Positions 1 through 64,000 of a stretch of DNA of 64,000 nt are shown piece by piece. Each line of letters opens with the position of its first letter. Positions within the stretch are counted from its first letter, which is position 1. This stretch comes from Bacteroidales bacterium (GTDB lineage: Bacteria > Bacteroidota > Bacteroidia > Bacteroidales > ML635J-15). Under the pieces are notes generated by a model. It saw only the letters and a list, made by a program, of their open reading frames with translations. It was not told the DNA's origin and made no database searches. Position numbers and translations under genes: made by a program. The stretch covers positions 12,129 through 76,128 of the forward strand of contig JAFZRE010000007.1 in the NCBI GenBank assembly GCA_017620015.1, in the 5' to 3' direction.

Positions 1-1052
1 TGGTTGTAGTTACTTGCACTATAATAACTATTGAATACAGCACCATGCATACCATCTGAATATTCAAGAATACCAAGTTCTTCTTCATTAGCAGTGTTCA
101 TACTTATAAAATCCCAGCAGCCCTGACCATGTTCGAAGTCTTCTACAAATGGGAACTCAGTAATTCCAGCTTCGCAATTGAAAACATCAACAGTAACATT
201 AACGGTTTCTGAACCATACTCGTTAGTAACAGTCAATGAAACATTATGAGGACCTTCGGTATCCCACACAACATTTACGTTAGCAGTAGTTGCTGTTGCA
301 GGAGTACCGCCTTCAAATGTCCAAGCGTATGTTACATCAGCAACACTTACAACTGACGATTTAATACGAGCCGACTGATTCAACTTTACAACGTCAGGCA
401 GAAGAATTTCAACCATGGGAGCAGAAGTTGCAGACGGACAACTAGATGTTGCAAAATTGTAATATGCCTGGGCAGAATTACTTAGAACACCGTACGTTTG
501 ATAAACAAATCCCGATGGGCAGAACAGATATACTCTTGGAACATATCCATCATAAATAGAAACATTATATACGAGGTTTGTTGTAGCATCGATAATTGGA
601 ATAGGATTTGTTCCACCATTTGTAAAGTCGCCAGCAGATTGTGTTGCTGCAGTACTTCCTGCATTAGTTCCTGAAATCTGTGCTGCAGTATTGGATGTTT
701 CTCCTTCTACATATAACACTACGAATTCGTTGGTTCCGCCCTGACCGTATGTATTATAGAGGCTCTCTAAGGTTCCTGTTCGATGGAAACTATAGCACGG
801 ACTACACCATGCGCAGAAAAAGTCAATCACAACATATTTTCCCTGATCCAAATAGTCTTGAATGTTGTGGGAAACACCATCCATGTCGGTTGCTGTAAAA
901 TTAGTAAATGTACCCCATTCCGAAGCTCCACGAGTACCACGCTCCATCCTTGCATTTTCATCCACGCACAGGATTTCGTTCTTAGCTACACCTTGTGCAA
1001 ACATTACGCTTGCAATAAGTACAGACACAACAAAAAGTAAAATTTTCTTCAT
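1..1052 (-). CDS. secreted thioredoxin-fold (TlpA/redoxin-like CxxC) protein fused to PKD-like and MAM/choice-of-anchor-J-like modules; the C-terminal part runs off the window
   Basis: Absent from the ORF track because there is no stop inside the window. My own reverse-complement translation from the ATG at 1052-1050 gives MKKILLFVVSVLIASVMFAQG (signal peptide), GKYVVIDFFCAWCSPCYSFH (thioredoxin-fold CxxC), YAWTFEGGTP...HNVSLTVTNEYGS (PKD-like) and FPFVEDFEHGQGCWDF. The frame stays open to nt 3. Confidence 0.7.
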   Translation of the reverse strand, partial: MKKILLFVVSVLIASVMFAQGVAKNEILCVDENARMERGTRGASEWGTFTNFTATDMDGVSHNIQDYLDQGKYVVIDFFCAWCSPCYSFHRTGTLESLYNTYGQGGTNEFVVLYVEGETSNTAAQISGTNAGSTAATQSAGDFTNGGTNPIPIIDATTNLVYNVSIYDGYVPRVYLFCPSGFVYQTYGVLSNSAQAYYNFATSSCPSATSAPMVEILLPDVVKLNQSARIKSSVVSVADVTYAWTFEGGTPATATTANVNVVWDTEGPHNVSLTVTNEYGSETVNVTVDVFNCEAGITEFPFVEDFEHGQGCWDFISMNTANEEELGILEYSDGMHGAVFNSYYSASNYN

Positions 1053-1167
1053 ATAATATATGCCCAGTTATATGCCATCGGACCCTTCGGCTTTTAATTA
1101 GTCAAAATTTGCGATGCCAAATTTAATTATAATTTTTATGCTACAAAGCATTTTTTGTCTTTTTTTA

Positions 1168-1419
1168 TCACAAATTCTTCAATGCAGCACAAATAGCCTT
1201 GCTCAACTGGTCGGGACAGGAAGTATCCTTATATCCGCAACGGATTCCGCCAAGCTTTGCAATCACCTCATTTGCATCCATTCCTTCAACCAACTTGCCA
1301 ATTCCCTGCAAATTGCCGTGGCAACCGCCATAAAACTGCACATTGTGCAATTTCCCATCAACAATCTCAAACTCAATCATTTCGGAACAAGTTCCCTGCG
1401 TACGGTACTGATATTTCAT
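1168..1419 (-). CDS. TIGR03905-family TSCPD-domain small protein
   Basis: 83 aa with GTCSEMIEFEI...KLHNVQFYGGCHGNLQGI...GIRCGYKDTSCPDQL. This is the characteristic 4-Cys/TSCPD pattern of that family. Confidence 0.8.
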   Translation of the reverse strand: MKYQYRTQGTCSEMIEFEIVDGKLHNVQFYGGCHGNLQGIGKLVEGMDANEVIAKLGGIRCGYKDTSCPDQLSKAICAALKNL

Positions 1420-1439
1420 ACACCTATATATTATATTAG

Positions 1440-2435
1440 TTAAATCTTATTGCAATACTCAACAATCTCATCAATGTTCTGGTCGTTCATACAGCGGAAA
1501 TGCTTGCGCGGACACTTCTCGTAACCCAGCTTGGAACACGGACGGCACTTCAAATCCATGACTTCAAATATCTTGGACTTCTCCCCTGCCATATACGGTG
1601 TCATACCGAACTGAGGAATGGTGTTGCCCCATATCGAAACAATGTCCTTCTTGAAAGCCGCCGCAATATGCATAAGTCCAGTGTCGTGCGTAATAACATA
1701 CTTCGCCTGCCTTACCACCGAAGCCGACTGCGAGAGTGAAAACATACCGCATAAATTTATGCAATTTTCATTTCCAGAACAGATGTATTCGGCAGCTTCA
1801 ACATCCGAACTTCCACCAAGAAGCACAACTCGAGCATTCAACCTACCACAAATCTGCGAAATAAGTTCCTTTGGCATCCGCTTAGTTGCGTGCTGACCGC
1901 CGATTGCGTATGCAACATAGGTATTTGCATCCAAGCCAAAAGCCGACTTTGTATCAACTTCCTCATTTTCTGGAATAAAATAGTCAAGCCCCTTGCCATC
2001 GTTGTGAACATCGAAAAGACGGGTGGCTGTCAGATACCTGTCAACAATATGTATGTCGGGTAATTTGTTGATTTTCAAGAAAGACGTCGCAAGCCATTTT
2101 TGCCAATTGAGTTTTGGAAACGAAAAATCCAGAATTTTCAACTTGTTGATTATGCGCTTGGAACGAAGGTTTTTCTGCAAGTCGATTACATAGTCGAAAG
2201 GGATTTCGCGCAGTTCGTCAATGGTTTCTGCATAAGTATTCTTCAACGTGTGAACATCATCGATGTATGGATTTGGCTCCAATATTCCCGCATTTGCAGG
2301 CTTAGTGAGAAAATGTATCTCGGCATTTTCGACCTGCTGTTTCAAACACCTTACAACTGGCGTAGTAAGCACAATGTCGCCAATGCTGCTGAAACGAATA
2401 ACAAGATAACGGACTATGTATTTTTCTTCTTCCAT
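1440..2435 (-). CDS. glycosyltransferase family 9 (heptosyltransferase-like)
   Basis: 331 aa. The N-terminal motif VIRFSSIGDIVLTTPVVRCLK and the C-terminal HDTGLMHIAAA are typical of the GT9 fold. ATG at 2435. Confidence 0.85.
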   Translation of the reverse strand: MEEEKYIVRYLVIRFSSIGDIVLTTPVVRCLKQQVENAEIHFLTKPANAGILEPNPYIDDVHTLKNTYAETIDELREIPFDYVIDLQKNLRSKRIINKLKILDFSFPKLNWQKWLATSFLKINKLPDIHIVDRYLTATRLFDVHNDGKGLDYFIPENEEVDTKSAFGLDANTYVAYAIGGQHATKRMPKELISQICGRLNARVVLLGGSSDVEAAEYICSGNENCINLCGMFSLSQSASVVRQAKYVITHDTGLMHIAAAFKKDIVSIWGNTIPQFGMTPYMAGEKSKIFEVMDLKCRPCSKLGYEKCPRKHFRCMNDQNIDEIVEYCNKI

Positions 2436-2454
2436 TGCAAAAAATATTTACACG

Positions 2455-2462
2455 CAAAAGTA
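2455..2462 (-). promoter_or_regulatory. Bacteroides-type -7 box (TACTTTTG) for the GT9 operon
   Basis: The minus-strand sequence matches TAnnTTTG, 19 nt upstream of the ATG at 2435. Confidence 0.4.
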
Positions 2463-2471
2463 AAGATTATT

Positions 2472-2524
2472 TACGATTTACGAAGTACGATTTACGATTT
2501 GATGATTCAAGGATTTGATGATTC
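2472..2524. repeat. two nested tandem direct repeats in the divergent GT9/trxA spacer
   Basis: TACGATTTACGA occurs at 2472 and 2486 (period 14). GATTTGATGATTC occurs at 2496 and 2512 (period 16). Confidence 0.7.
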
Positions 2525-2600
2525 GAAGATATTAACAACAAATACATCCGATGTTAAAAAATATTGTGTTACGGAAAACAGAAAATGCCAATAATAAGCA

Positions 2601-2608
2601 TAATTTTG
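2601..2608 (+). promoter_or_regulatory. Bacteroides-type -7 box (TAATTTTG) for trxA-sufE-DUF59
   Basis: Matches TAnnTTTG, 21 nt upstream of the ATG at 2630. Confidence 0.45.
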
Positions 2609-2629
2609 CAACAATAAATTAATACGACT

Positions 2630-2944
2630 ATGTTAGAAATTACAGAACAGAACTACGAAGAAGTTATTGGCAAGACCAATTTGCCAGTAGTATTGGATTT
2701 CGGTGCAACCTGGTGTGGACCTTGCCAGGTTATTAAACCATATATTGAAAAGATGGGCAACACCTACGAAGGTAAAGCAATCGTTGCAAAAGTCGACATT
2801 GACGAAGCTGGCGACCTGCCAATGAAGTTTGGTATCAGAAACGTGCCAACTGTTATTTACCTGAAAGACGGAAAGGTTGTTGACCGCGTTGTCGGTGCAG
2901 TTCCAGAATCACAGTTAATAGAAAAACTCGAAGCTATATTATAG
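2630..2944 (+). CDS. trxA: thioredoxin
   Basis: 104 aa with the WCGPC active site and typical thioredoxin length and flanks (VLDFGATWCGPCQVIKP). Confidence 0.9.
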   Translation: MLEITEQNYEEVIGKTNLPVVLDFGATWCGPCQVIKPYIEKMGNTYEGKAIVAKVDIDEAGDLPMKFGIRNVPTVIYLKDGKVVDRVVGAVPESQLIEKLEAIL

Positions 2945-2951
2945 TCCGAAA

Positions 2952-3368
2952 ATGACAATAAATGAAATTCAAGACGGAATAATCGAAGATTTTTCCGTCT
3001 TTGAGGATTGGATGGACAAGTACGCCTACCTCATCGAACTGGGTGGCGAACTTCCTGCATTCGACGAGGCGCACCGCACCGACAGCAACCTTATCAAAGG
3101 CTGCCAGTCGAAAGTGTGGTTCAACGCCGAGTTCGTCGATGGTAAGATTGTTTTTACAGCCGACAGTGACGCCATCATTACCAAAGGCATTGCTTCGTTG
3201 CTGATAAAGGTGATGTCGAACCAGACACCCGAGGACATACTAAATGCCGACCTTTACTTCATCGAGAAGATAGGTCTTACCCAGCACTTGTCCCCTACCC
3301 GCTCAAACGGACTGCTGTCGATGGTAAAACAGATAAAGATATACGCTTTGGCATACTCAAAAAAGTAA
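2952..3368 (+). CDS. sufE: SufE-family cysteine desulfuration (sulfur acceptor) protein
   Basis: 138 aa with the SufE pattern DWMDKYAYLIELG...LIKGCQSKVWF (active-site Cys) ...ADSDAIITKG. Confidence 0.85.
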   Translation: MTINEIQDGIIEDFSVFEDWMDKYAYLIELGGELPAFDEAHRTDSNLIKGCQSKVWFNAEFVDGKIVFTADSDAIITKGIASLLIKVMSNQTPEDILNADLYFIEKIGLTQHLSPTRSNGLLSMVKQIKIYALAYSKK

Positions 3369-3372
3369 GCAG

Positions 3373-3687
3373 ATGAAGACACGACTCGAATTGCAACAGG
3401 ACATAATCGCAGCTTTGCGAACAGTAAAGGACCCCGAAATAAACATTAACATTTACGAACTCGGACTTGTCTATCGCATCGACATCAGCGACAACAACGA
3501 CGTTGAAATAGACATGACAATGACCGCTCCCAACTGCCCAATGGCCGAAGACCTTGTAATGTGGGCACGCGATGCAGTAAAAAACATCGAAGGCGTAAAG
3601 TCGGTAAACATAAACCTTGTTTTCGACCCGCCTTGGTCAACCGAAATGCTTAGCGAAGAAGCAAAACTGGAATTGAATATGTTTTAA
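3373..3687 (+). CDS. DUF59 / SufT-like Fe-S cluster assembly factor
   Basis: 104 aa with DPEININIYELGLVY...DMTMTAPNCPMAE, the canonical DUF59 (MIP18) motif. It is 4 nt downstream of sufE. Confidence 0.8.
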   Translation: MKTRLELQQDIIAALRTVKDPEININIYELGLVYRIDISDNNDVEIDMTMTAPNCPMAEDLVMWARDAVKNIEGVKSVNINLVFDPPWSTEMLSEEAKLELNMF

Positions 3688-3693
3688 AAAAAT

Positions 3694-3724
3694 AAGGCGA
3701 CTTTCTAGTCGCCTTTATTTTTTG
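3694..3724 (+). terminator. rho-independent terminator of the trxA-sufE-DUF59 operon
   Basis: Stem AAGGCGACT (3694-3702), loop TTCT, stem AGTCGCCTT (3707-3715), followed by a T-run. Confidence 0.7.
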
Positions 3725-3748
3725 TTGATGTTCGCACATAGACAAAAT

Positions 3749-3835
3749 CACTCCTTTTTTAGTCATCCTGAATTTATTTCAGGATCTGAAAAAAGGAGTG
3801 GGTCTCTGTAGCAGATGCTGAAACATGTTCAGCAT
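3749..3835. repeat. pair of intergenic palindromic (REP-like) hairpins
   Basis: Outer arms CACTCCTTTTTT (3749-3760) and AAAAAAGGAGTG (3789-3800) enclose inner arms ATCCTGAA (3765-3772) and TTCAGGAT (3778-3785). A second hairpin has arms ATGCTGAA and TTCAGCAT (3815-3835). Confidence 0.6.
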
Positions 3836-3873
3836 GACAACCTACGTTTCTTTTGTGAACACTACTGTTTTAC

Positions 3874-4218
3874 TTATCCAAGTATTACCGCTAGGAATTC
3901 CACATCCTCATCGGTCTTGTTTGTTATGCTATGACGGTTGCCGTTTCCAGTAAACAATGCATCGCCAGCATGCAGGATTTCGGTCTTGTCGTTGTCGGTA
4001 ACAACGGCTTCGCCCTTCAAGATATAATACAATTCAGCATCCTCGACATGTGGGTGTTCGCCAATGCTACTTCCCGACGGAAGAACAATACGGGCAACCA
4101 TACGTCCCTTGCCGCACATCTCGTTAGCATTCACCATCATATTCTTGAAAATATGGCCGTTGCCACCCTGTGCTTTTTCAACATCAATAACTTCGGATTC
4201 TTCTTTCCTGCGTATCAT
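3874..4218 (-). CDS. cupin domain protein
   Basis: 114 aa with GSSIGEHPHVEDAELYYILKGEA...GDALFTGNGNRHSITN, the two cupin motifs. It starts 1 nt after the ftsX stop. Confidence 0.8.
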   Translation of the reverse strand: MIRRKEESEVIDVEKAQGGNGHIFKNMMVNANEMCGKGRMVARIVLPSGSSIGEHPHVEDAELYYILKGEAVVTDNDKTEILHAGDALFTGNGNRHSITNKTDEDVEFLAVILG

Positions 4219-4219
4219 A

Positions 4220-5092
4220 TTAGTAATACAGATTTATTGTTTTCAAACGTAAATACTTGTTAATCGAAAGCAATGTCGCAAATACGCACAGCAACACTCC
4301 AATCCCAGCAACAGCCACAAACAGCAATGCAATAATCCACGGGTCGATTGAACCCATAATGTTTTCAAGCTGAGAGTTTGCAAAGTAAATAATTCCGTAA
4401 AGCAAGGCAATTGCAATTATGGAACTTACAAGTCCCTGCAATGCTCCCGATGCAATAAACGGACGGCGAATAAAGCCTTTCTTTGCTCCGACAAGCTTCA
4501 TTGTATTGATGATAAATCTCTTTGAATATATCTGCAAACGAATGGTATTATTGAGCAGAGCAAACGAAATAAGGAAGAACAACGCACTTAATGCCAACAA
4601 GATAATGCTTACCTTCTTGATATTATCGTGAATAAGGTTTACAAGATTCTGCTGATACGAAACCTCGTTTACTATATTTGACTTCGACAGGAAGAAGCCC
4701 TCAAGCTTTGCTATGCTGTCGGGACTTGCATAATCGGAGTTCAAATAGACATTTATCGTCGGTGACAAAGGATTGTATCCCAATGTCTCTATAAAGTTCT
4801 CACCCAGTTCTTCTTGCAGTTGCTTTGCAGCATCGTCCTTGGTTATATACTCGGTTGACTTGATAAATTCGTGTGTATCCAACGACTTCTGGAACTGCTT
4901 GATGTCTGGTTCGGAAACATCATCGTTTATAATAAGCGAGAAGCACAAGTTCTCCTTCACATATTCGGACATCTGCTTAGCATTGAGCATAAGCAATCCG
5001 ACAATTCCAAGCAGCAACAAAACAAGCGAGATGCTTACTACCGAAGTAAAGTAAGCACCTCTGATTCTGTTCTTAATATTAGATTTCTTCAT
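4220..5092 (-). CDS. ftsX: cell division protein FtsX (permease-like)
   Basis: 290 aa with an N-terminal TM helix, a periplasmic loop and three C-terminal TM helices with the MKLVGAKKGFIRRPF motif typical of FtsX. Confidence 0.85.
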   Translation of the reverse strand: MKKSNIKNRIRGAYFTSVVSISLVLLLLGIVGLLMLNAKQMSEYVKENLCFSLIINDDVSEPDIKQFQKSLDTHEFIKSTEYITKDDAAKQLQEELGENFIETLGYNPLSPTINVYLNSDYASPDSIAKLEGFFLSKSNIVNEVSYQQNLVNLIHDNIKKVSIILLALSALFFLISFALLNNTIRLQIYSKRFIINTMKLVGAKKGFIRRPFIASGALQGLVSSIIAIALLYGIIYFANSQLENIMGSIDPWIIALLFVAVAGIGVLLCVFATLLSINKYLRLKTINLYY

Positions 5093-5322
5093 TACCTATT
5101 TATTATAAGCTTGCTGACACTTGCCTTTCCATCGGTATATATTACCCTTACGAAATATGTAGCGTCAACCATTCCTGCAACATTGAGTGTAAGCGATTCG
5201 TCGGCAACCTGTCTGCTAACAACCAACCTTCCTACCATATCATAAACCTGTACTTCGCTGATCTCAGCGTTTTCAGAAACAATGTTTACATAGTCGCTTG
5301 CTGGATTAGGATATATATTGAG
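5092..5322 (-). other. type A T9SS C-terminal domain (Por_Secre_tail-like) of the Ig-repeat protein
   Basis: The last 76 aa are LNIYPNPASDYVNIVSE...QVYDMVGRLV...ATYFVRVIYTDGKASVSKLIINR. Confidence 0.8.
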
Positions 5323-8301
5323 TACCGGCATAGATTCCATATTAACATAACCGCCTTCGAGGAAGTTGACACTTATTGTATCAGCTGCATAGCAGTTACC
5401 CGAAGAAACTCTTACCCAGAAAGTATAAATGCCAGCACTTAAAGTAGTATCCACAGTTAAAGTCGGGCCAGTAAAGCCTGTATTCCAAAGGAATGAATCA
5501 TAAATGTCAGGATTTGGAACAGCAATTTCAACTATTGAATGTTCAGCAGCTGTTATGTCATCGCCCAAGTCGACAACAAGTTCTTCACCTATTGTAACTT
5601 CAACACCTGCCGAAGTTGTACAACCATAACCATCGCCATCGACAGTAACCATATAGTAACCATTCATGCCGACAGTAATTGAACTTGTCATTTCTGTTGT
5701 ACTCCACATATATTCGGTAGCACCAGCACCAGCATCGAGTACGAACTCGCCACAAGTAACAATCGGTGTAGTATCGAATGCAATTTCAAAATAATCGTGG
5801 TATGTAACAACTACGGTATCGCGTGCCACACAGTTTCCGTGAGCAGAATCAGAAACTTCGAGGATATATGTTCCGCCGAGTGTAACTGTCAACGTTGGCT
5901 GATAGCCGTAAGTACCGAAGTTCCACGAATAGTGTCCATATTCTTCCTGACCTTGCGGTTCAAGTAAAACAGACTCACCACGGCAAGCATGAATGTCACG
6001 TCCAAGAGTCATATCAGGAGCATTGTTTACTGTAAGTGTTGCATCATTTGTACGAGCCTCATCACAAGCATTCGAAGCTATGCAATAGAAAACGCCATTG
6101 TTATTTCTGGTTACGTGATCAATGTGCAAGTTTGGAGTTGTCTGACCATCCAAAGCATTACCATTGTTGTACCACTGATAATGAACACCGTCTCCAGTTG
6201 CTGCCATTGCAAGTTCATATTCAGCGCCTTCGCACAATGCCATTATTGCAGGCTGAGGTTGCATTGAAATAGCAGGAGTAGTTCCTACGGTAACAGTAAC
6301 AGTATCGGAATAAGCAGTCGGACAATCGAATTCAGACTCAACCTTGCAATAGTAAGTTCCACCATATTGAGCAGCAACTGTTGGTGCAGTATATGTCGGG
6401 CTATTGTTACCTAAATATTCACCGTTGCGATACCATGCATATCTAAGTCCATCGCCTTCGGCGGTAAGAGAAAGGCTAAGTGTACCACCCGTACATACAT
6501 CAAGGTCATGAGGCTGCATAGTAATTGTCGGCGACAATGTAACAGTAAGCAAAACAGAAGCGAGTTCATCTGTACCACAAGCGTTTGTAATATCGCAAAC
6601 ATAGCGTCCAGCCTCATCGTCGGTCATATTGCTGAAATGCAAATAAGGTTCAGTAGAAACAATTTCAGCTTCGCCTTGCTTATGCCAAGCAAAAGTTATT
6701 CCCTGTTCCAAGAAATCATCTTCATCAAGAAGAGTCGATCCCTGATATACGCGGTCTGCAATAGTTATTATAGTATCGACGCCAGAGCAAAGCGAAATAC
6801 CAGATGGCAAAGCAGGATAAACAGTAATATGCTGGTTTACCATAAGAAATACAGTGTCGGTTCTAGCAGTACCGCACTCGTTTGATGCCAAACAATAATA
6901 ATAGCGTTCGTGTTCCTCGGCAGCAGGATTAACGACCAACGTGCTATTAGTATGACCAGTTACATTCTGAGTTGAAATATCAGTATAATCGAGACCTTCG
7001 CCATTGCTGTTCTGCCAAATCAGAGTCATAGGCTCCACTCCTGTAATCTTGGCATACAACTGAGCCATTTCACCCTCGCACACAGATACATCAACTGGCT
7101 GAGATTCGACTGTCGGTGGCATTTTAACCACTACTTGTGCGCTATTGCCACGAACAGTTCCGCATCCGTTTGTAAACTCGCAGTAATATTCTCCCATATG
7201 AGCCGAATCCATTGCAAATGATATTGTATTGGTTATACCACCCTCAACAGGATTACCATCAAGGAACCAGCGGTAAACGATTGTATCGGTAGGATAATTG
7301 GTTGTTGCATCGGCATAAAGCGTTACTTCTGTACCTGCGCAAACAGTTGTTGGCTCTGGATTTCCAACAATGTTCGGCACTTCGCTTATGATTGTACCGA
7401 CATTTATTGAAGTCACAGTTGCACAAACATTTGAAACCTGCACATTGAAGGTATTTGAATAGAATTCAGGATCGTGCGATGCATTTTCAATCAAAAGAGC
7501 ACTGGTTGTTGCCGAAGTATTCGTTGATGGATAAGGAGCATTGTTGTAATACCACTGATATTGCAAATCGGTTCCAGTTGCCTCAACCCTAAACGTAAGG
7601 TTGTCGCCACCGCAGAGAGCTGCACTACGCGGTTGGGTTGTGATACGAGGCAATTCTACAACCGAAATCTCAAATGGTCCATAAACTCTATCACCGCAGG
7701 CATTACTTGCCACGAAACGATATATACCAGCATCTTCAAGCGAAGCCGAAACCACCTGGTAGGAGTTTCCGTGCGAAATAGCCTCATCACCAAAATACCA
7801 GTTTCTAATATTAAATCCAGTTACACCAGATGCAACCAACTTGAGAGTATCCCCCTCACATACATAGTTTGGAGCCGATACACTTTCAATAGAAGGAATT
7901 GCAGTTGCTACATCAACATGTATCTTTTCTGAATTTCTGTAAAAAGTAGGGTCGTCCGTATCATAATAAATTCGACAATAGTAATAACCAGCATTTCCAA
8001 CCGTTGTTGCAGCCGAAACATCTGCCAAATTAAGAATACTTGTGGCTGCTTCAGGAACTTGTACCCAAGAGTCATCAAGCACACTAACCAAGCTCTGGTT
8101 ATAATACCATTGATAAGTGAAAGTTGTCAGTTCTCCTGTAGGGTCAGTAACAAATACTTTCAAGGTGGCGTCATCGCCCACGCACAAACGAGCCTCACGT
8201 TCGCTTGTTGTAATTACAAGGTCCAATGGACCTGCAATAGTAACAGTCGCTGTAAAAAGCAAAACAGCAACCATCAAAAACTTAATAAACTTACCTGCCA
8301 T
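5092..8301 (-). CDS. Ig-domain repeat surface protein with a type A T9SS C-terminal sorting domain
   Basis: 1069 aa with a signal peptide and about 8 Ig (I-set-like) repeats, each with Y(Q/R/A)W(Y/F)xxG...D.G.Y.C. The C-terminus is LNIYPNPASDYVNIV...ATYFVRV...KLIINR (Por_Secre_tail pattern). Confidence 0.85.
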   Translation of the reverse strand: MAGKFIKFLMVAVLLFTATVTIAGPLDLVITTSEREARLCVGDDATLKVFVTDPTGELTTFTYQWYYNQSLVSVLDDSWVQVPEAATSILNLADVSAATTVGNAGYYYCRIYYDTDDPTFYRNSEKIHVDVATAIPSIESVSAPNYVCEGDTLKLVASGVTGFNIRNWYFGDEAISHGNSYQVVSASLEDAGIYRFVASNACGDRVYGPFEISVVELPRITTQPRSAALCGGDNLTFRVEATGTDLQYQWYYNNAPYPSTNTSATTSALLIENASHDPEFYSNTFNVQVSNVCATVTSINVGTIISEVPNIVGNPEPTTVCAGTEVTLYADATTNYPTDTIVYRWFLDGNPVEGGITNTISFAMDSAHMGEYYCEFTNGCGTVRGNSAQVVVKMPPTVESQPVDVSVCEGEMAQLYAKITGVEPMTLIWQNSNGEGLDYTDISTQNVTGHTNSTLVVNPAAEEHERYYYCLASNECGTARTDTVFLMVNQHITVYPALPSGISLCSGVDTIITIADRVYQGSTLLDEDDFLEQGITFAWHKQGEAEIVSTEPYLHFSNMTDDEAGRYVCDITNACGTDELASVLLTVTLSPTITMQPHDLDVCTGGTLSLSLTAEGDGLRYAWYRNGEYLGNNSPTYTAPTVAAQYGGTYYCKVESEFDCPTAYSDTVTVTVGTTPAISMQPQPAIMALCEGAEYELAMAATGDGVHYQWYNNGNALDGQTTPNLHIDHVTRNNNGVFYCIASNACDEARTNDATLTVNNAPDMTLGRDIHACRGESVLLEPQGQEEYGHYSWNFGTYGYQPTLTVTLGGTYILEVSDSAHGNCVARDTVVVTYHDYFEIAFDTTPIVTCGEFVLDAGAGATEYMWSTTEMTSSITVGMNGYYMVTVDGDGYGCTTSAGVEVTIGEELVVDLGDDITAAEHSIVEIAVPNPDIYDSFLWNTGFTGPTLTVDTTLSAGIYTFWVRVSSGNCYAADTISVNFLEGGYVNMESMPVLNIYPNPASDYVNIVSENAEISEVQVYDMVGRLVVSRQVADESLTLNVAGMVDATYFVRVIYTDGKASVSKLIINR

Positions 8302-8322
8302 ATTACAATCAATTTAATTTCA

Positions 8323-8330
8323 CAAAGTTA
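8323..8330 (-). promoter_or_regulatory. Bacteroides-type -7 box (TAACTTTG) for the Ig-T9SS/ftsX/cupin operon
   Basis: The minus-strand sequence matches TAnnTTTG, 21 nt upstream of the ATG at 8301. Confidence 0.45.
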
Positions 8331-8365
8331 AGAAAAATATAATCACTATTCAAAATTTTAACATA

Positions 8366-8986
8366 TTAAATATCAGGTTCTGCACTTCCCATCCTTACAA
8401 TTTCTGGCTCAGCACCCGTACAGTCGATTACAGTCGATGCAATCAATCCGCCAGGTCCACCGTCAATCACTGCATCTACCCTATTCTTATAGTCTTCGTA
8501 AATGAGTTCGGGGTCGGTAGGATACTCCATAATTTCATCTTCTATACGCAACGATGTAGTAAGGATTGGATTTCCAAGCAACCTGACAATTTCGGTTATT
8601 ATTTTGTTGGCCGGAACGCGAATACCGACAGTTTTCCTGTTCTGCTTCAAGATTTTAGGCACATTATTGTTTGCCTCAAGAATAAAGGTAAAAGGCCCTG
8701 GTAGATTGCGCTTCATCATTTTGAATATGGAATTGTCGATAGGCTTGGTGTAGTCGGAAAGATGGCTCAAGTTCTCACAGATGAACGAAAAATTGGATTT
8801 TTCGACCTTTATACCCTTGAGCTGAGCCACACGCTCCACAGCCTTGGGCTTGGTAATGTCACACCCCATACCATAAACTGTATCGGTAGGATAAATTATC
8901 ACCCCACCCTTTTGCAAAATCTCGACAGCCTGCCTTACTGTTCGTTCGGCAGGGTTGTCGGGATGTATCTTTATAAGAACTGACAT
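8366..8986 (-). CDS. tsaC: L-threonylcarbamoyladenylate synthase (YrdC/TsaC type)
   Basis: 206 aa with GGVIIYPTDTVYGMGCD...GPFTFIL...VGIRVP, the YrdC-domain motifs. It abuts the fsa stop. Confidence 0.85.
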   Translation of the reverse strand: MSVLIKIHPDNPAERTVRQAVEILQKGGVIIYPTDTVYGMGCDITKPKAVERVAQLKGIKVEKSNFSFICENLSHLSDYTKPIDNSIFKMMKRNLPGPFTFILEANNNVPKILKQNRKTVGIRVPANKIITEIVRLLGNPILTTSLRIEDEIMEYPTDPELIYEDYKNRVDAVIDGGPGGLIASTVIDCTGAEPEIVRMGSAEPDI

Positions 8987-9643
8987 CTACTTGTTCAGTT
9001 TGTGATAGTCTTCGAGGAACTTCTGCAGACCAGCATCTGTAAGCGGGTGCTTCAAAAGTCCAAGTATTGCGTTGAGCGGACAAGTTGCTACGTCAGCTCC
9101 CATCTGCATACTGCCAATAATATGCATAGTGTGTCGAATCGAAGCAGCAAGAACCTGAGTCTTGAAGCCATAACGCTGGTACATATCAACAATGTCGCCT
9201 ATAAGCTGCAAACCGTCAGTGCAGTTGTCGTCCAGACGACCGATAAACGGTGAAACGTATGTTGCGCCAGCCTTTGCTGCCAACAATGCCTGACCCACGC
9301 TGAACACCAAAGTGCAGTTTGTACGGATTCCCTTCGACGAGAAATACTTTATAGCCTTGATTCCGTCCTTGATAATCGGAACCTTTACTACTATCTGCGG
9401 ATGCAAAGCAGCCAGTTCTTCGCCTTCGCGGATTATACCTTCGTAATCGGTGCTAATAACCTCAGCACTAACATCGCCATCCACGATTTCACATATCTTA
9501 AGATAGTGATTCATAATATTTTCCTTACCGGCAATACCTTCCTTCGCCATCAGCGACGGATTAGTAGTTACACCATCGAGAACGCCCAATGCCTGAGCTT
9601 CCTTTATCTGTTCAAGATTTGCAGTATCAATAAAAAACTTCAT
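8987..9643 (-). CDS. fsa: fructose-6-phosphate aldolase / short (type 3B) transaldolase
   Basis: 218 aa with [16 protein letters not shown]...GVTTNPSL...VKVP...TNCTLVFS, as in the Fsa/TalC family. Aldolase versus transaldolase cannot be decided by eye. Confidence 0.85.
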
Positions 9644-9668
9644 CTGTAATTTAATTTATTTATTGCGA

Positions 9669-9676
9669 CAAAATTA
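9669..9676 (-). promoter_or_regulatory. Bacteroides-type -7 box (TAATTTTG) for fsa-tsaC
   Basis: The minus-strand sequence matches TAnnTTTG, 25 nt upstream of the ATG at 9643. Confidence 0.45.
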
Positions 9677-9809
9677 CATTTTTTTTAAGTTTTGACAACA
9701 TCATTTTTAAATAAAGGGAAATGATTTTTCAACAGAAAAAGAACAGGGCTATCTACATTTTCCAAAGCAAAAGCACAAAAAAAATGTGAAATGGTACGGA
9801 AATTTGTTG

Positions 9810-9817
9810 TAATTTTG
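9810..9817 (+). promoter_or_regulatory. Bacteroides-type -7 box (TAATTTTG) for typA
   Basis: Matches TAnnTTTG, 19 nt upstream of the ATG at 9837. Confidence 0.45.
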
Positions 9818-9836
9818 CGCCCACATTTTTTAGACG

Positions 9837-11657
9837 ATGGAAGACATTAGGAACATAGCAATCATTGCACACGTTGACCACGGCAAAACCACATTGGTTG
9901 ACAGGATTTTATATCAGGGAAAACTATTTAGGGACAATCAGAAAGTCGGAGAACTGATACTAGACAGCAACGAACTCGAACGCGAACGAGGCATCACTAT
10001 CTTATCCAAAAATGTTTCCGTTAGATACAAAGGTGTAAAAATAAACATCATCGACACTCCTGGGCACTCCGACTTTGGTGGTGAAGTGGAACGCGTACTG
10101 AATATGGCAGATGGCGTGCTTCTTATCGTTGACGCATTCGAAGGACCTATGCCACAAACACGTTTCGTACTGCAAAAGGCATTGGAACTCAAACTGAAAC
10201 CGATAGTCGTTGTAAACAAGGTCGACAAGCCGAACTGCAACCCGGAAGAAACAGTTGAAAAGGTTTTCGAACTGATGTGCAGCCTCGATGCCGACGACGA
10301 CCAACTCGACTTTCCTGTTGTATATGGTTCGGCAAAGCAGGGCTGGATGGGTCCCGACTTCAAGACTCCAACCAACGATGTTTCTCATCTTCTTGATGTT
10401 ATTCTTGATACCATAAAGCCACAGCAATATCCAGAAGGTTCGCTGCAGATGCGCATCACTAGCCTCGACTATTCGTCATATACAGGACGTATTGCTATCG
10501 GCAAGGTAACACGCGGAAGCATTAAGGCCGGCGATGTGGTTTCGGTTGCAAAAAGCGACGGTTCAATTATAAAGTCAACAATAAAGGAACTTTACCGCTT
10601 CGAAGGTCTTGCCAAGGAAAAGACAAAGGAACCAGTATATGCTGGCGAAATTTGCGCATTGCTCGGACTTGAGTCGTTCGACATCGGCGACACCGTATGC
10701 GACAACCTAGAACCAGAGCCTCTTAGCACAATCAAGGTTGACGAACCTACAATGAGTATGCTTTTCGCAAGCAACGACTCACCATTCTTCGGTCGCGAAG
10801 GAAAATATGTAACCTCTCGCCAATTGCGCGAACGTCTGTACAAGGAAACCGAAAAGAACCTCGCCCTGCGCGTTGAAGACACTGACTCGGCAGACAAGTT
10901 CACAGTTTACGGACGAGGCATTTTGCACTTATCAATATTGGTAGAAACCATGCGCCGCGAAGGATTCGAACTGCAGCTCGGTCAGCCTCGTGTTATTATC
11001 AAGGAAATAAACGGTCAGAAATGCGAGCCTGTTGAAGAACTTTCTATTCAGGTTCCAGATGACTTCGCAGGTAAAGTAATCGAAATTGTAACCCAGCGCA
11101 AGGGCGAAATCGTAAACATCGAAAGCCGTAACGACCGCAGCAATCTTGATTTCCGCATTCCTTCGCGCGGACTTATCGGTATGAGAAACGTACTTCTCAC
11201 CGCCACAGAAGGCGAAGCCGTAATGTCGCACCGCTTCGATGCTTTCGAACCTTGGAAGGGGGAACTCGGCATTCGTCGTAACGGTTCTCTCATTGCTATC
11301 GAAACAGGTCAAGCTATCCCCTACTCAATCGACAAGCTTCAGGACAGAGGTAAATTCTTCATCTACCCTGGCGAAGAAGTTTACGAAGGTCAGATTATTG
11401 GTGAAAACACACGCTACAATGACATCGGCGTAAACGTTACAAAGACAAAGAAACTGTCAAATGTTCGTGCTGCCGGTTCCGACGAAAAGGTCCAGATTGC
11501 ACCTCCAGTGCGTTTCTCTCTTGAAGAAGCCATGGAATATATTGCCGAGGATGAGATGATTGAAATCACACCAAAGTCGATGCGACTGAGAAAGATTATC
11601 CTTAACCAACTCGAACGCAAACGTGCCGCAAGGGAAAAGGGAATCGAAGAAGAATAA
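9837..11657 (+). CDS. typA: translational GTPase TypA/BipA
   Basis: 606 aa with IRNIAIIAHVDHGKTTLVD, DTPGH and NKVD G-motifs, plus the full-length EF-G-like architecture typical of BipA. Confidence 0.95.
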   Translation: MEDIRNIAIIAHVDHGKTTLVDRILYQGKLFRDNQKVGELILDSNELERERGITILSKNVSVRYKGVKINIIDTPGHSDFGGEVERVLNMADGVLLIVDAFEGPMPQTRFVLQKALELKLKPIVVVNKVDKPNCNPEETVEKVFELMCSLDADDDQLDFPVVYGSAKQGWMGPDFKTPTNDVSHLLDVILDTIKPQQYPEGSLQMRITSLDYSSYTGRIAIGKVTRGSIKAGDVVSVAKSDGSIIKSTIKELYRFEGLAKEKTKEPVYAGEICALLGLESFDIGDTVCDNLEPEPLSTIKVDEPTMSMLFASNDSPFFGREGKYVTSRQLRERLYKETEKNLALRVEDTDSADKFTVYGRGILHLSILVETMRREGFELQLGQPRVIIKEINGQKCEPVEELSIQVPDDFAGKVIEIVTQRKGEIVNIESRNDRSNLDFRIPSRGLIGMRNVLLTATEGEAVMSHRFDAFEPWKGELGIRRNGSLIAIETGQAIPYSIDKLQDRGKFFIYPGEEVYEGQIIGENTRYNDIGVNVTKTKKLSNVRAAGSDEKVQIAPPVRFSLEEAMEYIAEDEMIEITPKSMRLRKIILNQLERKRAAREKGIEEE

Positions 11658-11675
11658 CAAATCACAAGAAAAATC

Positions 11676-11708
11676 AAAAGTGGTCATACGGCCACTTTTT
11701 TTTACCTA
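11676..11708 (+). terminator. typA terminator hairpin
   Basis: AAAGTGG...CCACTTT stem followed by a run of T at 11696-11703. Confidence 0.6.
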
Positions 11709-11723
11709 TTATTTAGAAAAACA

Positions 11724-11755
11724 AAAGGCGGACTTTTTAATAATCCGCCTTTTTA
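11724..11755. terminator. bidirectional hairpin terminator between the convergent typA and giant gene 1
   Basis: Stem AAAGGCGGA (11724-11732) pairs with TCCGCCTTT (11744-11752). There are T-runs after the hairpin on both strands. Confidence 0.65.
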
Positions 11756-11777
11756 TGAAATGAGAGTAGAGTATTTC

Positions 11778-12038
11778 TTAGTAGAGTATCGTAACCGTTC
11801 CTTCGTACGGTTCCTCATCGTTGAACAAATCGATTACATACATATATGTACCTGCCGGCACGAAATGTCCACGATAACTACCATCCCAAGGCTCAGTGTA
11901 TCCCTTCGATGTAAACATCAACTGACCCCAACGGTTGAATATATATACCTCGGCGGCTGGGAACATTTCAATGTTTTCAATTAACCAGGTATCGTTGACA
12001 CCATCGCCGTTAGGTGTAAACACATTAGGAATGCGCAA
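11778..12038 (-). other. type B T9SS C-terminal domain (TIGR04131-like pattern)
   Basis: The last 86 aa are LRIPNVFTPNGDGVNDTWLIENIEMFPAAEVYIFNRWGQLMFTSKGYTEPWDGSYRGHFVPAGTYMYVIDLFNDEEPYEGTVTILY. Confidence 0.85.
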
Positions 12039-15000
12039 ACAAGGAACATCAACATCGGTAAGTGTTATGGTAATTTCTTCCGACTTACATTCATTAGCAT
12101 CAATTACACCAACTACATAATCACCAGCTGGAATATTCTGCATGATTGAAACATCGGCCTTGCTTGTGTTCCAGTAGTACAGATAAGGTCCGGTACCACC
12201 ATTAACCCTTATTTCGATGCTACCAGTACGGCTGCTACGGCAGAACGGATTTTCATAAACAGTTTCTACATGCAAAGCTTCTGGCTGACCTAACAATGTC
12301 GGCTTATTTGCTTCACAACCATTATTATCAACAACCCTTACCATATAGTAGCCAGCAATCATATTGTTGAATACATTATTAAGAGTCGGAGTAGCCAGTT
12401 CGTCAATAGAATAACTATACGGTTCGACACCACCGGAAACATTTACTTCAATCCTACCATTCTTGTCTCCGTTACATTTAATTTCATTTGTAACAGTTTC
12501 GACAACCAATGCCGCAGGAGCCTCAAGAACTACGCTCTTGACTGCCGAACAACCTACTGCATCGGTAATAGTGAGCGAATATGTACCCATTCCAAGATTG
12601 TCGAGTTCAGTTTCATTTGAAGATGTATTCCAAGCATATGTGTAAGGAGCTACACCGCCAAATGCAGTAGCGATAATCTTACCATCCTGAGAATCGTGAC
12701 ATAACGGAGTTTCAATATATGTCTGGAGATTCATTTCTGGCGGTGAAACAAGGTTTGCTCCGGCCTGACCTGTACATCCCCAAGCATCAGTTACTGTCAC
12801 CATATACGAACCAGCAAATAGGTTGTATATTTCAGGAGATGCATTGCCAGTACTCCAAGTGTAGAACAATGGTTCTGCAGCATTTGGACATTCAGCAGCA
12901 ATAATACCATCGTTAGCACCATGACAGCTTATCTGCTGAGTCACATGAGCGTTGACGGAAAGAATACCCTGTCTCATTACCTGAGCAGTAGCCGTAGCCA
13001 TACAATTATTGACATCGGATACAGTAAGTGCATATTGACCGACAACTAGGTCATTATTGTCAACCGTAGTTATACCATTTGACCATATATAGTTGTAAGG
13101 CTGTGTACCACCGCCAACAACTGCGCTAAGCGAACCGCGTGAAACACCACATATCAAATCACGGGAAGCAACTGTTGCTACAAGTTCCAACGGCTGGTTA
13201 ATTGTGCATTGCAAAGCTACATTACATCCGCCAGAATCACTTACAGTAACGATATAGTTGCCAGCGAGAAGACCTACTGCGGTCTGAGTTCTCTGACCAT
13301 CACTCCACTCGTAGCTGTATGAAGGATTACCGCCGATTGGAGTAACCGTAGCCGATGTTGTGCCACCATAACAAGCAATTGTTCCTATCGATGAAATTTC
13401 GGCAGCGAATGTTGCGGCCTGCGAGATTACAACAACAGTGGAGTTGGTACATCCATTAGCACCCGTTGCAACTACTGTATATGTTCCAGGCGACGAGAAT
13501 GTATTAGATGGTGACATTGTGCCATCGTCCCATACATACGACTGTCCGCCATTTGCAGTAACCGCTATTGAAGTATTAAAGCAGTTCAATTCGGTTGAAC
13601 CAGTATTATTTATAATTGTAACATTTGGCAACTCAGTATCCTCGGTTATGCCAATCGATGCAGATGCCGTACAACCGTTAGTTCCTGTTGCAGTTACCGA
13701 ATACTGTCCCATAGAATAGAACGTACGGTCGCTTGTTGTATAACCATCATCCCATTCGTAAGTTGCATTCTGACCTGTCATTACAACATGAATCTGCGGA
13801 TTGTTACAATCGATAACATTAGTACCAGTCTCGTTGGAGATGTTGATGTCTGGAGCTGCATGGTTCGAGGTTATAGTGAAAGTTGCCGTATTAGTACATC
13901 CGTTAAAACCAGTAGATGTTACCGTATATGTACCAGCACCTACAAACGAGTTTGTATAACCAGTTGTATTTGAACCGCCGGACCAAACATACTCAATTCC
14001 ATTTCCGTATGCTGTAACGTTAATCTGCGATACACTACAATTCAATTCGAATGAATCAGTAATGCTATTGACATCTACCGTTGGCGGGTCTATGTCGCTT
14101 CTGATAGTTATTTCATCTGTACCGACACAACCATTTGCACCAGTAACCGATACCCTGTATGTACCAGGAGTTCTAACAACCTGCGAAGGACCACCGCCCC
14201 ACAACTGGTTACTCCAAGCAAAAGCAGTACCGCCTTGTGCAATTATCTCTACTTCCGTAATATTACATGTCAAAGCATCAGAACCTGTAACATTGTCAAT
14301 ATGGACATATGGCTGAGTCAGATCTTCGTCAATAACAATCTCGGCTTCTCCCGTACATCCGTTACGAGCAGTTGCAGTAACGTGATAAGTACCTGGAGTA
14401 TTTATAGTTATTCTTGAGCCAGTCTGTCCATTATACCATAAGTATGAAACACCACCAGCAACATTAAGAGTGATTTCATCATGGTTACAATCGAGTGTGT
14501 ATATCGAGTTGACACTTGTTATAACTGGTGTTGGTGGAGTAAGATCTTCTGTTATAACCATATATGCTGTATTAGAACAGCCATTTGAACCATATGCAGT
14601 TACAGTGTACGTACCAGAAACTGTCAAATTAATCTCAGCACCTTCATATCCACCAGGCCATGTATAAGAAACACCTGTTCCCGTTGCAATAGCATGTACC
14701 GATGTTGAATTACAGTTAATTTCATTGAAACCGCCATCATTTCTTATTGTAACTGTAGGCGGAGTAATGTTCTCTGTAATTGTTACTGCATTAACTGCGG
14801 TACATCCGTTTGAAGCAGTAGCCGTAACAGTATAAGTACCTGTAGCATTTACGGTATTTGCTGCAGCATTCGGATATAAGCCACCCGACCATGCATAACT
14901 TACAGCATCACCAGATGCAGTAATTGGCACCTGAGTTATTGCACATGTAAGAGTAGTATTCGGTGCTGTAATTTCCACATGCGGCCTACCCATAGTTTCA

Positions 15001-18000
15001 TCAATGTCAATATAGTTAGATGCTGTACAACCATTGTCGGCGGTAACAGTAACAACATAATGGCCTATGGTCGTAAGTTCGTTTGGTGCCTGGTTGGTAT
15101 ATGAACCGCCCGACCAGCGATATGAAACGACGCGGTTGGAACCGACAGCCGTTACATATATTGTTGAAATATCACAAGTAAGTGTTGTTGTTTCAGGAGT
15201 TGTATTATTAGTAATTGTAACTGACGGCTGAGCCAAATCGGTAGTAATAGTAATTTGATCCATTGCCGTACATCCGTTTGGAGAAGTTGCAGTAACATAA
15301 TATGTTCCTGCACTTGTGAACGAGTTACCAGTACCAGTAGTGTTTTCTCCGCCAGACCATGTGTAAATGTCGGCATCGCTATCGTCGATAAGAGTTACCG
15401 AAATCGAAGGTCCGCCACAAGTTATTACAGTAGTATTCGAGTTGTTGCCGATCTCAACATTCGGGATCTGGACATCCTCTGTTATTTCAATTGTAGCAGT
15501 TGAGTCACATCCATTCGGAGCTGTTGCCATCACAGAATAAAGACCAGGAGCCAGAACATCAAGAGTACCATTAGTCCACGAGAGCGTTGCGCCATCGGTA
15601 GTTGTAGTAGCATTAAGAGTAATAGGTATATTATTGTAAGAGTTGTAGCATGTCAGCACGGTGGTTGCAGGTTGAGTTATAGCAACATTCGGCTTGACAA
15701 TATCCTGCGTAACAGTTACAGATGCCGACCTCGAACAGCCGTTTTGTGCTGTTGCCGTAACCCTATACTGTCCAGGTTCTGTGATATTTGTCGGGTCAAT
15801 GCCATTTGCCCACGAAAGGTTAATTCCAACAGGACTAGTTTGAACAATAAGTCCAATCGACTGTGTTGAACAAGTAAGAACTGCTGGTGGGTCAATGCTT
15901 ACACTCGGCAATTCGGCATCTTCAAATACTTCAACATTAGTACTTGCAGAACATCCGTTAGCCAAAGTTGCAGTTACCGTATATACACCAGGCTCAAGGA
16001 CATTATAAGTTGCTTCGTGCGGTCCCTGATACCAAGCATACGAAGCATCTCCCGACTCAACACTTGCAACGAGAGCTATCGAATGAATACTACAGTTCAA
16101 TGTCAGTTCGTCTTGTGTGCTAGGTGAAATATGAGGTACCGGCACTGTAACATCCCTGTCGATATGTATTGTTGCCGATGCTGTACAACCATTATCATAG
16201 CTTGTTGTTACTGTGTATAATCCATCTGTTGGATAGTTGGCGTGAGTTGCCACATTCGACGGAGTCCAAACCATAGTACCAGTTCCTACTGCACTAAGTG
16301 TTATAGAACCAGTTGTACAATTCAAAGTATTTGTAGCAGGTTGGTTAATCGAAACAGTAGGCGTATTGATGTCTCTTGTTATTTCCACAGTTTCTGTATG
16401 CGTACAACCGTTAGGAGCAACAGAAGTGATTTCAAATACATAAACGCCAGTTACAGGGTCAACCATATTGGCATCTACCATTTCAATATACGGATTAGAA
16501 ACTGTACTGCCGTTTATCTCGAGATGTGCGCCATCCGTATCCGTAGAAGCGATTATCTTTATAGAATTGTCGGTACATGTAATTTCAGTAGTATTCGGAT
16601 TAAGCGTAATGTCAAGATTTGGCTCTGCAAAATCGCCAGTAATTACAATTTCGCTAGTTGCCGAACATCCATTAGCATCCGTTACCGTTACCTGATATGG
16701 GCCTACTGCATTAAACGTAGCGCTTGCAGTAGTAGCAGAATTTGACCACGCATAAGAAACGCCACCGCCAGCAACAGCAGAAACCTGACTATTGTTGCTA
16801 CAATTTATTACAGCAGTTGTTGGAGTTATGCTTGGTGTAGGCAACGGATATACGGTTATAGTTTCATCATCGGAAATATCAAACGTACCACTTGTGCCAC
16901 ATGAGTTTGCATGCAGGGTTGCTGTGTAAGTATATGAATCGGCTGCTGTCGGAGTTACAGTGATGCGTTCTCCACTAGTAGTGAGCAAACCAGCTGCTGC
17001 TGCCGATGGAGTAGCATCCCAAGTTACAGTATATCCTGTTCCTGCGTTCGACACATGAGCCTGCAATACAATAGCATCGTTGAGACAAGCATTGTCGGCA
17101 GTAACTTCCACTGCTGGAGTGTCACCAATTACAACGTTAACGGTATTGGCTGCCGTACAGTTGTTTGCATCGGTAACAGTTACAGTATATGGAGTTTGCG
17201 TATTAAGGTCTGGGGTTACAAGTTCAGCACCTGTTGTTCCATTCGACCATCTGTAAGTGTATTCTGCCAGACCATTTGCACCGTGTGCTGTAAGAGTAGT
17301 ACTTGTTCCTTCGCAGATTGAAAGCGAACCAGAAATAGATACGGTCGGTGATGTCGGGCTATCGCCTACCACTATATCCTGCTCGGTATAGCAGTTTGCC
17401 GAAGTCGTTTCGTTTGTTATCCTAACCATATATGTTCCTACTTCAAGATTACTGAATGTTACAGCATCGCCTGTTGTTGTCTGTGCAGTCTGACCAGTAA
17501 CCGTTACAGTGTAGGTAGAACCGGCAACACCGCCAGCAAAGTTGCTAACTGTGATTGAACCGTTGTATGGGTCGGTACATCTTGTATTGTCAACCTTGGC
17601 TATTTCAGCAGTAGAAGTTGACGATACATTAACTGTATGCGAAACCGTTGCTGTACAAGTGTTAGCATCAGTAACCCTCAATACATATACAACATCTGCG
17701 CTACCCGGAGTTACCGTCGGGTTAACGCTAACCGAAGACGATGTAGAAGATGTTGGCATACCGTTGGTAATAGTATGGGTTGCATCACTTGTAGTATTAC
17801 AAGTCCAACGATACGAAGTGAATGTTGCAGGAGCGGATGTCATAGATACCGACGAACCGTTGCAGATTTCATCAGCAGAAGCAGTTATGGATACATTCGG
17901 TGTGTCGTAAACTGTTATCGATACAGGAATAACGACATCGGTACAAGGAGAAATTGCGCCAGTGGTCGTCACATTGAAAGTATATGTTCCTGCATTGAGA

Positions 18001-21000
18001 GGAGTACCTGACAAAGTAACAGTATGATTTACTCCATCACTAATAGCATTAATGCCATCTGGCAATATTCCACCGACGATTGCAACATCAACAGCACCAC
18101 CACCGTAGGTAAATACAATGTCACTCATACTACTGCCAAGACAGAAGTTCTGATTTGCATTTCCATTTATTTCAAGTTCTACACTTGGACGAAGGGTTAT
18201 AAAACCTTGTTTTTCTTCAGGTTTGCAAGGAGGTATAACACCAGTTGTAACCACAGTGTATGGGAATACTCCTGTTTCTGTCGGAGTTCCATATATGGTT
18301 ACTGTTTGTGCCGTATGGTTGACAGTGAACGAGAGGCCTGCTGGCAAATCATTTCTCAAAGCATCCTCGTCTATTCCTGTAGCACCACCGCCATAGGTAT
18401 ATACGATATTAGTGAAGGTGCCTGGCATACAAATGTTCTGGTTATCGGTACCAACAGCCGATGTCAGCACAAGTGTTGCATTCGTAGATATCGAAATTAC
18501 ACCTGACCGGCTTATATTTTCGCAAGGAGCTTCTGCACCTGTAGTTGTTATAGTATAAGTATAATCACCAGCTTCAACATCCAATGCCGGAGTTCCAGAA
18601 ATTGTTACAACATTTCCTGATACCGATGCTGTTATACCATCGGGCAAATCGTTGTTAAGAGCAACTAGGTCTATGCCAGTAGCAGAACCGCCAAACGAAT
18701 ACCTTATATTTTGGGTCCAAGTAATTTCAACACAAAGCACAGCATCCGGACTTCCGGAAAGCAATGTCAATTCGGCAGGCTGACTGATTACTACATTACC
18801 AGTCAATGTCTGATTACCGCAAGGAGCAGTTTCGTTTGTTGTTGACACTGTGAAAGATCCACTTTCTGTCGGACGACCAGATATTGTAATTGTATGGTTG
18901 GCAGTATTGACAGAAGAAGTAAGACCAGAAGGTAACGAGCCAACAACCTCTGCCCCACCAGCAGCTCCGCCGTAGGTATATACAAAGTTGACATCACCTC
19001 CCTCACATACAGTCTGCGTTGCAGTACCAGTTGTAAGTGTAAGTGTTGCTGGGTCAACTACTGTTATTGTACGAGTTTCGGAAATATTCGTACATGGAGT
19101 TGTTGCACCAGTCGTCGTAATAGTGTATGGATACAAACCAGCGCCAACCGTTGGCACGCCCGAAATCACAATACGATTATCGGATGGATATGTTTCGAAA
19201 GTCATTCCGGCAGGAAGATTTATCACATCGGCACCATTTGCGCCACCGCCATAGGTAAAGACAATGTTTGCATTTGTTTCTCCGCCACACAAGGTTTCGT
19301 CACCCGAAGTATATTCCAACGTTGGCAGAGGATTTACCGTAACCTGCATAGTGGTTATTGTTGCACACTGACCCGGATCTGGAACAAACGTATATGTATA
19401 TGTTCTATTCATAATATCTGGTTCCCAGTGACCAGTTATGCCGTTGGTTGAAGTCGTCGGCAAAGCATTTACAGTAGAACCTTCGCAGTAAGGTTCAGCA
19501 GGATCAAATGTCGGCACGATATTACCTTCGTTTACAATTATACGACCAGTCACGACTTGTTCTGTACAACGAAGTCCTGTCCGGCTTACAGTAGTAATAG
19601 TATAATTATAGGTATCATGTAATGCAGGTGCACCCGAAACGGTAACCGTATTTCCAGAGACATTCATAGTAACACCATCAGGAGTACTTGGTGTCCACGA
19701 TATAACAGCACCTGTAGCAACTCCGCCCAATGTATATACGATGTCGGTTATCGACTGACCTTCGCATACTGTCTGAAGTTCATTTCCTGAAGTTGTAACG
19801 TGGGTAATAGTAGGTGCAACAGCAGAATAAGTCATCGGGATGTCGGTTGTACAACCGATGTTGTCGGTGAGGATTATATTGCACGACTGCTGACCATTGG
19901 TAGCGGTCTGCGGGGCAACAACAATGTTGTTACCACTTACAGTTGCGATACTACCGCAGTCGTTAGATACGCTTTCCAGTTCAACCGTATAGTCCCAGTT
20001 GCTTGGCAAGAGGTCTTCTGAAAGAGCAATCTCCCAGTCGAAGACATAACCGTTATCAGCAGCCCAGCTATCGCAAACCGAGATTGTCCATTCACCGTTG
20101 AGAGGACAGCCTATAAGGCTACCGAAATTCTGGAATGGCTGGTACATCTGTGTTCCATTCTCCACATTCGACGGCAACACATGATGAAGCGTATTGGACG
20201 AAGCTGTTCCATTGTTATATACAGTCGTTGAAGACGACATATTTGATACATCATATACATATCCCACAGTTGTATATTGCGAGTTGCTTGTCCAAGCATA
20301 GTCGTAACCAATACCAGGGATGTTGTGAGGATTTGAGCCATCGCATATTTCTGATGCTGTCAGGTTTTCTGAATCTACAACATCATAAATGTCTGGTTCT
20401 CCGAAATAAATACGAGTATAACTGTTATTTGTGAATGAAGTTACCACACCATTTCCACCCAGTACCGTATTAACATAGTATTGTGCAGCGGCCTGAGATG
20501 TGAATGTATAAGCATCATTTCCTGTCGTCGAATCATTTGTCATCCACACATAGTACCTTGTAGTACCATTGTCATCGGTAACAGTATAAGCGATAGCATA
20601 ATATGAGCCAGAGTTTATTGAATAAACAGTATATTCATGTCCTGGGAAATATTGTTCAAGATATGAATGTACATAATTCCAAGCATCTTGAGCAGTAGAG
20701 AATGTAAGCAGATAATAAGTATTACCATTATATGTATATGTAGCACCTTCCGGAGAATTATATGTACGGCCAAGCATATTGTCACCTGTATAGAATGTTG
20801 TTGAGCTTGAACCTACTCGCCATGAAGTGGTTGCCGTAACATCAGGCCAAGTGTAAGTATATGGATCTATTGCATTACCGCTATATACACTGCTGCTCGG
20901 GTCATTGCTGTAGTAGTCGGGAAGCAATATAGCAGAACGACGTACACCATTGTGTTCCGGACAAGTAATCTTTATCTGTATGTCACCTATGAACGAATGC

Positions 21001-24000
21001 TCGGTGTTAATTCTTACATACTTTATTGCATCGGTATTTGTAACTACTGCCCCATCGTCGAAATCGTAGAAAGTTACCGACGACTCGTAGCACTGGGTCG
21101 AGCAGTTCAAACCATCGGGTATGAATGTTGTTTCGGCCTGACCGAGCGAAGTTTCAATTGTATAAGGTTCGGGGTTAACTTCAATGTCGGAACCTGTACC
21201 ACCGACTGTTATCGGACGGCTATCGCCAACACATATTTCTCCGAGTGCAAAGTTGCTGATATTTGTATCCAAGCCGTTCGATACGCGGATTCTACCGTGA
21301 GCCACCGATGAGCAATATCCTTCGGTAACAGTAAGTGAAACATCGTAGCCCTGCTGAGCATCAGGAGTATATGAAGCGTCCTGCGTAGTTACAACGTATG
21401 GCGGAATTCCACCGTGAGGATTTACGCTCCATCTCCACGTAGGATTGGTATAACCAGTCTGCGTTCCTCCCATATTTACACCAGAACCGAGGCACACATC
21501 AAAATAGTATCTTCCGCCAATCTCCTCTGTGTATCCTGTCATTGCAACAGTAGCATCGGGGCAGTTTATTTCGCACATTGGAGCATTAATATAAGTGATT
21601 CTTTCGCAGTTGGTGGTTGAAGATACAAACGCAGCTCTAATGGTATGTTCCTGATTATCGCCAGTGATTCCGCTCAACGAGTACGAAATTGGGCTTACGA
21701 AAGGCGGATAGAACACCTGCGATATAGCACCGTCGGATATTGTCAAAGTACCATCTACTGGCGGGTCGGTAAAGTTGATGTTACCGCTAACCGTGAATGT
21801 CTGGTCTGCAGCGCAGTCACCAACAATTGTAGTAACACTTGTAATGTTACAGTCGTTTACAATAGTACAGTCGGAACGACCAGAACCAGACTGAGTAATG
21901 TTGGACTGAACTATAGATATTTCACCTGCACAGTTTGCAAAGTTAGCAACCAACAGCACATAAATCTCGCCTTCCACAGCATTTTGAATCTGCAAATATT
22001 CGACAGCCGAAGTTGAGCCACCGAAATCGACCAGATTGCCAACCGGCTCTGCCAATGCGTATGTACTACAAATTGCAGAAGAAGTTGTGGTTGATGAAGT
22101 CGGAGTTACTCCATTATAACTTGGTCCGTAATACGAAGCCTGGTCTGCTCCCGAATAATAAGAATATGTTAATCCGGAAGGCGTTGACAAGTCGTTTGTA
22201 ATGTCGCAGGTTGGGTTGTCGAAAGGTCCCCAGCAGCCGAAATCGACATCACCGCAGGACGATATTGTCATTTGTATAGGTCCCGTCTGTGATACACGCA
22301 GGTACCACCAAGTAGGATTGTCGAAGAAGGAACACATACCATCCAGATTTTCAATCTCGGGATCATTCGACTCTACCGTCAAGTCGTAACCCGTACTTTC
22401 ATTCGTAGCACAGAAAGCCATGGCCGATTCGCAGTCGGAACTACCTGTGATTACCGGCGGCTGGTCAGAGAAAATTGCATATAATGTTACATCTGCGCAG
22501 CCCAAATCGACAGTAGAACCAGCATTATATGGTGTCCCAGAACCATTAGCAGCAGTATTCCATCCTATGAAATATGGCAGGCTCGAACATGTAGGTTCAG
22601 TTGTCGTAACTACAGCCGAAGTTCCTGTTACACTTGCTGGTGCGGCACTTGCAGTACCCGAACAACCAGAAGTTGTATTATATGTCAACCTATGCGATGA
22701 GCCAGAAACAGTAACGGTATAAGAACCTGATGCTCCGCAATATCCGTTATAAGAATCAACTCGTGCGGTAATGACGACAGAACCAGAACTATGAGCCGTA
22801 ACAACACCAGTCGAAGACACCGACGCAATACTAGGATTTGACGAAGTCCAAGTAACTGTACCACCTGTTACAGGGCTAAGCGTATATGACTGCGAAGTTG
22901 TTCCCGTACAACTTGTTATATTGACCGTGGAATTATTAAAAGTCAAAGTTCTTTGGTTACAATCTTCGATACATATCTTTGTATTAGGATAGTTGGCTGA
23001 CAGTGTTCCTGAAGGAGGAGATGCCGGGTCAACATCAGAACCATCAGTATAATAATACAATGTTGTATTGCCCGAACCTGCAGTATAATAGAATGTATAA
23101 GAAGTTCCATCGTAAGCGTCGGAATTATCATCAATAGCAATTACCAAATTGCCAGTTCCATCGTAATAGTACGGGTCAGTCAATGTGAATGAGTTCCATC
23201 CCGAAGAACAGTTAAGAGGACCGGAATAAACAAGTGTCAAATCCGACAAAGGAATCCATGACGTTGAAGATGCAAATGCTGAATTTGATGTCTCTCCCAT
23301 ATATATATTGACATTTGTCTTGGATGACATCGCCGTAGTATAGCAATAATTGAATCCGATGGAAGTAATATCACCAGCTCCAGTTGACATTGGGAAAATA
23401 TACTGGTAATATCCGTAGTGGTAAAAATTATTTACAGGACCGTATGAGTACGAACATGTAGTTCCATCACCTATCCTAGCGCATCCATCGTTTACATTTA
23501 CAACAAGATTCACCACCTTACTGCAATAGTCGGAATCGGAAGATGTGTATTCAATTCTTATTGTAGCAGTTCCTTCCGTCACAGCGGTTATAACACCGTT
23601 CGAACTTACTGTTGCGACACTAGTATTCAACGATGTGTAAGAAAGTGTTCCTGTAGGATAAAGCTGATTTGTAAGGCAATTCGAGATATTATAGGTACTC
23701 CCCTGTGTGATATTTATTGAGCTTGGGTTAAGTGCGAAAGTACCTGTAGGCTGTGTACAATCGTTTGATATACAGAACTGTGTGTTTGGATAATTTGCAG
23801 CAAAACTTCCTGTCGGTGGAGATGCCGGGTCGGGATTAGTACCATCCGAGGTGTAATACAACATTACATTTGACGAACCTGTAGTATAATAGAAAGTATA
23901 ACTTGAACCGTCATAATTTCCGGAATTATCATCTATTGCCACCACAAGATTATCCGTACCATTGTAGTCAAAAGGAGCTGCGAGTGTATATGTATTCCAT

Positions 24001-25283
24001 CCTGTCGTACAATTCATTGCACCCGAATACACCAACGTCAAGTTGCTCAGAGGAATCCAGCCGTCAGTAGATGAGAATGCCGACTGGGTAGTAGTTCCCA
24101 TATAGATATTTACACTGTTCTTGGATGACATTGCCGTTGTATAGCAATACTGGAAAGATATTGAAGTTATAGTTCCTGCCGTCAGGCTTGATGCAGGATA
24201 AATTATTTGCCTGTAACCATAATTCCAAAAATCATTAATAGGAGCATAAACATTGGAGCAAGTGGTTCCAGTTCCTATAGTAATACAATCCGTAGGATTA
24301 GTAGAGCCTCCGCAACCTGTTGCAGTTACCGTAGCAACCCAGCCATCCTTTGGAATAGAAGTATCAGAAGTCCATACTATTGTCATTCTTCCGCTTGTTG
24401 CAATTAGCTGACCAGGGATAGTCGTACCACTGTATTCGCTCAGAAGTACAGTTCCCGATGTTGTGCCATCGTAAATTGTTATCTTATCAAAACTTGACTC
24501 GGTATTAAACGAAGTGAAAGCCAATATAATGTTACCTGTTGATGTGAATGTTGCGGTCATACTTTCACTATTTGAATACTGACCGTTTTCTCCACCTGAA
24601 TCGTAGAAGCAATATGTTGTTCCGCACTCGATTGTCCTTGTCAACCCCGCTGCCATATTAAACGAGGAGGCACATGTATTAGTACCGCCAGATGTATATC
24701 CTGTAACAACAACATCATCAATATAAATACCGTAGCCATAACAAGAATTACCACGGAATCTTATCTGATAATTAGCAGAAAGGTTTTGCAGATTTATGGT
24801 TTGCAGAGTCCACGATGAAATACTCGACGTATAAGAATTTAACAAGGTCCATGTACCGCCAGTTGAATTTCTGTAATACACGCTCAAATCGTCGGCATCA
24901 CTTGCCCAGTCTTGTTTATGCAAATAAAATGTCAATGTTGCACTTGCATACGCCGACAAATCCATATATGGAGTCAGCAATTCGTTCCAATCGCAATCGG
25001 AATCGCCATAATACATTCCTGCACAATAAGTGCCTGCATGCGCACTGCTTGGTGTAGATGTACTACCTATTCCATTACTTACCATTTGCCATTCTGGAGA
25101 AGAGTATGTTTGAGACCAGCCTGACGGCATACTTCCACCATGCTCGAAGTTTTCAGACAAAACAACCACCTGTCCCCACGCTGTGCCAAATGTCATACAG
25201 CACGCAAATGCCATGACAGCAGACAAAACCCGCTTTCGCATAGGCATCATCTTATTAACAATTATATGATATATATTTTTCAT
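11778..25283 (-). CDS. giant (4501 aa) multi-domain surface protein with SprB repeats and a type B T9SS (gliding-motility-associated) C-terminal domain
   Basis: Uninterrupted ORF. Domains in order: signal peptide (MRKRVLSAVMAFACCMTFGTAWGQ); MAM/choice-of-anchor-J-like; CUB-like; a duplicated ~175-aa module, each copy followed by Big_2; Listeria-Bacteroides repeat; P-domain motifs; He_PIG-like repeats; 17 repeats of ~78 aa ending VTxTxxNGC; 7 SprB repeats; CTD IPNVFTPNGDGVNDTW...IFNRWGQLMF...WDG...PAGTYMYVIDL. The true start could be M12-M15. Confidence 0.9.
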   Translation of the reverse strand: MKNIYHIIVNKMMPMRKRVLSAVMAFACCMTFGTAWGQVVVLSENFEHGGSMPSGWSQTYSSPEWQMVSNGIGSTSTPSSAHAGTYCAGMYYGDSDCDWNELLTPYMDLSAYASATLTFYLHKQDWASDADDLSVYYRNSTGGTWTLLNSYTSSISSWTLQTINLQNLSANYQIRFRGNSCYGYGIYIDDVVVTGYTSGGTNTCASSFNMAAGLTRTIECGTTYCFYDSGGENGQYSNSESMTATFTSTGNIILAFTSFNTESSFDKITIYDGTTSGTVLLSEYSGTTIPGQLIATSGRMTIVWTSDTSIPKDGWVATVTATGCGGSTNPTDCITIGTGTTCSNVYAPINDFWNYGYRQIIYPASSLTAGTITSISFQYCYTTAMSSKNSVNIYMGTTTQSAFSSTDGWIPLSNLTLVYSGAMNCTTGWNTYTLAAPFDYNGTDNLVVAIDDNSGNYDGSSYTFYYTTGSSNVMLYYTSDGTNPDPASPPTGSFAANYPNTQFCISNDCTQPTGTFALNPSSINITQGSTYNISNCLTNQLYPTGTLSYTSLNTSVATVSSNGVITAVTEGTATIRIEYTSSDSDYCSKVVNLVVNVNDGCARIGDGTTCSYSYGPVNNFYHYGYYQYIFPMSTGAGDITSIGFNYCYTTAMSSKTNVNIYMGETSNSAFASSTSWIPLSDLTLVYSGPLNCSSGWNSFTLTDPYYYDGTGNLVIAIDDNSDAYDGTSYTFYYTAGSGNTTLYYYTDGSDVDPASPPSGTLSANYPNTKICIEDCNQRTLTFNNSTVNITSCTGTTSQSYTLSPVTGGTVTWTSSNPSIASVSSTGVVTAHSSGSVVITARVDSYNGYCGASGSYTVTVSGSSHRLTYNTTSGCSGTASAAPASVTGTSAVVTTTEPTCSSLPYFIGWNTAANGSGTPYNAGSTVDLGCADVTLYAIFSDQPPVITGSSDCESAMAFCATNESTGYDLTVESNDPEIENLDGMCSFFDNPTWWYLRVSQTGPIQMTISSCGDVDFGCWGPFDNPTCDITNDLSTPSGLTYSYYSGADQASYYGPSYNGVTPTSSTTTSSAICSTYALAEPVGNLVDFGGSTSAVEYLQIQNAVEGEIYVLLVANFANCAGEISIVQSNITQSGSGRSDCTIVNDCNITSVTTIVGDCAADQTFTVSGNINFTDPPVDGTLTISDGAISQVFYPPFVSPISYSLSGITGDNQEHTIRAAFVSSTTNCERITYINAPMCEINCPDATVAMTGYTEEIGGRYYFDVCLGSGVNMGGTQTGYTNPTWRWSVNPHGGIPPYVVTTQDASYTPDAQQGYDVSLTVTEGYCSSVAHGRIRVSNGLDTNISNFALGEICVGDSRPITVGGTGSDIEVNPEPYTIETSLGQAETTFIPDGLNCSTQCYESSVTFYDFDDGAVVTNTDAIKYVRINTEHSFIGDIQIKITCPEHNGVRRSAILLPDYYSNDPSSSVYSGNAIDPYTYTWPDVTATTSWRVGSSSTTFYTGDNMLGRTYNSPEGATYTYNGNTYYLLTFSTAQDAWNYVHSYLEQYFPGHEYTVYSINSGSYYAIAYTVTDDNGTTRYYVWMTNDSTTGNDAYTFTSQAAAQYYVNTVLGGNGVVTSFTNNSYTRIYFGEPDIYDVVDSENLTASEICDGSNPHNIPGIGYDYAWTSNSQYTTVGYVYDVSNMSSSTTVYNNGTASSNTLHHVLPSNVENGTQMYQPFQNFGSLIGCPLNGEWTISVCDSWAADNGYVFDWEIALSEDLLPSNWDYTVELESVSNDCGSIATVSGNNIVVAPQTATNGQQSCNIILTDNIGCTTDIPMTYSAVAPTITHVTTSGNELQTVCEGQSITDIVYTLGGVATGAVISWTPSTPDGVTMNVSGNTVTVSGAPALHDTYNYTITTVSRTGLRCTEQVVTGRIIVNEGNIVPTFDPAEPYCEGSTVNALPTTSTNGITGHWEPDIMNRTYTYTFVPDPGQCATITTMQVTVNPLPTLEYTSGDETLCGGETNANIVFTYGGGANGADVINLPAGMTFETYPSDNRIVISGVPTVGAGLYPYTITTTGATTPCTNISETRTITVVDPATLTLTTGTATQTVCEGGDVNFVYTYGGAAGGAEVVGSLPSGLTSSVNTANHTITISGRPTESGSFTVSTTNETAPCGNQTLTGNVVISQPAELTLLSGSPDAVLCVEITWTQNIRYSFGGSATGIDLVALNNDLPDGITASVSGNVVTISGTPALDVEAGDYTYTITTTGAEAPCENISRSGVISISTNATLVLTSAVGTDNQNICMPGTFTNIVYTYGGGATGIDEDALRNDLPAGLSFTVNHTAQTVTIYGTPTETGVFPYTVVTTGVIPPCKPEEKQGFITLRPSVELEINGNANQNFCLGSSMSDIVFTYGGGAVDVAIVGGILPDGINAISDGVNHTVTLSGTPLNAGTYTFNVTTTGAISPCTDVVIPVSITVYDTPNVSITASADEICNGSSVSMTSAPATFTSYRWTCNTTSDATHTITNGMPTSSTSSSVSVNPTVTPGSADVVYVLRVTDANTCTATVSHTVNVSSTSTAEIAKVDNTRCTDPYNGSITVSNFAGGVAGSTYTVTVTGQTAQTTTGDAVTFSNLEVGTYMVRITNETTSANCYTEQDIVVGDSPTSPTVSISGSLSICEGTSTTLTAHGANGLAEYTYRWSNGTTGAELVTPDLNTQTPYTVTVTDANNCTAANTVNVVIGDTPAVEVTADNACLNDAIVLQAHVSNAGTGYTVTWDATPSAAAAGLLTTSGERITVTPTAADSYTYTATLHANSCGTSGTFDISDDETITVYPLPTPSITPTTAVINCSNNSQVSAVAGGGVSYAWSNSATTASATFNAVGPYQVTVTDANGCSATSEIVITGDFAEPNLDITLNPNTTEITCTDNSIKIIASTDTDGAHLEINGSTVSNPYIEMVDANMVDPVTGVYVFEITSVAPNGCTHTETVEITRDINTPTVSINQPATNTLNCTTGSITLSAVGTGTMVWTPSNVATHANYPTDGLYTVTTSYDNGCTASATIHIDRDVTVPVPHISPSTQDELTLNCSIHSIALVASVESGDASYAWYQGPHEATYNVLEPGVYTVTATLANGCSASTNVEVFEDAELPSVSIDPPAVLTCSTQSIGLIVQTSPVGINLSWANGIDPTNITEPGQYRVTATAQNGCSRSASVTVTQDIVKPNVAITQPATTVLTCYNSYNNIPITLNATTTTDGATLSWTNGTLDVLAPGLYSVMATAPNGCDSTATIEITEDVQIPNVEIGNNSNTTVITCGGPSISVTLIDDSDADIYTWSGGENTTGTGNSFTSAGTYYVTATSPNGCTAMDQITITTDLAQPSVTITNNTTPETTTLTCDISTIYVTAVGSNRVVSYRWSGGSYTNQAPNELTTIGHYVVTVTADNGCTASNYIDIDETMGRPHVEITAPNTTLTCAITQVPITASGDAVSYAWSGGLYPNAAANTVNATGTYTVTATASNGCTAVNAVTITENITPPTVTIRNDGGFNEINCNSTSVHAIATGTGVSYTWPGGYEGAEINLTVSGTYTVTAYGSNGCSNTAYMVITEDLTPPTPVITSVNSIYTLDCNHDEITLNVAGGVSYLWYNGQTGSRITINTPGTYHVTATARNGCTGEAEIVIDEDLTQPYVHIDNVTGSDALTCNITEVEIIAQGGTAFAWSNQLWGGGPSQVVRTPGTYRVSVTGANGCVGTDEITIRSDIDPPTVDVNSITDSFELNCSVSQINVTAYGNGIEYVWSGGSNTTGYTNSFVGAGTYTVTSTGFNGCTNTATFTITSNHAAPDINISNETGTNVIDCNNPQIHVVMTGQNATYEWDDGYTTSDRTFYSMGQYSVTATGTNGCTASASIGITEDTELPNVTIINNTGSTELNCFNTSIAVTANGGQSYVWDDGTMSPSNTFSSPGTYTVVATGANGCTNSTVVVISQAATFAAEISSIGTIACYGGTTSATVTPIGGNPSYSYEWSDGQRTQTAVGLLAGNYIVTVSDSGGCNVALQCTINQPLELVATVASRDLICGVSRGSLSAVVGGGTQPYNYIWSNGITTVDNNDLVVGQYALTVSDVNNCMATATAQVMRQGILSVNAHVTQQISCHGANDGIIAAECPNAAEPLFYTWSTGNASPEIYNLFAGSYMVTVTDAWGCTGQAGANLVSPPEMNLQTYIETPLCHDSQDGKIIATAFGGVAPYTYAWNTSSNETELDNLGMGTYSLTITDAVGCSAVKSVVLEAPAALVVETVTNEIKCNGDKNGRIEVNVSGGVEPYSYSIDELATPTLNNVFNNMIAGYYMVRVVDNNGCEANKPTLLGQPEALHVETVYENPFCRSSRTGSIEIRVNGGTGPYLYYWNTSKADVSIMQNIPAGDYVVGVIDANECKSEEITITLTDVDVPCLRIPNVFTPNGDGVNDTWLIENIEMFPAAEVYIFNRWGQLMFTSKGYTEPWDGSYRGHFVPAGTYMYVIDLFNDEEPYEGTVTILY
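12039..13410 (-). repeat. 7 SprB-type repeats (protein level)
   Basis: Recurrent C(N/H/Y)G..(D/N)G.I.....GG..PY.Y.W, followed by L.AG.Y.VTV.D..GC. An example is IKCNGDKNGRIEVNVSGGVEPYSYSI. Confidence 0.75.
13410..17340 (-). repeat. 17 tandem ~78-aa Ig-like repeats (protein level)
   Basis: Each unit has L(T/N)C...I.L.A.......Y.WS.G.......V...G.Y.VT.T..NGC(T/S). I counted 17 NGC-type ends. Confidence 0.75.
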
Positions 25284-25294
25284 AGTCGTATATT

Positions 25295-25882
25295 TTATCT
25301 GTTCTTACTATTTTCATTATTGTTTGCAGGAGAAACCTTGTCGGTGCCATTTCCTGTGCGCACTTCTTCTGCTGGAGCTGCCTGCAACTGAAGTCCGCCA
25401 TTCTTTGGAGCAGACATTTCTTCTGTGGCAGACTTATGGTTTGCACTGCCAGCAGGCTGCAAAGCCTCATCTGCAGAAGCCTTATGAGGCTTTACTGTCA
25501 CATTCGACTTCGGCTTCCCAGTGCTTGGCGGATCGTTTGGCGGAAAATCGCCAACCTGAGCCTTGTATTCTGCCAATGCTTCATTTACCGCATCGACAAC
25601 CATGTCGGGTTCTACACGCTGCAAGGCTTCATACATGAAAGTCTTGCCGTTAGTATATATTGCAACTCTATTAATATCAGGATTTTCGAGTACAACCTTT
25701 GTTACAAACTCGCGCATCTCGGCAGAATTAGGAAAATCCTCCATCTTGAAATACGTGATACGTGTTCCGTCTTCGTAAAACTTCGTAACACCGCTGTCAA
25801 AAAGCTTCACCTGGGAAAAAACAGGCATACAAATCAACATAACAGATATGCCTAAGACCAGTCTTAACAAATATCTCTCCAT
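25295..25882 (-). CDS. hypothetical secreted protein (structured ~110-aa N-domain plus disordered P/A/K/N-rich tail), co-transcribed with giant gene 1
   Basis: 195 aa with signal peptide MERYLLRLVLGISVMLICMPVFSQ. The stop lies 11 nt before the giant-gene ATG. I recognise no family. Confidence 0.7.
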   Translation of the reverse strand: MERYLLRLVLGISVMLICMPVFSQVKLFDSGVTKFYEDGTRITYFKMEDFPNSAEMREFVTKVVLENPDINRVAIYTNGKTFMYEALQRVEPDMVVDAVNEALAEYKAQVGDFPPNDPPSTGKPKSNVTVKPHKASADEALQPAGSANHKSATEEMSAPKNGGLQLQAAPAEEVRTGNGTDKVSPANNNENSKNR

Positions 25883-25968
25883 ACTCTACTACATTTAAAA
25901 TCAACTATATATACAATCTACTCTCTTACTCTTCTGTACCGTCAAAAAACAATTACAGAAATATCGTT

Positions 25969-25976
25969 CAAATTTA
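25969..25976 (-). promoter_or_regulatory. candidate -7 box (TAAATTTG) for the 195-aa ORF / giant gene 1 operon
   Basis: The minus-strand sequence matches TAnnTTTG, 86 nt upstream of the ATG at 25882. Confidence 0.3.
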
Positions 25977-26036
25977 CACAATGATTTTTAAAATGCAAAA
26001 GAAATTTTAAAAAATTTTTAACGCGATTTTAAAAGC

Positions 26037-26069
26037 ACAAAAAAAAAGGTTGCCCCGAAAAGGGCAACC
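26037..26069 (-). terminator. rho-independent terminator of giant gene 2
   Basis: Stem GGTTGCCC (26048-26055) pairs with GGGCAACC (26062-26069). The A-run at 26038-26047 gives a T-run after the hairpin on the minus strand. A second imperfect hairpin (TTTGTGGCGTCG...CGACACCACAAA) lies at about 26089-26124. Confidence 0.7.
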
Positions 26070-26130
26070 ATATTCGATTTTTATCATTTTTTGTGGCGTC
26101 GTGGCGCACCGCGACACCACAAATTATACA

Positions 26131-26364
26131 TTACTCCACAACAAACCTTTCAACATATACCCTGTCGCCAGAAATAAACCTTGCAAAATAAACGCCAGGC
26201 TTCAGGTCGTGGTAGAACTCCATTGTCATTCCTTCGTCAACATAAATGTCGCGAACATCAACGATAGCACCACTTGCATCAACAAGCTGATAAACGACAT
26301 CACCGCTTATGCCAGCAAAGTCAACCATGAAGCGACCATCGTTAGGATTCGGGTATAGCGATGC
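26131..26364 (-). other. type A T9SS C-terminal domain (Por_Secre_tail/TIGR04183-like pattern)
   Basis: The last 77 aa are ASLYPNPNDGRFMVDFAGISGDVVYQLVDASGAIVDVRDIYVDEGMTMEFYHDLKPGVYFARFISGDRVYVERFVVE. Confidence 0.8.
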
Positions 26365-29300
26365 AGAAACAGCAACCTCATCGGCAACCGACACTGCAAT
26401 ATGCCTGAACGTAACTTCTATAGTGTGATTGCTGTCAACATCTGCAAACTCGTAGGTATTTCCATCGGTAACAACATATTCGCCGTCAACAAAGACACTG
26501 TCGAGTTCGTATCCGATGTACGGGTTGAAAACAAATACCTGCGAAGCACCCGGCTCAAGTTCTACAACTCCCGACGGTGTAATAGTTCCGTGAGCACGAA
26601 CCGTTGCCGTAATAAAGTATGCAAACGTCCTGAACGAAACATAAATGTAATGGTCTTCGGTGACATTCTCGAACCTATAGGTATTACCATCCACCTCCAC
26701 TTCGTGACCATCGACCACTACCCTGTCAAGCATATAGCCTTCGTCGGCTTCGAACGTAAATTCAATGTCGTCGCCGTTAAGCACATAATTGATACCTTCC
26801 GGTTCTATCGAGCCGTGAGCACCCACAACGGAAGTCACAGACCACATAGGTAGCAAGTCGAAGTTTACATTCACGACATGGTCTTCAAGCACATTCCCCA
26901 AAGTATATGAATTTCCACTAAACTCTACACTTACACCATCGACAAGCACTTCCGAAGCTGCATATCCCACATTCGGGTCAAACTCAATAGTAAGGCTTGT
27001 ACCTTCGTCAACCAATACTTCGCCCGACGGAGTTACGCTTCCGTGTGCACCAGCAATCACAGTAACAATATGTTTGTCGGCCTCAAATGTCGCCGAAATT
27101 GTATGATTTTCGGTTACATTCTCAAACATATATTCATCGACAACTGCGATTGGCATTCCGTCAACCGACAAGGATGCAATGTGGTAGTGTTCATCTGGAA
27201 CAATCTGGAAATTCTGGTTTTCACCATCTATTACGCGAACACGACCACCCGGCAAAATACGACCATTTTCTCCAGCCGTAGCCACAATTTCATGACGAAC
27301 AATATCCATCGGCACGAATACAGCGACAACGACATGGTCACTAGCCACACTATCAAGTACGTAAACACCATCTCCAGCTTCAACTATCTGGTTATCAACC
27401 ATAAAGTTAAATAATTCGTATTCATTATCAGGAGCAAACTCGAATGTTATGTCATCTCCATGATTAACCACAATAGAACCGTTTGGAGTAATTGTTCCTC
27501 CCTGTGCATATGCTACTACTGTATATGTATTTAGCTCGAATTCAGCACTGATTGTATGAGCCTCGCCTACTTCCTCGAAAGTATAAACACCGCCCGAAAG
27601 TTCAGCAGTTACATCGACACCATCAACCATAACCGAAGCAATATGATAGCCGCCATCGGCAACAATCGCAAACGACTGGTCTTCGCCGCTCAAAACAGAA
27701 ACTTCACCATTTGGTGTTATGGTTCCGTGTTCGCCACAAGTTGCAACAATCGTGTAGTATGTATTTTCTACAAACGAAACATGTACATTATGGTTTGCTG
27801 TTACATTTACGAAATTATATACATATCCATTTGCCACAAGCTCGTCGAGAGCATTTTCACCATCCACTACAAAAGCATGTACCCTGTAGCCATCGTCTGG
27901 GATAACAACTATCGACAAGTTTTCGCCTTCAATAACAGACACATCTCCGCTAGGATTAACCGTTCCGTTTGCTCCAGCAGCAATATGTACCGTATGGTAT
28001 ATTATACTTTCGAATACAGCTACGACAGTATGGTCGGCTTCAATATTCTCCAGAGTATAAATGTAACTTCCAGGCTCCAGGTCAACAGCTTCGCCGTCAA
28101 CCATTATTGCGCCAAGACGATAGTCGGAGTCGGGTATCGCAACATACGAAACGCTCTCTCCCCTATTCACTACGGTAACACCTTCGGTCACAATCTGTCC
28201 GCCTTCGGTAGCCGACGCAGTAACAACATAACGCTCGGTAAATGTTGCCACAAGGCTATGTTCGGCATTTACATCAGAAATTGTATATGTGCCATCAACA
28301 ATGTCGGCGGTTACATCTTCGCCGTCCAATGTCAGCGACAGCAACTCGTTATATTCATCGGGAACAATAGCGAAATCAACGCTTCCGCCAGGAGCAACTT
28401 CGAGCATACCGTCAGGGGTAACAGTACCGCGACCAACAGCAGAAACATCGACTACATAGTCGGAAACATCAACCTTGAAATCATCGACATACAGACGATA
28501 CATATACGGATCCGACTGACATACAATTGCAATTCGTACATCCTGTCCTGCAAATCCGGAAAGGTCAACTGGTCCGTATGTCTGGTATGTTTCGTTGTTT
28601 ACAGTCAGCGAATCCAACATTACCGTCTCGCTTTCATTTGAGACATACACCGAGAATGTTTCGGGATAAGAGAAATTACCAACACGATATTTGAATTCCA
28701 ACTTGGCATTACGTATTATTGAGAGCATTGGAGAAGCAAGATAGTCGTCGGCCTGATTCATCATAGAGAACGAATACATAGCCTCTCCATTGTCAATCGA
28801 CCAAGTCCTATTATCGTGGTTGTAATCAATTATGTCCCAACAATCAGTTTCTGCGGCAAAATCCTGTATGTAAGGAAGTTCGTAAGCTCCGCATATAGTC
28901 GAGCTACCTGTTTCTGTCCAACCAGATGCACCGCAATTAGACTGCACATATATATAATAATAGGTATGGAAGTGCAATCCTGTTATAGACGATACATTTC
29001 CGACAACGCCATCGAAAATATCACCAGTTTCTATTTCCGGGTCAATAGGCTGCGACGAAACCTTCAGATTGTAGCCAGTTTCGTTGTATATCTGAGCAAT
29101 TGTCAGCTCCAGCGAATCGGGAGCCACGTCAATAGCAATGTCGTCAACTGTTGGATTCGGACAAGAGTTCTCGTCAACGCTTACATTTATAGCCCATGTC
29201 TTACGCAGTCCATTTTCGGCAGTCACAACATACTCTACCAGGTTGGTGAAATCGCGAGGCTCACCAGACTGAACATTTACAGTTGCATAATCAGAAATAG

Positions 29301-32300
29301 TAAATTCAGGAGCCAAATCTGTCAGATCCGTTCCATATACGACTCCGACATTGACTGTTGCATTTTCGGCATCAATTTCAGAATAGGTCTGGTTTGGAAC
29401 TTCAAAAGTAAGAATATCGTTCTCACCTCTCATTTCCCTAATTACAACATTGTCAATCGAACATTCGCGGTAACCATTGAGTGAAAAATCGAACCTTGCC
29501 ACACCATAATACGGCGGAACTGCAACCGAAATCCTAACCATGCCGTTTTCATCTGCATTCTGTATTGGGGTTGTTATCAATGTATTAGAAAACATATCTT
29601 CAGTAACAAACATAACAGACAAGTTATCCGGAGTTGAAACATAAAGAGCAGAAAGTTTCACATCAAATTCGAGCATATATACATACTCATCGGAGAAACT
29701 GAACCAAGGTGAATTCAAGTGCGAATTGCCCTGTACATTGCCAGGAGCTACGTATGCTACAGAATTTCTTGTCACCCAGACACTTCTTCCAATGCTTGTT
29801 GATTTCCAACAAGTAGGCAAATTACCATCGGCGACATTAAAGTCCTCACTATAAGGCAAATCGAGCGGCAGACAGTCGGTTGTAGCATAAATGTCAGCAC
29901 TATACCAATCACTCTCCATTCCAGCTGCGCAAACGCCTTGAATTTCGGCAGAGATATTGTATGTAACACCAGACTGAAGTCCCGTTATATTCAACTGCGG
30001 TTCATCAACCGAAGTTTCAACCACATCGCCTCCATCAAGCGAATACCTTACAGTCCATGTACCCTGAATTGCATTAGCATCAGCCCAAGCCAAAACGACA
30101 CTATTCTCGTCTTCCGACTCTACAATAAGATTGCTCGGGGTAAGGCAGTCAACGGTCTTCTCTACTTTCAGGTTGTCAACATATACGCCACCTGCATTGT
30201 TTGCCTTTCCGACCAGTATCACATAGCAAGTACCTACCAAACCCCTTGCATTGAAGGTGTATGTGTACCAACCTGCTTCTTCTTCCGCTGCAACGCCAGC
30301 ACTCTCGGTCTGATAGTTCTTCGAGACATAGCCAAGCATCTGCGGAGTACCGTTGACAATGTTAGGATAAGTGTTAACCCAAATTTCAACACCTTCGTCC
30401 GACGAAGCCTCAGAAGCCGTAGAACGATATACATCAAGGCTAATGTCGTAGCCATTAAAACTTTGTGCAAATAGCATTCCGATAGATGACAGATTATGAA
30501 CTGAACCGGCCTTGGCATCGGCAAGCATAGCCTTTGGTGTTGTATTTTCGCCAGAAGCCGAAGTTGCCCACATCCATGCACCGTTTGCATAGCCAAGTCC
30601 AGCTCCCGAACCGGCAGCCGTCCTTTCCTGCGACCAGCACTGCGGCGGGAATGTTTCACCATCAAAGTTCTCGACAAACGGGAACTCCCTGACTATCGTA
30701 CATTCGGTAGTAATATTCAATTCTGCGAAATCAGAATATGAACCACCACAAACAGAACGCACCCTTACTTCGTATTCCGTTGAAATCTGAAGTCCAGACA
30801 ATGTAACGAAAGGTTCATTAACAGTAAGCGATGAGTATTGCGTCTCTCCCACTTTCCTGTACTGAACATTCCACTGTGTCATATTGAAACCTTCCCACGA
30901 CAAGGTCGCTTCAACATCGTAAACTTCGACAGCAGCCAAATCTTCCGGCATCTGGCAGGATGCAATGGTAGATGTTGCAATATGCGACCATTCGCTTGCG
31001 CCCGACGAACTGCAGTTTGCACGAACATAGATGTCGTAACGTGTTGACTCCGAAAGTCCAGTAATCGCATAGTTCGGATCATTGACAACAACCTGTGTAC
31101 CTTCTGAATCAACATCGAAGCCTTCCAAACCGTATTTCAAAGTCCAGTTATCGTCAATATTGTACGACGACCAGGAGACATCAAGTTCGTTCTGCAATCT
31201 TGTAGCACGCAAATCGTCCACAGCATAACAATAAGAGATTCGCGTTATCTGGATATTGTAGTTAATGTCATCTCCATAAGTATCAATAATTACATACGAA
31301 GAACCTGCTGGCAGGTCAACTGTCAAGGTTTCCGAACTGAGAATATCGGTGCTGTAATCGACAATGTACGAAGCAAGCGTTCCGCACGAATTCATTACAA
31401 ACACGCTATAGCCCTCGGTTGTAGAAGAAACATTTATGCTGAGCCTCATCATATACGGCAAGTCAATCCTATATACAGCATCGTTTCCTTCCAGAACAAG
31501 CGGATATTCAAGATTGTAGGTATTGTACATATTTAACATACCAGCCGTCGATGATGAATGCGAATAAGGCAAATCGTTCTCGGCATCGACAATGTACGGA
31601 TTTGTACAGTCGGTACCAATAGACGAATCGCCGTAAGAAACATTAACAGTCCAGAACTTTACCGAATGGTCCTCGGCAGTTACTGCGAACTGCCGTGGCG
31701 ACGAGAAGTCGTATGCAGTTCCGTTAGTATGGTTAATTGTTGCCAGACTTGAGATTCCAAATGTCGGGCTTACAGAAGCAATGTCGTACATACGGCTGAT
31801 AACAGCATCGACGGTTGCATCTGCAGAATTGATGTCAACGCTTATCAAGCCATCAGTCCAGAACGAAAGAATCTCTGCCTCCGAAGAAACGGGAAGCCTT
31901 GTTGCCGTTACAGTCCACTCCTGCTCTGTGCCGTCTTCTGACGATACAACGTAAACAAATGGAGAATTAAGATTTATGTAGGAATTCGATTCCGGGCTTA
32001 TTGTTGCAAAGTCTGATACCGTTACAGTCGGCTTAACAGTAGTCAAGTCCATTGAATACGGAACGCTACATGTTACAGTATGGTTGTCGGTATCAATCAC
32101 GGCATCAGCCATACCTGCAAACGTAAACGAAATTATATCGTTCTCCTTTGAAAGTGGCACAATTGCAAGATCGTCAACTGCAGCAGGCGGATTATAGGCA
32201 TATGAAGAACTATTTTCCCAGTGCAGAACAAAATAATAATCACCAGCATTGGACATTTCTACATCTTGAGTATGGTAGTCCCATTGAGTACTATAGGAAG

Positions 32301-35300
32301 ACAACTCACCGCTTGCAGGAATCCAGCTACTCGGAATAGAAGATCCACTAAACGATGGATACGATGAAGCAGGCACAATATATGCTGTCAGATAATCAGT
32401 ATAACCATTACTTTTCCAGTCGAACGAAACATGAACGACTGTCCTGACATCAATGTGGAACCTGCAATATGCGTATGAAGATGAAGATGAACGGATATAT
32501 GAATTAGACAATCCACCATCCGACGATATATATATCGACTTGTCGCCACTTAATGCCACAGCGTTTCCAATATACCAACCATTAACTTCGTTGCTGAAGT
32601 TCCAGTTTTCAATTACTTCAGAATCGAAATCCTGATAATAAGGCAAAGTTACCAAGTTGGTTGCTGGAGTTTGGAAGACATAATCCGTCCATTCGCTCAT
32701 TTCGCCCAACGCACAGTTCGAAGATATGTATGCGTGATATGTCTGCCCTGCCGAAAGTCCCGACTGGTAATAGCCATTATAAGTAACAGTTGTGTAAGCA
32801 GCCGAAGCAAGCTGAGCATCGGTCATCTCCGACTGCGAAATATACACATTGTAATTGTCGTACTGATATGGTTGCTCCCAGTTAAGATAAACCGAATTGT
32901 TATTTACAACCGCAGAAATCTCAAGTGGCGGTTCGCATGGCGGCAATGTGGTAATGTCAGATGCACGCATCCAGATGCCCTGGTCAGATGCAGAACAATA
33001 CGACCTTATGTATATATTATAGTGAGTATTCATATTAAGCCCCGTCACAGTAGCAGGACTTGAAGATACAAGGATAGGCGTTTCTGTTGCATTTTCAGGA
33101 GAATCTGCTTCGGTAGCGAGAATCTGCCACTGCGTAGCAGGTCCTATGGTTGACCACGATACATCTACCGAAGTCTTGTTCACATTGTCAACATTTATTT
33201 CGCCATAGAATATGCAGTCGGTAAGATAGGTAACACTTATATTGTCAATGGCAGCAGGTGGATCGCGTCTGTCAGCTGGCTGGTCAATCCAGAAAAATAC
33301 CAAATAATAATCTCCAGTCTGAACCATATTCAAATCATAAATATTTGTCTGCCAGTCAGAACCAGATCCTGGATAATAATAGTTACACATATAAACCGGG
33401 TCTGCAACATCTATCCAACCATTTGGAGTAGGACCATTATATCCGGAATAAACATACATTCCATTTGTATTACCTGCATTAAACGACGGATTTATGGATA
33501 CCGGTACAAGAAATGCCCTCATGCAATCCAGATAGTTACGTCCATAGCACATCCAGTCGAACTTCACCCTTACTACACCTTGATGGTCAATATTCAAACG
33601 GCAATATGCATACGAATAGTTGTGATATGAATTCCTATTATAATATGAATATGACACACCATTATCATACGATATGTAAAGAGAACTTTCTCCATCTTTA
33701 GCAGTAGCCTTTCCCCAATACCAACCTGTCGAGTTATTATTTATAGCCCAGTTTGTCATAATACCATCCTCAAAATCCTGAGTATATGGCAATGGCATAG
33801 CCACCAATTCCGGCGTTGCAAATTGGAAATGTACCCAGTCACTGTGTTCCCCATTTCCACATTCAGTAGCTGCATATAAATGATAGGTCCGTCCTGGAGT
33901 CAAACTATTAAAAGTATAACTCCTTGAAGTCGTATTTGAATATGTTTCATCAGCAAGCTGCGCATCCGTTTTCTCTGTTTCGGAAAGCACAAGGCGTGTT
34001 CCAAGCCTATTATAAACATTATACCACATAACTCTGGCAGAAGTCTTGGATACAACAACGTTGAAATCGTAAGGTGGCAAACATGGCGGATATGTAGTGA
34101 AACTACAACGCTTCCACTCGCTCCGCTCCGATTCTGAACATTTTGTACGAACAAATGCATAATATTGAGTATTAGGCTCAAGTCCGTTTATAGTAACTGT
34201 AGTATCGTTTGCCAAAACTATGGATTCCGTTGCATTCGACAGGTCGTCCGACAATGACACAAGCACTTCCCACTGCATAGCATCATCATCATTATTCTTC
34301 CATACTAGCTGCGCCCATGTCTGTCCAAGGGTATTATAAGTTACATAATTAACAGGCAAACATGAAGGCAATGTTGTAAAATCGTTGTCACGCCACAAGC
34401 CCTTGCTCGATTCGGAGCAGTAAGCACGCACATACACATTGTAATCGGTCTCCATCATAAGGTTGGTAACAGTTGTCGATGTTCCCTCCACAAGAATAGG
34501 AGTTTCGGTTGCATTATCGGGGTTGTCGGCAGTTGTCACAAGAACCTCCCACTGCGAAATATCATCGCTGTCGTCCCACGAAATATCAGCCGATGTCTTA
34601 CCTACATTGGAAACATATACATAACCATTGTAAATACAGGTAGTAACAACCGAAACACTTACGTTGTCGATTGCGGCAGGCGGCTGGTTGCCACTCCAAT
34701 CATTGTTATACCAGTAAAATACCACATAATACAACCCTTGGTCCAATGTAATATTTTTTGACAATGTATTCCACGAACTTGATTGGTTCAACTGTCCGTT
34801 ATCAACCATAAACCAACCGCTTGGACGACTGGAATAGCTTATTCCATTAGTTTCGTCCGCAGCAAACGACGGCATGCGCGAAGCAGGCACTATGAGAGCA
34901 CGCAAATAATCGTATCTGTCGTATCCAGCACATTTCCAGTCGAACGACACATTCACAACACTCTCCTGCTCCAGATTAAATGTAAAATATGCATACGAAG
35001 CAGAAGTAATATTTGTGTTATATATATTACTAGTTCCTCTATCGTTAGAAATATACAGAGAACGAGAACCTCCATTACTAGTAGCATGTCCCGAATACCA
35101 GCCGTTAGACCCATTTTCAAATACCCAGTTGCTAGAGAACACCCCTTCAAAATCGACAGAATACGGCAATTCTACAGAAACTGGCGGTGTTTTGAAACTT
35201 ACACTTTCCCAGTCTGAATAGCCAAAGTCGCCGCAATATGTACGCACATAAGCATTGTACTGCGTATTCGGTGTCAGTCCCGAAATAGTTGCCGAAGTTG

Positions 35301-38300
35301 TATTTACACTCACCGGCGTTTCCGTAGCAGGGTCATCAGAAGCTGTAACGACAACCTGCCAATTAATATCATCTACATCAGGGCTTTCCCACGACAAACT
35401 TACCGAATTGGACGAATAATCGTCGATACTTAAATCATCGACAGGCATACACCTGTCAAAAGTTCTAAAATGAATGGCATCGCTCCACGGACTCTGGCTC
35501 GACGAAGAGCAATACGAACGGACATATACATAGTAGTCGGTTCCCGAATTAAGGTTAGAAATCGTTGTCGATGTACTGTTTACAAGTACAGGTGTTCCCG
35601 TTGGCGATGATGCCGAAGTCGAAACAAGCACCTGCCACTGCGTAGCAGTACCATTCGGGTTCCACGAAACCGATACCGAAGTCTTGTCGTAATCATCCAA
35701 ACTAACATTATCGACAATGAAACAATTCGACAACTTTTCCACCCTGACGTTATCGACTGCCGCAGGCGGCTGAGAGCCAGCACTACCATCATTCTTCCAG
35801 AAAAATACAAGATAATAAGGACCAGCATCCTCTATGTTAAAATTAGCGGAACTACTTTGCCAATCACTCTGGCCATTTAGCAGCCCACCTACTTGCGAAA
35901 CATCAATCCAACCAGACGGAGCATCATTTGTCCAACTGTACATTCCGTTAGAAGAACTTAGGGTTGGATTTAGAGATACAGGTATCATAAACGCACGAAG
36001 CAAATCAAAGCTACTCTCTCCGTAGCACTTCCAGTCAAACGACACCTTGATTACGCTTGCTTCATCAACATTCAACTTGCAATAAGCATAGGCATACGAC
36101 TGTGAGCTTGTATTATATTCGTTCGATGCGCCATCATTTTTTGAGATATACAATGAATAGTTTCCACCATTTGCCGTTGCCGTACCGATATACCAACCGT
36201 TTGTATATCCATTCGTAATCGTCCATCGGTCGGCAGTTCCGCTCTCAAAATTCTGAGTGTATGGCAACGAGAACGGCGCATAATCGGTAACAAACCCAAG
36301 CGCACTGCTCCACGAGCCTACTCTGTATTCGCTACAATAGCTACGAATGTAGGCATAGTATTGTGTTTCCGATGACAAACCTGTTATGGTCTGAGTTTCC
36401 GAAGTCATCTCTACTGGTGTTTCGGTTGCAGATGCCGGGTTTGACGAAGTAGTGACAAGTATTTCGTACTTTACTCCGCTGCCCGATGTACGGGAAAGCG
36501 TAACCGACTCATGATCCAACGCGACAATGCTCAAAGTCGAGGCATCCGCACAAGGCACGGCCACCTCAATGTCATCGATAGCTATTGGTGGCTGAGACCC
36601 ACTGGTTCCATCATTTCTCCAATAAAATACAAGGTTGTACTCACCAGCCGTTCCCACGTTTACCGTTTGTGAACTTATCTGCCAAGTTGATTTTAAATTC
36701 AACTTGGATCCGCCATCGACAGCAATCCAACCGGAAGGTGCTGCGCTATTATAAGTTATGCTGTTTGCATTCCCTGCAGTAAGAGTTCCCACAGAAACAG
36801 GTACAAGGAAAGCTCGCAAAAAGTCATAATTACTTTCTCCGTAACATTTCCACTTAAATGAAACAACATAGTTGCCAGCACTATTAAAATTCAAGTTTCG
36901 ATATGCATACACACTAGAAGCTGCAGATGCAACAGTATAGGCATTCGACGAACCGTCATTAGTGATATACAGAGATTTGGAAGAGCTGCTATAAGTTGAA
37001 GTTCCTATCATCCAGTAGTTTGTCTGCGAACCATTAGCCAAAGCCCATTTTGCATTCTCGGTAGTATTTTCGAAGTCGCAGGTATATGGTATTGTTGTTG
37101 GATTATCCAAAGTTCTAAACGCAACCGCACTGCTCCATGGCCCATGCCTGTATTCGCTGCAATAGCTGCGAATGTAGGCATAGTATTGCGTAGCAGGAGT
37201 CAAACCTGTTGCGGTATAAGTTGTAGAAGTAATCGCGACAGGTGTTTCGGTTGCTGTTTCTGGATTCGACGAAGTAGAGACAAGTAATTCGTACTTCACA
37301 CCACTGCCCGACGTACGAGTAATTACAGCCGACGTTGTCATAGGCGAAGCTACGCTTATTGTAGCCGTAGCCGTACAAGGAGTAGCAACCTCTATGTCGT
37401 CGATAGCTATTGGTGGCTGAGACCCTCCATTCCCATCATTTTTCCAATAAAATACAAGGTTGTACTCACCAGACGTTTCCACGTTTACCGTTTGTGAACT
37501 TATCTGCCAATCTGAATGGACATTCAACTTGGATCCGCCATCAACAGCAATCCAATTCGTAGGAGTATTCGTTGTTGTTATACCATTACTATTTCCTGCA
37601 TTAAGCGTTTCCACAGAAACAGGGACAAGGAAAGCTCGCAAATAGTCATAAATACTTTCTCCGTAACCTTTCCATTTAAACGAAACAACATAATTACCAG
37701 TACTAAAATTCAAATTACGATACGCATATACACTAGATGTTGATCCATTATTATAAGAGTTTGACGAACCGTCATTAGTGATATACAGAGATTTGGAAGA
37801 ACTGCTATAAGTTGAAGTTCCTATCATCCAATAGTTTGTCTGCGTTCCGTTATCCAAAGCCCATTTTGCATTTTCCGTACTATTCTCAAAATCACAAGTA
37901 TAAGGCAAAGAAGCTGGAGTCGTCACATATTTAACACTTATGTCATCAACCGCAACTGGCGGCATAGTTCCCAGCGAATTGTCATTTCTCCAGTAAAAAA
38001 CAAGATTATATTCGCCTGCTGTTGAAACCGTTATACTCCTTGTTTCGGACTGCCATTCCGATTGCAAATTAAACCTATCACCGCCATCGACAGCAATCCA
38101 ACCCGATGGAGCCGCAGAATTAGCACTTATGCTGTTTGTATTTCCGGGCGTAAGCGTCTCTACCGAAGTCGGAACAAGGAAAACACGCAAATAGTCGCAG
38201 GTGGACTCTCCGACTCCCTTCCACTTGAACGAAACCTTATACGTACCCGTGCTAGCAAAATTCAAGTTACGATATGCATACACGCTAGAAGCGGCAGATG

Positions 38301-39774
38301 CAATAGTATAAGCATTCGACGAACCATCATTAGTGACATACAGCGACCTTGAAGAACTGCTGTACGTCGATGTTCCAATCATCCAGTAGTTAGTTTGTGC
38401 ACCATTTGCCAAAGTCCATCTGCCATTCTCAGTAGTATTTTCAAAATTGCAAGTATATGGAATAGATGCAGCAGGCTGCAAATACCTTACACTTACATTA
38501 TCGACGGCAGCAGGCGGATTGTACGAACCACCTTGATTAGAACCATCGGACCTCCAGAAAAATACAAGGTAGTACGTTCCTGCCTCAGAAACCGATACGG
38601 TTTGCGACTTGGTCTGCCAATCGGACTGTGCACCAAGAGCAGAACCGCCATCAATGGCAATCCAACCAGTCGGAGTTGTACTTGTAGCAATGTTGTTCAT
38701 ATTTCCAGTCGATTGCGACCTTCCAGCCAAATTAGGCGACAAGGATGAAGGCACAAGATATGCACGAAGGAAATCGAACCCGGATTCACCTAGACATTTC
38801 CAATCAAACATGACCCTATAATTTCCCGTTGATGTGAGATTCAACTTTCTGATTGCATAAATATACTGGTTTGCACTATTATACGAATTCGAAGTACCAC
38901 CGTCGTTTGAAACATAAAGCGATTTGGAGCCTCCATTGTTAGTCGACGAAGCTATGCACCATCTATCAATAGCATTACCAAATGACCATTTCCCATTCTC
39001 TGTAGTATTCTCAAAATCACAATAATAAGGAAGCGATGCTGCAGCACCAGCCGTCTTTGTCGGATCCGGTGTAAATGAATAGTAGCGACCAGAACCAGGA
39101 TGCACGCCATACAAATCATCCAAATAATCAGTTGAGTAAGTTGCAGTCTGATCACTTGGGTTCACATGCCAGAACTTGCTGGCAGAAGCATTTACCAAAC
39201 CAATCTGGTAATCGCTCGGCACAGCCGTATAATCAGAGCCATACACTATCCTAATTTCATTAGAGCCCTGATACAATAGTATCTGAAACTGAATATAATT
39301 GGTTCCCGAAGAACTCGAACTTGTATGCAAAAGAAACTCTACCACCCTTACATAGGCATTATTGCTAGAAGTTCCAAGCAATCCTGTTTTCACATAACCG
39401 GCAGCACCTGTTGACATATCCTTTCCCACTCCGACAATCTTAGGAGTATTGCCATTGTAATTGGCGTTTCCCAACGGTAAATAATAACCAGTCCCACTAA
39501 TGACAGTACTACCAAGCCGCAAATTACCATTGGAATTGACAGAAAATTGAGTATATGAAACTCCATCATAAACGAATGAGAAACCGATGTCGGTCAATGC
39601 CGAAGCATAATCGTCCTTCCCTGCTGGTATAAGTTCCGTAAACGTCGGGGAATAAAACGAGCCATTCGTTCCTGTCACAAATCCATAATTTTCAAGTCCC
39701 TGTCCCAAGGTTGCAGTGCCAAAAGACAACACCGCCATCAAAAACAAAATACCAAAGCGTATTTTTCTTCTCAT
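26131..39774 (-). CDS. giant (about 4547 aa) modular surface protein: NIDO-like N-domain, 11 MAM/choice-of-anchor-J-like modules, about 13 FN3, Ig-like modules, 9 InlB-B-like repeats, type A T9SS CTD
   Basis: Uninterrupted ORF. The track ORF extends to 39798, but that codon is TTG; the first ATG (39774) gives MRRKIRFGILFLMAVLSFGTATLGQG. The recurrent module is (L/I/F)P(Y/F)xxxFE...W...Y....S...SLY(I/V).NDG.S......YAY..L.......V.F.WK..GE...D.LRAFLVP...PPAA(V/I)D(N/D). FN3 units end Y.(Y/V).(I/V)R..C....S.WS. The C-terminus is LYPNPNDGRFMVDF...GVYFARF. Confidence 0.9.
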   Translation of the reverse strand: MRRKIRFGILFLMAVLSFGTATLGQGLENYGFVTGTNGSFYSPTFTELIPAGKDDYASALTDIGFSFVYDGVSYTQFSVNSNGNLRLGSTVISGTGYYLPLGNANYNGNTPKIVGVGKDMSTGAAGYVKTGLLGTSSNNAYVRVVEFLLHTSSSSSGTNYIQFQILLYQGSNEIRIVYGSDYTAVPSDYQIGLVNASASKFWHVNPSDQTATYSTDYLDDLYGVHPGSGRYYSFTPDPTKTAGAAASLPYYCDFENTTENGKWSFGNAIDRWCIASSTNNGGSKSLYVSNDGGTSNSYNSANQYIYAIRKLNLTSTGNYRVMFDWKCLGESGFDFLRAYLVPSSLSPNLAGRSQSTGNMNNIATSTTPTGWIAIDGGSALGAQSDWQTKSQTVSVSEAGTYYLVFFWRSDGSNQGGSYNPPAAVDNVSVRYLQPAASIPYTCNFENTTENGRWTLANGAQTNYWMIGTSTYSSSSRSLYVTNDGSSNAYTIASAASSVYAYRNLNFASTGTYKVSFKWKGVGESTCDYLRVFLVPTSVETLTPGNTNSISANSAAPSGWIAVDGGDRFNLQSEWQSETRSITVSTAGEYNLVFYWRNDNSLGTMPPVAVDDISVKYVTTPASLPYTCDFENSTENAKWALDNGTQTNYWMIGTSTYSSSSKSLYITNDGSSNSYNNGSTSSVYAYRNLNFSTGNYVVSFKWKGYGESIYDYLRAFLVPVSVETLNAGNSNGITTTNTPTNWIAVDGGSKLNVHSDWQISSQTVNVETSGEYNLVFYWKNDGNGGSQPPIAIDDIEVATPCTATATISVASPMTTSAVITRTSGSGVKYELLVSTSSNPETATETPVAITSTTYTATGLTPATQYYAYIRSYCSEYRHGPWSSAVAFRTLDNPTTIPYTCDFENTTENAKWALANGSQTNYWMIGTSTYSSSSKSLYITNDGSSNAYTVASAASSVYAYRNLNFNSAGNYVVSFKWKCYGESNYDFLRAFLVPVSVGTLTAGNANSITYNSAAPSGWIAVDGGSKLNLKSTWQISSQTVNVGTAGEYNLVFYWRNDGTSGSQPPIAIDDIEVAVPCADASTLSIVALDHESVTLSRTSGSGVKYEILVTTSSNPASATETPVEMTSETQTITGLSSETQYYAYIRSYCSEYRVGSWSSALGFVTDYAPFSLPYTQNFESGTADRWTITNGYTNGWYIGTATANGGNYSLYISKNDGASNEYNTSSQSYAYAYCKLNVDEASVIKVSFDWKCYGESSFDLLRAFMIPVSLNPTLSSSNGMYSWTNDAPSGWIDVSQVGGLLNGQSDWQSSSANFNIEDAGPYYLVFFWKNDGSAGSQPPAAVDNVRVEKLSNCFIVDNVSLDDYDKTSVSVSWNPNGTATQWQVLVSTSASSPTGTPVLVNSTSTTISNLNSGTDYYVYVRSYCSSSSQSPWSDAIHFRTFDRCMPVDDLSIDDYSSNSVSLSWESPDVDDINWQVVVTASDDPATETPVSVNTTSATISGLTPNTQYNAYVRTYCGDFGYSDWESVSFKTPPVSVELPYSVDFEGVFSSNWVFENGSNGWYSGHATSNGGSRSLYISNDRGTSNIYNTNITSASYAYFTFNLEQESVVNVSFDWKCAGYDRYDYLRALIVPASRMPSFAADETNGISYSSRPSGWFMVDNGQLNQSSSWNTLSKNITLDQGLYYVVFYWYNNDWSGNQPPAAIDNVSVSVVTTCIYNGYVYVSNVGKTSADISWDDSDDISQWEVLVTTADNPDNATETPILVEGTSTTVTNLMMETDYNVYVRAYCSESSKGLWRDNDFTTLPSCLPVNYVTYNTLGQTWAQLVWKNNDDDAMQWEVLVSLSDDLSNATESIVLANDTTVTINGLEPNTQYYAFVRTKCSESERSEWKRCSFTTYPPCLPPYDFNVVVSKTSARVMWYNVYNRLGTRLVLSETEKTDAQLADETYSNTTSRSYTFNSLTPGRTYHLYAATECGNGEHSDWVHFQFATPELVAMPLPYTQDFEDGIMTNWAINNNSTGWYWGKATAKDGESSLYISYDNGVSYSYYNRNSYHNYSYAYCRLNIDHQGVVRVKFDWMCYGRNYLDCMRAFLVPVSINPSFNAGNTNGMYVYSGYNGPTPNGWIDVADPVYMCNYYYPGSGSDWQTNIYDLNMVQTGDYYLVFFWIDQPADRRDPPAAIDNISVTYLTDCIFYGEINVDNVNKTSVDVSWSTIGPATQWQILATEADSPENATETPILVSSSPATVTGLNMNTHYNIYIRSYCSASDQGIWMRASDITTLPPCEPPLEISAVVNNNSVYLNWEQPYQYDNYNVYISQSEMTDAQLASAAYTTVTYNGYYQSGLSAGQTYHAYISSNCALGEMSEWTDYVFQTPATNLVTLPYYQDFDSEVIENWNFSNEVNGWYIGNAVALSGDKSIYISSDGGLSNSYIRSSSSSYAYCRFHIDVRTVVHVSFDWKSNGYTDYLTAYIVPASSYPSFSGSSIPSSWIPASGELSSYSTQWDYHTQDVEMSNAGDYYFVLHWENSSSYAYNPPAAVDDLAIVPLSKENDIISFTFAGMADAVIDTDNHTVTCSVPYSMDLTTVKPTVTVSDFATISPESNSYINLNSPFVYVVSSEDGTEQEWTVTATRLPVSSEAEILSFWTDGLISVDINSADATVDAVISRMYDIASVSPTFGISSLATINHTNGTAYDFSSPRQFAVTAEDHSVKFWTVNVSYGDSSIGTDCTNPYIVDAENDLPYSHSSSTAGMLNMYNTYNLEYPLVLEGNDAVYRIDLPYMMRLSINVSSTTEGYSVFVMNSCGTLASYIVDYSTDILSSETLTVDLPAGSSYVIIDTYGDDINYNIQITRISYCYAVDDLRATRLQNELDVSWSSYNIDDNWTLKYGLEGFDVDSEGTQVVVNDPNYAITGLSESTRYDIYVRANCSSSGASEWSHIATSTIASCQMPEDLAAVEVYDVEATLSWEGFNMTQWNVQYRKVGETQYSSLTVNEPFVTLSGLQISTEYEVRVRSVCGGSYSDFAELNITTECTIVREFPFVENFDGETFPPQCWSQERTAAGSGAGLGYANGAWMWATSASGENTTPKAMLADAKAGSVHNLSSIGMLFAQSFNGYDISLDVYRSTASEASSDEGVEIWVNTYPNIVNGTPQMLGYVSKNYQTESAGVAAEEEAGWYTYTFNARGLVGTCYVILVGKANNAGGVYVDNLKVEKTVDCLTPSNLIVESEDENSVVLAWADANAIQGTWTVRYSLDGGDVVETSVDEPQLNITGLQSGVTYNISAEIQGVCAAGMESDWYSADIYATTDCLPLDLPYSEDFNVADGNLPTCWKSTSIGRSVWVTRNSVAYVAPGNVQGNSHLNSPWFSFSDEYVYMLEFDVKLSALYVSTPDNLSVMFVTEDMFSNTLITTPIQNADENGMVRISVAVPPYYGVARFDFSLNGYRECSIDNVVIREMRGENDILTFEVPNQTYSEIDAENATVNVGVVYGTDLTDLAPEFTISDYATVNVQSGEPRDFTNLVEYVVTAENGLRKTWAINVSVDENSCPNPTVDDIAIDVAPDSLELTIAQIYNETGYNLKVSSQPIDPEIETGDIFDGVVGNVSSITGLHFHTYYYIYVQSNCGASGWTETGSSTICGAYELPYIQDFAAETDCWDIIDYNHDNRTWSIDNGEAMYSFSMMNQADDYLASPMLSIIRNAKLEFKYRVGNFSYPETFSVYVSNESETVMLDSLTVNNETYQTYGPVDLSGFAGQDVRIAIVCQSDPYMYRLYVDDFKVDVSDYVVDVSAVGRGTVTPDGMLEVAPGGSVDFAIVPDEYNELLSLTLDGEDVTADIVDGTYTISDVNAEHSLVATFTERYVVTASATEGGQIVTEGVTVVNRGESVSYVAIPDSDYRLGAIMVDGEAVDLEPGSYIYTLENIEADHTVVAVFESIIYHTVHIAAGANGTVNPSGDVSVIEGENLSIVVIPDDGYRVHAFVVDGENALDELVANGYVYNFVNVTANHNVHVSFVENTYYTIVATCGEHGTITPNGEVSVLSGEDQSFAIVADGGYHIASVMVDGVDVTAELSGGVYTFEEVGEAHTISAEFELNTYTVVAYAQGGTITPNGSIVVNHGDDITFEFAPDNEYELFNFMVDNQIVEAGDGVYVLDSVASDHVVVAVFVPMDIVRHEIVATAGENGRILPGGRVRVIDGENQNFQIVPDEHYHIASLSVDGMPIAVVDEYMFENVTENHTISATFEADKHIVTVIAGAHGSVTPSGEVLVDEGTSLTIEFDPNVGYAASEVLVDGVSVEFSGNSYTLGNVLEDHVVNVNFDLLPMWSVTSVVGAHGSIEPEGINYVLNGDDIEFTFEADEGYMLDRVVVDGHEVEVDGNTYRFENVTEDHYIYVSFRTFAYFITATVRAHGTITPSGVVELEPGASQVFVFNPYIGYELDSVFVDGEYVVTDGNTYEFADVDSNHTIEVTFRHIAVSVADEVAVSASLYPNPNDGRFMVDFAGISGDVVYQLVDASGAIVDVRDIYVDEGMTMEFYHDLKPGVYFARFISGDRVYVERFVVE
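26365..28480 (-). repeat. 9 tandem InlB-B-repeat-like (Flg_new_2-like) modules (protein level)
   Basis: The unit is Y.(V/I)......(G/H)G.(I/V).P.G...V..G.......(P/A)D.GY.......VDG..V.......Y.F..V...H.(I/V)...F. I counted 9 units. Confidence 0.7.
36290..38470 (-). repeat. tandem ~0.82-kb DNA repeats (MAM-like module plus or minus FN3) with stretches of near-identity
   Basis: For example, 36950-37030 versus 37765-37845 (GACGAACCGTCATTAGTGATATACAGAGATTTGGAAGA.CTGCTATAAGTTGAAGTTCCTATCATCCA.TAGTTTGTCTGCG) differ at only a few positions. 36575-36740 versus 37395-37560 are also closely similar. Confidence 0.75.
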
Positions 39775-39867
39775 ATCAATAAATTTTATTCGTTTCAAAT
39801 CCTAAAATCTCATTCGGCAATCATAGCCATGAGCAAACAATACCTCTAATAAAAAAATAATAGCGCG

Positions 39868-39875
39868 CAAATATA
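39868..39875 (-). promoter_or_regulatory. candidate -7 box (TATATTTG) for giant gene 2
   Basis: The minus-strand sequence matches TAnnTTTG, 93 nt upstream of the ATG at 39774. It is the nearest match to that ATG. Confidence 0.3.
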
Positions 39876-40060
39876 CAAACAGCAGATTTAATTAACAAGA
39901 AAAAGTTAATAAAATAGACTTTATAACATTTGACACCACATCCCGAGTTGAAAATTCAAAGAATTATTTTCGCCGAATTCAATCATCAACCCGCAGAACA
40001 AACCAACAAAACATCAAAAATCGCAATTCGCAAATTATCTTTCGCTCCAGCCGCCGAAAT

Positions 40061-40151
40061 TTCACCCCCGAAACCAGTTTACCATTCGCCCCACGCTGAA
40101 ACATTCGCCCCTAATAACAAATTTTCACCCCTAAAATTACCATTTTACACC
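40061..40151 (+). promoter_or_regulatory. phased array of ATTYRCCCC motifs (possible transcription-factor binding array)
   Basis: TTCACCCC at 40061, TTCGCCCC at 40085 and 40104, TTCACCCC at 40124, and degenerate TTACACC at 40145. The spacings are 24, 19, 20 and 21 nt. Confidence 0.4.
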
Positions 40152-40237
40152 TATGCCACAGCACATTACCACATTTATTTTAGCGAGACTTTTATAGTCA
40201 GTTTCTTTGCATCGCAAAATTCAAAAAACAATTAAAA

Positions 40238-41857
40238 ATGATTAAGGAATTATTTGTTGATTATTACAAAAACGCGATTGTAAACAACTGGAATCTTCCA
40301 GCATTACAGGATTACGACAACAAGGAATCAGTAATCACTTTCGGACAACTGGGCAATAATATATTAAGGTTGCACAAACTGTTCAAGGACTGTGGCATAA
40401 ACGAAGGCGACAAGATTATAGTAGTAGGCAAAAACTCTGTGAACTGGGGTTGCGTATATCTTGCAGCAACAACCTACGGAGCAGTAATCGTTCCACTTCT
40501 GCAGGACTTTACACCTAAAGATATATACGCGCTGACAAACCACTCCGACGCCCGCATTGCATTCATTTCGGAATATATCCTTAACAAGATGGATGTCAGC
40601 AATTTCACTTTGCTCGAAGAAATATTCAAGCTCGACAACTTCGACTCTTATTTCGTTCGCAACGGCGAAAGCCACACTTACGACAGAAATATGGCAGAAG
40701 TTTCGGCAAAGGACTTCACCCTGCCAGCTCAGCCAAACGAGAAACTCGGCGTAATCCTTTACACATCAGGCACATCAGGCAGTCCTAAGGGTGTAATGCT
40801 GACACTCAACGCACTGGCAGCAAACATAAAGTTTGCACGCGAGAACATGTTCCTCGTAAGCGGCGACAAGCTGGTTTCGTTCCTGCCATTGGCACACTGC
40901 TACGGCTGTGCTTTCGACTTCCTCTACCCTCTCACCGAAGGCTGCCACATCATTTTCCTCGGCAAGTTGCCTTCACCGCAGGTAATCCTCAAGGCATTCG
41001 GCGAATACAAGCCAAGGCTGATACTTTCGGTTCCGCTGATTCTTGAAAAGATCTACAAGGGCAAGATTAAGCCGACGCTCGAAAAGCCAGCAGTTAAGTT
41101 CATGACAAAGGTTCCCGGACTTCGCAGCATCATATACCGCAAGATTCGCAAAACCCTTGAAGACGCATTCGGCGGCAACTTCATCGAACTCATCCTCGGT
41201 GGCGCAAAGGTAAACCGCGAAGTAGAAACCTTCCTCAAGAAGATAGGATTCCGCTTCACCGTAGGTTACGGTATGACAGAATGCGGACCGCTCGTAGCAT
41301 ATAGCAGCTGGAAGACCAACCCAATGTATGCAGCAGGCAAATTGGTTGACTGCCTTGAAGCAAAAGTAGAATCAAGCGCACCTGGCAAGATTGGAGAAAT
41401 CCTTCTCCGTGGCGAAAACATAATGAGCGGCTACTACAAGAATCCCGAAGAGACAGCAAGGGCTCTCGACAGCGATGGCTGGCTTCATACTGGCGACCTC
41501 GGAATCATCGACAAGGATGGCTTCATTTCGCTCAAGGGTCGCAGCAAAACTATGATTCTTACCAGCTCGGGACAGAATGTATATCCAGAAGAAATAGAAT
41601 CGAGACTTTGCAACTTCCCGCTGGTTTCGGAATGCGTAGTTGTAAGCCGCGCCGCTAAGATTGTTTCTATCATCTACCCGAATCCAGACCTCACAAAGGG
41701 AATGTCGTCGGAGCAGATTGAAACCGAACTTGCTCAATACCAGAAACAAATAAATTCCGAAATGCCAGCCTATATGCAAATCAACAGGATACAGGTTCGC
41801 GACCAGGAATTTGAAAAAACGCCCAAAAAGAGTATCAAAAGATACCTATACGAATAG
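40238..41857 (+). CDS. AMP-binding enzyme, long-chain fatty acid-CoA ligase-like
   Basis: 539 aa with the adenylation motifs ILYTSGTSGSPKGVMLT, GYGMTECG, GWLHTGDLG and PKKSIKR. Confidence 0.85.
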   Translation: MIKELFVDYYKNAIVNNWNLPALQDYDNKESVITFGQLGNNILRLHKLFKDCGINEGDKIIVVGKNSVNWGCVYLAATTYGAVIVPLLQDFTPKDIYALTNHSDARIAFISEYILNKMDVSNFTLLEEIFKLDNFDSYFVRNGESHTYDRNMAEVSAKDFTLPAQPNEKLGVILYTSGTSGSPKGVMLTLNALAANIKFARENMFLVSGDKLVSFLPLAHCYGCAFDFLYPLTEGCHIIFLGKLPSPQVILKAFGEYKPRLILSVPLILEKIYKGKIKPTLEKPAVKFMTKVPGLRSIIYRKIRKTLEDAFGGNFIELILGGAKVNREVETFLKKIGFRFTVGYGMTECGPLVAYSSWKTNPMYAAGKLVDCLEAKVESSAPGKIGEILLRGENIMSGYYKNPEETARALDSDGWLHTGDLGIIDKDGFISLKGRSKTMILTSSGQNVYPEEIESRLCNFPLVSECVVVSRAAKIVSIIYPNPDLTKGMSSEQIETELAQYQKQINSEMPAYMQINRIQVRDQEFEKTPKKSIKRYLYE

Positions 41858-41882
41858 AACACAACAAAAACTCCTAATGAAG

Positions 41883-41915
41883 AAGCGCAGACCTCCCCGG
41901 TTGCGCTTTTTCTCT
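41883..41915 (+). terminator. terminator after the acyl-CoA ligase-like gene
   Basis: Stem AAGCGCA (41883-41889) pairs with TGCGCTT (41902-41908), followed by TTTTCTCTTTT. Confidence 0.5.
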
Positions 41916-41981
41916 TTTCTAATACATTACGCCGCCAGACAAAATTCCGTTTTTTGTTTTATGAAAATAAAAAGAAGTTCT

Positions 41982-41989
41982 TATTTTTG
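41982..41989 (+). promoter_or_regulatory. Bacteroides-type -7 box (TATTTTTG) for the four-gene operon 42011-44283
   Basis: Matches TAnnTTTG, 21 nt upstream of the ATG at 42011. Confidence 0.45.
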
Positions 41990-42010
41990 CAATGAATAAT
42001 TGTAACAAAT

Positions 42011-42679
42011 ATGAATTCAACTAATATGAACGATACTAACAATCTGAGTGTTCGGAATAATCCGAATACTCAGAATATTCCGAATACCCAGAGTACCTCA
42101 AACTCAGACAAGCCCAACACCTTTCTTCCACAACACGGACACTACCGCAACCTACGAGTCTATAAAGTAACAGAAATAATCTACGACATAACCTACTATT
42201 TTACACAGAAGTACCTAAACAAAGGCGACCGCACTATAGACCAAATGATTCAAGCCGCTCGTAGTGGAAAACAAAATATTGCCGAAGGCAACCAAGCAGC
42301 AGCCACATCAAGTGAAACCGAAATAAAATTGACAAATGTGGCAAAAGCCAGCCTGGAAGAATTATTGACCGACTACGAAGATTACTTACGTGTACGCAAC
42401 TTACAACAATGGGGACAATTACATCCCAGATACGACGCTCTACGCCAATATGCTCGTAGCGAAAGCATTATGCAGGACTATGCACAGCAAATAAAACGAA
42501 TGAACGATGAAGAAATTTCCAACCTATGCATTACACTTATACACCAAGCAACATATATGCTACATAAGTTATTGACTACTATGCAGAACCGCTTTATTAC
42601 CGAAGGAGGAATAAAGGAACAAATGTATAACGCACGAGCAAATTATCGTAACACACAAAATAAACAACAAGGACAATAA
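42011..42679 (+). CDS. four-helix-bundle protein (23S rRNA IVS / S23-like family) with a C-terminal extension and a low-complexity N-terminus
   Basis: 222 aa with YKVTEIIYDITYYFTQKYL...DQMIQAARSGKQNIAEGNQ...KLTNVAKASLEELLTDYEDYL, as in the four-helix-bundle family. The N-terminal ~45 aa are N/T/Q/S-rich. Confidence 0.75.
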   Translation: MNSTNMNDTNNLSVRNNPNTQNIPNTQSTSNSDKPNTFLPQHGHYRNLRVYKVTEIIYDITYYFTQKYLNKGDRTIDQMIQAARSGKQNIAEGNQAAATSSETEIKLTNVAKASLEELLTDYEDYLRVRNLQQWGQLHPRYDALRQYARSESIMQDYAQQIKRMNDEEISNLCITLIHQATYMLHKLLTTMQNRFITEGGIKEQMYNARANYRNTQNKQQGQ

Positions 42680-42688
42680 CAAACGAAT

Positions 42689-43084
42689 ATGAGAAACGCA
42701 AAATTAATATTGCTATTAATAAGTATTGCATTTTGTACTGGTGCCTATAACTGTACAGCACAAAATACCGAACCATTCAAAAAATTTTGGAAATCATACA
42801 CTTCCGACTCCGTATTCCAGATGGAACGCACTAAATTTCCGCTTCCGCTTACCTATTATGAATACGACGAAGACACCGAAACCGAAATAACCGAAGACAT
42901 TGGTGCCGAATTCTGGCTGTTCGACAATTTCGTTGACGAAAGCTACAAATCTAGAACAGAAAAGGAAAACGACTCGTATGTAGTCACCAAAACAGGAATA
43001 GAAAACGGCATATACGTAAGATACTACTTTGCTACAACCGATGGCAAGTGGTATTTAGTAAGAATAATAGATTCAAGCAATTAA
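42689..43084 (+). CDS. hypothetical secreted/lipoprotein (possibly DUF4348-like)
   Basis: 131 aa with signal peptide MRNAKLILLLISIAFCTGAYNC, then FKKFWKSYTSDSVFQMERTKFPLP. The family name is tentative. Confidence 0.6.
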   Translation: MRNAKLILLLISIAFCTGAYNCTAQNTEPFKKFWKSYTSDSVFQMERTKFPLPLTYYEYDEDTETEITEDIGAEFWLFDNFVDESYKSRTEKENDSYVVTKTGIENGIYVRYYFATTDGKWYLVRIIDSSN

Positions 43085-43085
43085 C

Positions 43086-43559
43086 ATGGAAGAACCGACA
43101 CTCAACGCACACAACAAGGATGAATTTCCGCCAGCACACAGCGCCGAACACATACTAAACCAGACTATGGTGCGCACATTCGGCTGTGCTCGTTCGCGCA
43201 TAAACCACATCGAGCGCAAGAAGAGCAAATGCAACTACGACCTCGACTTCTGCCCTACCGACGAGCAGATTCGCGCAGTAGAAACCAAGGTAAATGAGAT
43301 TATTGCGCAAAACTTGCCAATCGAAACCAAATTTGTCAGCCGCAACGAACTGCCGCCGTCAATCGACATCAGCCGTCTGCCCGAAGATGCAAGCGAAACA
43401 CTACGTCTCGTCTATATAGGCGACTACGACGTGTGCCCCTGCCTTGGCAACCACGTGAAAAGCACTGCAGAAATCGGCAGTTTCCGTATCACCAGCACAA
43501 GCTACAACGACGGTATTTTCAGGATAGTATTTAGAGTTTCACCAGCAAACGAGCAATAA
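43086..43559 (+). CDS. AlaX-S-like stand-alone alanyl/threonyl-tRNA editing domain protein (tRNA_SAD)
   Basis: 157 aa with the zinc motifs HSAEH (HxxxH) and CLGNH (CxxxH) at the spacing typical of AlaX. Confidence 0.75.
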   Translation: MEEPTLNAHNKDEFPPAHSAEHILNQTMVRTFGCARSRINHIERKKSKCNYDLDFCPTDEQIRAVETKVNEIIAQNLPIETKFVSRNELPPSIDISRLPEDASETLRLVYIGDYDVCPCLGNHVKSTAEIGSFRITSTSYNDGIFRIVFRVSPANEQ

Positions 43560-43560
43560 A

Positions 43561-44283
43561 ATGGATAACACGCAGCACAACGATATTTTCGGACTCTGCC
43601 TCAAGGCATACCTCGAAGGCGACAAGCGGGCACGGATTACAGTGCGCACCGACATTGCCGAAACCGACTATCTTCCAGCCAGTTACCTTTTCCGCGGATT
43701 CGACAAGATGCCCGAACACGAAAAAGCCGCCCTTCTCGAAGCAAAAGGCAAAGTGCTCGACATTGGTGCCTGCGCTGGCTCACACTCGCTGTATCTGCAG
43801 GATAAAGGCTTTGATGTAACCGCCCTCGACATCTCAGAAGGATGCTGCGAAGTGATGCAGAAGCGCGGTGTAAAAAAGGTAGTCTGCAAAAATATTTTCG
43901 ACTACAATTCAGAAAAATTCGACACCATCTTCCTACTAATGAACGGTATAGGAATGGCTGGCACATTACCAGAACTTCCGAAGCTACTCACCCACTTGAA
44001 ATCATTGCTCAATGATGGCGGTCAAATAATTTTCGACTCGTCAGACTTGCAATACCTTTACTTGGAAGACGACGGCTCGATGAATATCCCGCTAGGCGGA
44101 AAATATTACGGAGAACTTGTATATGACATTTCGTTCCACAAGCAGAGTTCCGGCAAATTCAACTGGTTCTTTGCCGACCCGTATTCCGTTGAGGATTACG
44201 CAGAACAATGCAGACTAAAAATGGAAATCATACAATTTGGTGAACACTACGACTATGCGGCAAGGCTAACGGTCAATCAATAG
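43561..44283 (+). CDS. class I SAM-dependent methyltransferase
   Basis: 240 aa with the SAM-binding motif I VLDIGACAGSHSLYL, followed by DVTALDISE. Confidence 0.8.
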   Translation: MDNTQHNDIFGLCLKAYLEGDKRARITVRTDIAETDYLPASYLFRGFDKMPEHEKAALLEAKGKVLDIGACAGSHSLYLQDKGFDVTALDISEGCCEVMQKRGVKKVVCKNIFDYNSEKFDTIFLLMNGIGMAGTLPELPKLLTHLKSLLNDGGQIIFDSSDLQYLYLEDDGSMNIPLGGKYYGELVYDISFHKQSSGKFNWFFADPYSVEDYAEQCRLKMEIIQFGEHYDYAARLTVNQ

Positions 44284-45565
44284 CCGTCCCATACAGTTCA
44301 TATTCCGAAGCATCATCTATCTTGACATTTACAAAATCACCGACCTTGTATTTGTCGGAATATGGGAAAAGCACCTCGTTATCAACCTCTACGGAATCGT
44401 ATTCCGTACGACCAACAAACATATCGTCCTCGATATAGTCAATAAGCACGCGGAAAGTCTTGCCGACCTTCGCCAGATTTGACTGCAACGAGATTTCCTG
44501 CTGGATTTCCATAATACGCTCGGCGCGTTCGTCCTTCACATCCTGCGGAACCACATCGCAGAACTCCGATGCAGCAGCCGTGCCGTCCTCCTCCGAATAT
44601 GTAAACACGCCAAGTCGGTCGAATTTCTGCTCCTTTACAAATTCCACAAGTTCCTCAAATTCAGCGCCGCCCTCGTTTGGAAAACCGACAAGCATTGTGG
44701 TGCGGATTACTGCCTCAGGAATTGTCTTGCGAATCTTGTCGAGAAGCGCAACGGTCTGCTTTTTGTCGCCACCACGGTGCATCCCGGAGAGAACCTTGTC
44801 GGAAATATGCTGCAGAGGAATATCGATGTACTTGCAAACCTTTGGATTGTCGCGGATGACATCGAGCAGACGCTCCGGAAACAGGAAAGGATATAGGTAG
44901 TGCAGACGAATCCACTCGATACCAGCAATTTCGGACAGGCGCTCGACCAGTTCGGGCAACATGAAGCGGTGTTCCATGTCGTAGCCATAGTAGCACAGGT
45001 CCTGCGCAATGAGTATCAGTTCCTTGACACCGCTTTTTGCAAGTTGCTCGGCCTCGGCGACAATATCGTCCATCTGGCGCGAAACATATTTGCCCTTGAA
45101 CAGCGGAATTGCACAGAAAGCGCAATTGCGCACACAGCCTTCCGAAATCTTAAGGTAGGCGTAATGTCCTGCCGCACTCGACACGCGCGAATTTGCCTTG
45201 CCCTCGTCCGACTTCTTTCCAAGGAAAGCAAGCAGTTCGTCAATCTTATAATTGCCGCACATAAAATCGACCTCTGGCAGTTCGGCCTTCAAGTCGTCGT
45301 AGTAGCGAGCCGACAAGCATCCGAACACGACAATCTTCTTCAGTTTCGACTTGCCCTTTTCGCCGGCAAGCTTCAATATGGCATTTATCGACTCCTCCTT
45401 GGCATCGTTTATGAAACCGCAGGTATTTACAAAAGCAATTTCGGCATCCGTCTCGTCCGAATCGAACACAACCTCGTAGCCGTTTGCCACAAGCTGTGCA
45501 GCAAGCTTCTCCGAATCAACAAGATTCTTCGAGCACCCCATCGTCACTATATTGACCTTCGACAT
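44273..45565 (-). CDS. rimO: ribosomal protein S12 methylthiotransferase RimO
   Basis: MSKVNIVTMGCSKNLVDSE (MTTase N-domain), the radical-SAM motif CVRNCAFCAIP and a TRAM C-terminus. The track ORF extends to 45592, but that codon is TTG and would contain the promoter box. The ATG is at 45565. Confidence 0.9.
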   Translation of the reverse strand: MSKVNIVTMGCSKNLVDSEKLAAQLVANGYEVVFDSDETDAEIAFVNTCGFINDAKEESINAILKLAGEKGKSKLKKIVVFGCLSARYYDDLKAELPEVDFMCGNYKIDELLAFLGKKSDEGKANSRVSSAAGHYAYLKISEGCVRNCAFCAIPLFKGKYVSRQMDDIVAEAEQLAKSGVKELILIAQDLCYYGYDMEHRFMLPELVERLSEIAGIEWIRLHYLYPFLFPERLLDVIRDNPKVCKYIDIPLQHISDKVLSGMHRGGDKKQTVALLDKIRKTIPEAVIRTTMLVGFPNEGGAEFEELVEFVKEQKFDRLGVFTYSEEDGTAAASEFCDVVPQDVKDERAERIMEIQQEISLQSNLAKVGKTFRVLIDYIEDDMFVGRTEYDSVEVDNEVLFPYSDKYKVGDFVNVKIDDASEYELYGTAID

Positions 45566-45581
45566 AGATGAAAATTTTGTG

Positions 45582-45589
45582 CAAAGATA
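45582..45589 (-). promoter_or_regulatory. Bacteroides-type -7 box (TATCTTTG) for rimO
   Basis: The minus-strand sequence matches TAnnTTTG, 16 nt upstream of the ATG at 45565. Confidence 0.45.
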
Positions 45590-45754
45590 CAAAAAACGCT
45601 AATCATCGCCACTAACGCTAGACAAACAACCTTACTTCTCCTAACACCACCATTCCACACAAACAAAACCATCTATGCAGGGAAAAATATTTATTAAAAA
45701 TCGTCTGTGTACAGAAAAAAAATAATAATATTTTTCTATGCAAAGAAAATTTAA

Positions 45755-45762
45755 TACCTTTG
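45755..45762 (+). promoter_or_regulatory. Bacteroides-type -7 box (TACCTTTG) for the ATPase gene
   Basis: Matches TAnnTTTG, 36 nt upstream of the ATG at 45799. Confidence 0.4.
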
Positions 45763-45798
45763 CAGCAAGATATATAATTGTACTAAACAACTGATTTT

Positions 45799-46992
45799 AT
45801 GGAAAGTGTATATAGAATATCGGCACAGCTTATCGAAAAAACATCTACAGACATTATCAGATATTTATTCGATAGGATACAATGGGAAGACAGACTGATT
45901 GGCATAAAAGGTGCGCGGGGTGTCGGGAAGACCACGATAATGCTACAATACATAAAACTGAGAATCGCAGACAGACGCAAAGCCCTGTATGTATCGCTTG
46001 ACAATATCTGGTTTACAGCGCACACATTGGTCGAACTTGCCGACTATCATAATGCCCATGGCGGCGAATACCTTTTTCTTGACGAGGTTCACAGGTATCC
46101 CAACTGGTCGATAGAAGTGAAAAACATATACGACTCATACCCAGATATGCACATCGTGTTCACAGGCTCGTCGTTGCTCGAAATCGACAATTCCATAGCC
46201 GACCTGTCGCGGAGATGCGTAATCTACGAAATGCACGGACTGTCGTTCAGAGAGTTCCTAAACTTTGAGGGCGAACATTTCGACAAGGTGTATTCCCTGT
46301 CAGAAATCATAAAGTCACACTACGACATTGCAACACAGATTACCGCCAAAAGCAAAGTGCTTCCAAAATTCGAGAAGTATTTGAAGCGGGGCTACTATCC
46401 TTACTACAGGGGAAGTTCGGAAATCACATATCTCACAAAAGTTCAGCAAGTTGTAAATACCATCATAGACAACGACATTCCTGCCGTAACCGAAATAGAG
46501 TATGCCTCGCTGAAAAAGGCCAAGCAACTGCTTGTGATTCTGGCCGAGACGGTTCCTTATACGCTCAACATCCAGTCGCTTTGCACGATGATGCAAATCG
46601 GCAGGAACCAGCTTATGCGGCTTTTCGACCTTCTCAACAGGGCTGGCGTAATACGCATGATATATTCGAAAGACAAAGGTCTGAAACAACTTTTGAAGCC
46701 CGAAAAGATTGTGTTCGGCAACACCAACATAATGGACGCTCTATCGGAGAAAGTTGAGACTGGCACTGTGCGGGAAACATTCTTTGCAAACCAGCTTTCG
46801 CTCGAAAATCGCATTGCCATGCCACAAAAAGGCGACTTTCTTGTAAATTCCGACTATGTATTCGAGGTTGGCGGACACGGAAAGGGATACAAGCAGATAA
46901 GCGGAGTAAAAGGCAGTTTTGTTGTGGCAGACGGAATCGAGATCGGCATAGACAACAAGATTCCTCTGTGGATGTTTGGAATGATGTACTAA
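45799..46992 (+). CDS. AAA-type ATP-binding protein (AAA_14 plus DUF4143-like architecture)
   Basis: 397 aa with Walker A GIKGARGVGKTT, Walker B LFLDEVHRYPNW, and FTGSSLLEI...LSRRCVIYEMHGLSFREFL. Confidence 0.85.
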   Translation: MESVYRISAQLIEKTSTDIIRYLFDRIQWEDRLIGIKGARGVGKTTIMLQYIKLRIADRRKALYVSLDNIWFTAHTLVELADYHNAHGGEYLFLDEVHRYPNWSIEVKNIYDSYPDMHIVFTGSSLLEIDNSIADLSRRCVIYEMHGLSFREFLNFEGEHFDKVYSLSEIIKSHYDIATQITAKSKVLPKFEKYLKRGYYPYYRGSSEITYLTKVQQVVNTIIDNDIPAVTEIEYASLKKAKQLLVILAETVPYTLNIQSLCTMMQIGRNQLMRLFDLLNRAGVIRMIYSKDKGLKQLLKPEKIVFGNTNIMDALSEKVETGTVRETFFANQLSLENRIAMPQKGDFLVNSDYVFEVGGHGKGYKQISGVKGSFVVADGIEIGIDNKIPLWMFGMMY

Positions 46993-47011
46993 AATACATT
47001 TTCCGCGCCTA

Positions 47012-47056
47012 CTATCGCCACACCGAAGGCGTAATAAACACTCGCCACAGCCCTTC
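47012..47056 (-). pseudogene. remnant of the 3' end of a second fic-like gene
   Basis: The minus-strand translation is EGLWRVFITPSVWR*. WRVFITPSV is identical to the last 9 residues of the intact Fic ORF, and 28 of 30 nt are identical to 47125-47154. Confidence 0.55.
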
Positions 47057-47080
47057 GGAAGTACACATCTTATTCAAAAG

Positions 47081-47112
47081 GTGGCTACACAGCCACCAAA
47101 TCAGCAACAAAA
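47081..47112. repeat. copy 1 of the hairpin + CAAATCAGCAACAAAA direct repeat (downstream of fic)
   Basis: GTGGCTACACAGCCAC hairpin followed by CAAATCAGCAACAAAA. The 20-mer CCACCAAATCAGCAACAAAA (47093-47112) is identical to 48233-48252. Confidence 0.8.
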
Positions 47113-47124
47113 GCGCAACAATCA

Positions 47125-48201
47125 TCACACCGACGGCGTAATAAACACTCGCCACGAACCTTTGCCATCTTTCTCGATATAGCCCTTATCTTGCAACGAC
47201 TGAAGCATTTTCTGAATAGCAGAACGATTTATGCCGATTTCTTCTTGCAAATAGGCAAATGTTGCCTGCGGTTCAATTTGCAACTCTCTGAGAATCTTCG
47301 CATAACTCGGCGTACGAAAAGCTATGCGCTCGCCGTCGTACCACCACACATTTTCATTCTTCTCTGTAACAAACAACACATCATTCTCAAATTCCTGCGC
47401 TATAAGTGTTACCATATATTTATAAAATGGTCGTATGGCTTTCAGCGATGCGTGCGCACCATCGTATGGGACACTACCGACAATTAAATCAGACTGATGC
47501 AAGGCTTCCAAATAATTATGTTTCAACCTGCTACGCACAACAACCATAGGATAGCCGTGTCGCGACAAAATGTAATTGAACATCAACCTTGCTATACGAC
47601 CATTGCCATCCTCGAACGGGTGAATGCGAATGTAGCGGTAATGAAACAAAACCGCCAATTCTACTGGCGACATTTTGCCTTCCGACTCAGCTTTGTTGTA
47701 CCAATCCACAAGGTCTGCCATCAATGCAGGCGTTTCTTCGGGAGATGCGTACTCAAATCGGTCACCATAACGAGTAATCACACTATTCGGGCGTGTCTTG
47801 TACTGCCCTGCGTGTATGGTATAGCTTGTCTGCCCTCCCCCTGGAAGATTACGGTAAACAGTATAATCTTCGCGAAGCAAAGTGCGATGCAATGTACGGA
47901 TAAAGTTCTGTGTCAAAGGTTGCTGCGTTTCCGTAGCCTCGACCAACATCATCTTTAAGCCCACATTACTCGCTTTCATTTCTTCGCAATCGCGAAAATT
48001 AACCTCACCCGATATTTTTCCAAATAGCAAAAGCAATTCAGTTTGACCATAAGTCAAGGTATTACCCTCAATATGATTGCTATTGTAATTAAAATCAATG
48101 GAAAAGCGACAACTTAATCTGTTCAAGTCACTTTCCGACAACGGCTGTATCTTCTGCCATTTCTCCAATACCGCTTGCAATTTCTTATCTTCTGTTCGCA
48201 T
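47125..48201 (-). CDS. Fic family protein (AMPylase-type motif) with a C-terminal winged-helix-like domain
   Basis: 358 aa with the canonical Fic motif HPFEDGNGRIARL. The C-terminal ~70 aa resemble a wHTH (LQEEIGINRSAIQKMLQSLQDKGYIEK). Confidence 0.9.
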   Translation of the reverse strand: MRTEDKKLQAVLEKWQKIQPLSESDLNRLSCRFSIDFNYNSNHIEGNTLTYGQTELLLLFGKISGEVNFRDCEEMKASNVGLKMMLVEATETQQPLTQNFIRTLHRTLLREDYTVYRNLPGGGQTSYTIHAGQYKTRPNSVITRYGDRFEYASPEETPALMADLVDWYNKAESEGKMSPVELAVLFHYRYIRIHPFEDGNGRIARLMFNYILSRHGYPMVVVRSRLKHNYLEALHQSDLIVGSVPYDGAHASLKAIRPFYKYMVTLIAQEFENDVLFVTEKNENVWWYDGERIAFRTPSYAKILRELQIEPQATFAYLQEEIGINRSAIQKMLQSLQDKGYIEKDGKGSWRVFITPSV

Positions 48202-48220
48202 ACATTTACCACTATTTTTA

Positions 48221-48252
48221 GTGGTAACATTACCACCAAATCAGCAACAAAA
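48221..48252. repeat. copy 2 of the hairpin + CAAATCAGCAACAAAA direct repeat (upstream of fic)
   Basis: GTGGTAACATTACCAC hairpin followed by CAAATCAGCAACAAAA. The stem sequence differs from copy 1, but pairing is preserved. Confidence 0.8.
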
Positions 48253-48255
48253 ATA
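48248..48255 (-). promoter_or_regulatory. candidate -7 box (TATTTTTG) for fic, overlapping repeat copy 2
   Basis: The minus-strand sequence matches TAnnTTTG, 46 nt upstream of the ATG at 48201. The equivalent position in copy 1 reads CGCTTTTG, which is not a match. Confidence 0.4.
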
Positions 48256-48312
48256 CAATTTATTTTTATTATGCAAGAATTGATAAGAAAATTTTTAGGC
48301 AAAAGACTTGGT

Positions 48313-48473
48313 TCTTTCATTTGAAAACAATAATTCCCGCCCCCAGAGTGTCAGTCGAAGGGAAGGTAACGAAAATCATTAGAGTACCTTGGCTTCGGCT
48401 AACGCTCAGCCTGCGGATTTGTTCAAATACTAAACATTTGTATCATAAGTAATAACATTGTCCAAATGAAAGA
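48313..48473. mobile_element. MITE-like 161-bp element with 11-bp perfect terminal inverted repeats
   Basis: TCTTTCATTTG (48313-48323) and CAAATGAAAGA (48463-48473) bracket two arms of the dispersed palindromic family: AGAGTGTCAGTCGAAGGG at 48345-48362 and CCTTGGCTTCGGCTAACGCTCAGCCT at 48387-48412. Confidence 0.4.
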
Positions 48474-48498
48474 GCCGTGGACAAAATGTCACCCTCTA

Positions 48499-49740
48499 CT
48501 ACTCAAATCTCATCGAATCGGCAGGCGTAATCTTCGAAACGATAAACGACGGCAATATCATCATAACCACTATCACAACCAAAGAACCAGCATTAAGCAG
48601 CAAAATGTTCACGATGTCCAGATTTATCGGAACAGTTGACACATAGTACGATGCCGGGTCAAGATGTATAATGCCGAAATAATACTGCAGCACGCAGAGT
48701 AAAATTCCGATCACATTGCCCCACAGCAATCCCTTGACTGTAAGATAAGATGCAAAATACAGGAAAACTTTTCGTACCGAGACATTGGTTGCCCCCATAC
48801 TTTTCAGAATGCCAATCATGTTCACCCTTTCGAGAATCAGCACCAACAGACCCGAAATCATGTTGAAGCCTGTGACGGCAACCATAAGTCCGAGAATTAT
48901 CCACACATTCATATCGAGCAACGACAGCCAGTCGAAAATGCCTGGATATTCCTGCCGTATGTTTGTGACTTTCAGAATCTCGCCATCGGGATTGTAGGAG
49001 CAACAAGTTTTCGAAACCTTGCGTTCCATCTCATCAAGCTGGTCTATGTCGTCAATCTTAACCTCGAAGCCAGAAACTTGTCCGTCCTTCCAGTCGTTAA
49101 GCTTGCGCAAATGCTTGATATCGGCAATGATATACATCTTGTCAAACTCCTCGAGCTGGGTATTGTATATTCCTTCAACGGTAAATTTCCTCATTCGTGG
49201 CGGATTCTGGATGAAATAAGCAGCAAACGAATCACCAACTTTCAAATTTAGCACATCGGCGATACTTTTCGACACAAGAACACCGTTTGTCCGTGCTGTA
49301 TCGTTGATTTCGAGCAGTTTTCCATCGACAAGGTATTCCTCGAAGAACGACCAGTTGTATTCTTCGTCAACTCCCTTGAACACAACGCCTTGCAGATAGT
49401 CGTCAGTCTTTACTATTCCAGCCTTTACAATATATCGGTCAACCGATTTCACGCCGTCCATCTCGCGTAGCGACGAAAGCCAAGTCTGCTCGCCCGAAAC
49501 AGGTACCGTCTCGTACGACGAGTTACTGTCGTAGTTTGTTATGCTGATGTGTGCGCCAAAACCTATTACCTTGCGAGAAATCTCATTCTTGAAGCCAGTA
49601 ACTATCGCAACAGAAACAAGCATCACAGCAAGTCCCACTGCAATTCCAGCCACAGCAATGCCAAGTATCGAGCGGCTAAATCCGCCCGACCTGCGCTGCT
49701 TGAGCACCAGACGTTTTGCTATGAAAAATTCGTAGTTCAC
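48499..49740 (-). CDS. ABC transporter permease, FtsX/LolE-like (MacB-type fold)
   Basis: 413 aa. The N-terminus is NYEFFIAKRLVLKQ...SILGIAVAGIAVGLAVMLVSVAIVTGF, followed by a large periplasmic loop and 3 C-terminal TM helices. The start is GTG and overlaps the upstream stop (GTGA). Confidence 0.85.
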   Translation of the reverse strand: MNYEFFIAKRLVLKQRRSGGFSRSILGIAVAGIAVGLAVMLVSVAIVTGFKNEISRKVIGFGAHISITNYDSNSSYETVPVSGEQTWLSSLREMDGVKSVDRYIVKAGIVKTDDYLQGVVFKGVDEEYNWSFFEEYLVDGKLLEINDTARTNGVLVSKSIADVLNLKVGDSFAAYFIQNPPRMRKFTVEGIYNTQLEEFDKMYIIADIKHLRKLNDWKDGQVSGFEVKIDDIDQLDEMERKVSKTCCSYNPDGEILKVTNIRQEYPGIFDWLSLLDMNVWIILGLMVAVTGFNMISGLLVLILERVNMIGILKSMGATNVSVRKVFLYFASYLTVKGLLWGNVIGILLCVLQYYFGIIHLDPASYYVSTVPINLDIVNILLLNAGSLVVIVVMMILPSFIVSKITPADSMRFE

Positions 49741-50024
49741 TTCTGTTCGTCTTCGTTCACTTCCTCAAAATCGACATATTCCTCATCCACATTGCCTTTC
49801 TGCGGCTCATCCTTTTGCGGAATATGGTCAACCCTGATATCGCCATAGGTCCTACCTTCTCCGCTCTGGTTTTCTTCCTCAAAATTCTGGAATTGCCCAC
49901 CAAATTCCTTCATCCGTTTCTGTACAAATCGTTTCAGAAGCCACGGTGCCAGATAGCGGAACAGCAGTTTCGCCAGCAACATCGCAAGGACGAGGAATAT
50001 TATTATGTTCAAAAAAACTTCCAT
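49737..50024 (-). CDS. small membrane protein, DUF4834-like
   Basis: The start was moved to the internal ATG (MEVFLNIIIFLVLAMLLAKLL), 1 nt after the upstream stop. It has an N-terminal TM helix and an acidic tail ending EEYVDFEEVNEDEQK. The family name is tentative. Confidence 0.6.
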   Translation of the reverse strand: MEVFLNIIIFLVLAMLLAKLLFRYLAPWLLKRFVQKRMKEFGGQFQNFEEENQSGEGRTYGDIRVDHIPQKDEPQKGNVDEEYVDFEEVNEDEQK

Positions 50025-50025
50025 T

Positions 50026-50688
50026 TTATAACGATAAAGCCAAATAAAGCAATGCCGGAACCGCAGCACCTATTGCGAATCCCAGATGCACTTGCAAATT
50101 GTTATGTCTTCCCAGATACAATCTCGATGCCAGAACCATTCCGCTGGCAAGTATCGCCAGAATAGATATCAAAAATCCATTCTCAAACACATACGAATAC
50201 TGGAACAGCATCAAATACAATGCAAATCCCCAACCGTATGCATGAATGCTAAGCCTCCAGAAATTGTTTACAAGCAGGCATCCCAACGAAGCAATGGCAG
50301 TAAGCATTGTTATCAATCCCCACATCGGTGCCTTGTAAACAAAGAATCCAAGCAACGAAAATGCCACGACAACAGCCAATGCCATGGTGCGACTGCGCGT
50401 ATCCTCGAAGAAACTCTCGAAACGGTCGGCAAGTCCGCCCGACATCTGCGAAACTTCCTCCTGCGAAAGCACGACATCACTGCCATGCACATTATTGGTA
50501 CGTCTATACTGCATAAATGCAAACACAAGCAGCATTACAAGGAACGGGAATACAAATGTCATTCCTGCAACCATAATAGGATGCAAGCCATAAATGTCGT
50601 TTATAGCCAATGCAAAATAAGTGGGCAAAAGAATCGGATGCCCGATTATGCTCACCACCTTGAAGAATATGTCAAGGAAGCCACGCAT
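50026..50688 (-). CDS. polytopic membrane protein, PAP2 (acid phosphatase)-like
   Basis: 220 aa with about 6 TM helices. Candidate PAP2 motifs are LSIHAYGWG (SxH) and ASRLYLGRHNNLQVHLG (SRxxxxxHxxx). The assignment comes from motifs only. Confidence 0.5.
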   Translation of the reverse strand: MRGFLDIFFKVVSIIGHPILLPTYFALAINDIYGLHPIMVAGMTFVFPFLVMLLVFAFMQYRRTNNVHGSDVVLSQEEVSQMSGGLADRFESFFEDTRSRTMALAVVVAFSLLGFFVYKAPMWGLITMLTAIASLGCLLVNNFWRLSIHAYGWGFALYLMLFQYSYVFENGFLISILAILASGMVLASRLYLGRHNNLQVHLGFAIGAAVPALLYLALSL

Positions 50689-50690
50689 AT

Positions 50691-52193
50691 TTATATTTTT
50701 CGTCTGAGACGTGCAACTGGAATACCCATCTGCTCGCGGTACTTGGCAATTGTACGACGTGCAATTATATATCCCCTGTCCTTCAAAATCTCGGAAAGGC
50801 GGTCGTCGGTTAGCGGCTTAGCAGAATCCTCAGCATCAATGCATTCCTTCAGAATCTGCTTTACCTCACGAGTGGAAACCTCTTCGCCCGAATCGGTCTG
50901 CATAGCCTCGCTGAAGAAGAACTTGAGCAGGAAATTGCCGTATGGCGTAGCAACGTACTTGCTGTTGGCGACTCGCGAAACCGTTGAAATGTCAAGGTTT
51001 GTCATTTCGGCAATGTCCTTCAGAATCATAGGACGGATGTCAGCCTCGTCTCCTGTAATGAAAAACTTGCGCTGGAACTGCACAATCGCCTCCATCGTGT
51101 ACAACAAGGTACGCCTGCGCTGCTCAATTGCATCGATAAACCACTTGGCGTTGTCAATCTTCTGCTTGACGAAAGTTACAACTTCCTTGTTGCCAGCCTT
51201 GTCCGACGAGTATTCGTCCATCATCTTCGAGAACGACCTGCTTATGCGCAAATCGGGCGAATTGCGGTTGTTGAGCGACACAGCTATGTCGTTGTCCTCA
51301 ACTTCAACTATAAAATCGGGAATTATTGCCTGTATATTAGCTTTCTGTGGTTCGCCATACGAGTTGCCTGGCTTTGGATTCAACTTTATAATAACATCTA
51401 TTGCATCCTTCAAGTCCTGCTCAGTGATGTTGCACTTCTGCATTATTTTCTCGTAATGCTTCTTGGTAAATTCTTCAAAGCAATCCGTAAGCACCATTAT
51501 CGCAACCTTCACGCCATGAGTCTGCTCCTCTTTCCTACGAAGCTGAATCAAAAGGCATTCCTGCAAACTACGTGCTCCGATACCAGCAGGGTCGAGTTCT
51601 TGAATTACCTTTAGGACATCTTCAAGTTCCTGTTCCGAAACCTCTATATTCTGCGAAAAAGCAATATCATCGGCTACAGCATCAAGGTCACGGCGAAGAT
51701 AGCCGTCCTCGTCGATATTTCCGACAAGGAACGGAGCAATAAACTTTTGTCTTTCAGTAACATCTTTCAGAATAAACTGCTCGAAAAGATGCTCGTTGAA
51801 CGACTTTGATGCCGAATAGGGCATTTCTACCCTATCGTCATCCTTGGAAGTATTATTTACTTCAAGGCGATAGTTTGGAATTTCATCGTCGTCGTTTGCA
51901 CCGTAGTCATCGTCAAGCGAATAGTCATCTTCGCGAGTGTATTCGTCTTCCGAATTCTGCTCGCCATCGTCGCGTTCCTCTTCGTGAGTAAGAACATCGC
52001 TGTCGTTTTCAACTATGCTATCGCCGTCATCGTAGTCGCCTTCACCGCCATCGTCGAGAGCTGGATTTTCCTCAATCTCGTTCTTGATGCGTTCTTCGAG
52101 CTGCAAAGTATTCAGTTCCAACAGCTTTATCATTTGAATCTGCTGCGGAGCCAACTTCTGCGTAAGTTTCTGTTCGAGCGATGTTTTGAGCAT
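50691..52193 (-). CDS. rpoN: RNA polymerase sigma-54 factor
   Basis: 500 aa. The N-terminus is LKTSLEQKLTQKLAPQQIQMIKLLEL, followed by an acidic region II. The C-terminus has an HTH and the RpoN box ARRTIAKYREQMGIP. Confidence 0.95.
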   Translation of the reverse strand: MLKTSLEQKLTQKLAPQQIQMIKLLELNTLQLEERIKNEIEENPALDDGGEGDYDDGDSIVENDSDVLTHEEERDDGEQNSEDEYTREDDYSLDDDYGANDDDEIPNYRLEVNNTSKDDDRVEMPYSASKSFNEHLFEQFILKDVTERQKFIAPFLVGNIDEDGYLRRDLDAVADDIAFSQNIEVSEQELEDVLKVIQELDPAGIGARSLQECLLIQLRRKEEQTHGVKVAIMVLTDCFEEFTKKHYEKIMQKCNITEQDLKDAIDVIIKLNPKPGNSYGEPQKANIQAIIPDFIVEVEDNDIAVSLNNRNSPDLRISRSFSKMMDEYSSDKAGNKEVVTFVKQKIDNAKWFIDAIEQRRRTLLYTMEAIVQFQRKFFITGDEADIRPMILKDIAEMTNLDISTVSRVANSKYVATPYGNFLLKFFFSEAMQTDSGEEVSTREVKQILKECIDAEDSAKPLTDDRLSEILKDRGYIIARRTIAKYREQMGIPVARLRRKI

Positions 52194-52204
52194 AGTCTGG
52201 AATT

Positions 52205-53647
52205 TTAGAATTCGGCAGTCTTAGGTGTACGTGGGAACGGAATCACATCGCGGATGTTCGACATTCCTGTTACGAAAAGTATAAGGCGTTCGAAACCAAG
52301 TCCGAAACCACTATGAGGTACTGTACCGAACTTACGTGTTTCAAGGTACCACCACATATCTTTCTTTGGAATATTGCGTTCCTCGATTGTTGCAAGAAGT
52401 TTTTCGTAGCTTTCCTCACGCTGTGAACCGCCAATGATTTCGCCAATCTGCGGGAAAAGAACATCCATTGCGCGAACGGTCTTTCCGTCCTCGTTCTGCT
52501 TCATATAGAAAGCCTTGATTTCCTTCGGGTAGTTGATAAGGATTACAGGACGCTTGTAGTGCTTTTCGACGAGGTAACGCTCGTGTTCGCTCTGCAGGTC
52601 AACGCCCCACTTGTCAACCGGATATACGAACTTGCCGGTCTTGTTCGGCTTCGAGTTCATAAGTATGTCGATAGCCTCGGTGTAAGTTACACGGGCGAAA
52701 TCGTTGTGCAAAACAAATTCGAGACGTTCGATAAGATTCATCTCATCGCGTTCGTTTGCAGGTTTCTGCTTCTGTTCTTCCTCGCGGCGCTTGCAGAGGA
52801 ATTCGATGTCGTCGCGGCAGTTGTCGAGAGCATACTTAACCAAATATTTCAACATTTCCTCGGCGAGGTTCATGTTGTCCTCGAGGTCGAAGAAAGCAAC
52901 TTCTGGCTCAATCATCCAGAATTCTGCAAGGTGACGCGGAGTGTTTGAATTTTCGGCACGGAAAGTAGGTCCGAAAGTGTAAATCTGCGACAATGCAGTT
53001 GCAGCAAGTTCACCTTCGAGCTGACCCGAAACCGTCAGGTTGGTCGATTTGCCGAAGAAATCCTGCGAATAATCAATCTTACCTTCTTCGGTACGTGGCA
53101 AGTTGTTCAAATCCAAAGTCGTAACTTGAAACATTTCGCCAGCACCCTCGCAGTCGGAACCAGTGATAAGCGGAGTGTGAACATTGTAGAACCCCTTGCT
53201 GTTGAAGAAGTTGTGAATTGCAAATGTCATTGCGTGACGGATGCGGAAAATTGCTCCGAAAGTATTGGTACGGAAACGCAAGTGGGCGATTTCGCGGAGA
53301 AATTCAAGGCTGTGACGCTTTGGCTGAAGAGGATATTCGTCGGGATTTGCATCGCCGAAAACGGTAATATCCTTCGCCTGCAATTCAACCTTCTGTCCGC
53401 TACCCATCGACTCGACGGTCTTTCCGTCAACCGACAGAGCCGCACCAGTGTGAACACCAGCCAGTTTCTGTTCCAATTCGGGATTAACATCCAGCACCAC
53501 CTGAAGGTTATTTATAGTAGAGCCATCGTTCAATGCGATGAAACATACGTTCTTGCTAACACGCTTAGTCCTAACCCAACCCATTACGGTTGTTTCTTTT
53601 CCAAATTCCGTGGAGTTCAGCACTTCACTAATCTTAGTTCTCTTCAT
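52205..53647 (-). CDS. asnS: asparagine--tRNA ligase
   Basis: 480 aa with an N-terminal OB fold ([21 protein letters not shown]) and class II motifs ([28 protein letters not shown]). Confidence 0.95.
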
Positions 53648-53669
53648 ATACGTTAAAAATTTCGTGCCA

Positions 53670-53677
53670 CAAAATTA
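53670..53677 (-). promoter_or_regulatory. Bacteroides-type -7 box (TAATTTTG) for the asnS-rpoN operon
   Basis: The minus-strand sequence matches TAnnTTTG, 22 nt upstream of the ATG at 53647. Confidence 0.45.
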
Positions 53678-53769
53678 CAAAAATTTATTATTGGCATTGC
53701 AAGAGATTTCAAAAAGTCATCCTATTGGGCAAAGATTACAAAATAATTGCGAGCAATCAGTAAACTTAT

Positions 53770-53777
53770 TATTTTTG
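53770..53777 (+). promoter_or_regulatory. Bacteroides-type -7 box (TATTTTTG) only 5 nt before the DMT transporter ATG
   Basis: Matches TAnnTTTG. Its context, TTTTGCGCCC, is the same as at the typA box. Confidence 0.35.
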
Positions 53778-53782
53778 CGCCC

Positions 53783-54676
53783 ATGAAAAAGGATTCGCCA
53801 ATAATAATCTACCCGTTGCTGATTATAGCGATGCTGTTCTGGTCGTTTTCGTTCATCTGGGCGAAACGTGCGCTTGTATGCTACAACCCAATAACAATCA
53901 TATATTTCCGCACGATAGTTGCTTCGGTGATTCTGCTACTGGTACTACTCATTGCGAAAAAACGCATAAAAATCAAACTCAAGCACTTGCCATTATTCAT
54001 TGTACTGGCATTTTTCGAGCCATTCCTATATTTCCTCGGCGAAACGAACGGACTCACAAAGGTTGACGCTTCTACAGCCGGGATAATAATAGGTACCATT
54101 CCGCTTTTCACCCCAATAGTCGCCTACATATTCCTGAAGGAAAGAATTTCCAAGCTCAACATCGTAGGCATTGTGCTTTCGGTTATAGGCGTAGCAATAA
54201 TGACTTTCGACATAAACCTCAACATGCAGGTTTCTCCAGAAGGACTTATGCTGCTCGGAGTTGCAACACTTGCCACATTAGGCTATACGGTTGCCGTAAA
54301 GAAAATTCCAGAAGAATATTCAGTTTTCACCATAACATTCTACCAGAACCTCATCGGCTCGTTTATGTTCCTGCCTCTAGTGCTGATTTTCGAAAAAGAC
54401 AACATAATGCAGGCAGGCTTTGTCTGGGATTCTATCTTGCCAATAATAGAACTAGGAATATTCGCTTCGGCCGCGGCTTTCGTTTGCTACACATACACAC
54501 TGCGTTACATTCCGATTGCACGAGCCAATATTTTCACGAACCTTATTCCTGTCTTTACGCTTTTCTTGTCGGCACTGCTACTCGGCGAAGAAATAACAGC
54601 TCAAAAGGTCATAGGAATAGTAGTCGTGCTGAGCGGTGTATTTATCGCACAGGCAAAACGCAAAGCGAAAGCCTAA
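53783..54676 (+). CDS. DMT superfamily (EamA-like) transporter
   Basis: About 10 TM helices in two EamA-like halves. The track ORF starts at a TTG (53747); the first ATG at 53783 gives MKKDSPIIIYPLLIIAMLFWSFSFIW. Confidence 0.85.
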   Translation: MKKDSPIIIYPLLIIAMLFWSFSFIWAKRALVCYNPITIIYFRTIVASVILLLVLLIAKKRIKIKLKHLPLFIVLAFFEPFLYFLGETNGLTKVDASTAGIIIGTIPLFTPIVAYIFLKERISKLNIVGIVLSVIGVAIMTFDINLNMQVSPEGLMLLGVATLATLGYTVAVKKIPEEYSVFTITFYQNLIGSFMFLPLVLIFEKDNIMQAGFVWDSILPIIELGIFASAAAFVCYTYTLRYIPIARANIFTNLIPVFTLFLSALLLGEEITAQKVIGIVVVLSGVFIAQAKRKAKA

Positions 54677-54679
54677 TCC

Positions 54680-56089
54680 TTACTTGCACATTTCAGTGAA
54701 ATACCTGAACAGCAATCGTGTCGGCACCGAAGTTCCGCCATTTCCGCGGTACGAATCCTTCTTCTCGGTGAAAGCAGGTCCTGCAATGTCAAGGTGAATC
54801 CACTTGTAATCGGTAAAATGCTTCAAGAACATAGCCGCAGTTATAGTGCCGCCCGAACGTTTTCCGCAATTCTTCATATCGGCAATCGGTGATTCAAGTT
54901 GCTCCTTGAAATCATCCCACAACGGCAGTTCTATCAAACGTTCCCATACGTTGAAGCCACATTCCTTCATCTTTGCAATATCGTCGGGAGAAGTTCCCAA
55001 TACTGCGGTATTCTTGTCGCCCACAGCGACAATTGCCGCGCCAGTGAGCGTAGCCATATCGATTACCAGTTCGGGATTGTACTTCTTTGCATACGAAAGC
55101 GCATCGGCAAGAATCAGGCGGCCTTCGGCATCGGTGTTGGCAATTTCAACCGTTGTGCCGTCGTACATTGTGATAATGTCCTCGGGGACGTAGGCTGTCG
55201 CCCCTATCCTATTTTCGGTTGCAGGAACAAGTCCATAAACCTTCACTGGAACCTTCGCCATAGCCAACGCAGCGATAGTGCCCACTACAGCAGCTCCACC
55301 AGACTTGTCGCTCTTCATCGTATCCATCGAACTCGACGGTTTCAGGTCGTAGCCGCCAGTGTCAAATACAAGTCCCTTGCCAACAAGCACATACGGTTTC
55401 TCGTTTATTGCATTTTCTGGTTCCCATTTCAATATGCTGAATGTAGGCGGCTCAACGCTTCCACGGTTTACTGCAAGAAGTCCTCCCATCTTCAGGCTTT
55501 CTATTTGCATCTTGTCAAGGATTTCGGTCTTGAATCCGCAGGACTTGCCCACTTCTTCGATAGTTTCGGATAACTTCTTGGCAGTCATATACGACAGTGG
55601 TTCGTTCACTATGTCGCGTGCGATGAAAACGCCCTTCACCAAACTGTTGAGACGTGCGATTTCCTTTTCGCAGACATCACCGCAGACTTTTACATCTTCC
55701 AACGAAACTTTCTTCTTTTCGGACAGATACTTGTCGAAGCGGTAATTTGCAAGTTCCACACCCTCGGCAAAAGCAAGTGCCATATCGGCTCCAGACAAAT
55801 CTACAATAGCGAGCGACTTGCAATCAAGAGCATTCAGAGAATCGGCAATCTTGCAACCTTCATTGCGCACAAGTTCGCGCTGTTCGTCTATTGTCTTACC
55901 TTTCTTAAGTTTTACAAAGAAACGACGGCTGTCGTATAGATTTACCGACGCAAATGTCTTTGTTTCAAGTGTTTCGTGAACGTATTTCTTTTCCTTATCA
56001 CCGAGTTCCACCGATGCCAACGCATCAACGTCCGAAATTATGTAAGCGACATTCTCATTAATGTCATATTTTTCAACCTTATATATCAT
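54680..56089 (-). CDS. pepA: leucyl aminopeptidase (M17 family)
   Basis: 469 aa with VGKGLVFDTGGYDLKP and the M17 signature NTDAEGRLILADAL. Confidence 0.9.
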   Translation of the reverse strand: MIYKVEKYDINENVAYIISDVDALASVELGDKEKKYVHETLETKTFASVNLYDSRRFFVKLKKGKTIDEQRELVRNEGCKIADSLNALDCKSLAIVDLSGADMALAFAEGVELANYRFDKYLSEKKKVSLEDVKVCGDVCEKEIARLNSLVKGVFIARDIVNEPLSYMTAKKLSETIEEVGKSCGFKTEILDKMQIESLKMGGLLAVNRGSVEPPTFSILKWEPENAINEKPYVLVGKGLVFDTGGYDLKPSSSMDTMKSDKSGGAAVVGTIAALAMAKVPVKVYGLVPATENRIGATAYVPEDIITMYDGTTVEIANTDAEGRLILADALSYAKKYNPELVIDMATLTGAAIVAVGDKNTAVLGTSPDDIAKMKECGFNVWERLIELPLWDDFKEQLESPIADMKNCGKRSGGTITAAMFLKHFTDYKWIHLDIAGPAFTEKKDSYRGNGGTSVPTRLLFRYFTEMCK

Positions 56090-56100
56090 ATCAATTATTT

Positions 56101-56475
56101 TTAGTCAACGTATTCCTTTTTTCTAACTATCACAACGAAATCATTATCAACATAATAGCCATAGTCGTAGCAATAGTAGTACATTTTGTCTGCCTTTGTT
56201 TTGTAGATGTTTGTCATATAGTCGAACTTGAAGCCCTCCTTAACCAGTTTCTCCTTCAAAACCGAATGTCTTTCATTGTCGGGCTTGTCAATTTTCTGGT
56301 ACATATCGGCAAGTATCTGACGGTTTTTCTTCAGCAGACGGTTAGTCTTGTATGTTAAGCTGTTATCTTCCTGCTTCAACTGGTTGTTGTATGTGTTTCG
56401 GCATTGGTCGCAACAGAATTTCTTGTCGGCACGACCGTCAAATTCAGTATGGCAAACTGGACAAATTCTCTTCAT
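56101..56475 (-). CDS. small zinc-ribbon protein
   Basis: 124 aa with the N-terminal motif CPVCHTEF...KFCCDQCRNTYNN (a 4-Cys ribbon). Confidence 0.65.
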   Translation of the reverse strand: MKRICPVCHTEFDGRADKKFCCDQCRNTYNNQLKQEDNSLTYKTNRLLKKNRQILADMYQKIDKPDNERHSVLKEKLVKEGFKFDYMTNIYKTKADKMYYYCYDYGYYVDNDFVVIVRKKEYVD

Positions 56476-56498
56476 ATCCTTTTTTCGTTAAGCAGTCG

Positions 56499-56506
56499 CA
56501 AATTTA
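56499..56506 (-). promoter_or_regulatory. Bacteroides-type -7 box (TAAATTTG) for the zinc-ribbon/pepA operon
   Basis: The minus-strand sequence matches TAnnTTTG, 23 nt upstream of the ATG at 56475. Confidence 0.45.
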
Positions 56507-56611
56507 AACATTTTTTCAGAATTACATAAATATTTAAAGATGGAAATCGTATTTCTCGCACATCAATTATTAATGTTTTGTTAATCAAACACAGGCAAAA
56601 GGAAAAACACT

Positions 56612-56619
56612 TAACTTTG
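56612..56619 (+). promoter_or_regulatory. Bacteroides-type -7 box (TAACTTTG) 5 nt before the His/Cys-rich ORF
   Basis: Matches TAnnTTTG immediately upstream of the ATG at 56625. Confidence 0.35.
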
Positions 56620-56624
56620 CATCG

Positions 56625-57092
56625 ATGAAATTGTTCAAAGCCATATTGCCCATGCTCACCGCCATAATGGTGATGCTTACCTCAAACGGCATTGTGTATG
56701 AATACTATTTCTGCAAATGTTGCAACGAAGAGCACGCCGAAGTGAGCCTCTTCGAGTTTGGAGAGGTTTCGCACAACCACGAGTGCCATTCGCACCACGA
56801 ATGCCATAGTAACCATTGCGACGGACATCACTGCCACTGCCAGGACAAGGCGGAACACCAGAAACACACCCACATTGTATTCCTATCGCTCAAGGACTTA
56901 TTCCAGCAGGACGAGCACTCGGCTGTGCCCGAAATTCCATCAATAAAGACTTTCATTAGCAACAATTTCGCACCTTGCTCAAATATTACTTGCACGACAA
57001 ACGAAATTGAACCTAAACTGTTGGCATCCAACGCCGAACATTTGTACGACAAGGGCAAAGTGTGTCCACTTCTCTCCTGCTTCAGATTATGA
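56625..57092 (+). CDS. membrane-anchored His/Cys-rich putative metal-binding protein
   Basis: 155 aa with an N-terminal TM/signal segment, then YYFCKCCNEEH and HNHECHSHHECHSNHCDGHHCHCQDKAEHQKHTH. It lies directly upstream of a TonB-dependent receptor. It resembles small Cys/His proteins that accompany such receptors in Bacteroidota, but I cannot confirm the family by eye. Confidence 0.65.
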   Translation: MKLFKAILPMLTAIMVMLTSNGIVYEYYFCKCCNEEHAEVSLFEFGEVSHNHECHSHHECHSNHCDGHHCHCQDKAEHQKHTHIVFLSLKDLFQQDEHSAVPEIPSIKTFISNNFAPCSNITCTTNEIEPKLLASNAEHLYDKGKVCPLLSCFRL

Positions 57093-57161
57093 ATTGTATC
57101 TCAAAACCAAAGAGATAGCAACGGACTATTGTCCAAATTCATAATTTAAAGAAGTAAAACG

Positions 57162-59375
57162 ATGAAAAACAAAATATTGGCATTAATTGTTTTCGTTGCA
57201 ATAGCCACAATAAGCAAAGCCCAGATTAGCGGCACCGTCTTCGAGCTTGTCGATGGCAACAAGCAGACGCTTTTCGGTGCAAATGTCTATTGGGAAAACA
57301 GTAGCGTCGGAACTATCTCCGACATGAACGGCAATTTCAAGATAAACAAGGTCAACACGACCAACAAACTGATTGTCAGCTTCATCGGTTACAACAGCGA
57401 CACTCTAGAAATTCCAGAGAAAAAGAAAAACATAGAAGTCGTGCTTACCGCCGGCGAAATGCTTTCGGAAGTTACCGTGAACGAACGGCAGGCAGGAACT
57501 CGTTATTCGCGAATGGAAATCGGCAATGTGCAGGATATTTCGGGACAGGAACTCTGCAAGGCCGCCTGCTGCAACCTTTCGGAAAGCTTCGAGACTAACG
57601 CCTCTGTCGATGCTGGCACAAGCGACGCCGCCACCGGCGCAAAGCAAATCAAGTTGCTCGGTCTTGCGGGAAAATATGTTCAGTTCCTTACAGAAAACAT
57701 TCCAAACCTCTACGGACTTTCGCAGCCGTACGCACTTGGCTACATTCCCGGCCCTTGGATGACCTCGATGCAGATTTCAAAGGGAACTTCCACTGTTATA
57801 AACGGTTACGATGCCGTGACTGGTCAGATAAATGTGGAATACAAAAAGCCGCGCCAGTCCGACAAATTCTCGCTCAACCTGATGGGAAGTTCGCACGGCA
57901 ATGTAGAAGGCAACATCGATGCACCTATAAAAGTCAGCGAAAAGGTTAGCACCCAGATTTTTGCACATGCCCAGAACCGCTTCATCAAGATGGACCACAA
58001 CAACGACAACTTCTACGACTCGCCCAATGTCACCCAGTACAACTTTTTCAACCGCTGGGACTATTTCGGCAAGCACCTTACAATGCGGTTCGGAGTGAAG
58101 TACATCGACGAGACTCGCAAAAACGGACAAATAAGCAAGGACCATCCTACCTACATAGACTCCTTGCAACCAGATCTTTACAAAATAAAGATTCACTCGC
58201 AGCGTGGCGAAGCCTTCCTGAAGTGCGGATATGTGTTCCCCGAAAAGGACTACCAGAGCATTGCGGTGATTACCAACTTCATAACCCACCATCAGGATTC
58301 CTACTACGGACATAATGATTTCGATGCAAGTCAGAATAGTTTGTACGCCAATGTATTGTGGAAATCGGCATTCGGTGGGAACGAGAAGCACTCCTACACC
58401 GCCGGTGCAAGCATGAAGTACGAAAACCTTCACCAGAACCTCAACGACAGCATAATGAACGACATCGAAGCCGTACCTGGAGCATTCTTCCAATACACTG
58501 GACATTTCGGCAACTTCAATATGATTGCAGGCGTCCGTGGCGACTACCACAACCAGTACGGATTCCTCTTCACTCCCCGACTGAACCTCAAGTACAGCAT
58601 CAACGAATACCTCACCTTGAGAGCATCTGCTGGAAGGGCATTCCGTAAGGCTAATATACTGAGTGAAAACTCGTTCCTGCTGGCATCGTCGCGCAGAATG
58701 GTAATCTACGACAATCTCGACCTCGAAGAAGCATGGAACTACGGAGCGACATTCTCGGCCAACATACCTATTAAAGACAGGCTGTTGAACATTATGGCGG
58801 AATATTACCGCACCGACTTCGTGAAGCAGATTGTCGCCGATTTCGAGACACCGGGCGTCGTTGAGTTCTACAACCTGCAGGGCAAATCCTTCTCCAACAC
58901 CTACCAGATTGAAGTGTCGTGCGAAGTGCTCAAGGGCTGGGACATCACAGGAGCGTTCCGTTACAACGATGTAAAGCAGACCATCGACGGAAACCTTGTA
59001 GAATCACCGTTGATGAGCCGTTTCAAAGGCTTGCTTACAACCTCGTACCGCACAAAGCTCGAAAAATGGCAGTTCGACTTCACCGCGCAGTTCAACGGAC
59101 CAGGCAGAATACCGTCAACCGCCAGCAATCCCGAAGAATACCGCCGCGACGACAAGTTTAAGGCTTACAACATCTTCAACGCACAGATTACCAAGTTCTT
59201 CAAGAAATGGAGCATTTATGTAGGCGTTGAGAATATCTTCAACTTCACGCAGAAAGACCCGATTATCGCTGCTGGCGACCCGTTTGGCGACTACTTCGAC
59301 TCGTCGCTCATCTGGGGACCAATCGACGGACGGAAATTTTATTTGGGTATAAGATTTGCTATTGACAGAGATTAG
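57162..59375 (+). CDS. TonB-dependent receptor with an N-terminal CarboxypepD_reg-like domain
   Basis: 737 aa with a signal peptide, ISGTVFELVDGNKQTLFGANVYW...GNFKI (carboxypeptidase-regulatory-like), a plug (KQIKLLGLAGKYVQ) and a beta-barrel ending in an aromatic-rich segment. Confidence 0.9.
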   Translation: MKNKILALIVFVAIATISKAQISGTVFELVDGNKQTLFGANVYWENSSVGTISDMNGNFKINKVNTTNKLIVSFIGYNSDTLEIPEKKKNIEVVLTAGEMLSEVTVNERQAGTRYSRMEIGNVQDISGQELCKAACCNLSESFETNASVDAGTSDAATGAKQIKLLGLAGKYVQFLTENIPNLYGLSQPYALGYIPGPWMTSMQISKGTSTVINGYDAVTGQINVEYKKPRQSDKFSLNLMGSSHGNVEGNIDAPIKVSEKVSTQIFAHAQNRFIKMDHNNDNFYDSPNVTQYNFFNRWDYFGKHLTMRFGVKYIDETRKNGQISKDHPTYIDSLQPDLYKIKIHSQRGEAFLKCGYVFPEKDYQSIAVITNFITHHQDSYYGHNDFDASQNSLYANVLWKSAFGGNEKHSYTAGASMKYENLHQNLNDSIMNDIEAVPGAFFQYTGHFGNFNMIAGVRGDYHNQYGFLFTPRLNLKYSINEYLTLRASAGRAFRKANILSENSFLLASSRRMVIYDNLDLEEAWNYGATFSANIPIKDRLLNIMAEYYRTDFVKQIVADFETPGVVEFYNLQGKSFSNTYQIEVSCEVLKGWDITGAFRYNDVKQTIDGNLVESPLMSRFKGLLTTSYRTKLEKWQFDFTAQFNGPGRIPSTASNPEEYRRDDKFKAYNIFNAQITKFFKKWSIYVGVENIFNFTQKDPIIAAGDPFGDYFDSSLIWGPIDGRKFYLGIRFAIDRD

Positions 59376-59472
59376 TATTCATAATTTATGATAAAGTTTT
59401 TTTACATAAAATCACACTTTCTCAATTCGATAATCCGCTGTATGCAATGTGCGGAGACTAACGAAGTAAAAT

Positions 59473-59565
59473 TTCGCACCCTGAGCGTCAGCCGAAGGGT
59501 CGATACTAATATTAATAGAATATTAGAATTATCATTCCCTTCACTTCGACTACGCTCAGTGGGCG
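59473..59565. repeat. dispersed palindromic element (both arms)
   Basis: Arm A is TTCGCACCCTGAGCGTCAGCCGAAGG (59473-59498). Arm B is CTTCGACTACGCTCAGTGGGCG (59544-59565). The arms are imperfect reverse complements of each other. Confidence 0.65.
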
Positions 59566-59611
59566 GTATTTCAGCAAAAGTCACTCCTTTAACGCATTAA
59601 AATTACGAATT

Positions 59612-60316
59612 ATGGAAAATCAGCATATCGTATTCTTAACAGGAGCTGGAATCAGTGTAGAAAGCGGTCTTCGCACATTTCGGGGCGAAAATGGACTGTG
59701 GAACAATGAAGAATGGCGCTATTTTTCAAAAATGGGAAGCTTTTATGAAAAGCCTGCCGAATTTCTCAATTTCTACAACCAACTACGGAAACGAATTGCT
59801 GAAGCAAATCCCAACAAAGCACACTTGATGATTGCTGAGTTGGAAAAAACAAACAAAGTAACCGTTATTACACAAAATGTTGATAACCTGCACGAAAGAG
59901 CAGGAAGCAGTCAAGTGATTCATCTTCACGGAGAATTAACCAAAGTATGTTCTTCAAGCAACAGAACTGACCCACGATATATTAGAGAATATCCGCTTAC
60001 GACACCAATCAATGTAGGCGATGATGCTGAAGACGGATCACAATTGCGACCATTCATAGTGCTTATGGGCGAGTTCGTTTCTGGCTTAGAAACTGCCATT
60101 GAATATGTTTCAAATGCTGACATCTTTGTTGTTATTGGAACCTCATTGGTTGTTTCACCTGCCTGTAACCTAATAGAATATGCGCACAAGGAAATTCCAA
60201 AATTCATAATTGACCCGAACGATATGCCGCAGTGCAAAAAATTGAACTTTGAACAAATCAAAGCAAATGCAACTGATGGAATGTCAGCACTTTTAGAAAG
60301 ATTTAAGTCCTTATAA
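59612..60316 (+). CDS. cobB: Sir2-family NAD-dependent protein deacylase lacking the 4-Cys zinc module
   Basis: 234 aa with GAGISVESGLRTFRG..GLW, QNVDNLHERAG, HLHGE and LRPFIVLMGE. There are no CxxC pairs between HG and LRP. Confidence 0.85.
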   Translation: MENQHIVFLTGAGISVESGLRTFRGENGLWNNEEWRYFSKMGSFYEKPAEFLNFYNQLRKRIAEANPNKAHLMIAELEKTNKVTVITQNVDNLHERAGSSQVIHLHGELTKVCSSSNRTDPRYIREYPLTTPINVGDDAEDGSQLRPFIVLMGEFVSGLETAIEYVSNADIFVVIGTSLVVSPACNLIEYAHKEIPKFIIDPNDMPQCKKLNFEQIKANATDGMSALLERFKSL

Positions 60317-60358
60317 TTAACATTTTCAAAAAAACTCATTAAATACAGCAATTTAAAT

Positions 60359-60366
60359 TAATTTTG
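60359..60366 (+). promoter_or_regulatory. Bacteroides-type -7 box (TAATTTTG) for the HMA gene
   Basis: Matches TAnnTTTG, 21 nt upstream of the ATG at 60388. Confidence 0.45.
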
Positions 60367-60387
60367 TAACGCATAAATTTTAAGACA

Positions 60388-60903
60388 ATGAAAAAGAACA
60401 TTTTGATTTTAGTATTGGCATTGTTGCTTGGAATGGGCAACGCATTTGCACAGGAACAGAAGGCTGCAAAGCAGAACGAAAAGATTTCGGAAGTTATTTT
60501 GGCAACCGAAATGCACTGCCAGAATTGCGCCGACAAGGTATCGAAGCAGTTGGCATACACCAAAGGTGTTATTGACGTTCAGGCAAACCACGAGAAGAAC
60601 GCAGTGTATATCAAGTACCGCAACGACCGCACCGACACCGAAAAGCTGATTGCATCGCTCAAGGAAATCGGCTACACAGCAACAGTTTTCAACGCAGGTC
60701 ACAACTGCTCGCAGTGCCCTCACGCAAAGGCAGGTGCATGCAACGGAAACCACGCAGGATGTAACCATGCACAGCAGGAACAGCAGAAGAGCGGTTGCAG
60801 TGGAAACCATGCAGGTTGCAACCATTCCCACGATGCTCAGAAGGCTTCGGGATGCAGCGGAAACCACACCGAATGCCAGCACAAGCACGATGCTACAAAG
60901 TAA
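60388..60903 (+). CDS. secreted heavy-metal-associated (HMA) domain protein with a Cys/His-repeat tail
   Basis: 171 aa with a signal peptide, the HMA fold EMHCQNCADKVSKQLAYTKGV...IKEIGY, and a tail with 3 copies of C(N/S)GNH(A/T)(G/E)C(N/Q)H. Confidence 0.85.
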   Translation: MKKNILILVLALLLGMGNAFAQEQKAAKQNEKISEVILATEMHCQNCADKVSKQLAYTKGVIDVQANHEKNAVYIKYRNDRTDTEKLIASLKEIGYTATVFNAGHNCSQCPHAKAGACNGNHAGCNHAQQEQQKSGCSGNHAGCNHSHDAQKASGCSGNHTECQHKHDATK

Positions 60904-60911
60904 TCTGATAT

Positions 60912-60944
60912 AAAATGCGGGTGTAAACCATCCGCATTTTTTTC
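60912..60944 (+). terminator. terminator after the HMA gene
   Basis: Stem AAAATGCGG (60912-60920) pairs with CCGCATTTT (60932-60940) and continues into a T-run. Confidence 0.65.
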
Positions 60945-60946
60945 AA

Positions 60947-61312
60947 ATGAAAGCAACTTTCAAAATATTGTCGCTTTGCCTTACGCTTCTGATTCTTACC
61001 AGAAGTGCCTCGCTGTACGCATTCTGCACCAACGAAAACGCATTCGTAAGCAAAAGCCAGAAGACGGAACTGCTTGTCGCACAGAACGACAATTATACGC
61101 TCGTCATTACCGACAGAACCAAGGTAATAGACAACAGCCAGCCGCAGAAAAGCAGATTCGGCAGTTCCCCACTCGACTATCACAACATACTGATTGACAA
61201 GGCAAATACGACAATACGATTTTCTCAATCGGTCACATTCCAGACCAAGACCGAAAATAAAGCGATTTTCAAAGAGCATTATCTGACATTTCCATTCCAT
61301 AATTTTTACTGA
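60947..61312 (+). CDS. hypothetical small secreted protein
   Basis: 121 aa with a plausible signal peptide MKATFKILSLCLTLLILTRSASLYA. The ATG sits 2 nt after a terminator T-run, so expression is uncertain. Confidence 0.4.
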   Translation: MKATFKILSLCLTLLILTRSASLYAFCTNENAFVSKSQKTELLVAQNDNYTLVITDRTKVIDNSQPQKSRFGSSPLDYHNILIDKANTTIRFSQSVTFQTKTENKAIFKEHYLTFPFHNFY

Positions 61313-61328
61313 TAAGGGGAAAAACGCC

Positions 61329-61354
61329 CCTTCGACTGACGCTCAGGGTGCGAA
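61329..61354. repeat. solo arm of the dispersed palindromic element (inverted relative to 59473-59498)
   Basis: CCTTCGACTGACGCTCAGGGTGCGAA is the reverse complement of 59473-59498 with 1 mismatch. Confidence 0.7.
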
Positions 61355-61361
61355 GAATAAC

Positions 61362-61532
61362 CGTCATTCCACAAGTCAGAACATACACGCGATACTGAAA
61401 GTGGAGCGTTGTAATGTTCGACTATGCGGAATCTCCATAAAAAACGCATTAGGATAGCAATTAGGAGATTCCGCATAGACAGGCTCACAAGACACGTTCC
61501 TTAGTCTGTTCGCTTTGTCTTACGGAATGACG
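61362..61532. repeat. nested palindromic intergenic element
   Basis: Outer arms are CGTCATTCC (61362-61370) and GGAATGACG (61524-61532). The inner stem is a perfect 15 bp: CTATGCGGAATCTCC (61422-61436) pairing with GGAGATTCCGCATAG (61464-61478). Confidence 0.65.
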
Positions 61533-61579
61533 AAAAAAAACGCATAATCAATTATTAATCAGTAAAAAAACAAAAAAAA

Positions 61580-62032
61580 ATGGATAGCAATATAATTTTA
61601 GGTATCGCAATCACGATAGCAGTGATTATACCAGTAGTAATACTTGCCACATCTGGCAAGAGAAAACAAAAGAGAAGCATTGAAAAATTCAGAAAGTTTG
61701 CCACAAGCAACGGTCTTGACCTCAGCGAGTTCGACTGCTGCGACCTCGGCTTAATCGGCATCGACAGCAATGCGAAGAAACTTGCCTACCTGCCCAAAGG
61801 CGGCGACGGCATAATCATCGACCTGCACGATGCAAAAAGCTGCAACAGCCGTACCTCGTCGGAAAACACACAAGGCGACATTATCGACAAGCTCGTGATT
61901 GACATTGAGTTCAAGGAAGGCAGAGGAACTAAGATTCTGCCGTTGTTCTCATCGGAAAATAAACTTGTCCTTGATGCAGAAAAGGTAATTACCGAAAAGT
62001 GGAACAAGACGATTGAGGCAAACCTGGCGTAA
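61580..62032 (+). CDS. hypothetical membrane-anchored protein
   Basis: 150 aa with an N-terminal TM helix (IILGIAITIAVIIPVVILA), followed by a KR-rich stop-transfer segment and a ~110-aa soluble domain. A strong hairpin follows the gene. Confidence 0.5.
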   Translation: MDSNIILGIAITIAVIIPVVILATSGKRKQKRSIEKFRKFATSNGLDLSEFDCCDLGLIGIDSNAKKLAYLPKGGDGIIIDLHDAKSCNSRTSSENTQGDIIDKLVIDIEFKEGRGTKILPLFSSENKLVLDAEKVITEKWNKTIEANLA

Positions 62033-62057
62033 ATTTAACAGAAGAGATATATCCATT

Positions 62058-62087
62058 TGTAGCGGCGCAATGTGTTGCGCCGCTACA
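62058..62087. terminator. perfect 13-bp hairpin between convergent genes
   Basis: TGTAGCGGCGCAA (62058-62070), loop TGTG, TTGCGCCGCTACA (62075-62087). There is no clear T-run on either side. Confidence 0.5.
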
Positions 62088-62088
62088 T

Positions 62089-62130
62089 AATTATCAATTA
62101 TCAATTATCAATTGTCCATTGTTAATTGTT
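62089..62130. repeat. 7-bp tandem repeat (AATTATC x3 plus 3 degenerate units)
   Basis: The units are AATTATC AATTATC AATTATC AATTGTC CATTGTT AATTGTT, directly abutting the stop of the 588-aa lipoprotein gene. Confidence 0.7.
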
Positions 62131-62131
62131 T

Positions 62132-63898
62132 TCATTTCCTTTTCTTCTTGGACTGAAAGCAGACAGGACGAATTGAACGTCCATTGCAACGGTAGTGAAA
62201 GCTGTAGTTGTGCACGTAGTAACCGTCCGAATAGAAATCAAGATACAACGCGTAGGTCGGATAATAGTCCGCGTAGAGAGAACTCGACCAGTAGTAACCG
62301 CCGGAACCATTGTTATCGAAACTGCTACCGCTGTGGTAGCCAACAGCGGGCAGGAAAATAGAATTACCATTGGTTCTGCTTGTAAAAAGCATTCCATTTA
62401 CACCATTCATCGCAGTCCAAGCTGTATCACAATTATCTATCAGTTCCTGCATTTCGTCATGTGTTGGCATTCTCCAGTTACCGCCCCAGTTAACAGATGC
62501 TGCATCATCACTTGCATCCAAAGTTGTAAGCGAATCGGTATAACCATCCAAACCGTAACTTTCATCATTGCAATATTTTGTTAATGCTGCAGAATCGCCA
62601 TTGCAATATTGGTATGTTTCCCAGTCATAAGTATCCTTTGTTTCCGTTTCACCCCAAGCGTAATAATTGCCATAATCAGTCGGGCTATTTGCGCCAATAT
62701 TAGTATAAGCCCACAAAGTACCGCTTGGCAAGCCCAAATCAACATAGCCGTAATCGCCAAAATAACCAGTCGGTTGGCTATAGGAAGGCTCTTGTACCGA
62801 ACTTGGCACAATAAATTGTTCAGTCACACTTTCTATCAACCCATTTGGTGTCTTTACATATGCCCTATAATAATATGTTGTGGTCTGCAATCCAGACAAC
62901 ACATACGAGAACGGCTGGCTTGTTTCTCGGCATATTAAAGAGTCACCAAGCTGATATTCGCTGAAACCATACACAAATCCACATTCATAGACTTCAGAAT
63001 TGCCAGCATAATATGCCGTCAAGGTTACGGTATCGCCATTCCAGTAAGGCTCGTCCAGATATATGTAATCTTCCATTAGCAGACCGCTTTCCGAAATCGT
63101 CATGCTTACCACAGGACTATGTATCACAGTTGGCACGGAATCGCCATCGTCCATACGCAAAGTTGCAAGTGCCACAACCGAATATTCAGCAGAATCAAGG
63201 TCATACATTTCCATCCGTCCGACAAACCTATTCGTTTCATTATAATCAAGTTCCGCATCTACAAGGTCATAATCACCATTGTCAAACAAATCCTGATATT
63301 CAACATCGGAAATAATCCGCCTTGACCAAAAACGGTTCTCCTCGTCACTTAACTGGCCACGCTTCACAACAAAGGCATATTGCTCCAACATCTCTGCACC
63401 TTCAATCACTTCGCCGTAAAGCAACACGCCCTCCCCATCAAATTCTGCGGTAGAACTCACAATAATGCGCGGATAACCAGCAGAAAGTTCTATGTCAATG
63501 TCAAGCACGACATAATCTTCCGACAAGTACAGCAAATTAGCAGGGTCAGACATTCCAGTCAGCATATCGCCTTGGATTACAGCCGTAACACCTACCCAAA
63601 AGCCTACCTCACGGCGCACATATATGTTTTCGAGAACCGTCGGGTCGTTAGTAAAACGTCCATCTCCATCAGAATCAACGAAATGGCAGTTGTATCCTAT
63701 TGTATCTTCCGTACTGTAGTATATTGTCACACGCGCATCAAACGATTCGACTGCACCCTTTCTGGCAATCTTGCTACCACGCTTCAAATTAATGTTAAGC
63801 ACCCCGACGTTACCAAAGTCCACAGGATCCTTATGGCAACCAGTAAATGCAAATATTACAGCAAATAATACCGCAGCAAGCAGATATAATCTTTTCAT
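62132..63898 (-). CDS. lipoprotein with a C-terminal FISUMP/DUF1566-like domain
   Basis: 588 aa with the lipobox AFTGC. The C-terminal part reads YYAWGETE...GGNWRMPTHDEMQELIDNC...NGNSIFLPAVGYHSG...GYYWSSSL...CNGRSIRPV, the pattern of that paralogous domain. The middle region is FN3-like. Confidence 0.8.
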   Translation of the reverse strand: MKRLYLLAAVLFAVIFAFTGCHKDPVDFGNVGVLNINLKRGSKIARKGAVESFDARVTIYYSTEDTIGYNCHFVDSDGDGRFTNDPTVLENIYVRREVGFWVGVTAVIQGDMLTGMSDPANLLYLSEDYVVLDIDIELSAGYPRIIVSSTAEFDGEGVLLYGEVIEGAEMLEQYAFVVKRGQLSDEENRFWSRRIISDVEYQDLFDNGDYDLVDAELDYNETNRFVGRMEMYDLDSAEYSVVALATLRMDDGDSVPTVIHSPVVSMTISESGLLMEDYIYLDEPYWNGDTVTLTAYYAGNSEVYECGFVYGFSEYQLGDSLICRETSQPFSYVLSGLQTTTYYYRAYVKTPNGLIESVTEQFIVPSSVQEPSYSQPTGYFGDYGYVDLGLPSGTLWAYTNIGANSPTDYGNYYAWGETETKDTYDWETYQYCNGDSAALTKYCNDESYGLDGYTDSLTTLDASDDAASVNWGGNWRMPTHDEMQELIDNCDTAWTAMNGVNGMLFTSRTNGNSIFLPAVGYHSGSSFDNNGSGGYYWSSSLYADYYPTYALYLDFYSDGYYVHNYSFHYRCNGRSIRPVCFQSKKKRK

Positions 63899-63907
63899 CC
63901 AAAATTT

Positions 63908-64000
63908 CTAATAATAAACTATTTTTCGTTTTACAACAGCTTCTCCCGCCTTCAATTCCGTCCAGTTGCCCTGCTCGTCCTTCGTTACAATCTCAACATC
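63908..64000 (-). CDS. 3' end of an upstream minus-strand ORF (partial; product unknown)
   Basis: This is the only open frame at the right edge: ...DVEIVTKDEQGNWTELKAGEAVVKRKIVYY* with a TAG stop at 63908-63910, 9 nt before the lipoprotein ATG. Confidence 0.35.
   Translation of the reverse strand, partial: DVEIVTKDEQGNWTELKAGEAVVKRKIVYY

Follow-up and report, generated by a model that had tools for sequence, protein, structure and literature searches.

An intact giant gene and its domain map

The window (the whole stretch of 64,000 nucleotides analysed here) comes from an uncultured Bacteroidales bacterium of a gut or rumen sample. Two giant genes lie next to each other on its minus strand. 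The open reading frame of the second, giant 2, spans 26131..39798; according to the ORF list and the translation its start codon is likely the ATG at 39774, which gives a product of 4,547 amino acids (aa). The parts of giant 2 are listed below, from N- to C-terminus, with the eleven jelly-roll modules numbered M1 to M11, followed by two copies of the module in other proteins of the window. 'Independent profile' denotes a profile of 315 domains from unrelated proteins, with giant 2 and its orthologues left out.

26131..39774, minus strand: giant 2, whole gene including the stop codon, predicted T9SS cargo protein (ORF list, translation)
39697..39774, minus strand: signal peptide MRRKIRFGILFLMAVLSFGTATLGQG, read from the translation; orthologues begin alike
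39043..39696, minus strand: N-terminal domain, 218 aa, RemA-family homologue (profile A4 against PDB 8gl6_D; no Pfam model)
38473..39042, minus strand: class-A jelly-roll module M1 (regular expression, identity, independent profile; choice_anch_J 18.6 bits, below cut-off)
37918..38472, minus strand: class-A module M2 (regular expression, identity, independent profile)
37378..37917, minus strand: class-A module M3 (regular expression, identity), part of the M2-M4 triplication
37102..37377, minus strand: FN3 unit 1 (Pfam fn3, self-built profile)
36553..37101, minus strand: class-A module M4 (regular expression, identity, independent profile; MAM 18.0 bits, below cut-off)
36277..36552, minus strand: FN3 unit 2 (self-built profile)
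35731..36276, minus strand: class-A module M5, the copy modelled (AF2 model, Foldseek)
35179..35730, minus strand: FN3 units 3-4 (Pfam fn3, self-built profile)
34645..35178, minus strand: class-A module M6 (regular expression, identity, independent profile)
33802..34644, minus strand: FN3 units 5-7 (self-built profile)
33223..33801, minus strand: class-A module M7 (regular expression, identity, independent profile)
32656..33222, minus strand: FN3 units 8-9 (self-built profile)
32152..32655, minus strand: class-A module M8 (regular expression, identity, independent profile)
31633..32151, minus strand: two DUF5018-type Ig-like modules (PF16410 43.7 bits over two stretches; PF22243)
31231..31632, minus strand: segment of ~135 aa, earlier called 'PPC-like', conserved in orthologues P0001, P0005, P0016 and P0096
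30694..31230, minus strand: FN3 units 10-11 (self-built profile)
30151..30693, minus strand: class-B module M9 (independent profile, E 8.6e-12, full length; no curated match)
29869..30150, minus strand: FN3 unit 12 (self-built profile)
29407..29868, minus strand: class-B module M10 (independent profile, E 1.1e-8, full length; no curated match)
29155..29406, minus strand: third DUF5018-type Ig-like module ('DILTFEV'), resembling the other two
28888..29154, minus strand: FN3 unit 13, divergent (self-built profile)
28447..28887, minus strand: class-B module M11, a true choice-of-anchor J domain (NF038128 59.9 bits against 30)
26380..28446, minus strand: nine InlB B-repeat (Flg_new_2) units of ~76-80 aa each (PF18998, unit-start motif, translation)
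26134..26379, minus strand: T9SS type-A C-terminal sorting domain (TIGR04183 and PF18962 scores)
24669..25172, minus strand: module copy opening giant protein 1 (choice_anch_J 49.2 bits, MAM 35.6 bits; independent profile E 5.6e-18)
3..170, minus strand: module start in a partial thioredoxin-PKD fusion gene cut at the window edge (independent profile E 0.0024)

Giant 2 is one intact gene. Its reading frame is open across 13.6 kb with both secretion signals present, and an identical product of 4,535 aa, beginning at the gene caller's M13 start, is annotated on five contigs. An exact look-up with the 4,547-aa sequence returned no record, the 4,535-aa form being the one present; NCBI protein MBO4874035.1, itself 4,547 aa long and named "fibronectin type III domain-containing protein", falls in the same 90% cluster. 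These records dispose of the proviso, attached to the sequence-only reading, that long-read data might reveal a pseudogene. A repetitive architecture in a metagenome assembly does raise the suspicion that the long frame is an artefact of assembly or belongs to a pseudogene in decay, the more so as short contigs contribute products of 55, 322, 2,054 and 2,463 aa to the same cluster. However, repeat collapse is unlikely because the internal DNA repeats of giant 2 are only 62-85% identical, and full-length orthologues are known that are collinear with it (4,496 and 4,949 aa). In view of these, of the unbroken frame and of the five identical products, we dropped this explanation as extremely improbable.

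The C-terminal tail scored 30.6 bits with TIGR04183 (cut-off 23) and 25.8 bits with PF18962, slightly below the cut-off of 27. Together with the signal peptide, the TIGR04183 match identifies giant 2 as a T9SS type-A cargo, with export and attachment predicted.

A profile built from the protein itself found 13 FN3-like units (E 1e-20 to 1e-32, values that are circular for its own members), the number that had been estimated by the sequence-only reading. Independently, Pfam fn3 (PF00041) gave 200.2 bits over eight stretches against a cut-off of 25; by this score and by its repeated units of ~90 aa, giant 2 is classed as an FN3 protein. The units behind M1 to M11 number 0, 0, 1, 1, 2, 3, 2, 0, 1, 0 and 0 respectively, within the range of zero to three proposed earlier. 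Two Ig-like modules had been placed between M8 and M9; two do lie there (aa 2542-2714), but the total is three, of DUF5018 type, and the one beginning DILTFEV, thought to be in that interval, is in fact located between M10 and M11 (aa 3457-3540). This third copy scored 27.1 bits with PF16410 and 24.4 bits with PF22243, each below its own cut-off. The 'PPC-like' label given to aa 2715-2848 had to be abandoned: at E<=0.1 Pfam returned DUF5018 families alone, and no PPC, over aa 2542-2860, with no match for the segment itself, and the best PDB sequence match of the segment was an unrelated protein (E 0.063).

Two features were absent from the sequence-only reading, the nine InlB B-repeats and the RemA-type homology at the N-terminus. 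PF18998 scored 125 bits over five stretches of the repeat region; seven unit starts bear the motif G(T/S)(I/V)xPxG and two further units were read from the translation. In the N-terminal domain Pfam finds nothing. A trimmed profile of this domain (A4) matched residues 23-229 of PDB chain 8gl6_D, 'RemA', with E 3.3e-15 over profile positions 2-206 of 208. Judged by this alignment, the N-terminal domain of giant 2 is homologous to that of a Flavobacterium johnsoniae RemA-family gliding adhesin. The paper describing 8GL6 names the trapped substrate RemZ, a RemA homologue (PMC10994853). An AF2 model of the domain was discarded (pLDDT 35). The RemA link is confined to the N-terminal domain; the class-A profile gave no match to the RemA chain, and a Pfam scan of the whole of giant 2 at E<=0.01 returned no lectin family.

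Two homologous classes of jelly-roll module

The regular expression (L/I/F)P(Y/F)xx(D/N)F(E/D/N/A) matches giant 2 exactly 11 times, at aa 248, 438, 623, 895, 1170, 1536, 1995, 2377, 3031, 3306 and 3633 (nt 39033, 38463, 37908, 37092, 36267, 35169, 33792, 32646, 30684, 29859 and 28878). All these starts lie ~10 nt or less from those read earlier. M1-M8 form class A, with mutual identities of 34-81%, and M9-M11 form class B, with 19-25%. Within class A, M2-M4 share 66-81% identity and their DNA repeats 75-85%. The class-A signature comprises SLYISxDGGxSNxY, FDWKxxGE and WxNDGSxGxxPPAA(V/I)DN; as had been noticed from the motifs common to the first eight modules, M1-M8 all end in PP(A/I/V)A(I/V)D(N/D). 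Both the LPYxxDFE start (DFE) and the (I/V)DN end are common to all classes.

Compared by hhalign on deep alignments, classes A and B matched with 96.2% probability (E 2.3e-9) over 145 columns. Deep alignments were needed because profiles made from the in-protein copies alone (eight against three sequences) joined the classes over just 13 N-terminal columns. The independent profile matched 11/11 modules of giant 2 over their full length, with E 4e-5 to 5e-16. In a six-frame scan of the window with this profile, the 13 copies were followed by a next-best ORF at E 0.65 and nothing else was found. Its two best window matches, M11 and the giant-1 copy, pass NF038128, the choice-of-anchor J model (choice_anch_J). 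Profile comparison thus supports the view that all 11 are homologous and represent a single module type with two variants. This agrees with the proposal of one module type with a Cys-Trp variant in the last three, and the significant profile matches that it called for were obtained.

Curated models cover few of these modules. NF038128 (cut-off 30 bits) accepted M11 with 59.9 bits and the giant-1 copy with 49.2, and M1 gave a full-length alignment below the cut-off (18.6 bits, E 0.0017). With MAM (PF00629, gathering cut-off 26.4 bits) the giant-1 copy passed at 35.6 bits, the best in giant 2 being M4 with 18.0. Single-module scans of M4-M10 at E<=10 gave no NF038128 match, and neither model matched M5-M10 at E<=10, or M2 and M3 in a whole-protein scan at E<=0.01 only. 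Cleaved_Adhesin (PF07675, cut-off 21.4) matched M11 alone, below cut-off (16.4 bits, E 0.0089). Among 40 diverse class-A relatives, NF038128 weakly touched four (best E 2.8e-5), MAM one (E 0.0057) and CBM_4_9 two, the last again weakly. M1-M10 therefore fail the NF038128 cut-off, yet by profile methods they are homologous to the family. The MAM/choice-of-anchor-J label of the sequence-only reading stands as a statement of superfamily kinship; curated cut-offs, by contrast, are passed just by M11 and the giant-1 copy. By profile comparison, class A makes up a large sister subfamily of choice-of-anchor J that has not been curated, and the jelly-roll modules as a whole belong to a choice-of-anchor-J / MAM / cleaved-adhesin superfamily of predicted CBM-like fold. 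Neither Pfam nor NCBIfam has a model of class A, and none of its structures has been solved; searching PDB sequences with the class-A profile, with M11 and with the giant-1 module brought up no meaningful relatives.

The AF2 model of M5, a confident one (pLDDT 82, pTM 0.85), is an all-beta sandwich. Foldseek matched it, at TM-scores of 0.54-0.61, to CBMs, to Eph ligand-binding domains (LBDs) and to MAM domains (meprin, LAST-MAM); these scores are moderate, and the fold class also holds non-binding structural domains. The predicted fold of class A is accordingly a CBM/MAM/ephrin-receptor-like jelly roll. Porphyran CBM, CBM61, CBM22, CBM4, CBM35, CBM6 and CBM16 were the top matches (E 1.7e-6 to 1e-4, TM ~0.55), at a sequence identity of just 10-15%. 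This ranking and the weak CBM_4_9 matches among the class-A relatives speak for giant 2 as a polysaccharide-capture array, in which the jelly rolls would be true CBMs, each position with a glycan specificity of its own, tethering the cell to glycans of mucin or the plant cell wall in the service of feeding and not of general adhesion or motility. On the other hand, none of the curated CBM models reaches its threshold (CBM_4_9 on M7 gave 16.4 bits against 25.9), MAM and Eph LBD fit the M5 fold equally well, and no glycoside hydrolase or SusC/D gene adjoins giant 2 in the window. We regard this explanation as rather unlikely.

The most conserved class-A residues lie in loops common to all copies (SxDxGxSNxY, GE..D and NDGxxGxxPPAA(V/I)DN), and could form a structural metal site instead of a ligand site. 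In a second alternative, the modules would mainly be calcium-stiffened beta-sandwiches which, with FN3 and Ig units, lengthen and rigidify the fibre, leaving the RemA-like N-terminal tip as the sole functional head. The conserved acidic or Asn/Gly-rich loops, and the DFE and (I/V)DN motifs shared by all classes, fit such structural beads. Spacers are, however, already supplied by 13 FN3, three Ig and nine InlB units, and we hold this alternative to be improbable, even more so than glycan capture for feeding.

A widespread module, conserved in order and locally duplicated

The module recurs in two other secreted proteins of the window. Giant protein 1 (11778..25283, minus strand) is SprB-like, with SprB repeats and a CHU_C type-B tail, and opens with a copy that is matched by the independent profile as well as by both curated models. 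In the partial thioredoxin-PKD fusion gene the match covers the first 32 positions of the profile only, with Redoxin and PKD upstream. The sequence-only reading had pointed to both copies, and its count of at least three cargo proteins is borne out by 13 copies in three proteins. A lone module at the N-terminal tip of giant 1 occupies the position expected of a functional head, which argues against a purely structural bead.

Some contigs with an identical TypA carry DegT and Gate after typA, as if the two giant genes were a strain-specific island. This reading fails: the DegT/Gate contigs are 87% identical in DNA and represent a different species, so the difference in synteny is one between species and not a strain polymorphism.

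An exhaustive profile search recovered the class-A module in 4,011 clusters (50% identity). Among the 150 best, which carry 2-14 class-A copies per protein, most are giants that combine multiple copies with FN3 units and a T9SS-like tail. A word-indexed homologue search with M5 gave no match, which in the light of the profile search we read as a limit of the index and not as rarity. The 'expansion' of the module described earlier is real in that one protein holds 11 copies; it is not special to this window, the architecture being widespread. The closest genomic relatives are rumen and gut Bacteroidales MAGs, an origin that would suit glycan capture. A genome scan behind this worked through one narrow peptide pattern (alignment A1), making its taxon list a lower bound; the window's own species is absent from the GTDB representatives that it covered, the best match among them being 67% identical.

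Module order is collinear with orthologues from other species, and the module tree shows positional clades conserved across species. Retention of positional orthology is as expected of CBMs with individual specificities and counts against structural beads. Identity, DNA repeats and the tree agree that M2-M4 arose by a lineage-specific triplication. Among orthologues, modules and FN3 units differ freely in number, whereas the N-terminal domain and the C-terminal half are constant, a pattern that structural beads would readily accommodate. In six of seven pairs of positional orthologues the variable loop (M5 residues 100-150) is poorly conserved, at 13-53%, where the core reaches 41-77%. Such divergence of the loops weighs against conserved glycan-binding sites of the polysaccharide-capture kind; relaxed constraint would explain it as well as evolving specificity would.

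Proposed role and relation to known systems

We consider it likely that giant 2 is a T9SS-exported surface fibre, and most likely a multivalent adhesin for a polymeric ligand. Sec would carry it over the inner membrane and the type IX secretion system over the outer membrane, after which it would probably be attached covalently to the cell surface via its C-terminus, like other cargo with type-A tails; surface anchoring is assumed from the type of tail. The nine InlB B-repeats would make a cell-proximal stalk and the FN3 and Ig units spacers, while the eleven jelly rolls and the RemA-like N-terminal domain would face outward along an extended fibre. The ligand, probably a glycan, may be carried by plant fibre, by the host's mucus or by other cells, and the adhesin would be paired with a SprB-like giant adhesin in one gene cluster. 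This geometry, the kind of ligand and binding as such are inferred; recognition and multivalent binding by the modules are proposed from the likeness of their predicted fold to CBMs, Eph LBD and MAM. A bolder extension, for which we would give rather long odds, is that the class-A module is an undescribed ligand-binding and probably carbohydrate-binding family, whose fast-evolving strand 7-8 loop sets specificity at each position. The giants would then serve gut and rumen Bacteroidales as programmable attachment fibres of multiple specificity, which T9SS brings to the surface and the gliding machinery possibly moves.

Giant 2 is no new kind of system. The protein is already in NCBI, and the combination of FN3 with choice-of-anchor-J in T9SS cargo is published. 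Since the design is common in Bacteroidota, we view giant 2 as an ordinary though poorly annotated putative adhesin. Giant T9SS cargo is abundant in gut and rumen Bacteroidota, yet is labelled merely "fibronectin type III domain-containing protein". The analysis delimits two recurrent uncurated building blocks, the class-A jelly-roll module, with its thousands of clusters, and the RemA-type N-terminal domain, and ties both to known adhesin families, which should help annotation and the choice of constructs for binding studies.

Several known systems resemble giant 2 in part. The MAM domain, a jelly roll of ~160-180 aa, may share the fold predicted for the modules: meprin-beta and LAST-MAM align with the M5 model at TM 0.59-0.61, but CBMs and Eph LBD fit that fold equally well. 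The MAM family is known for conserved cysteines, whereas none of the 31 invariant columns in the M1-M8 alignment is a Cys. The C-terminal sorting signal that goes with choice-of-anchor J domains is present in giant 2 (type A) and in giant 1 (CHU_C type B), but class A has its own signature and eight of the 11 jelly rolls escape the curated model.

RemA, for which a role as a lectin of the cell surface is described, is an adhesin of gliding motility (PMC9127263). It shares with giant 2 a homologous domain of ~205 aa, in giant 2 right behind the signal peptide, and its own C-terminal domain directs it to T9SS, as the tail of giant 2 is predicted to do; giant 2, however, is three times longer. 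SprB is the other known gliding adhesin, and the gene of giant 2 adjoins that of a SprB-like protein. Also close are putative adhesins that join FN3 units to domains of the choice-of-anchor-J type, a published T9SS cargo architecture of Bacteroidota with a signal peptide, interleaved FN3 units and jelly rolls, and a T9SS tail. Giant 2 differs from these in being far larger, in drawing eight of its eleven jelly rolls from a divergent subfamily, and in adding a RemA-like N-terminus, DUF5018 Ig modules and nine InlB B-repeats.

Integrity and domain organisation of giant 2

In the window's ORF list the reading frame occupies 26131..39798 on the minus strand. Within it, the methionine codon at nt 39774 is the likely start; translation from there opens with a typical signal peptide (MRRKIRFGILFLMAVLSFGTATLGQG) and yields giant 2, a protein of 4,547 aa. 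At the C-terminus lies a sorting domain of T9SS type A, scoring 30.6 bits with TIGR04183 (cut-off 23) and 25.8 bits with PF18962. The product counted from M13 (4,535 aa) was called without a single difference on five contigs, including ERZ28654058 XIEF21-1_SAMN15830046 scaffold_112, which is 100% identical to the window across all fetched loci, and an NCBI entry of 4,547 aa (MBO4874035.1, 'fibronectin type III domain-containing protein') is a member of its 90%-identity cluster. Since, in addition, DNA repeats inside the gene are only 62-85% identical, the gene is intact and neither a pseudogene, the outcome against which the sequence-only reading had staked its claim, nor an artefact. Giant 2 is an intact giant protein with Sec and T9SS targeting signals.

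Domain map of giant 2 (window 26131..39774, minus strand); M1-M11, jelly-roll modules
aa 1-26, signal peptide
aa 27-244, N-terminal domain
aa 245-799, M1, M2 and M3
aa 800-891, one FN3
aa 892-1074, M4
aa 1075-1166, one FN3
aa 1167-1348, M5
aa 1349-1532, two FN3
aa 1533-1710, M6
aa 1711-1991, three FN3
aa 1992-2184, M7
aa 2185-2373, two FN3
aa 2374-2541, M8
aa 2542-2714, two DUF5018-type Ig modules
aa 2715-2848 (window 31231-31632, minus strand), segment without family, formerly 'PPC-like'
aa 2849-3027, two FN3
aa 3028-3208, M9
aa 3209-3302, one FN3
aa 3303-3456, M10
aa 3457-3540, third DUF5018-type Ig module
aa 3541-3629, one FN3
aa 3630-3776, M11
aa 3777-4465, nine InlB B-repeat (Flg_new_2) units
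aa 4466-4547, T9SS sorting domain

The sequence-only reading had proposed eleven modules of one type interleaved with about 13 FN3 domains, and its structural account was right. The module start motif occurs exactly 11 times (aa 248, 438, 623, 895, 1170, 1536, 1995, 2377, 3031, 3306 and 3633), each within about 10 nt of the position assigned, and M1-M8 close with PP(A/I/V)A(I/V)D(N/D). A self-built profile delimited 13 FN3 units in giant 2 and none elsewhere in the window; independently of it, Pfam fn3 scored 200 bits over 8 stretches. Two details required correction. The 'DILTFEV' Ig module, placed between M8 and M9, lies between M10 and M11, and the 'PPC-like' label for aa 2715-2848 found no support, as a sequence match came neither from Pfam nor from any solved structure. 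This segment of ~135 aa is conserved in the orthologues P0001, P0005, P0016 and P0096.

Kinship and identity of the modules

Pairwise identity is 34-81% among M1-M8 (class A) and 19-25% among M9-M11 (class B). With profiles made from giant 2 sequences alone, the match between the classes ended after the first 13 columns. Alignment by hhalign of 591 class-A domains, drawn from the 150 top-scoring proteins in the database, with 21 class-B domains gave a probability of 96.2% (E 2.3e-9), and its 145 columns cover the domain from end to end. We also built a non-circular profile from 315 class-B-like domains, none overlapping class A and with giant 2 and its orthologues left out. Each of the eleven modules matched it over the full length (E 4e-5 to 5e-16), as did the N-terminus of the neighbouring giant 1 (E 5.6e-18); the thioredoxin-PKD fusion at the window start matched it with its cut-off copy (E 0.0024). 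Six-frame translation of the window gave no further match to this profile (next best E 0.65). Since it finds exactly these copies, the earlier count of 13 copies of one module type in three secreted proteins was correct.

The MAM/choice-of-anchor-J label fared unevenly in HMM searches. It held at curated cut-offs for M11 (choice-of-anchor J, 59.9 bits against 30) and for the giant 1 copy (choice-of-anchor J, 49.2 bits; MAM, 35.6 bits against 26.4). It did not hold for M1-M10: M1 and M4 aligned full-length, below threshold, with choice_anch_J (18.6 bits) and MAM (18.0 bits) respectively, and neither model was matched by M5-M10 scanned singly at E<=10, nor by M2 and M3 in whole-protein scans at E<=0.01, the sole coverage of these two. 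Among 40 class-A relatives of less than 40% mutual identity, four matched choice_anch_J, one MAM and two CBM_4_9, and a PDB sequence search with the class-A profile returned no solved structure. So few family matches, with no structure reached by sequence, mark class A as a distinct, uncurated sister subfamily inside the MAM/choice-of-anchor-J jelly-roll superfamily, with the signature LPYxxDFE, SLYISxDGGxSNxY, FDWKxxGE..D.LR and WxNDGSxGxxPPAA(V/I)DN.

An AlphaFold2 model of M5, with the eight paralogues as alignment, is confident and all-beta, with ten strands (pLDDT 82, pTM 0.85). Foldseek against the PDB gave 150 matches at E<=0.001, headed by CBMs (porphyran-binding CBM, CBM61, CBM22, CBM4, CBM35, CBM6 and CBM16); behind these ranked accessory domains of phage tailspikes, the ligand-binding domains of ephrin receptors, and LAST-MAM and meprin beta through their MAM domains (TM 0.54-0.61). 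The model thus makes the predicted fold class clear, but not an assignment to MAM rather than CBM.

Evolution and distribution of the array

The order of the array is conserved, with local duplication. Giant 2 and its orthologues P0001 (a cluster with a full-length member of 4,949 aa), P0005 (4,496 aa) and P0004 agree in their signal peptide, in the N-terminal domain and throughout the C-terminal half, which runs Ig-Ig-unassigned-FN3-FN3-B-FN3-B-Ig-FN3-B, InlB repeats, tail. The N-terminal half varies, with 6-8 class-A modules and differing FN3 number. In a neighbour-joining tree, modules grouped by array position across species, in clades of M1, M2-M4, M5, M6, M7 and, more loosely, M8 with P0001.m8 and P0005.m6 (modules 8 and 6 of those relatives). 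M2, M3 and M4 are 66-81% identical (DNA 75-85%) and stem from a single ancestral position that was triplicated in this lineage.

One loop (M5 residues 100-150) has changed more quickly than the core, at 13-53% versus 41-77% identity in 6/7 positional-orthologue pairs; the exception is M3 versus P0001.m2 (loop 76%, core 74%). Paralogues average 27% in the loop and 45% in the core. Such divergence fits evolving specificity or weak constraint alike, and does not demonstrate position-specific ligands.

Exhaustive HMMER searching of 1.84 billion representatives at 50% identity with the class-A profile matched 4,011 proteins at E<=1e-3, 3,190 at E<=1e-10 and 1,233 at E<=1e-30, whereas M5 as query in a word-indexed protein search matched none; a null result of that kind should not be taken as a sign of rarity for low-identity repeat modules. 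The best 150 of the 4,011 are mostly 1,000-6,700 aa long and hold 2-14 copies of the class-A module; in 132 of them FN3 units of the giant 2 type occur as well, and many end in T9SS-like tails. A pattern-limited scan, with one genome per species, traced the module to MAGs of Bacteroidales from rumen and gut, and to Paludibacteraceae, Candidatus Aphodosoma and Flavobacterium. Putative adhesins that combine FN3 with choice-of-anchor J are already described in the literature as T9SS cargo.

Genomic neighbourhood and relation to known adhesins

On the minus strand giant 2 is followed by a 248-nt gap, a 195-aa secreted protein, an 11-nt gap and giant 1 (4,501 aa), which comprises an N-terminal choice-of-anchor J/MAM domain, CUB, Big_2, SprB repeats and a CHU_C type-B T9SS tail. 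No PorP/SprF-like partner gene adjoins giant 1. Giant 1 (11778-25283, minus strand) also holds two copies of an unassigned unit of ~170 aa that starts C..IG.GT and contains Y.P...F..Y.Y.Q.I(Y/F)P. The 195-aa ORF (25295-25882, minus strand; 11 nt upstream of giant 1) has a signal peptide, a low-complexity Pro/Ala/Asn-rich tail and no Pfam family; its exact sequence was found only on giant 2's own 5 contigs.

T9SS surface proteins are dense in the window. At 5092-8301 (minus strand) lies a 1,069-aa T9SS type-A cargo, nearly all Ig-like (Ig_3, I-set, Ig_2, Ig_7), with a Por_Secre_tail. The partial gene at 3-1067 (minus strand), running off the window start, encodes a signal peptide, a thioredoxin/redoxin-like domain, PKD and the start of a choice-of-anchor-J-type module; a predicted surface-displayed thioredoxin fold fused with adhesin-type modules is unusual. 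A few kb upstream of giant 2, precomputed Pfam marks indicate a Fic-domain protein with a winged-helix region (47125-48201, minus strand) and an AAA_14 ATPase (45799-46992, plus strand). An identical 606-aa TypA/BipA, encoded here by typA (9837-11657, plus strand), occurs in 44 blocks of the collection (loci L001, L002 and L004 compared). In contigs only 87% identical in DNA, typA is followed by DegT-aminotransferase and Gate-transporter genes, not giant 1, so synteny between closely related species breaks where the giant-gene pair lies.

For the N-terminal domain of giant 2 (aa 27-244), a Pfam scan returned nothing and the AF2 model was unusable (pLDDT 35). A profile cut to the domain, made from giant 2 and five relatives in the database, matched over its whole length residues 23-229 of PDB chain 8gl6_D, deposited as 'RemA' (1,436 aa; E 3.3e-15; untrimmed, E 4.6e-17). 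The giant 2 N-terminal sequence alone did not reach RemA, and it is the profile that carries the link. The structure 8GL6 belongs to an F. johnsoniae T9SS translocon study (PMC10994853), which names the RemA homologue RemZ as a trapped substrate, and RemA is a motility adhesin secreted by T9SS (PMC9127263). With SprB repeats in giant 1 and a RemA-type N-terminus in giant 2, SprB-like and RemA-N-like giant surface proteins are adjacent.

Giant 2 thus carries 11 homologous CBM/MAM-like jelly rolls, spacer domains and a RemA-type tip domain. Its C-terminus would be anchored to the cell surface, the protein may form an extended fibre, and the array could bind a polymeric ligand, probably a glycan, multivalently; the multivalent or multi-specific binding array proposed earlier is a plausible candidate role. 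What is new is modest and consists of two building blocks not yet curated, namely the class-A subfamily of modules and the N-terminal domain of RemA type. For all its size, giant 2 is an ordinary representative of the putative T9SS adhesins, a class already known and widespread. Since the class-A profile matched nothing in the 8gl6_D chain and a whole-protein Pfam scan found no lectin family in giant 2, its kinship with RemA extends no further than the N-terminal domain and, as an analogy, the tail that targets it to the T9SS.
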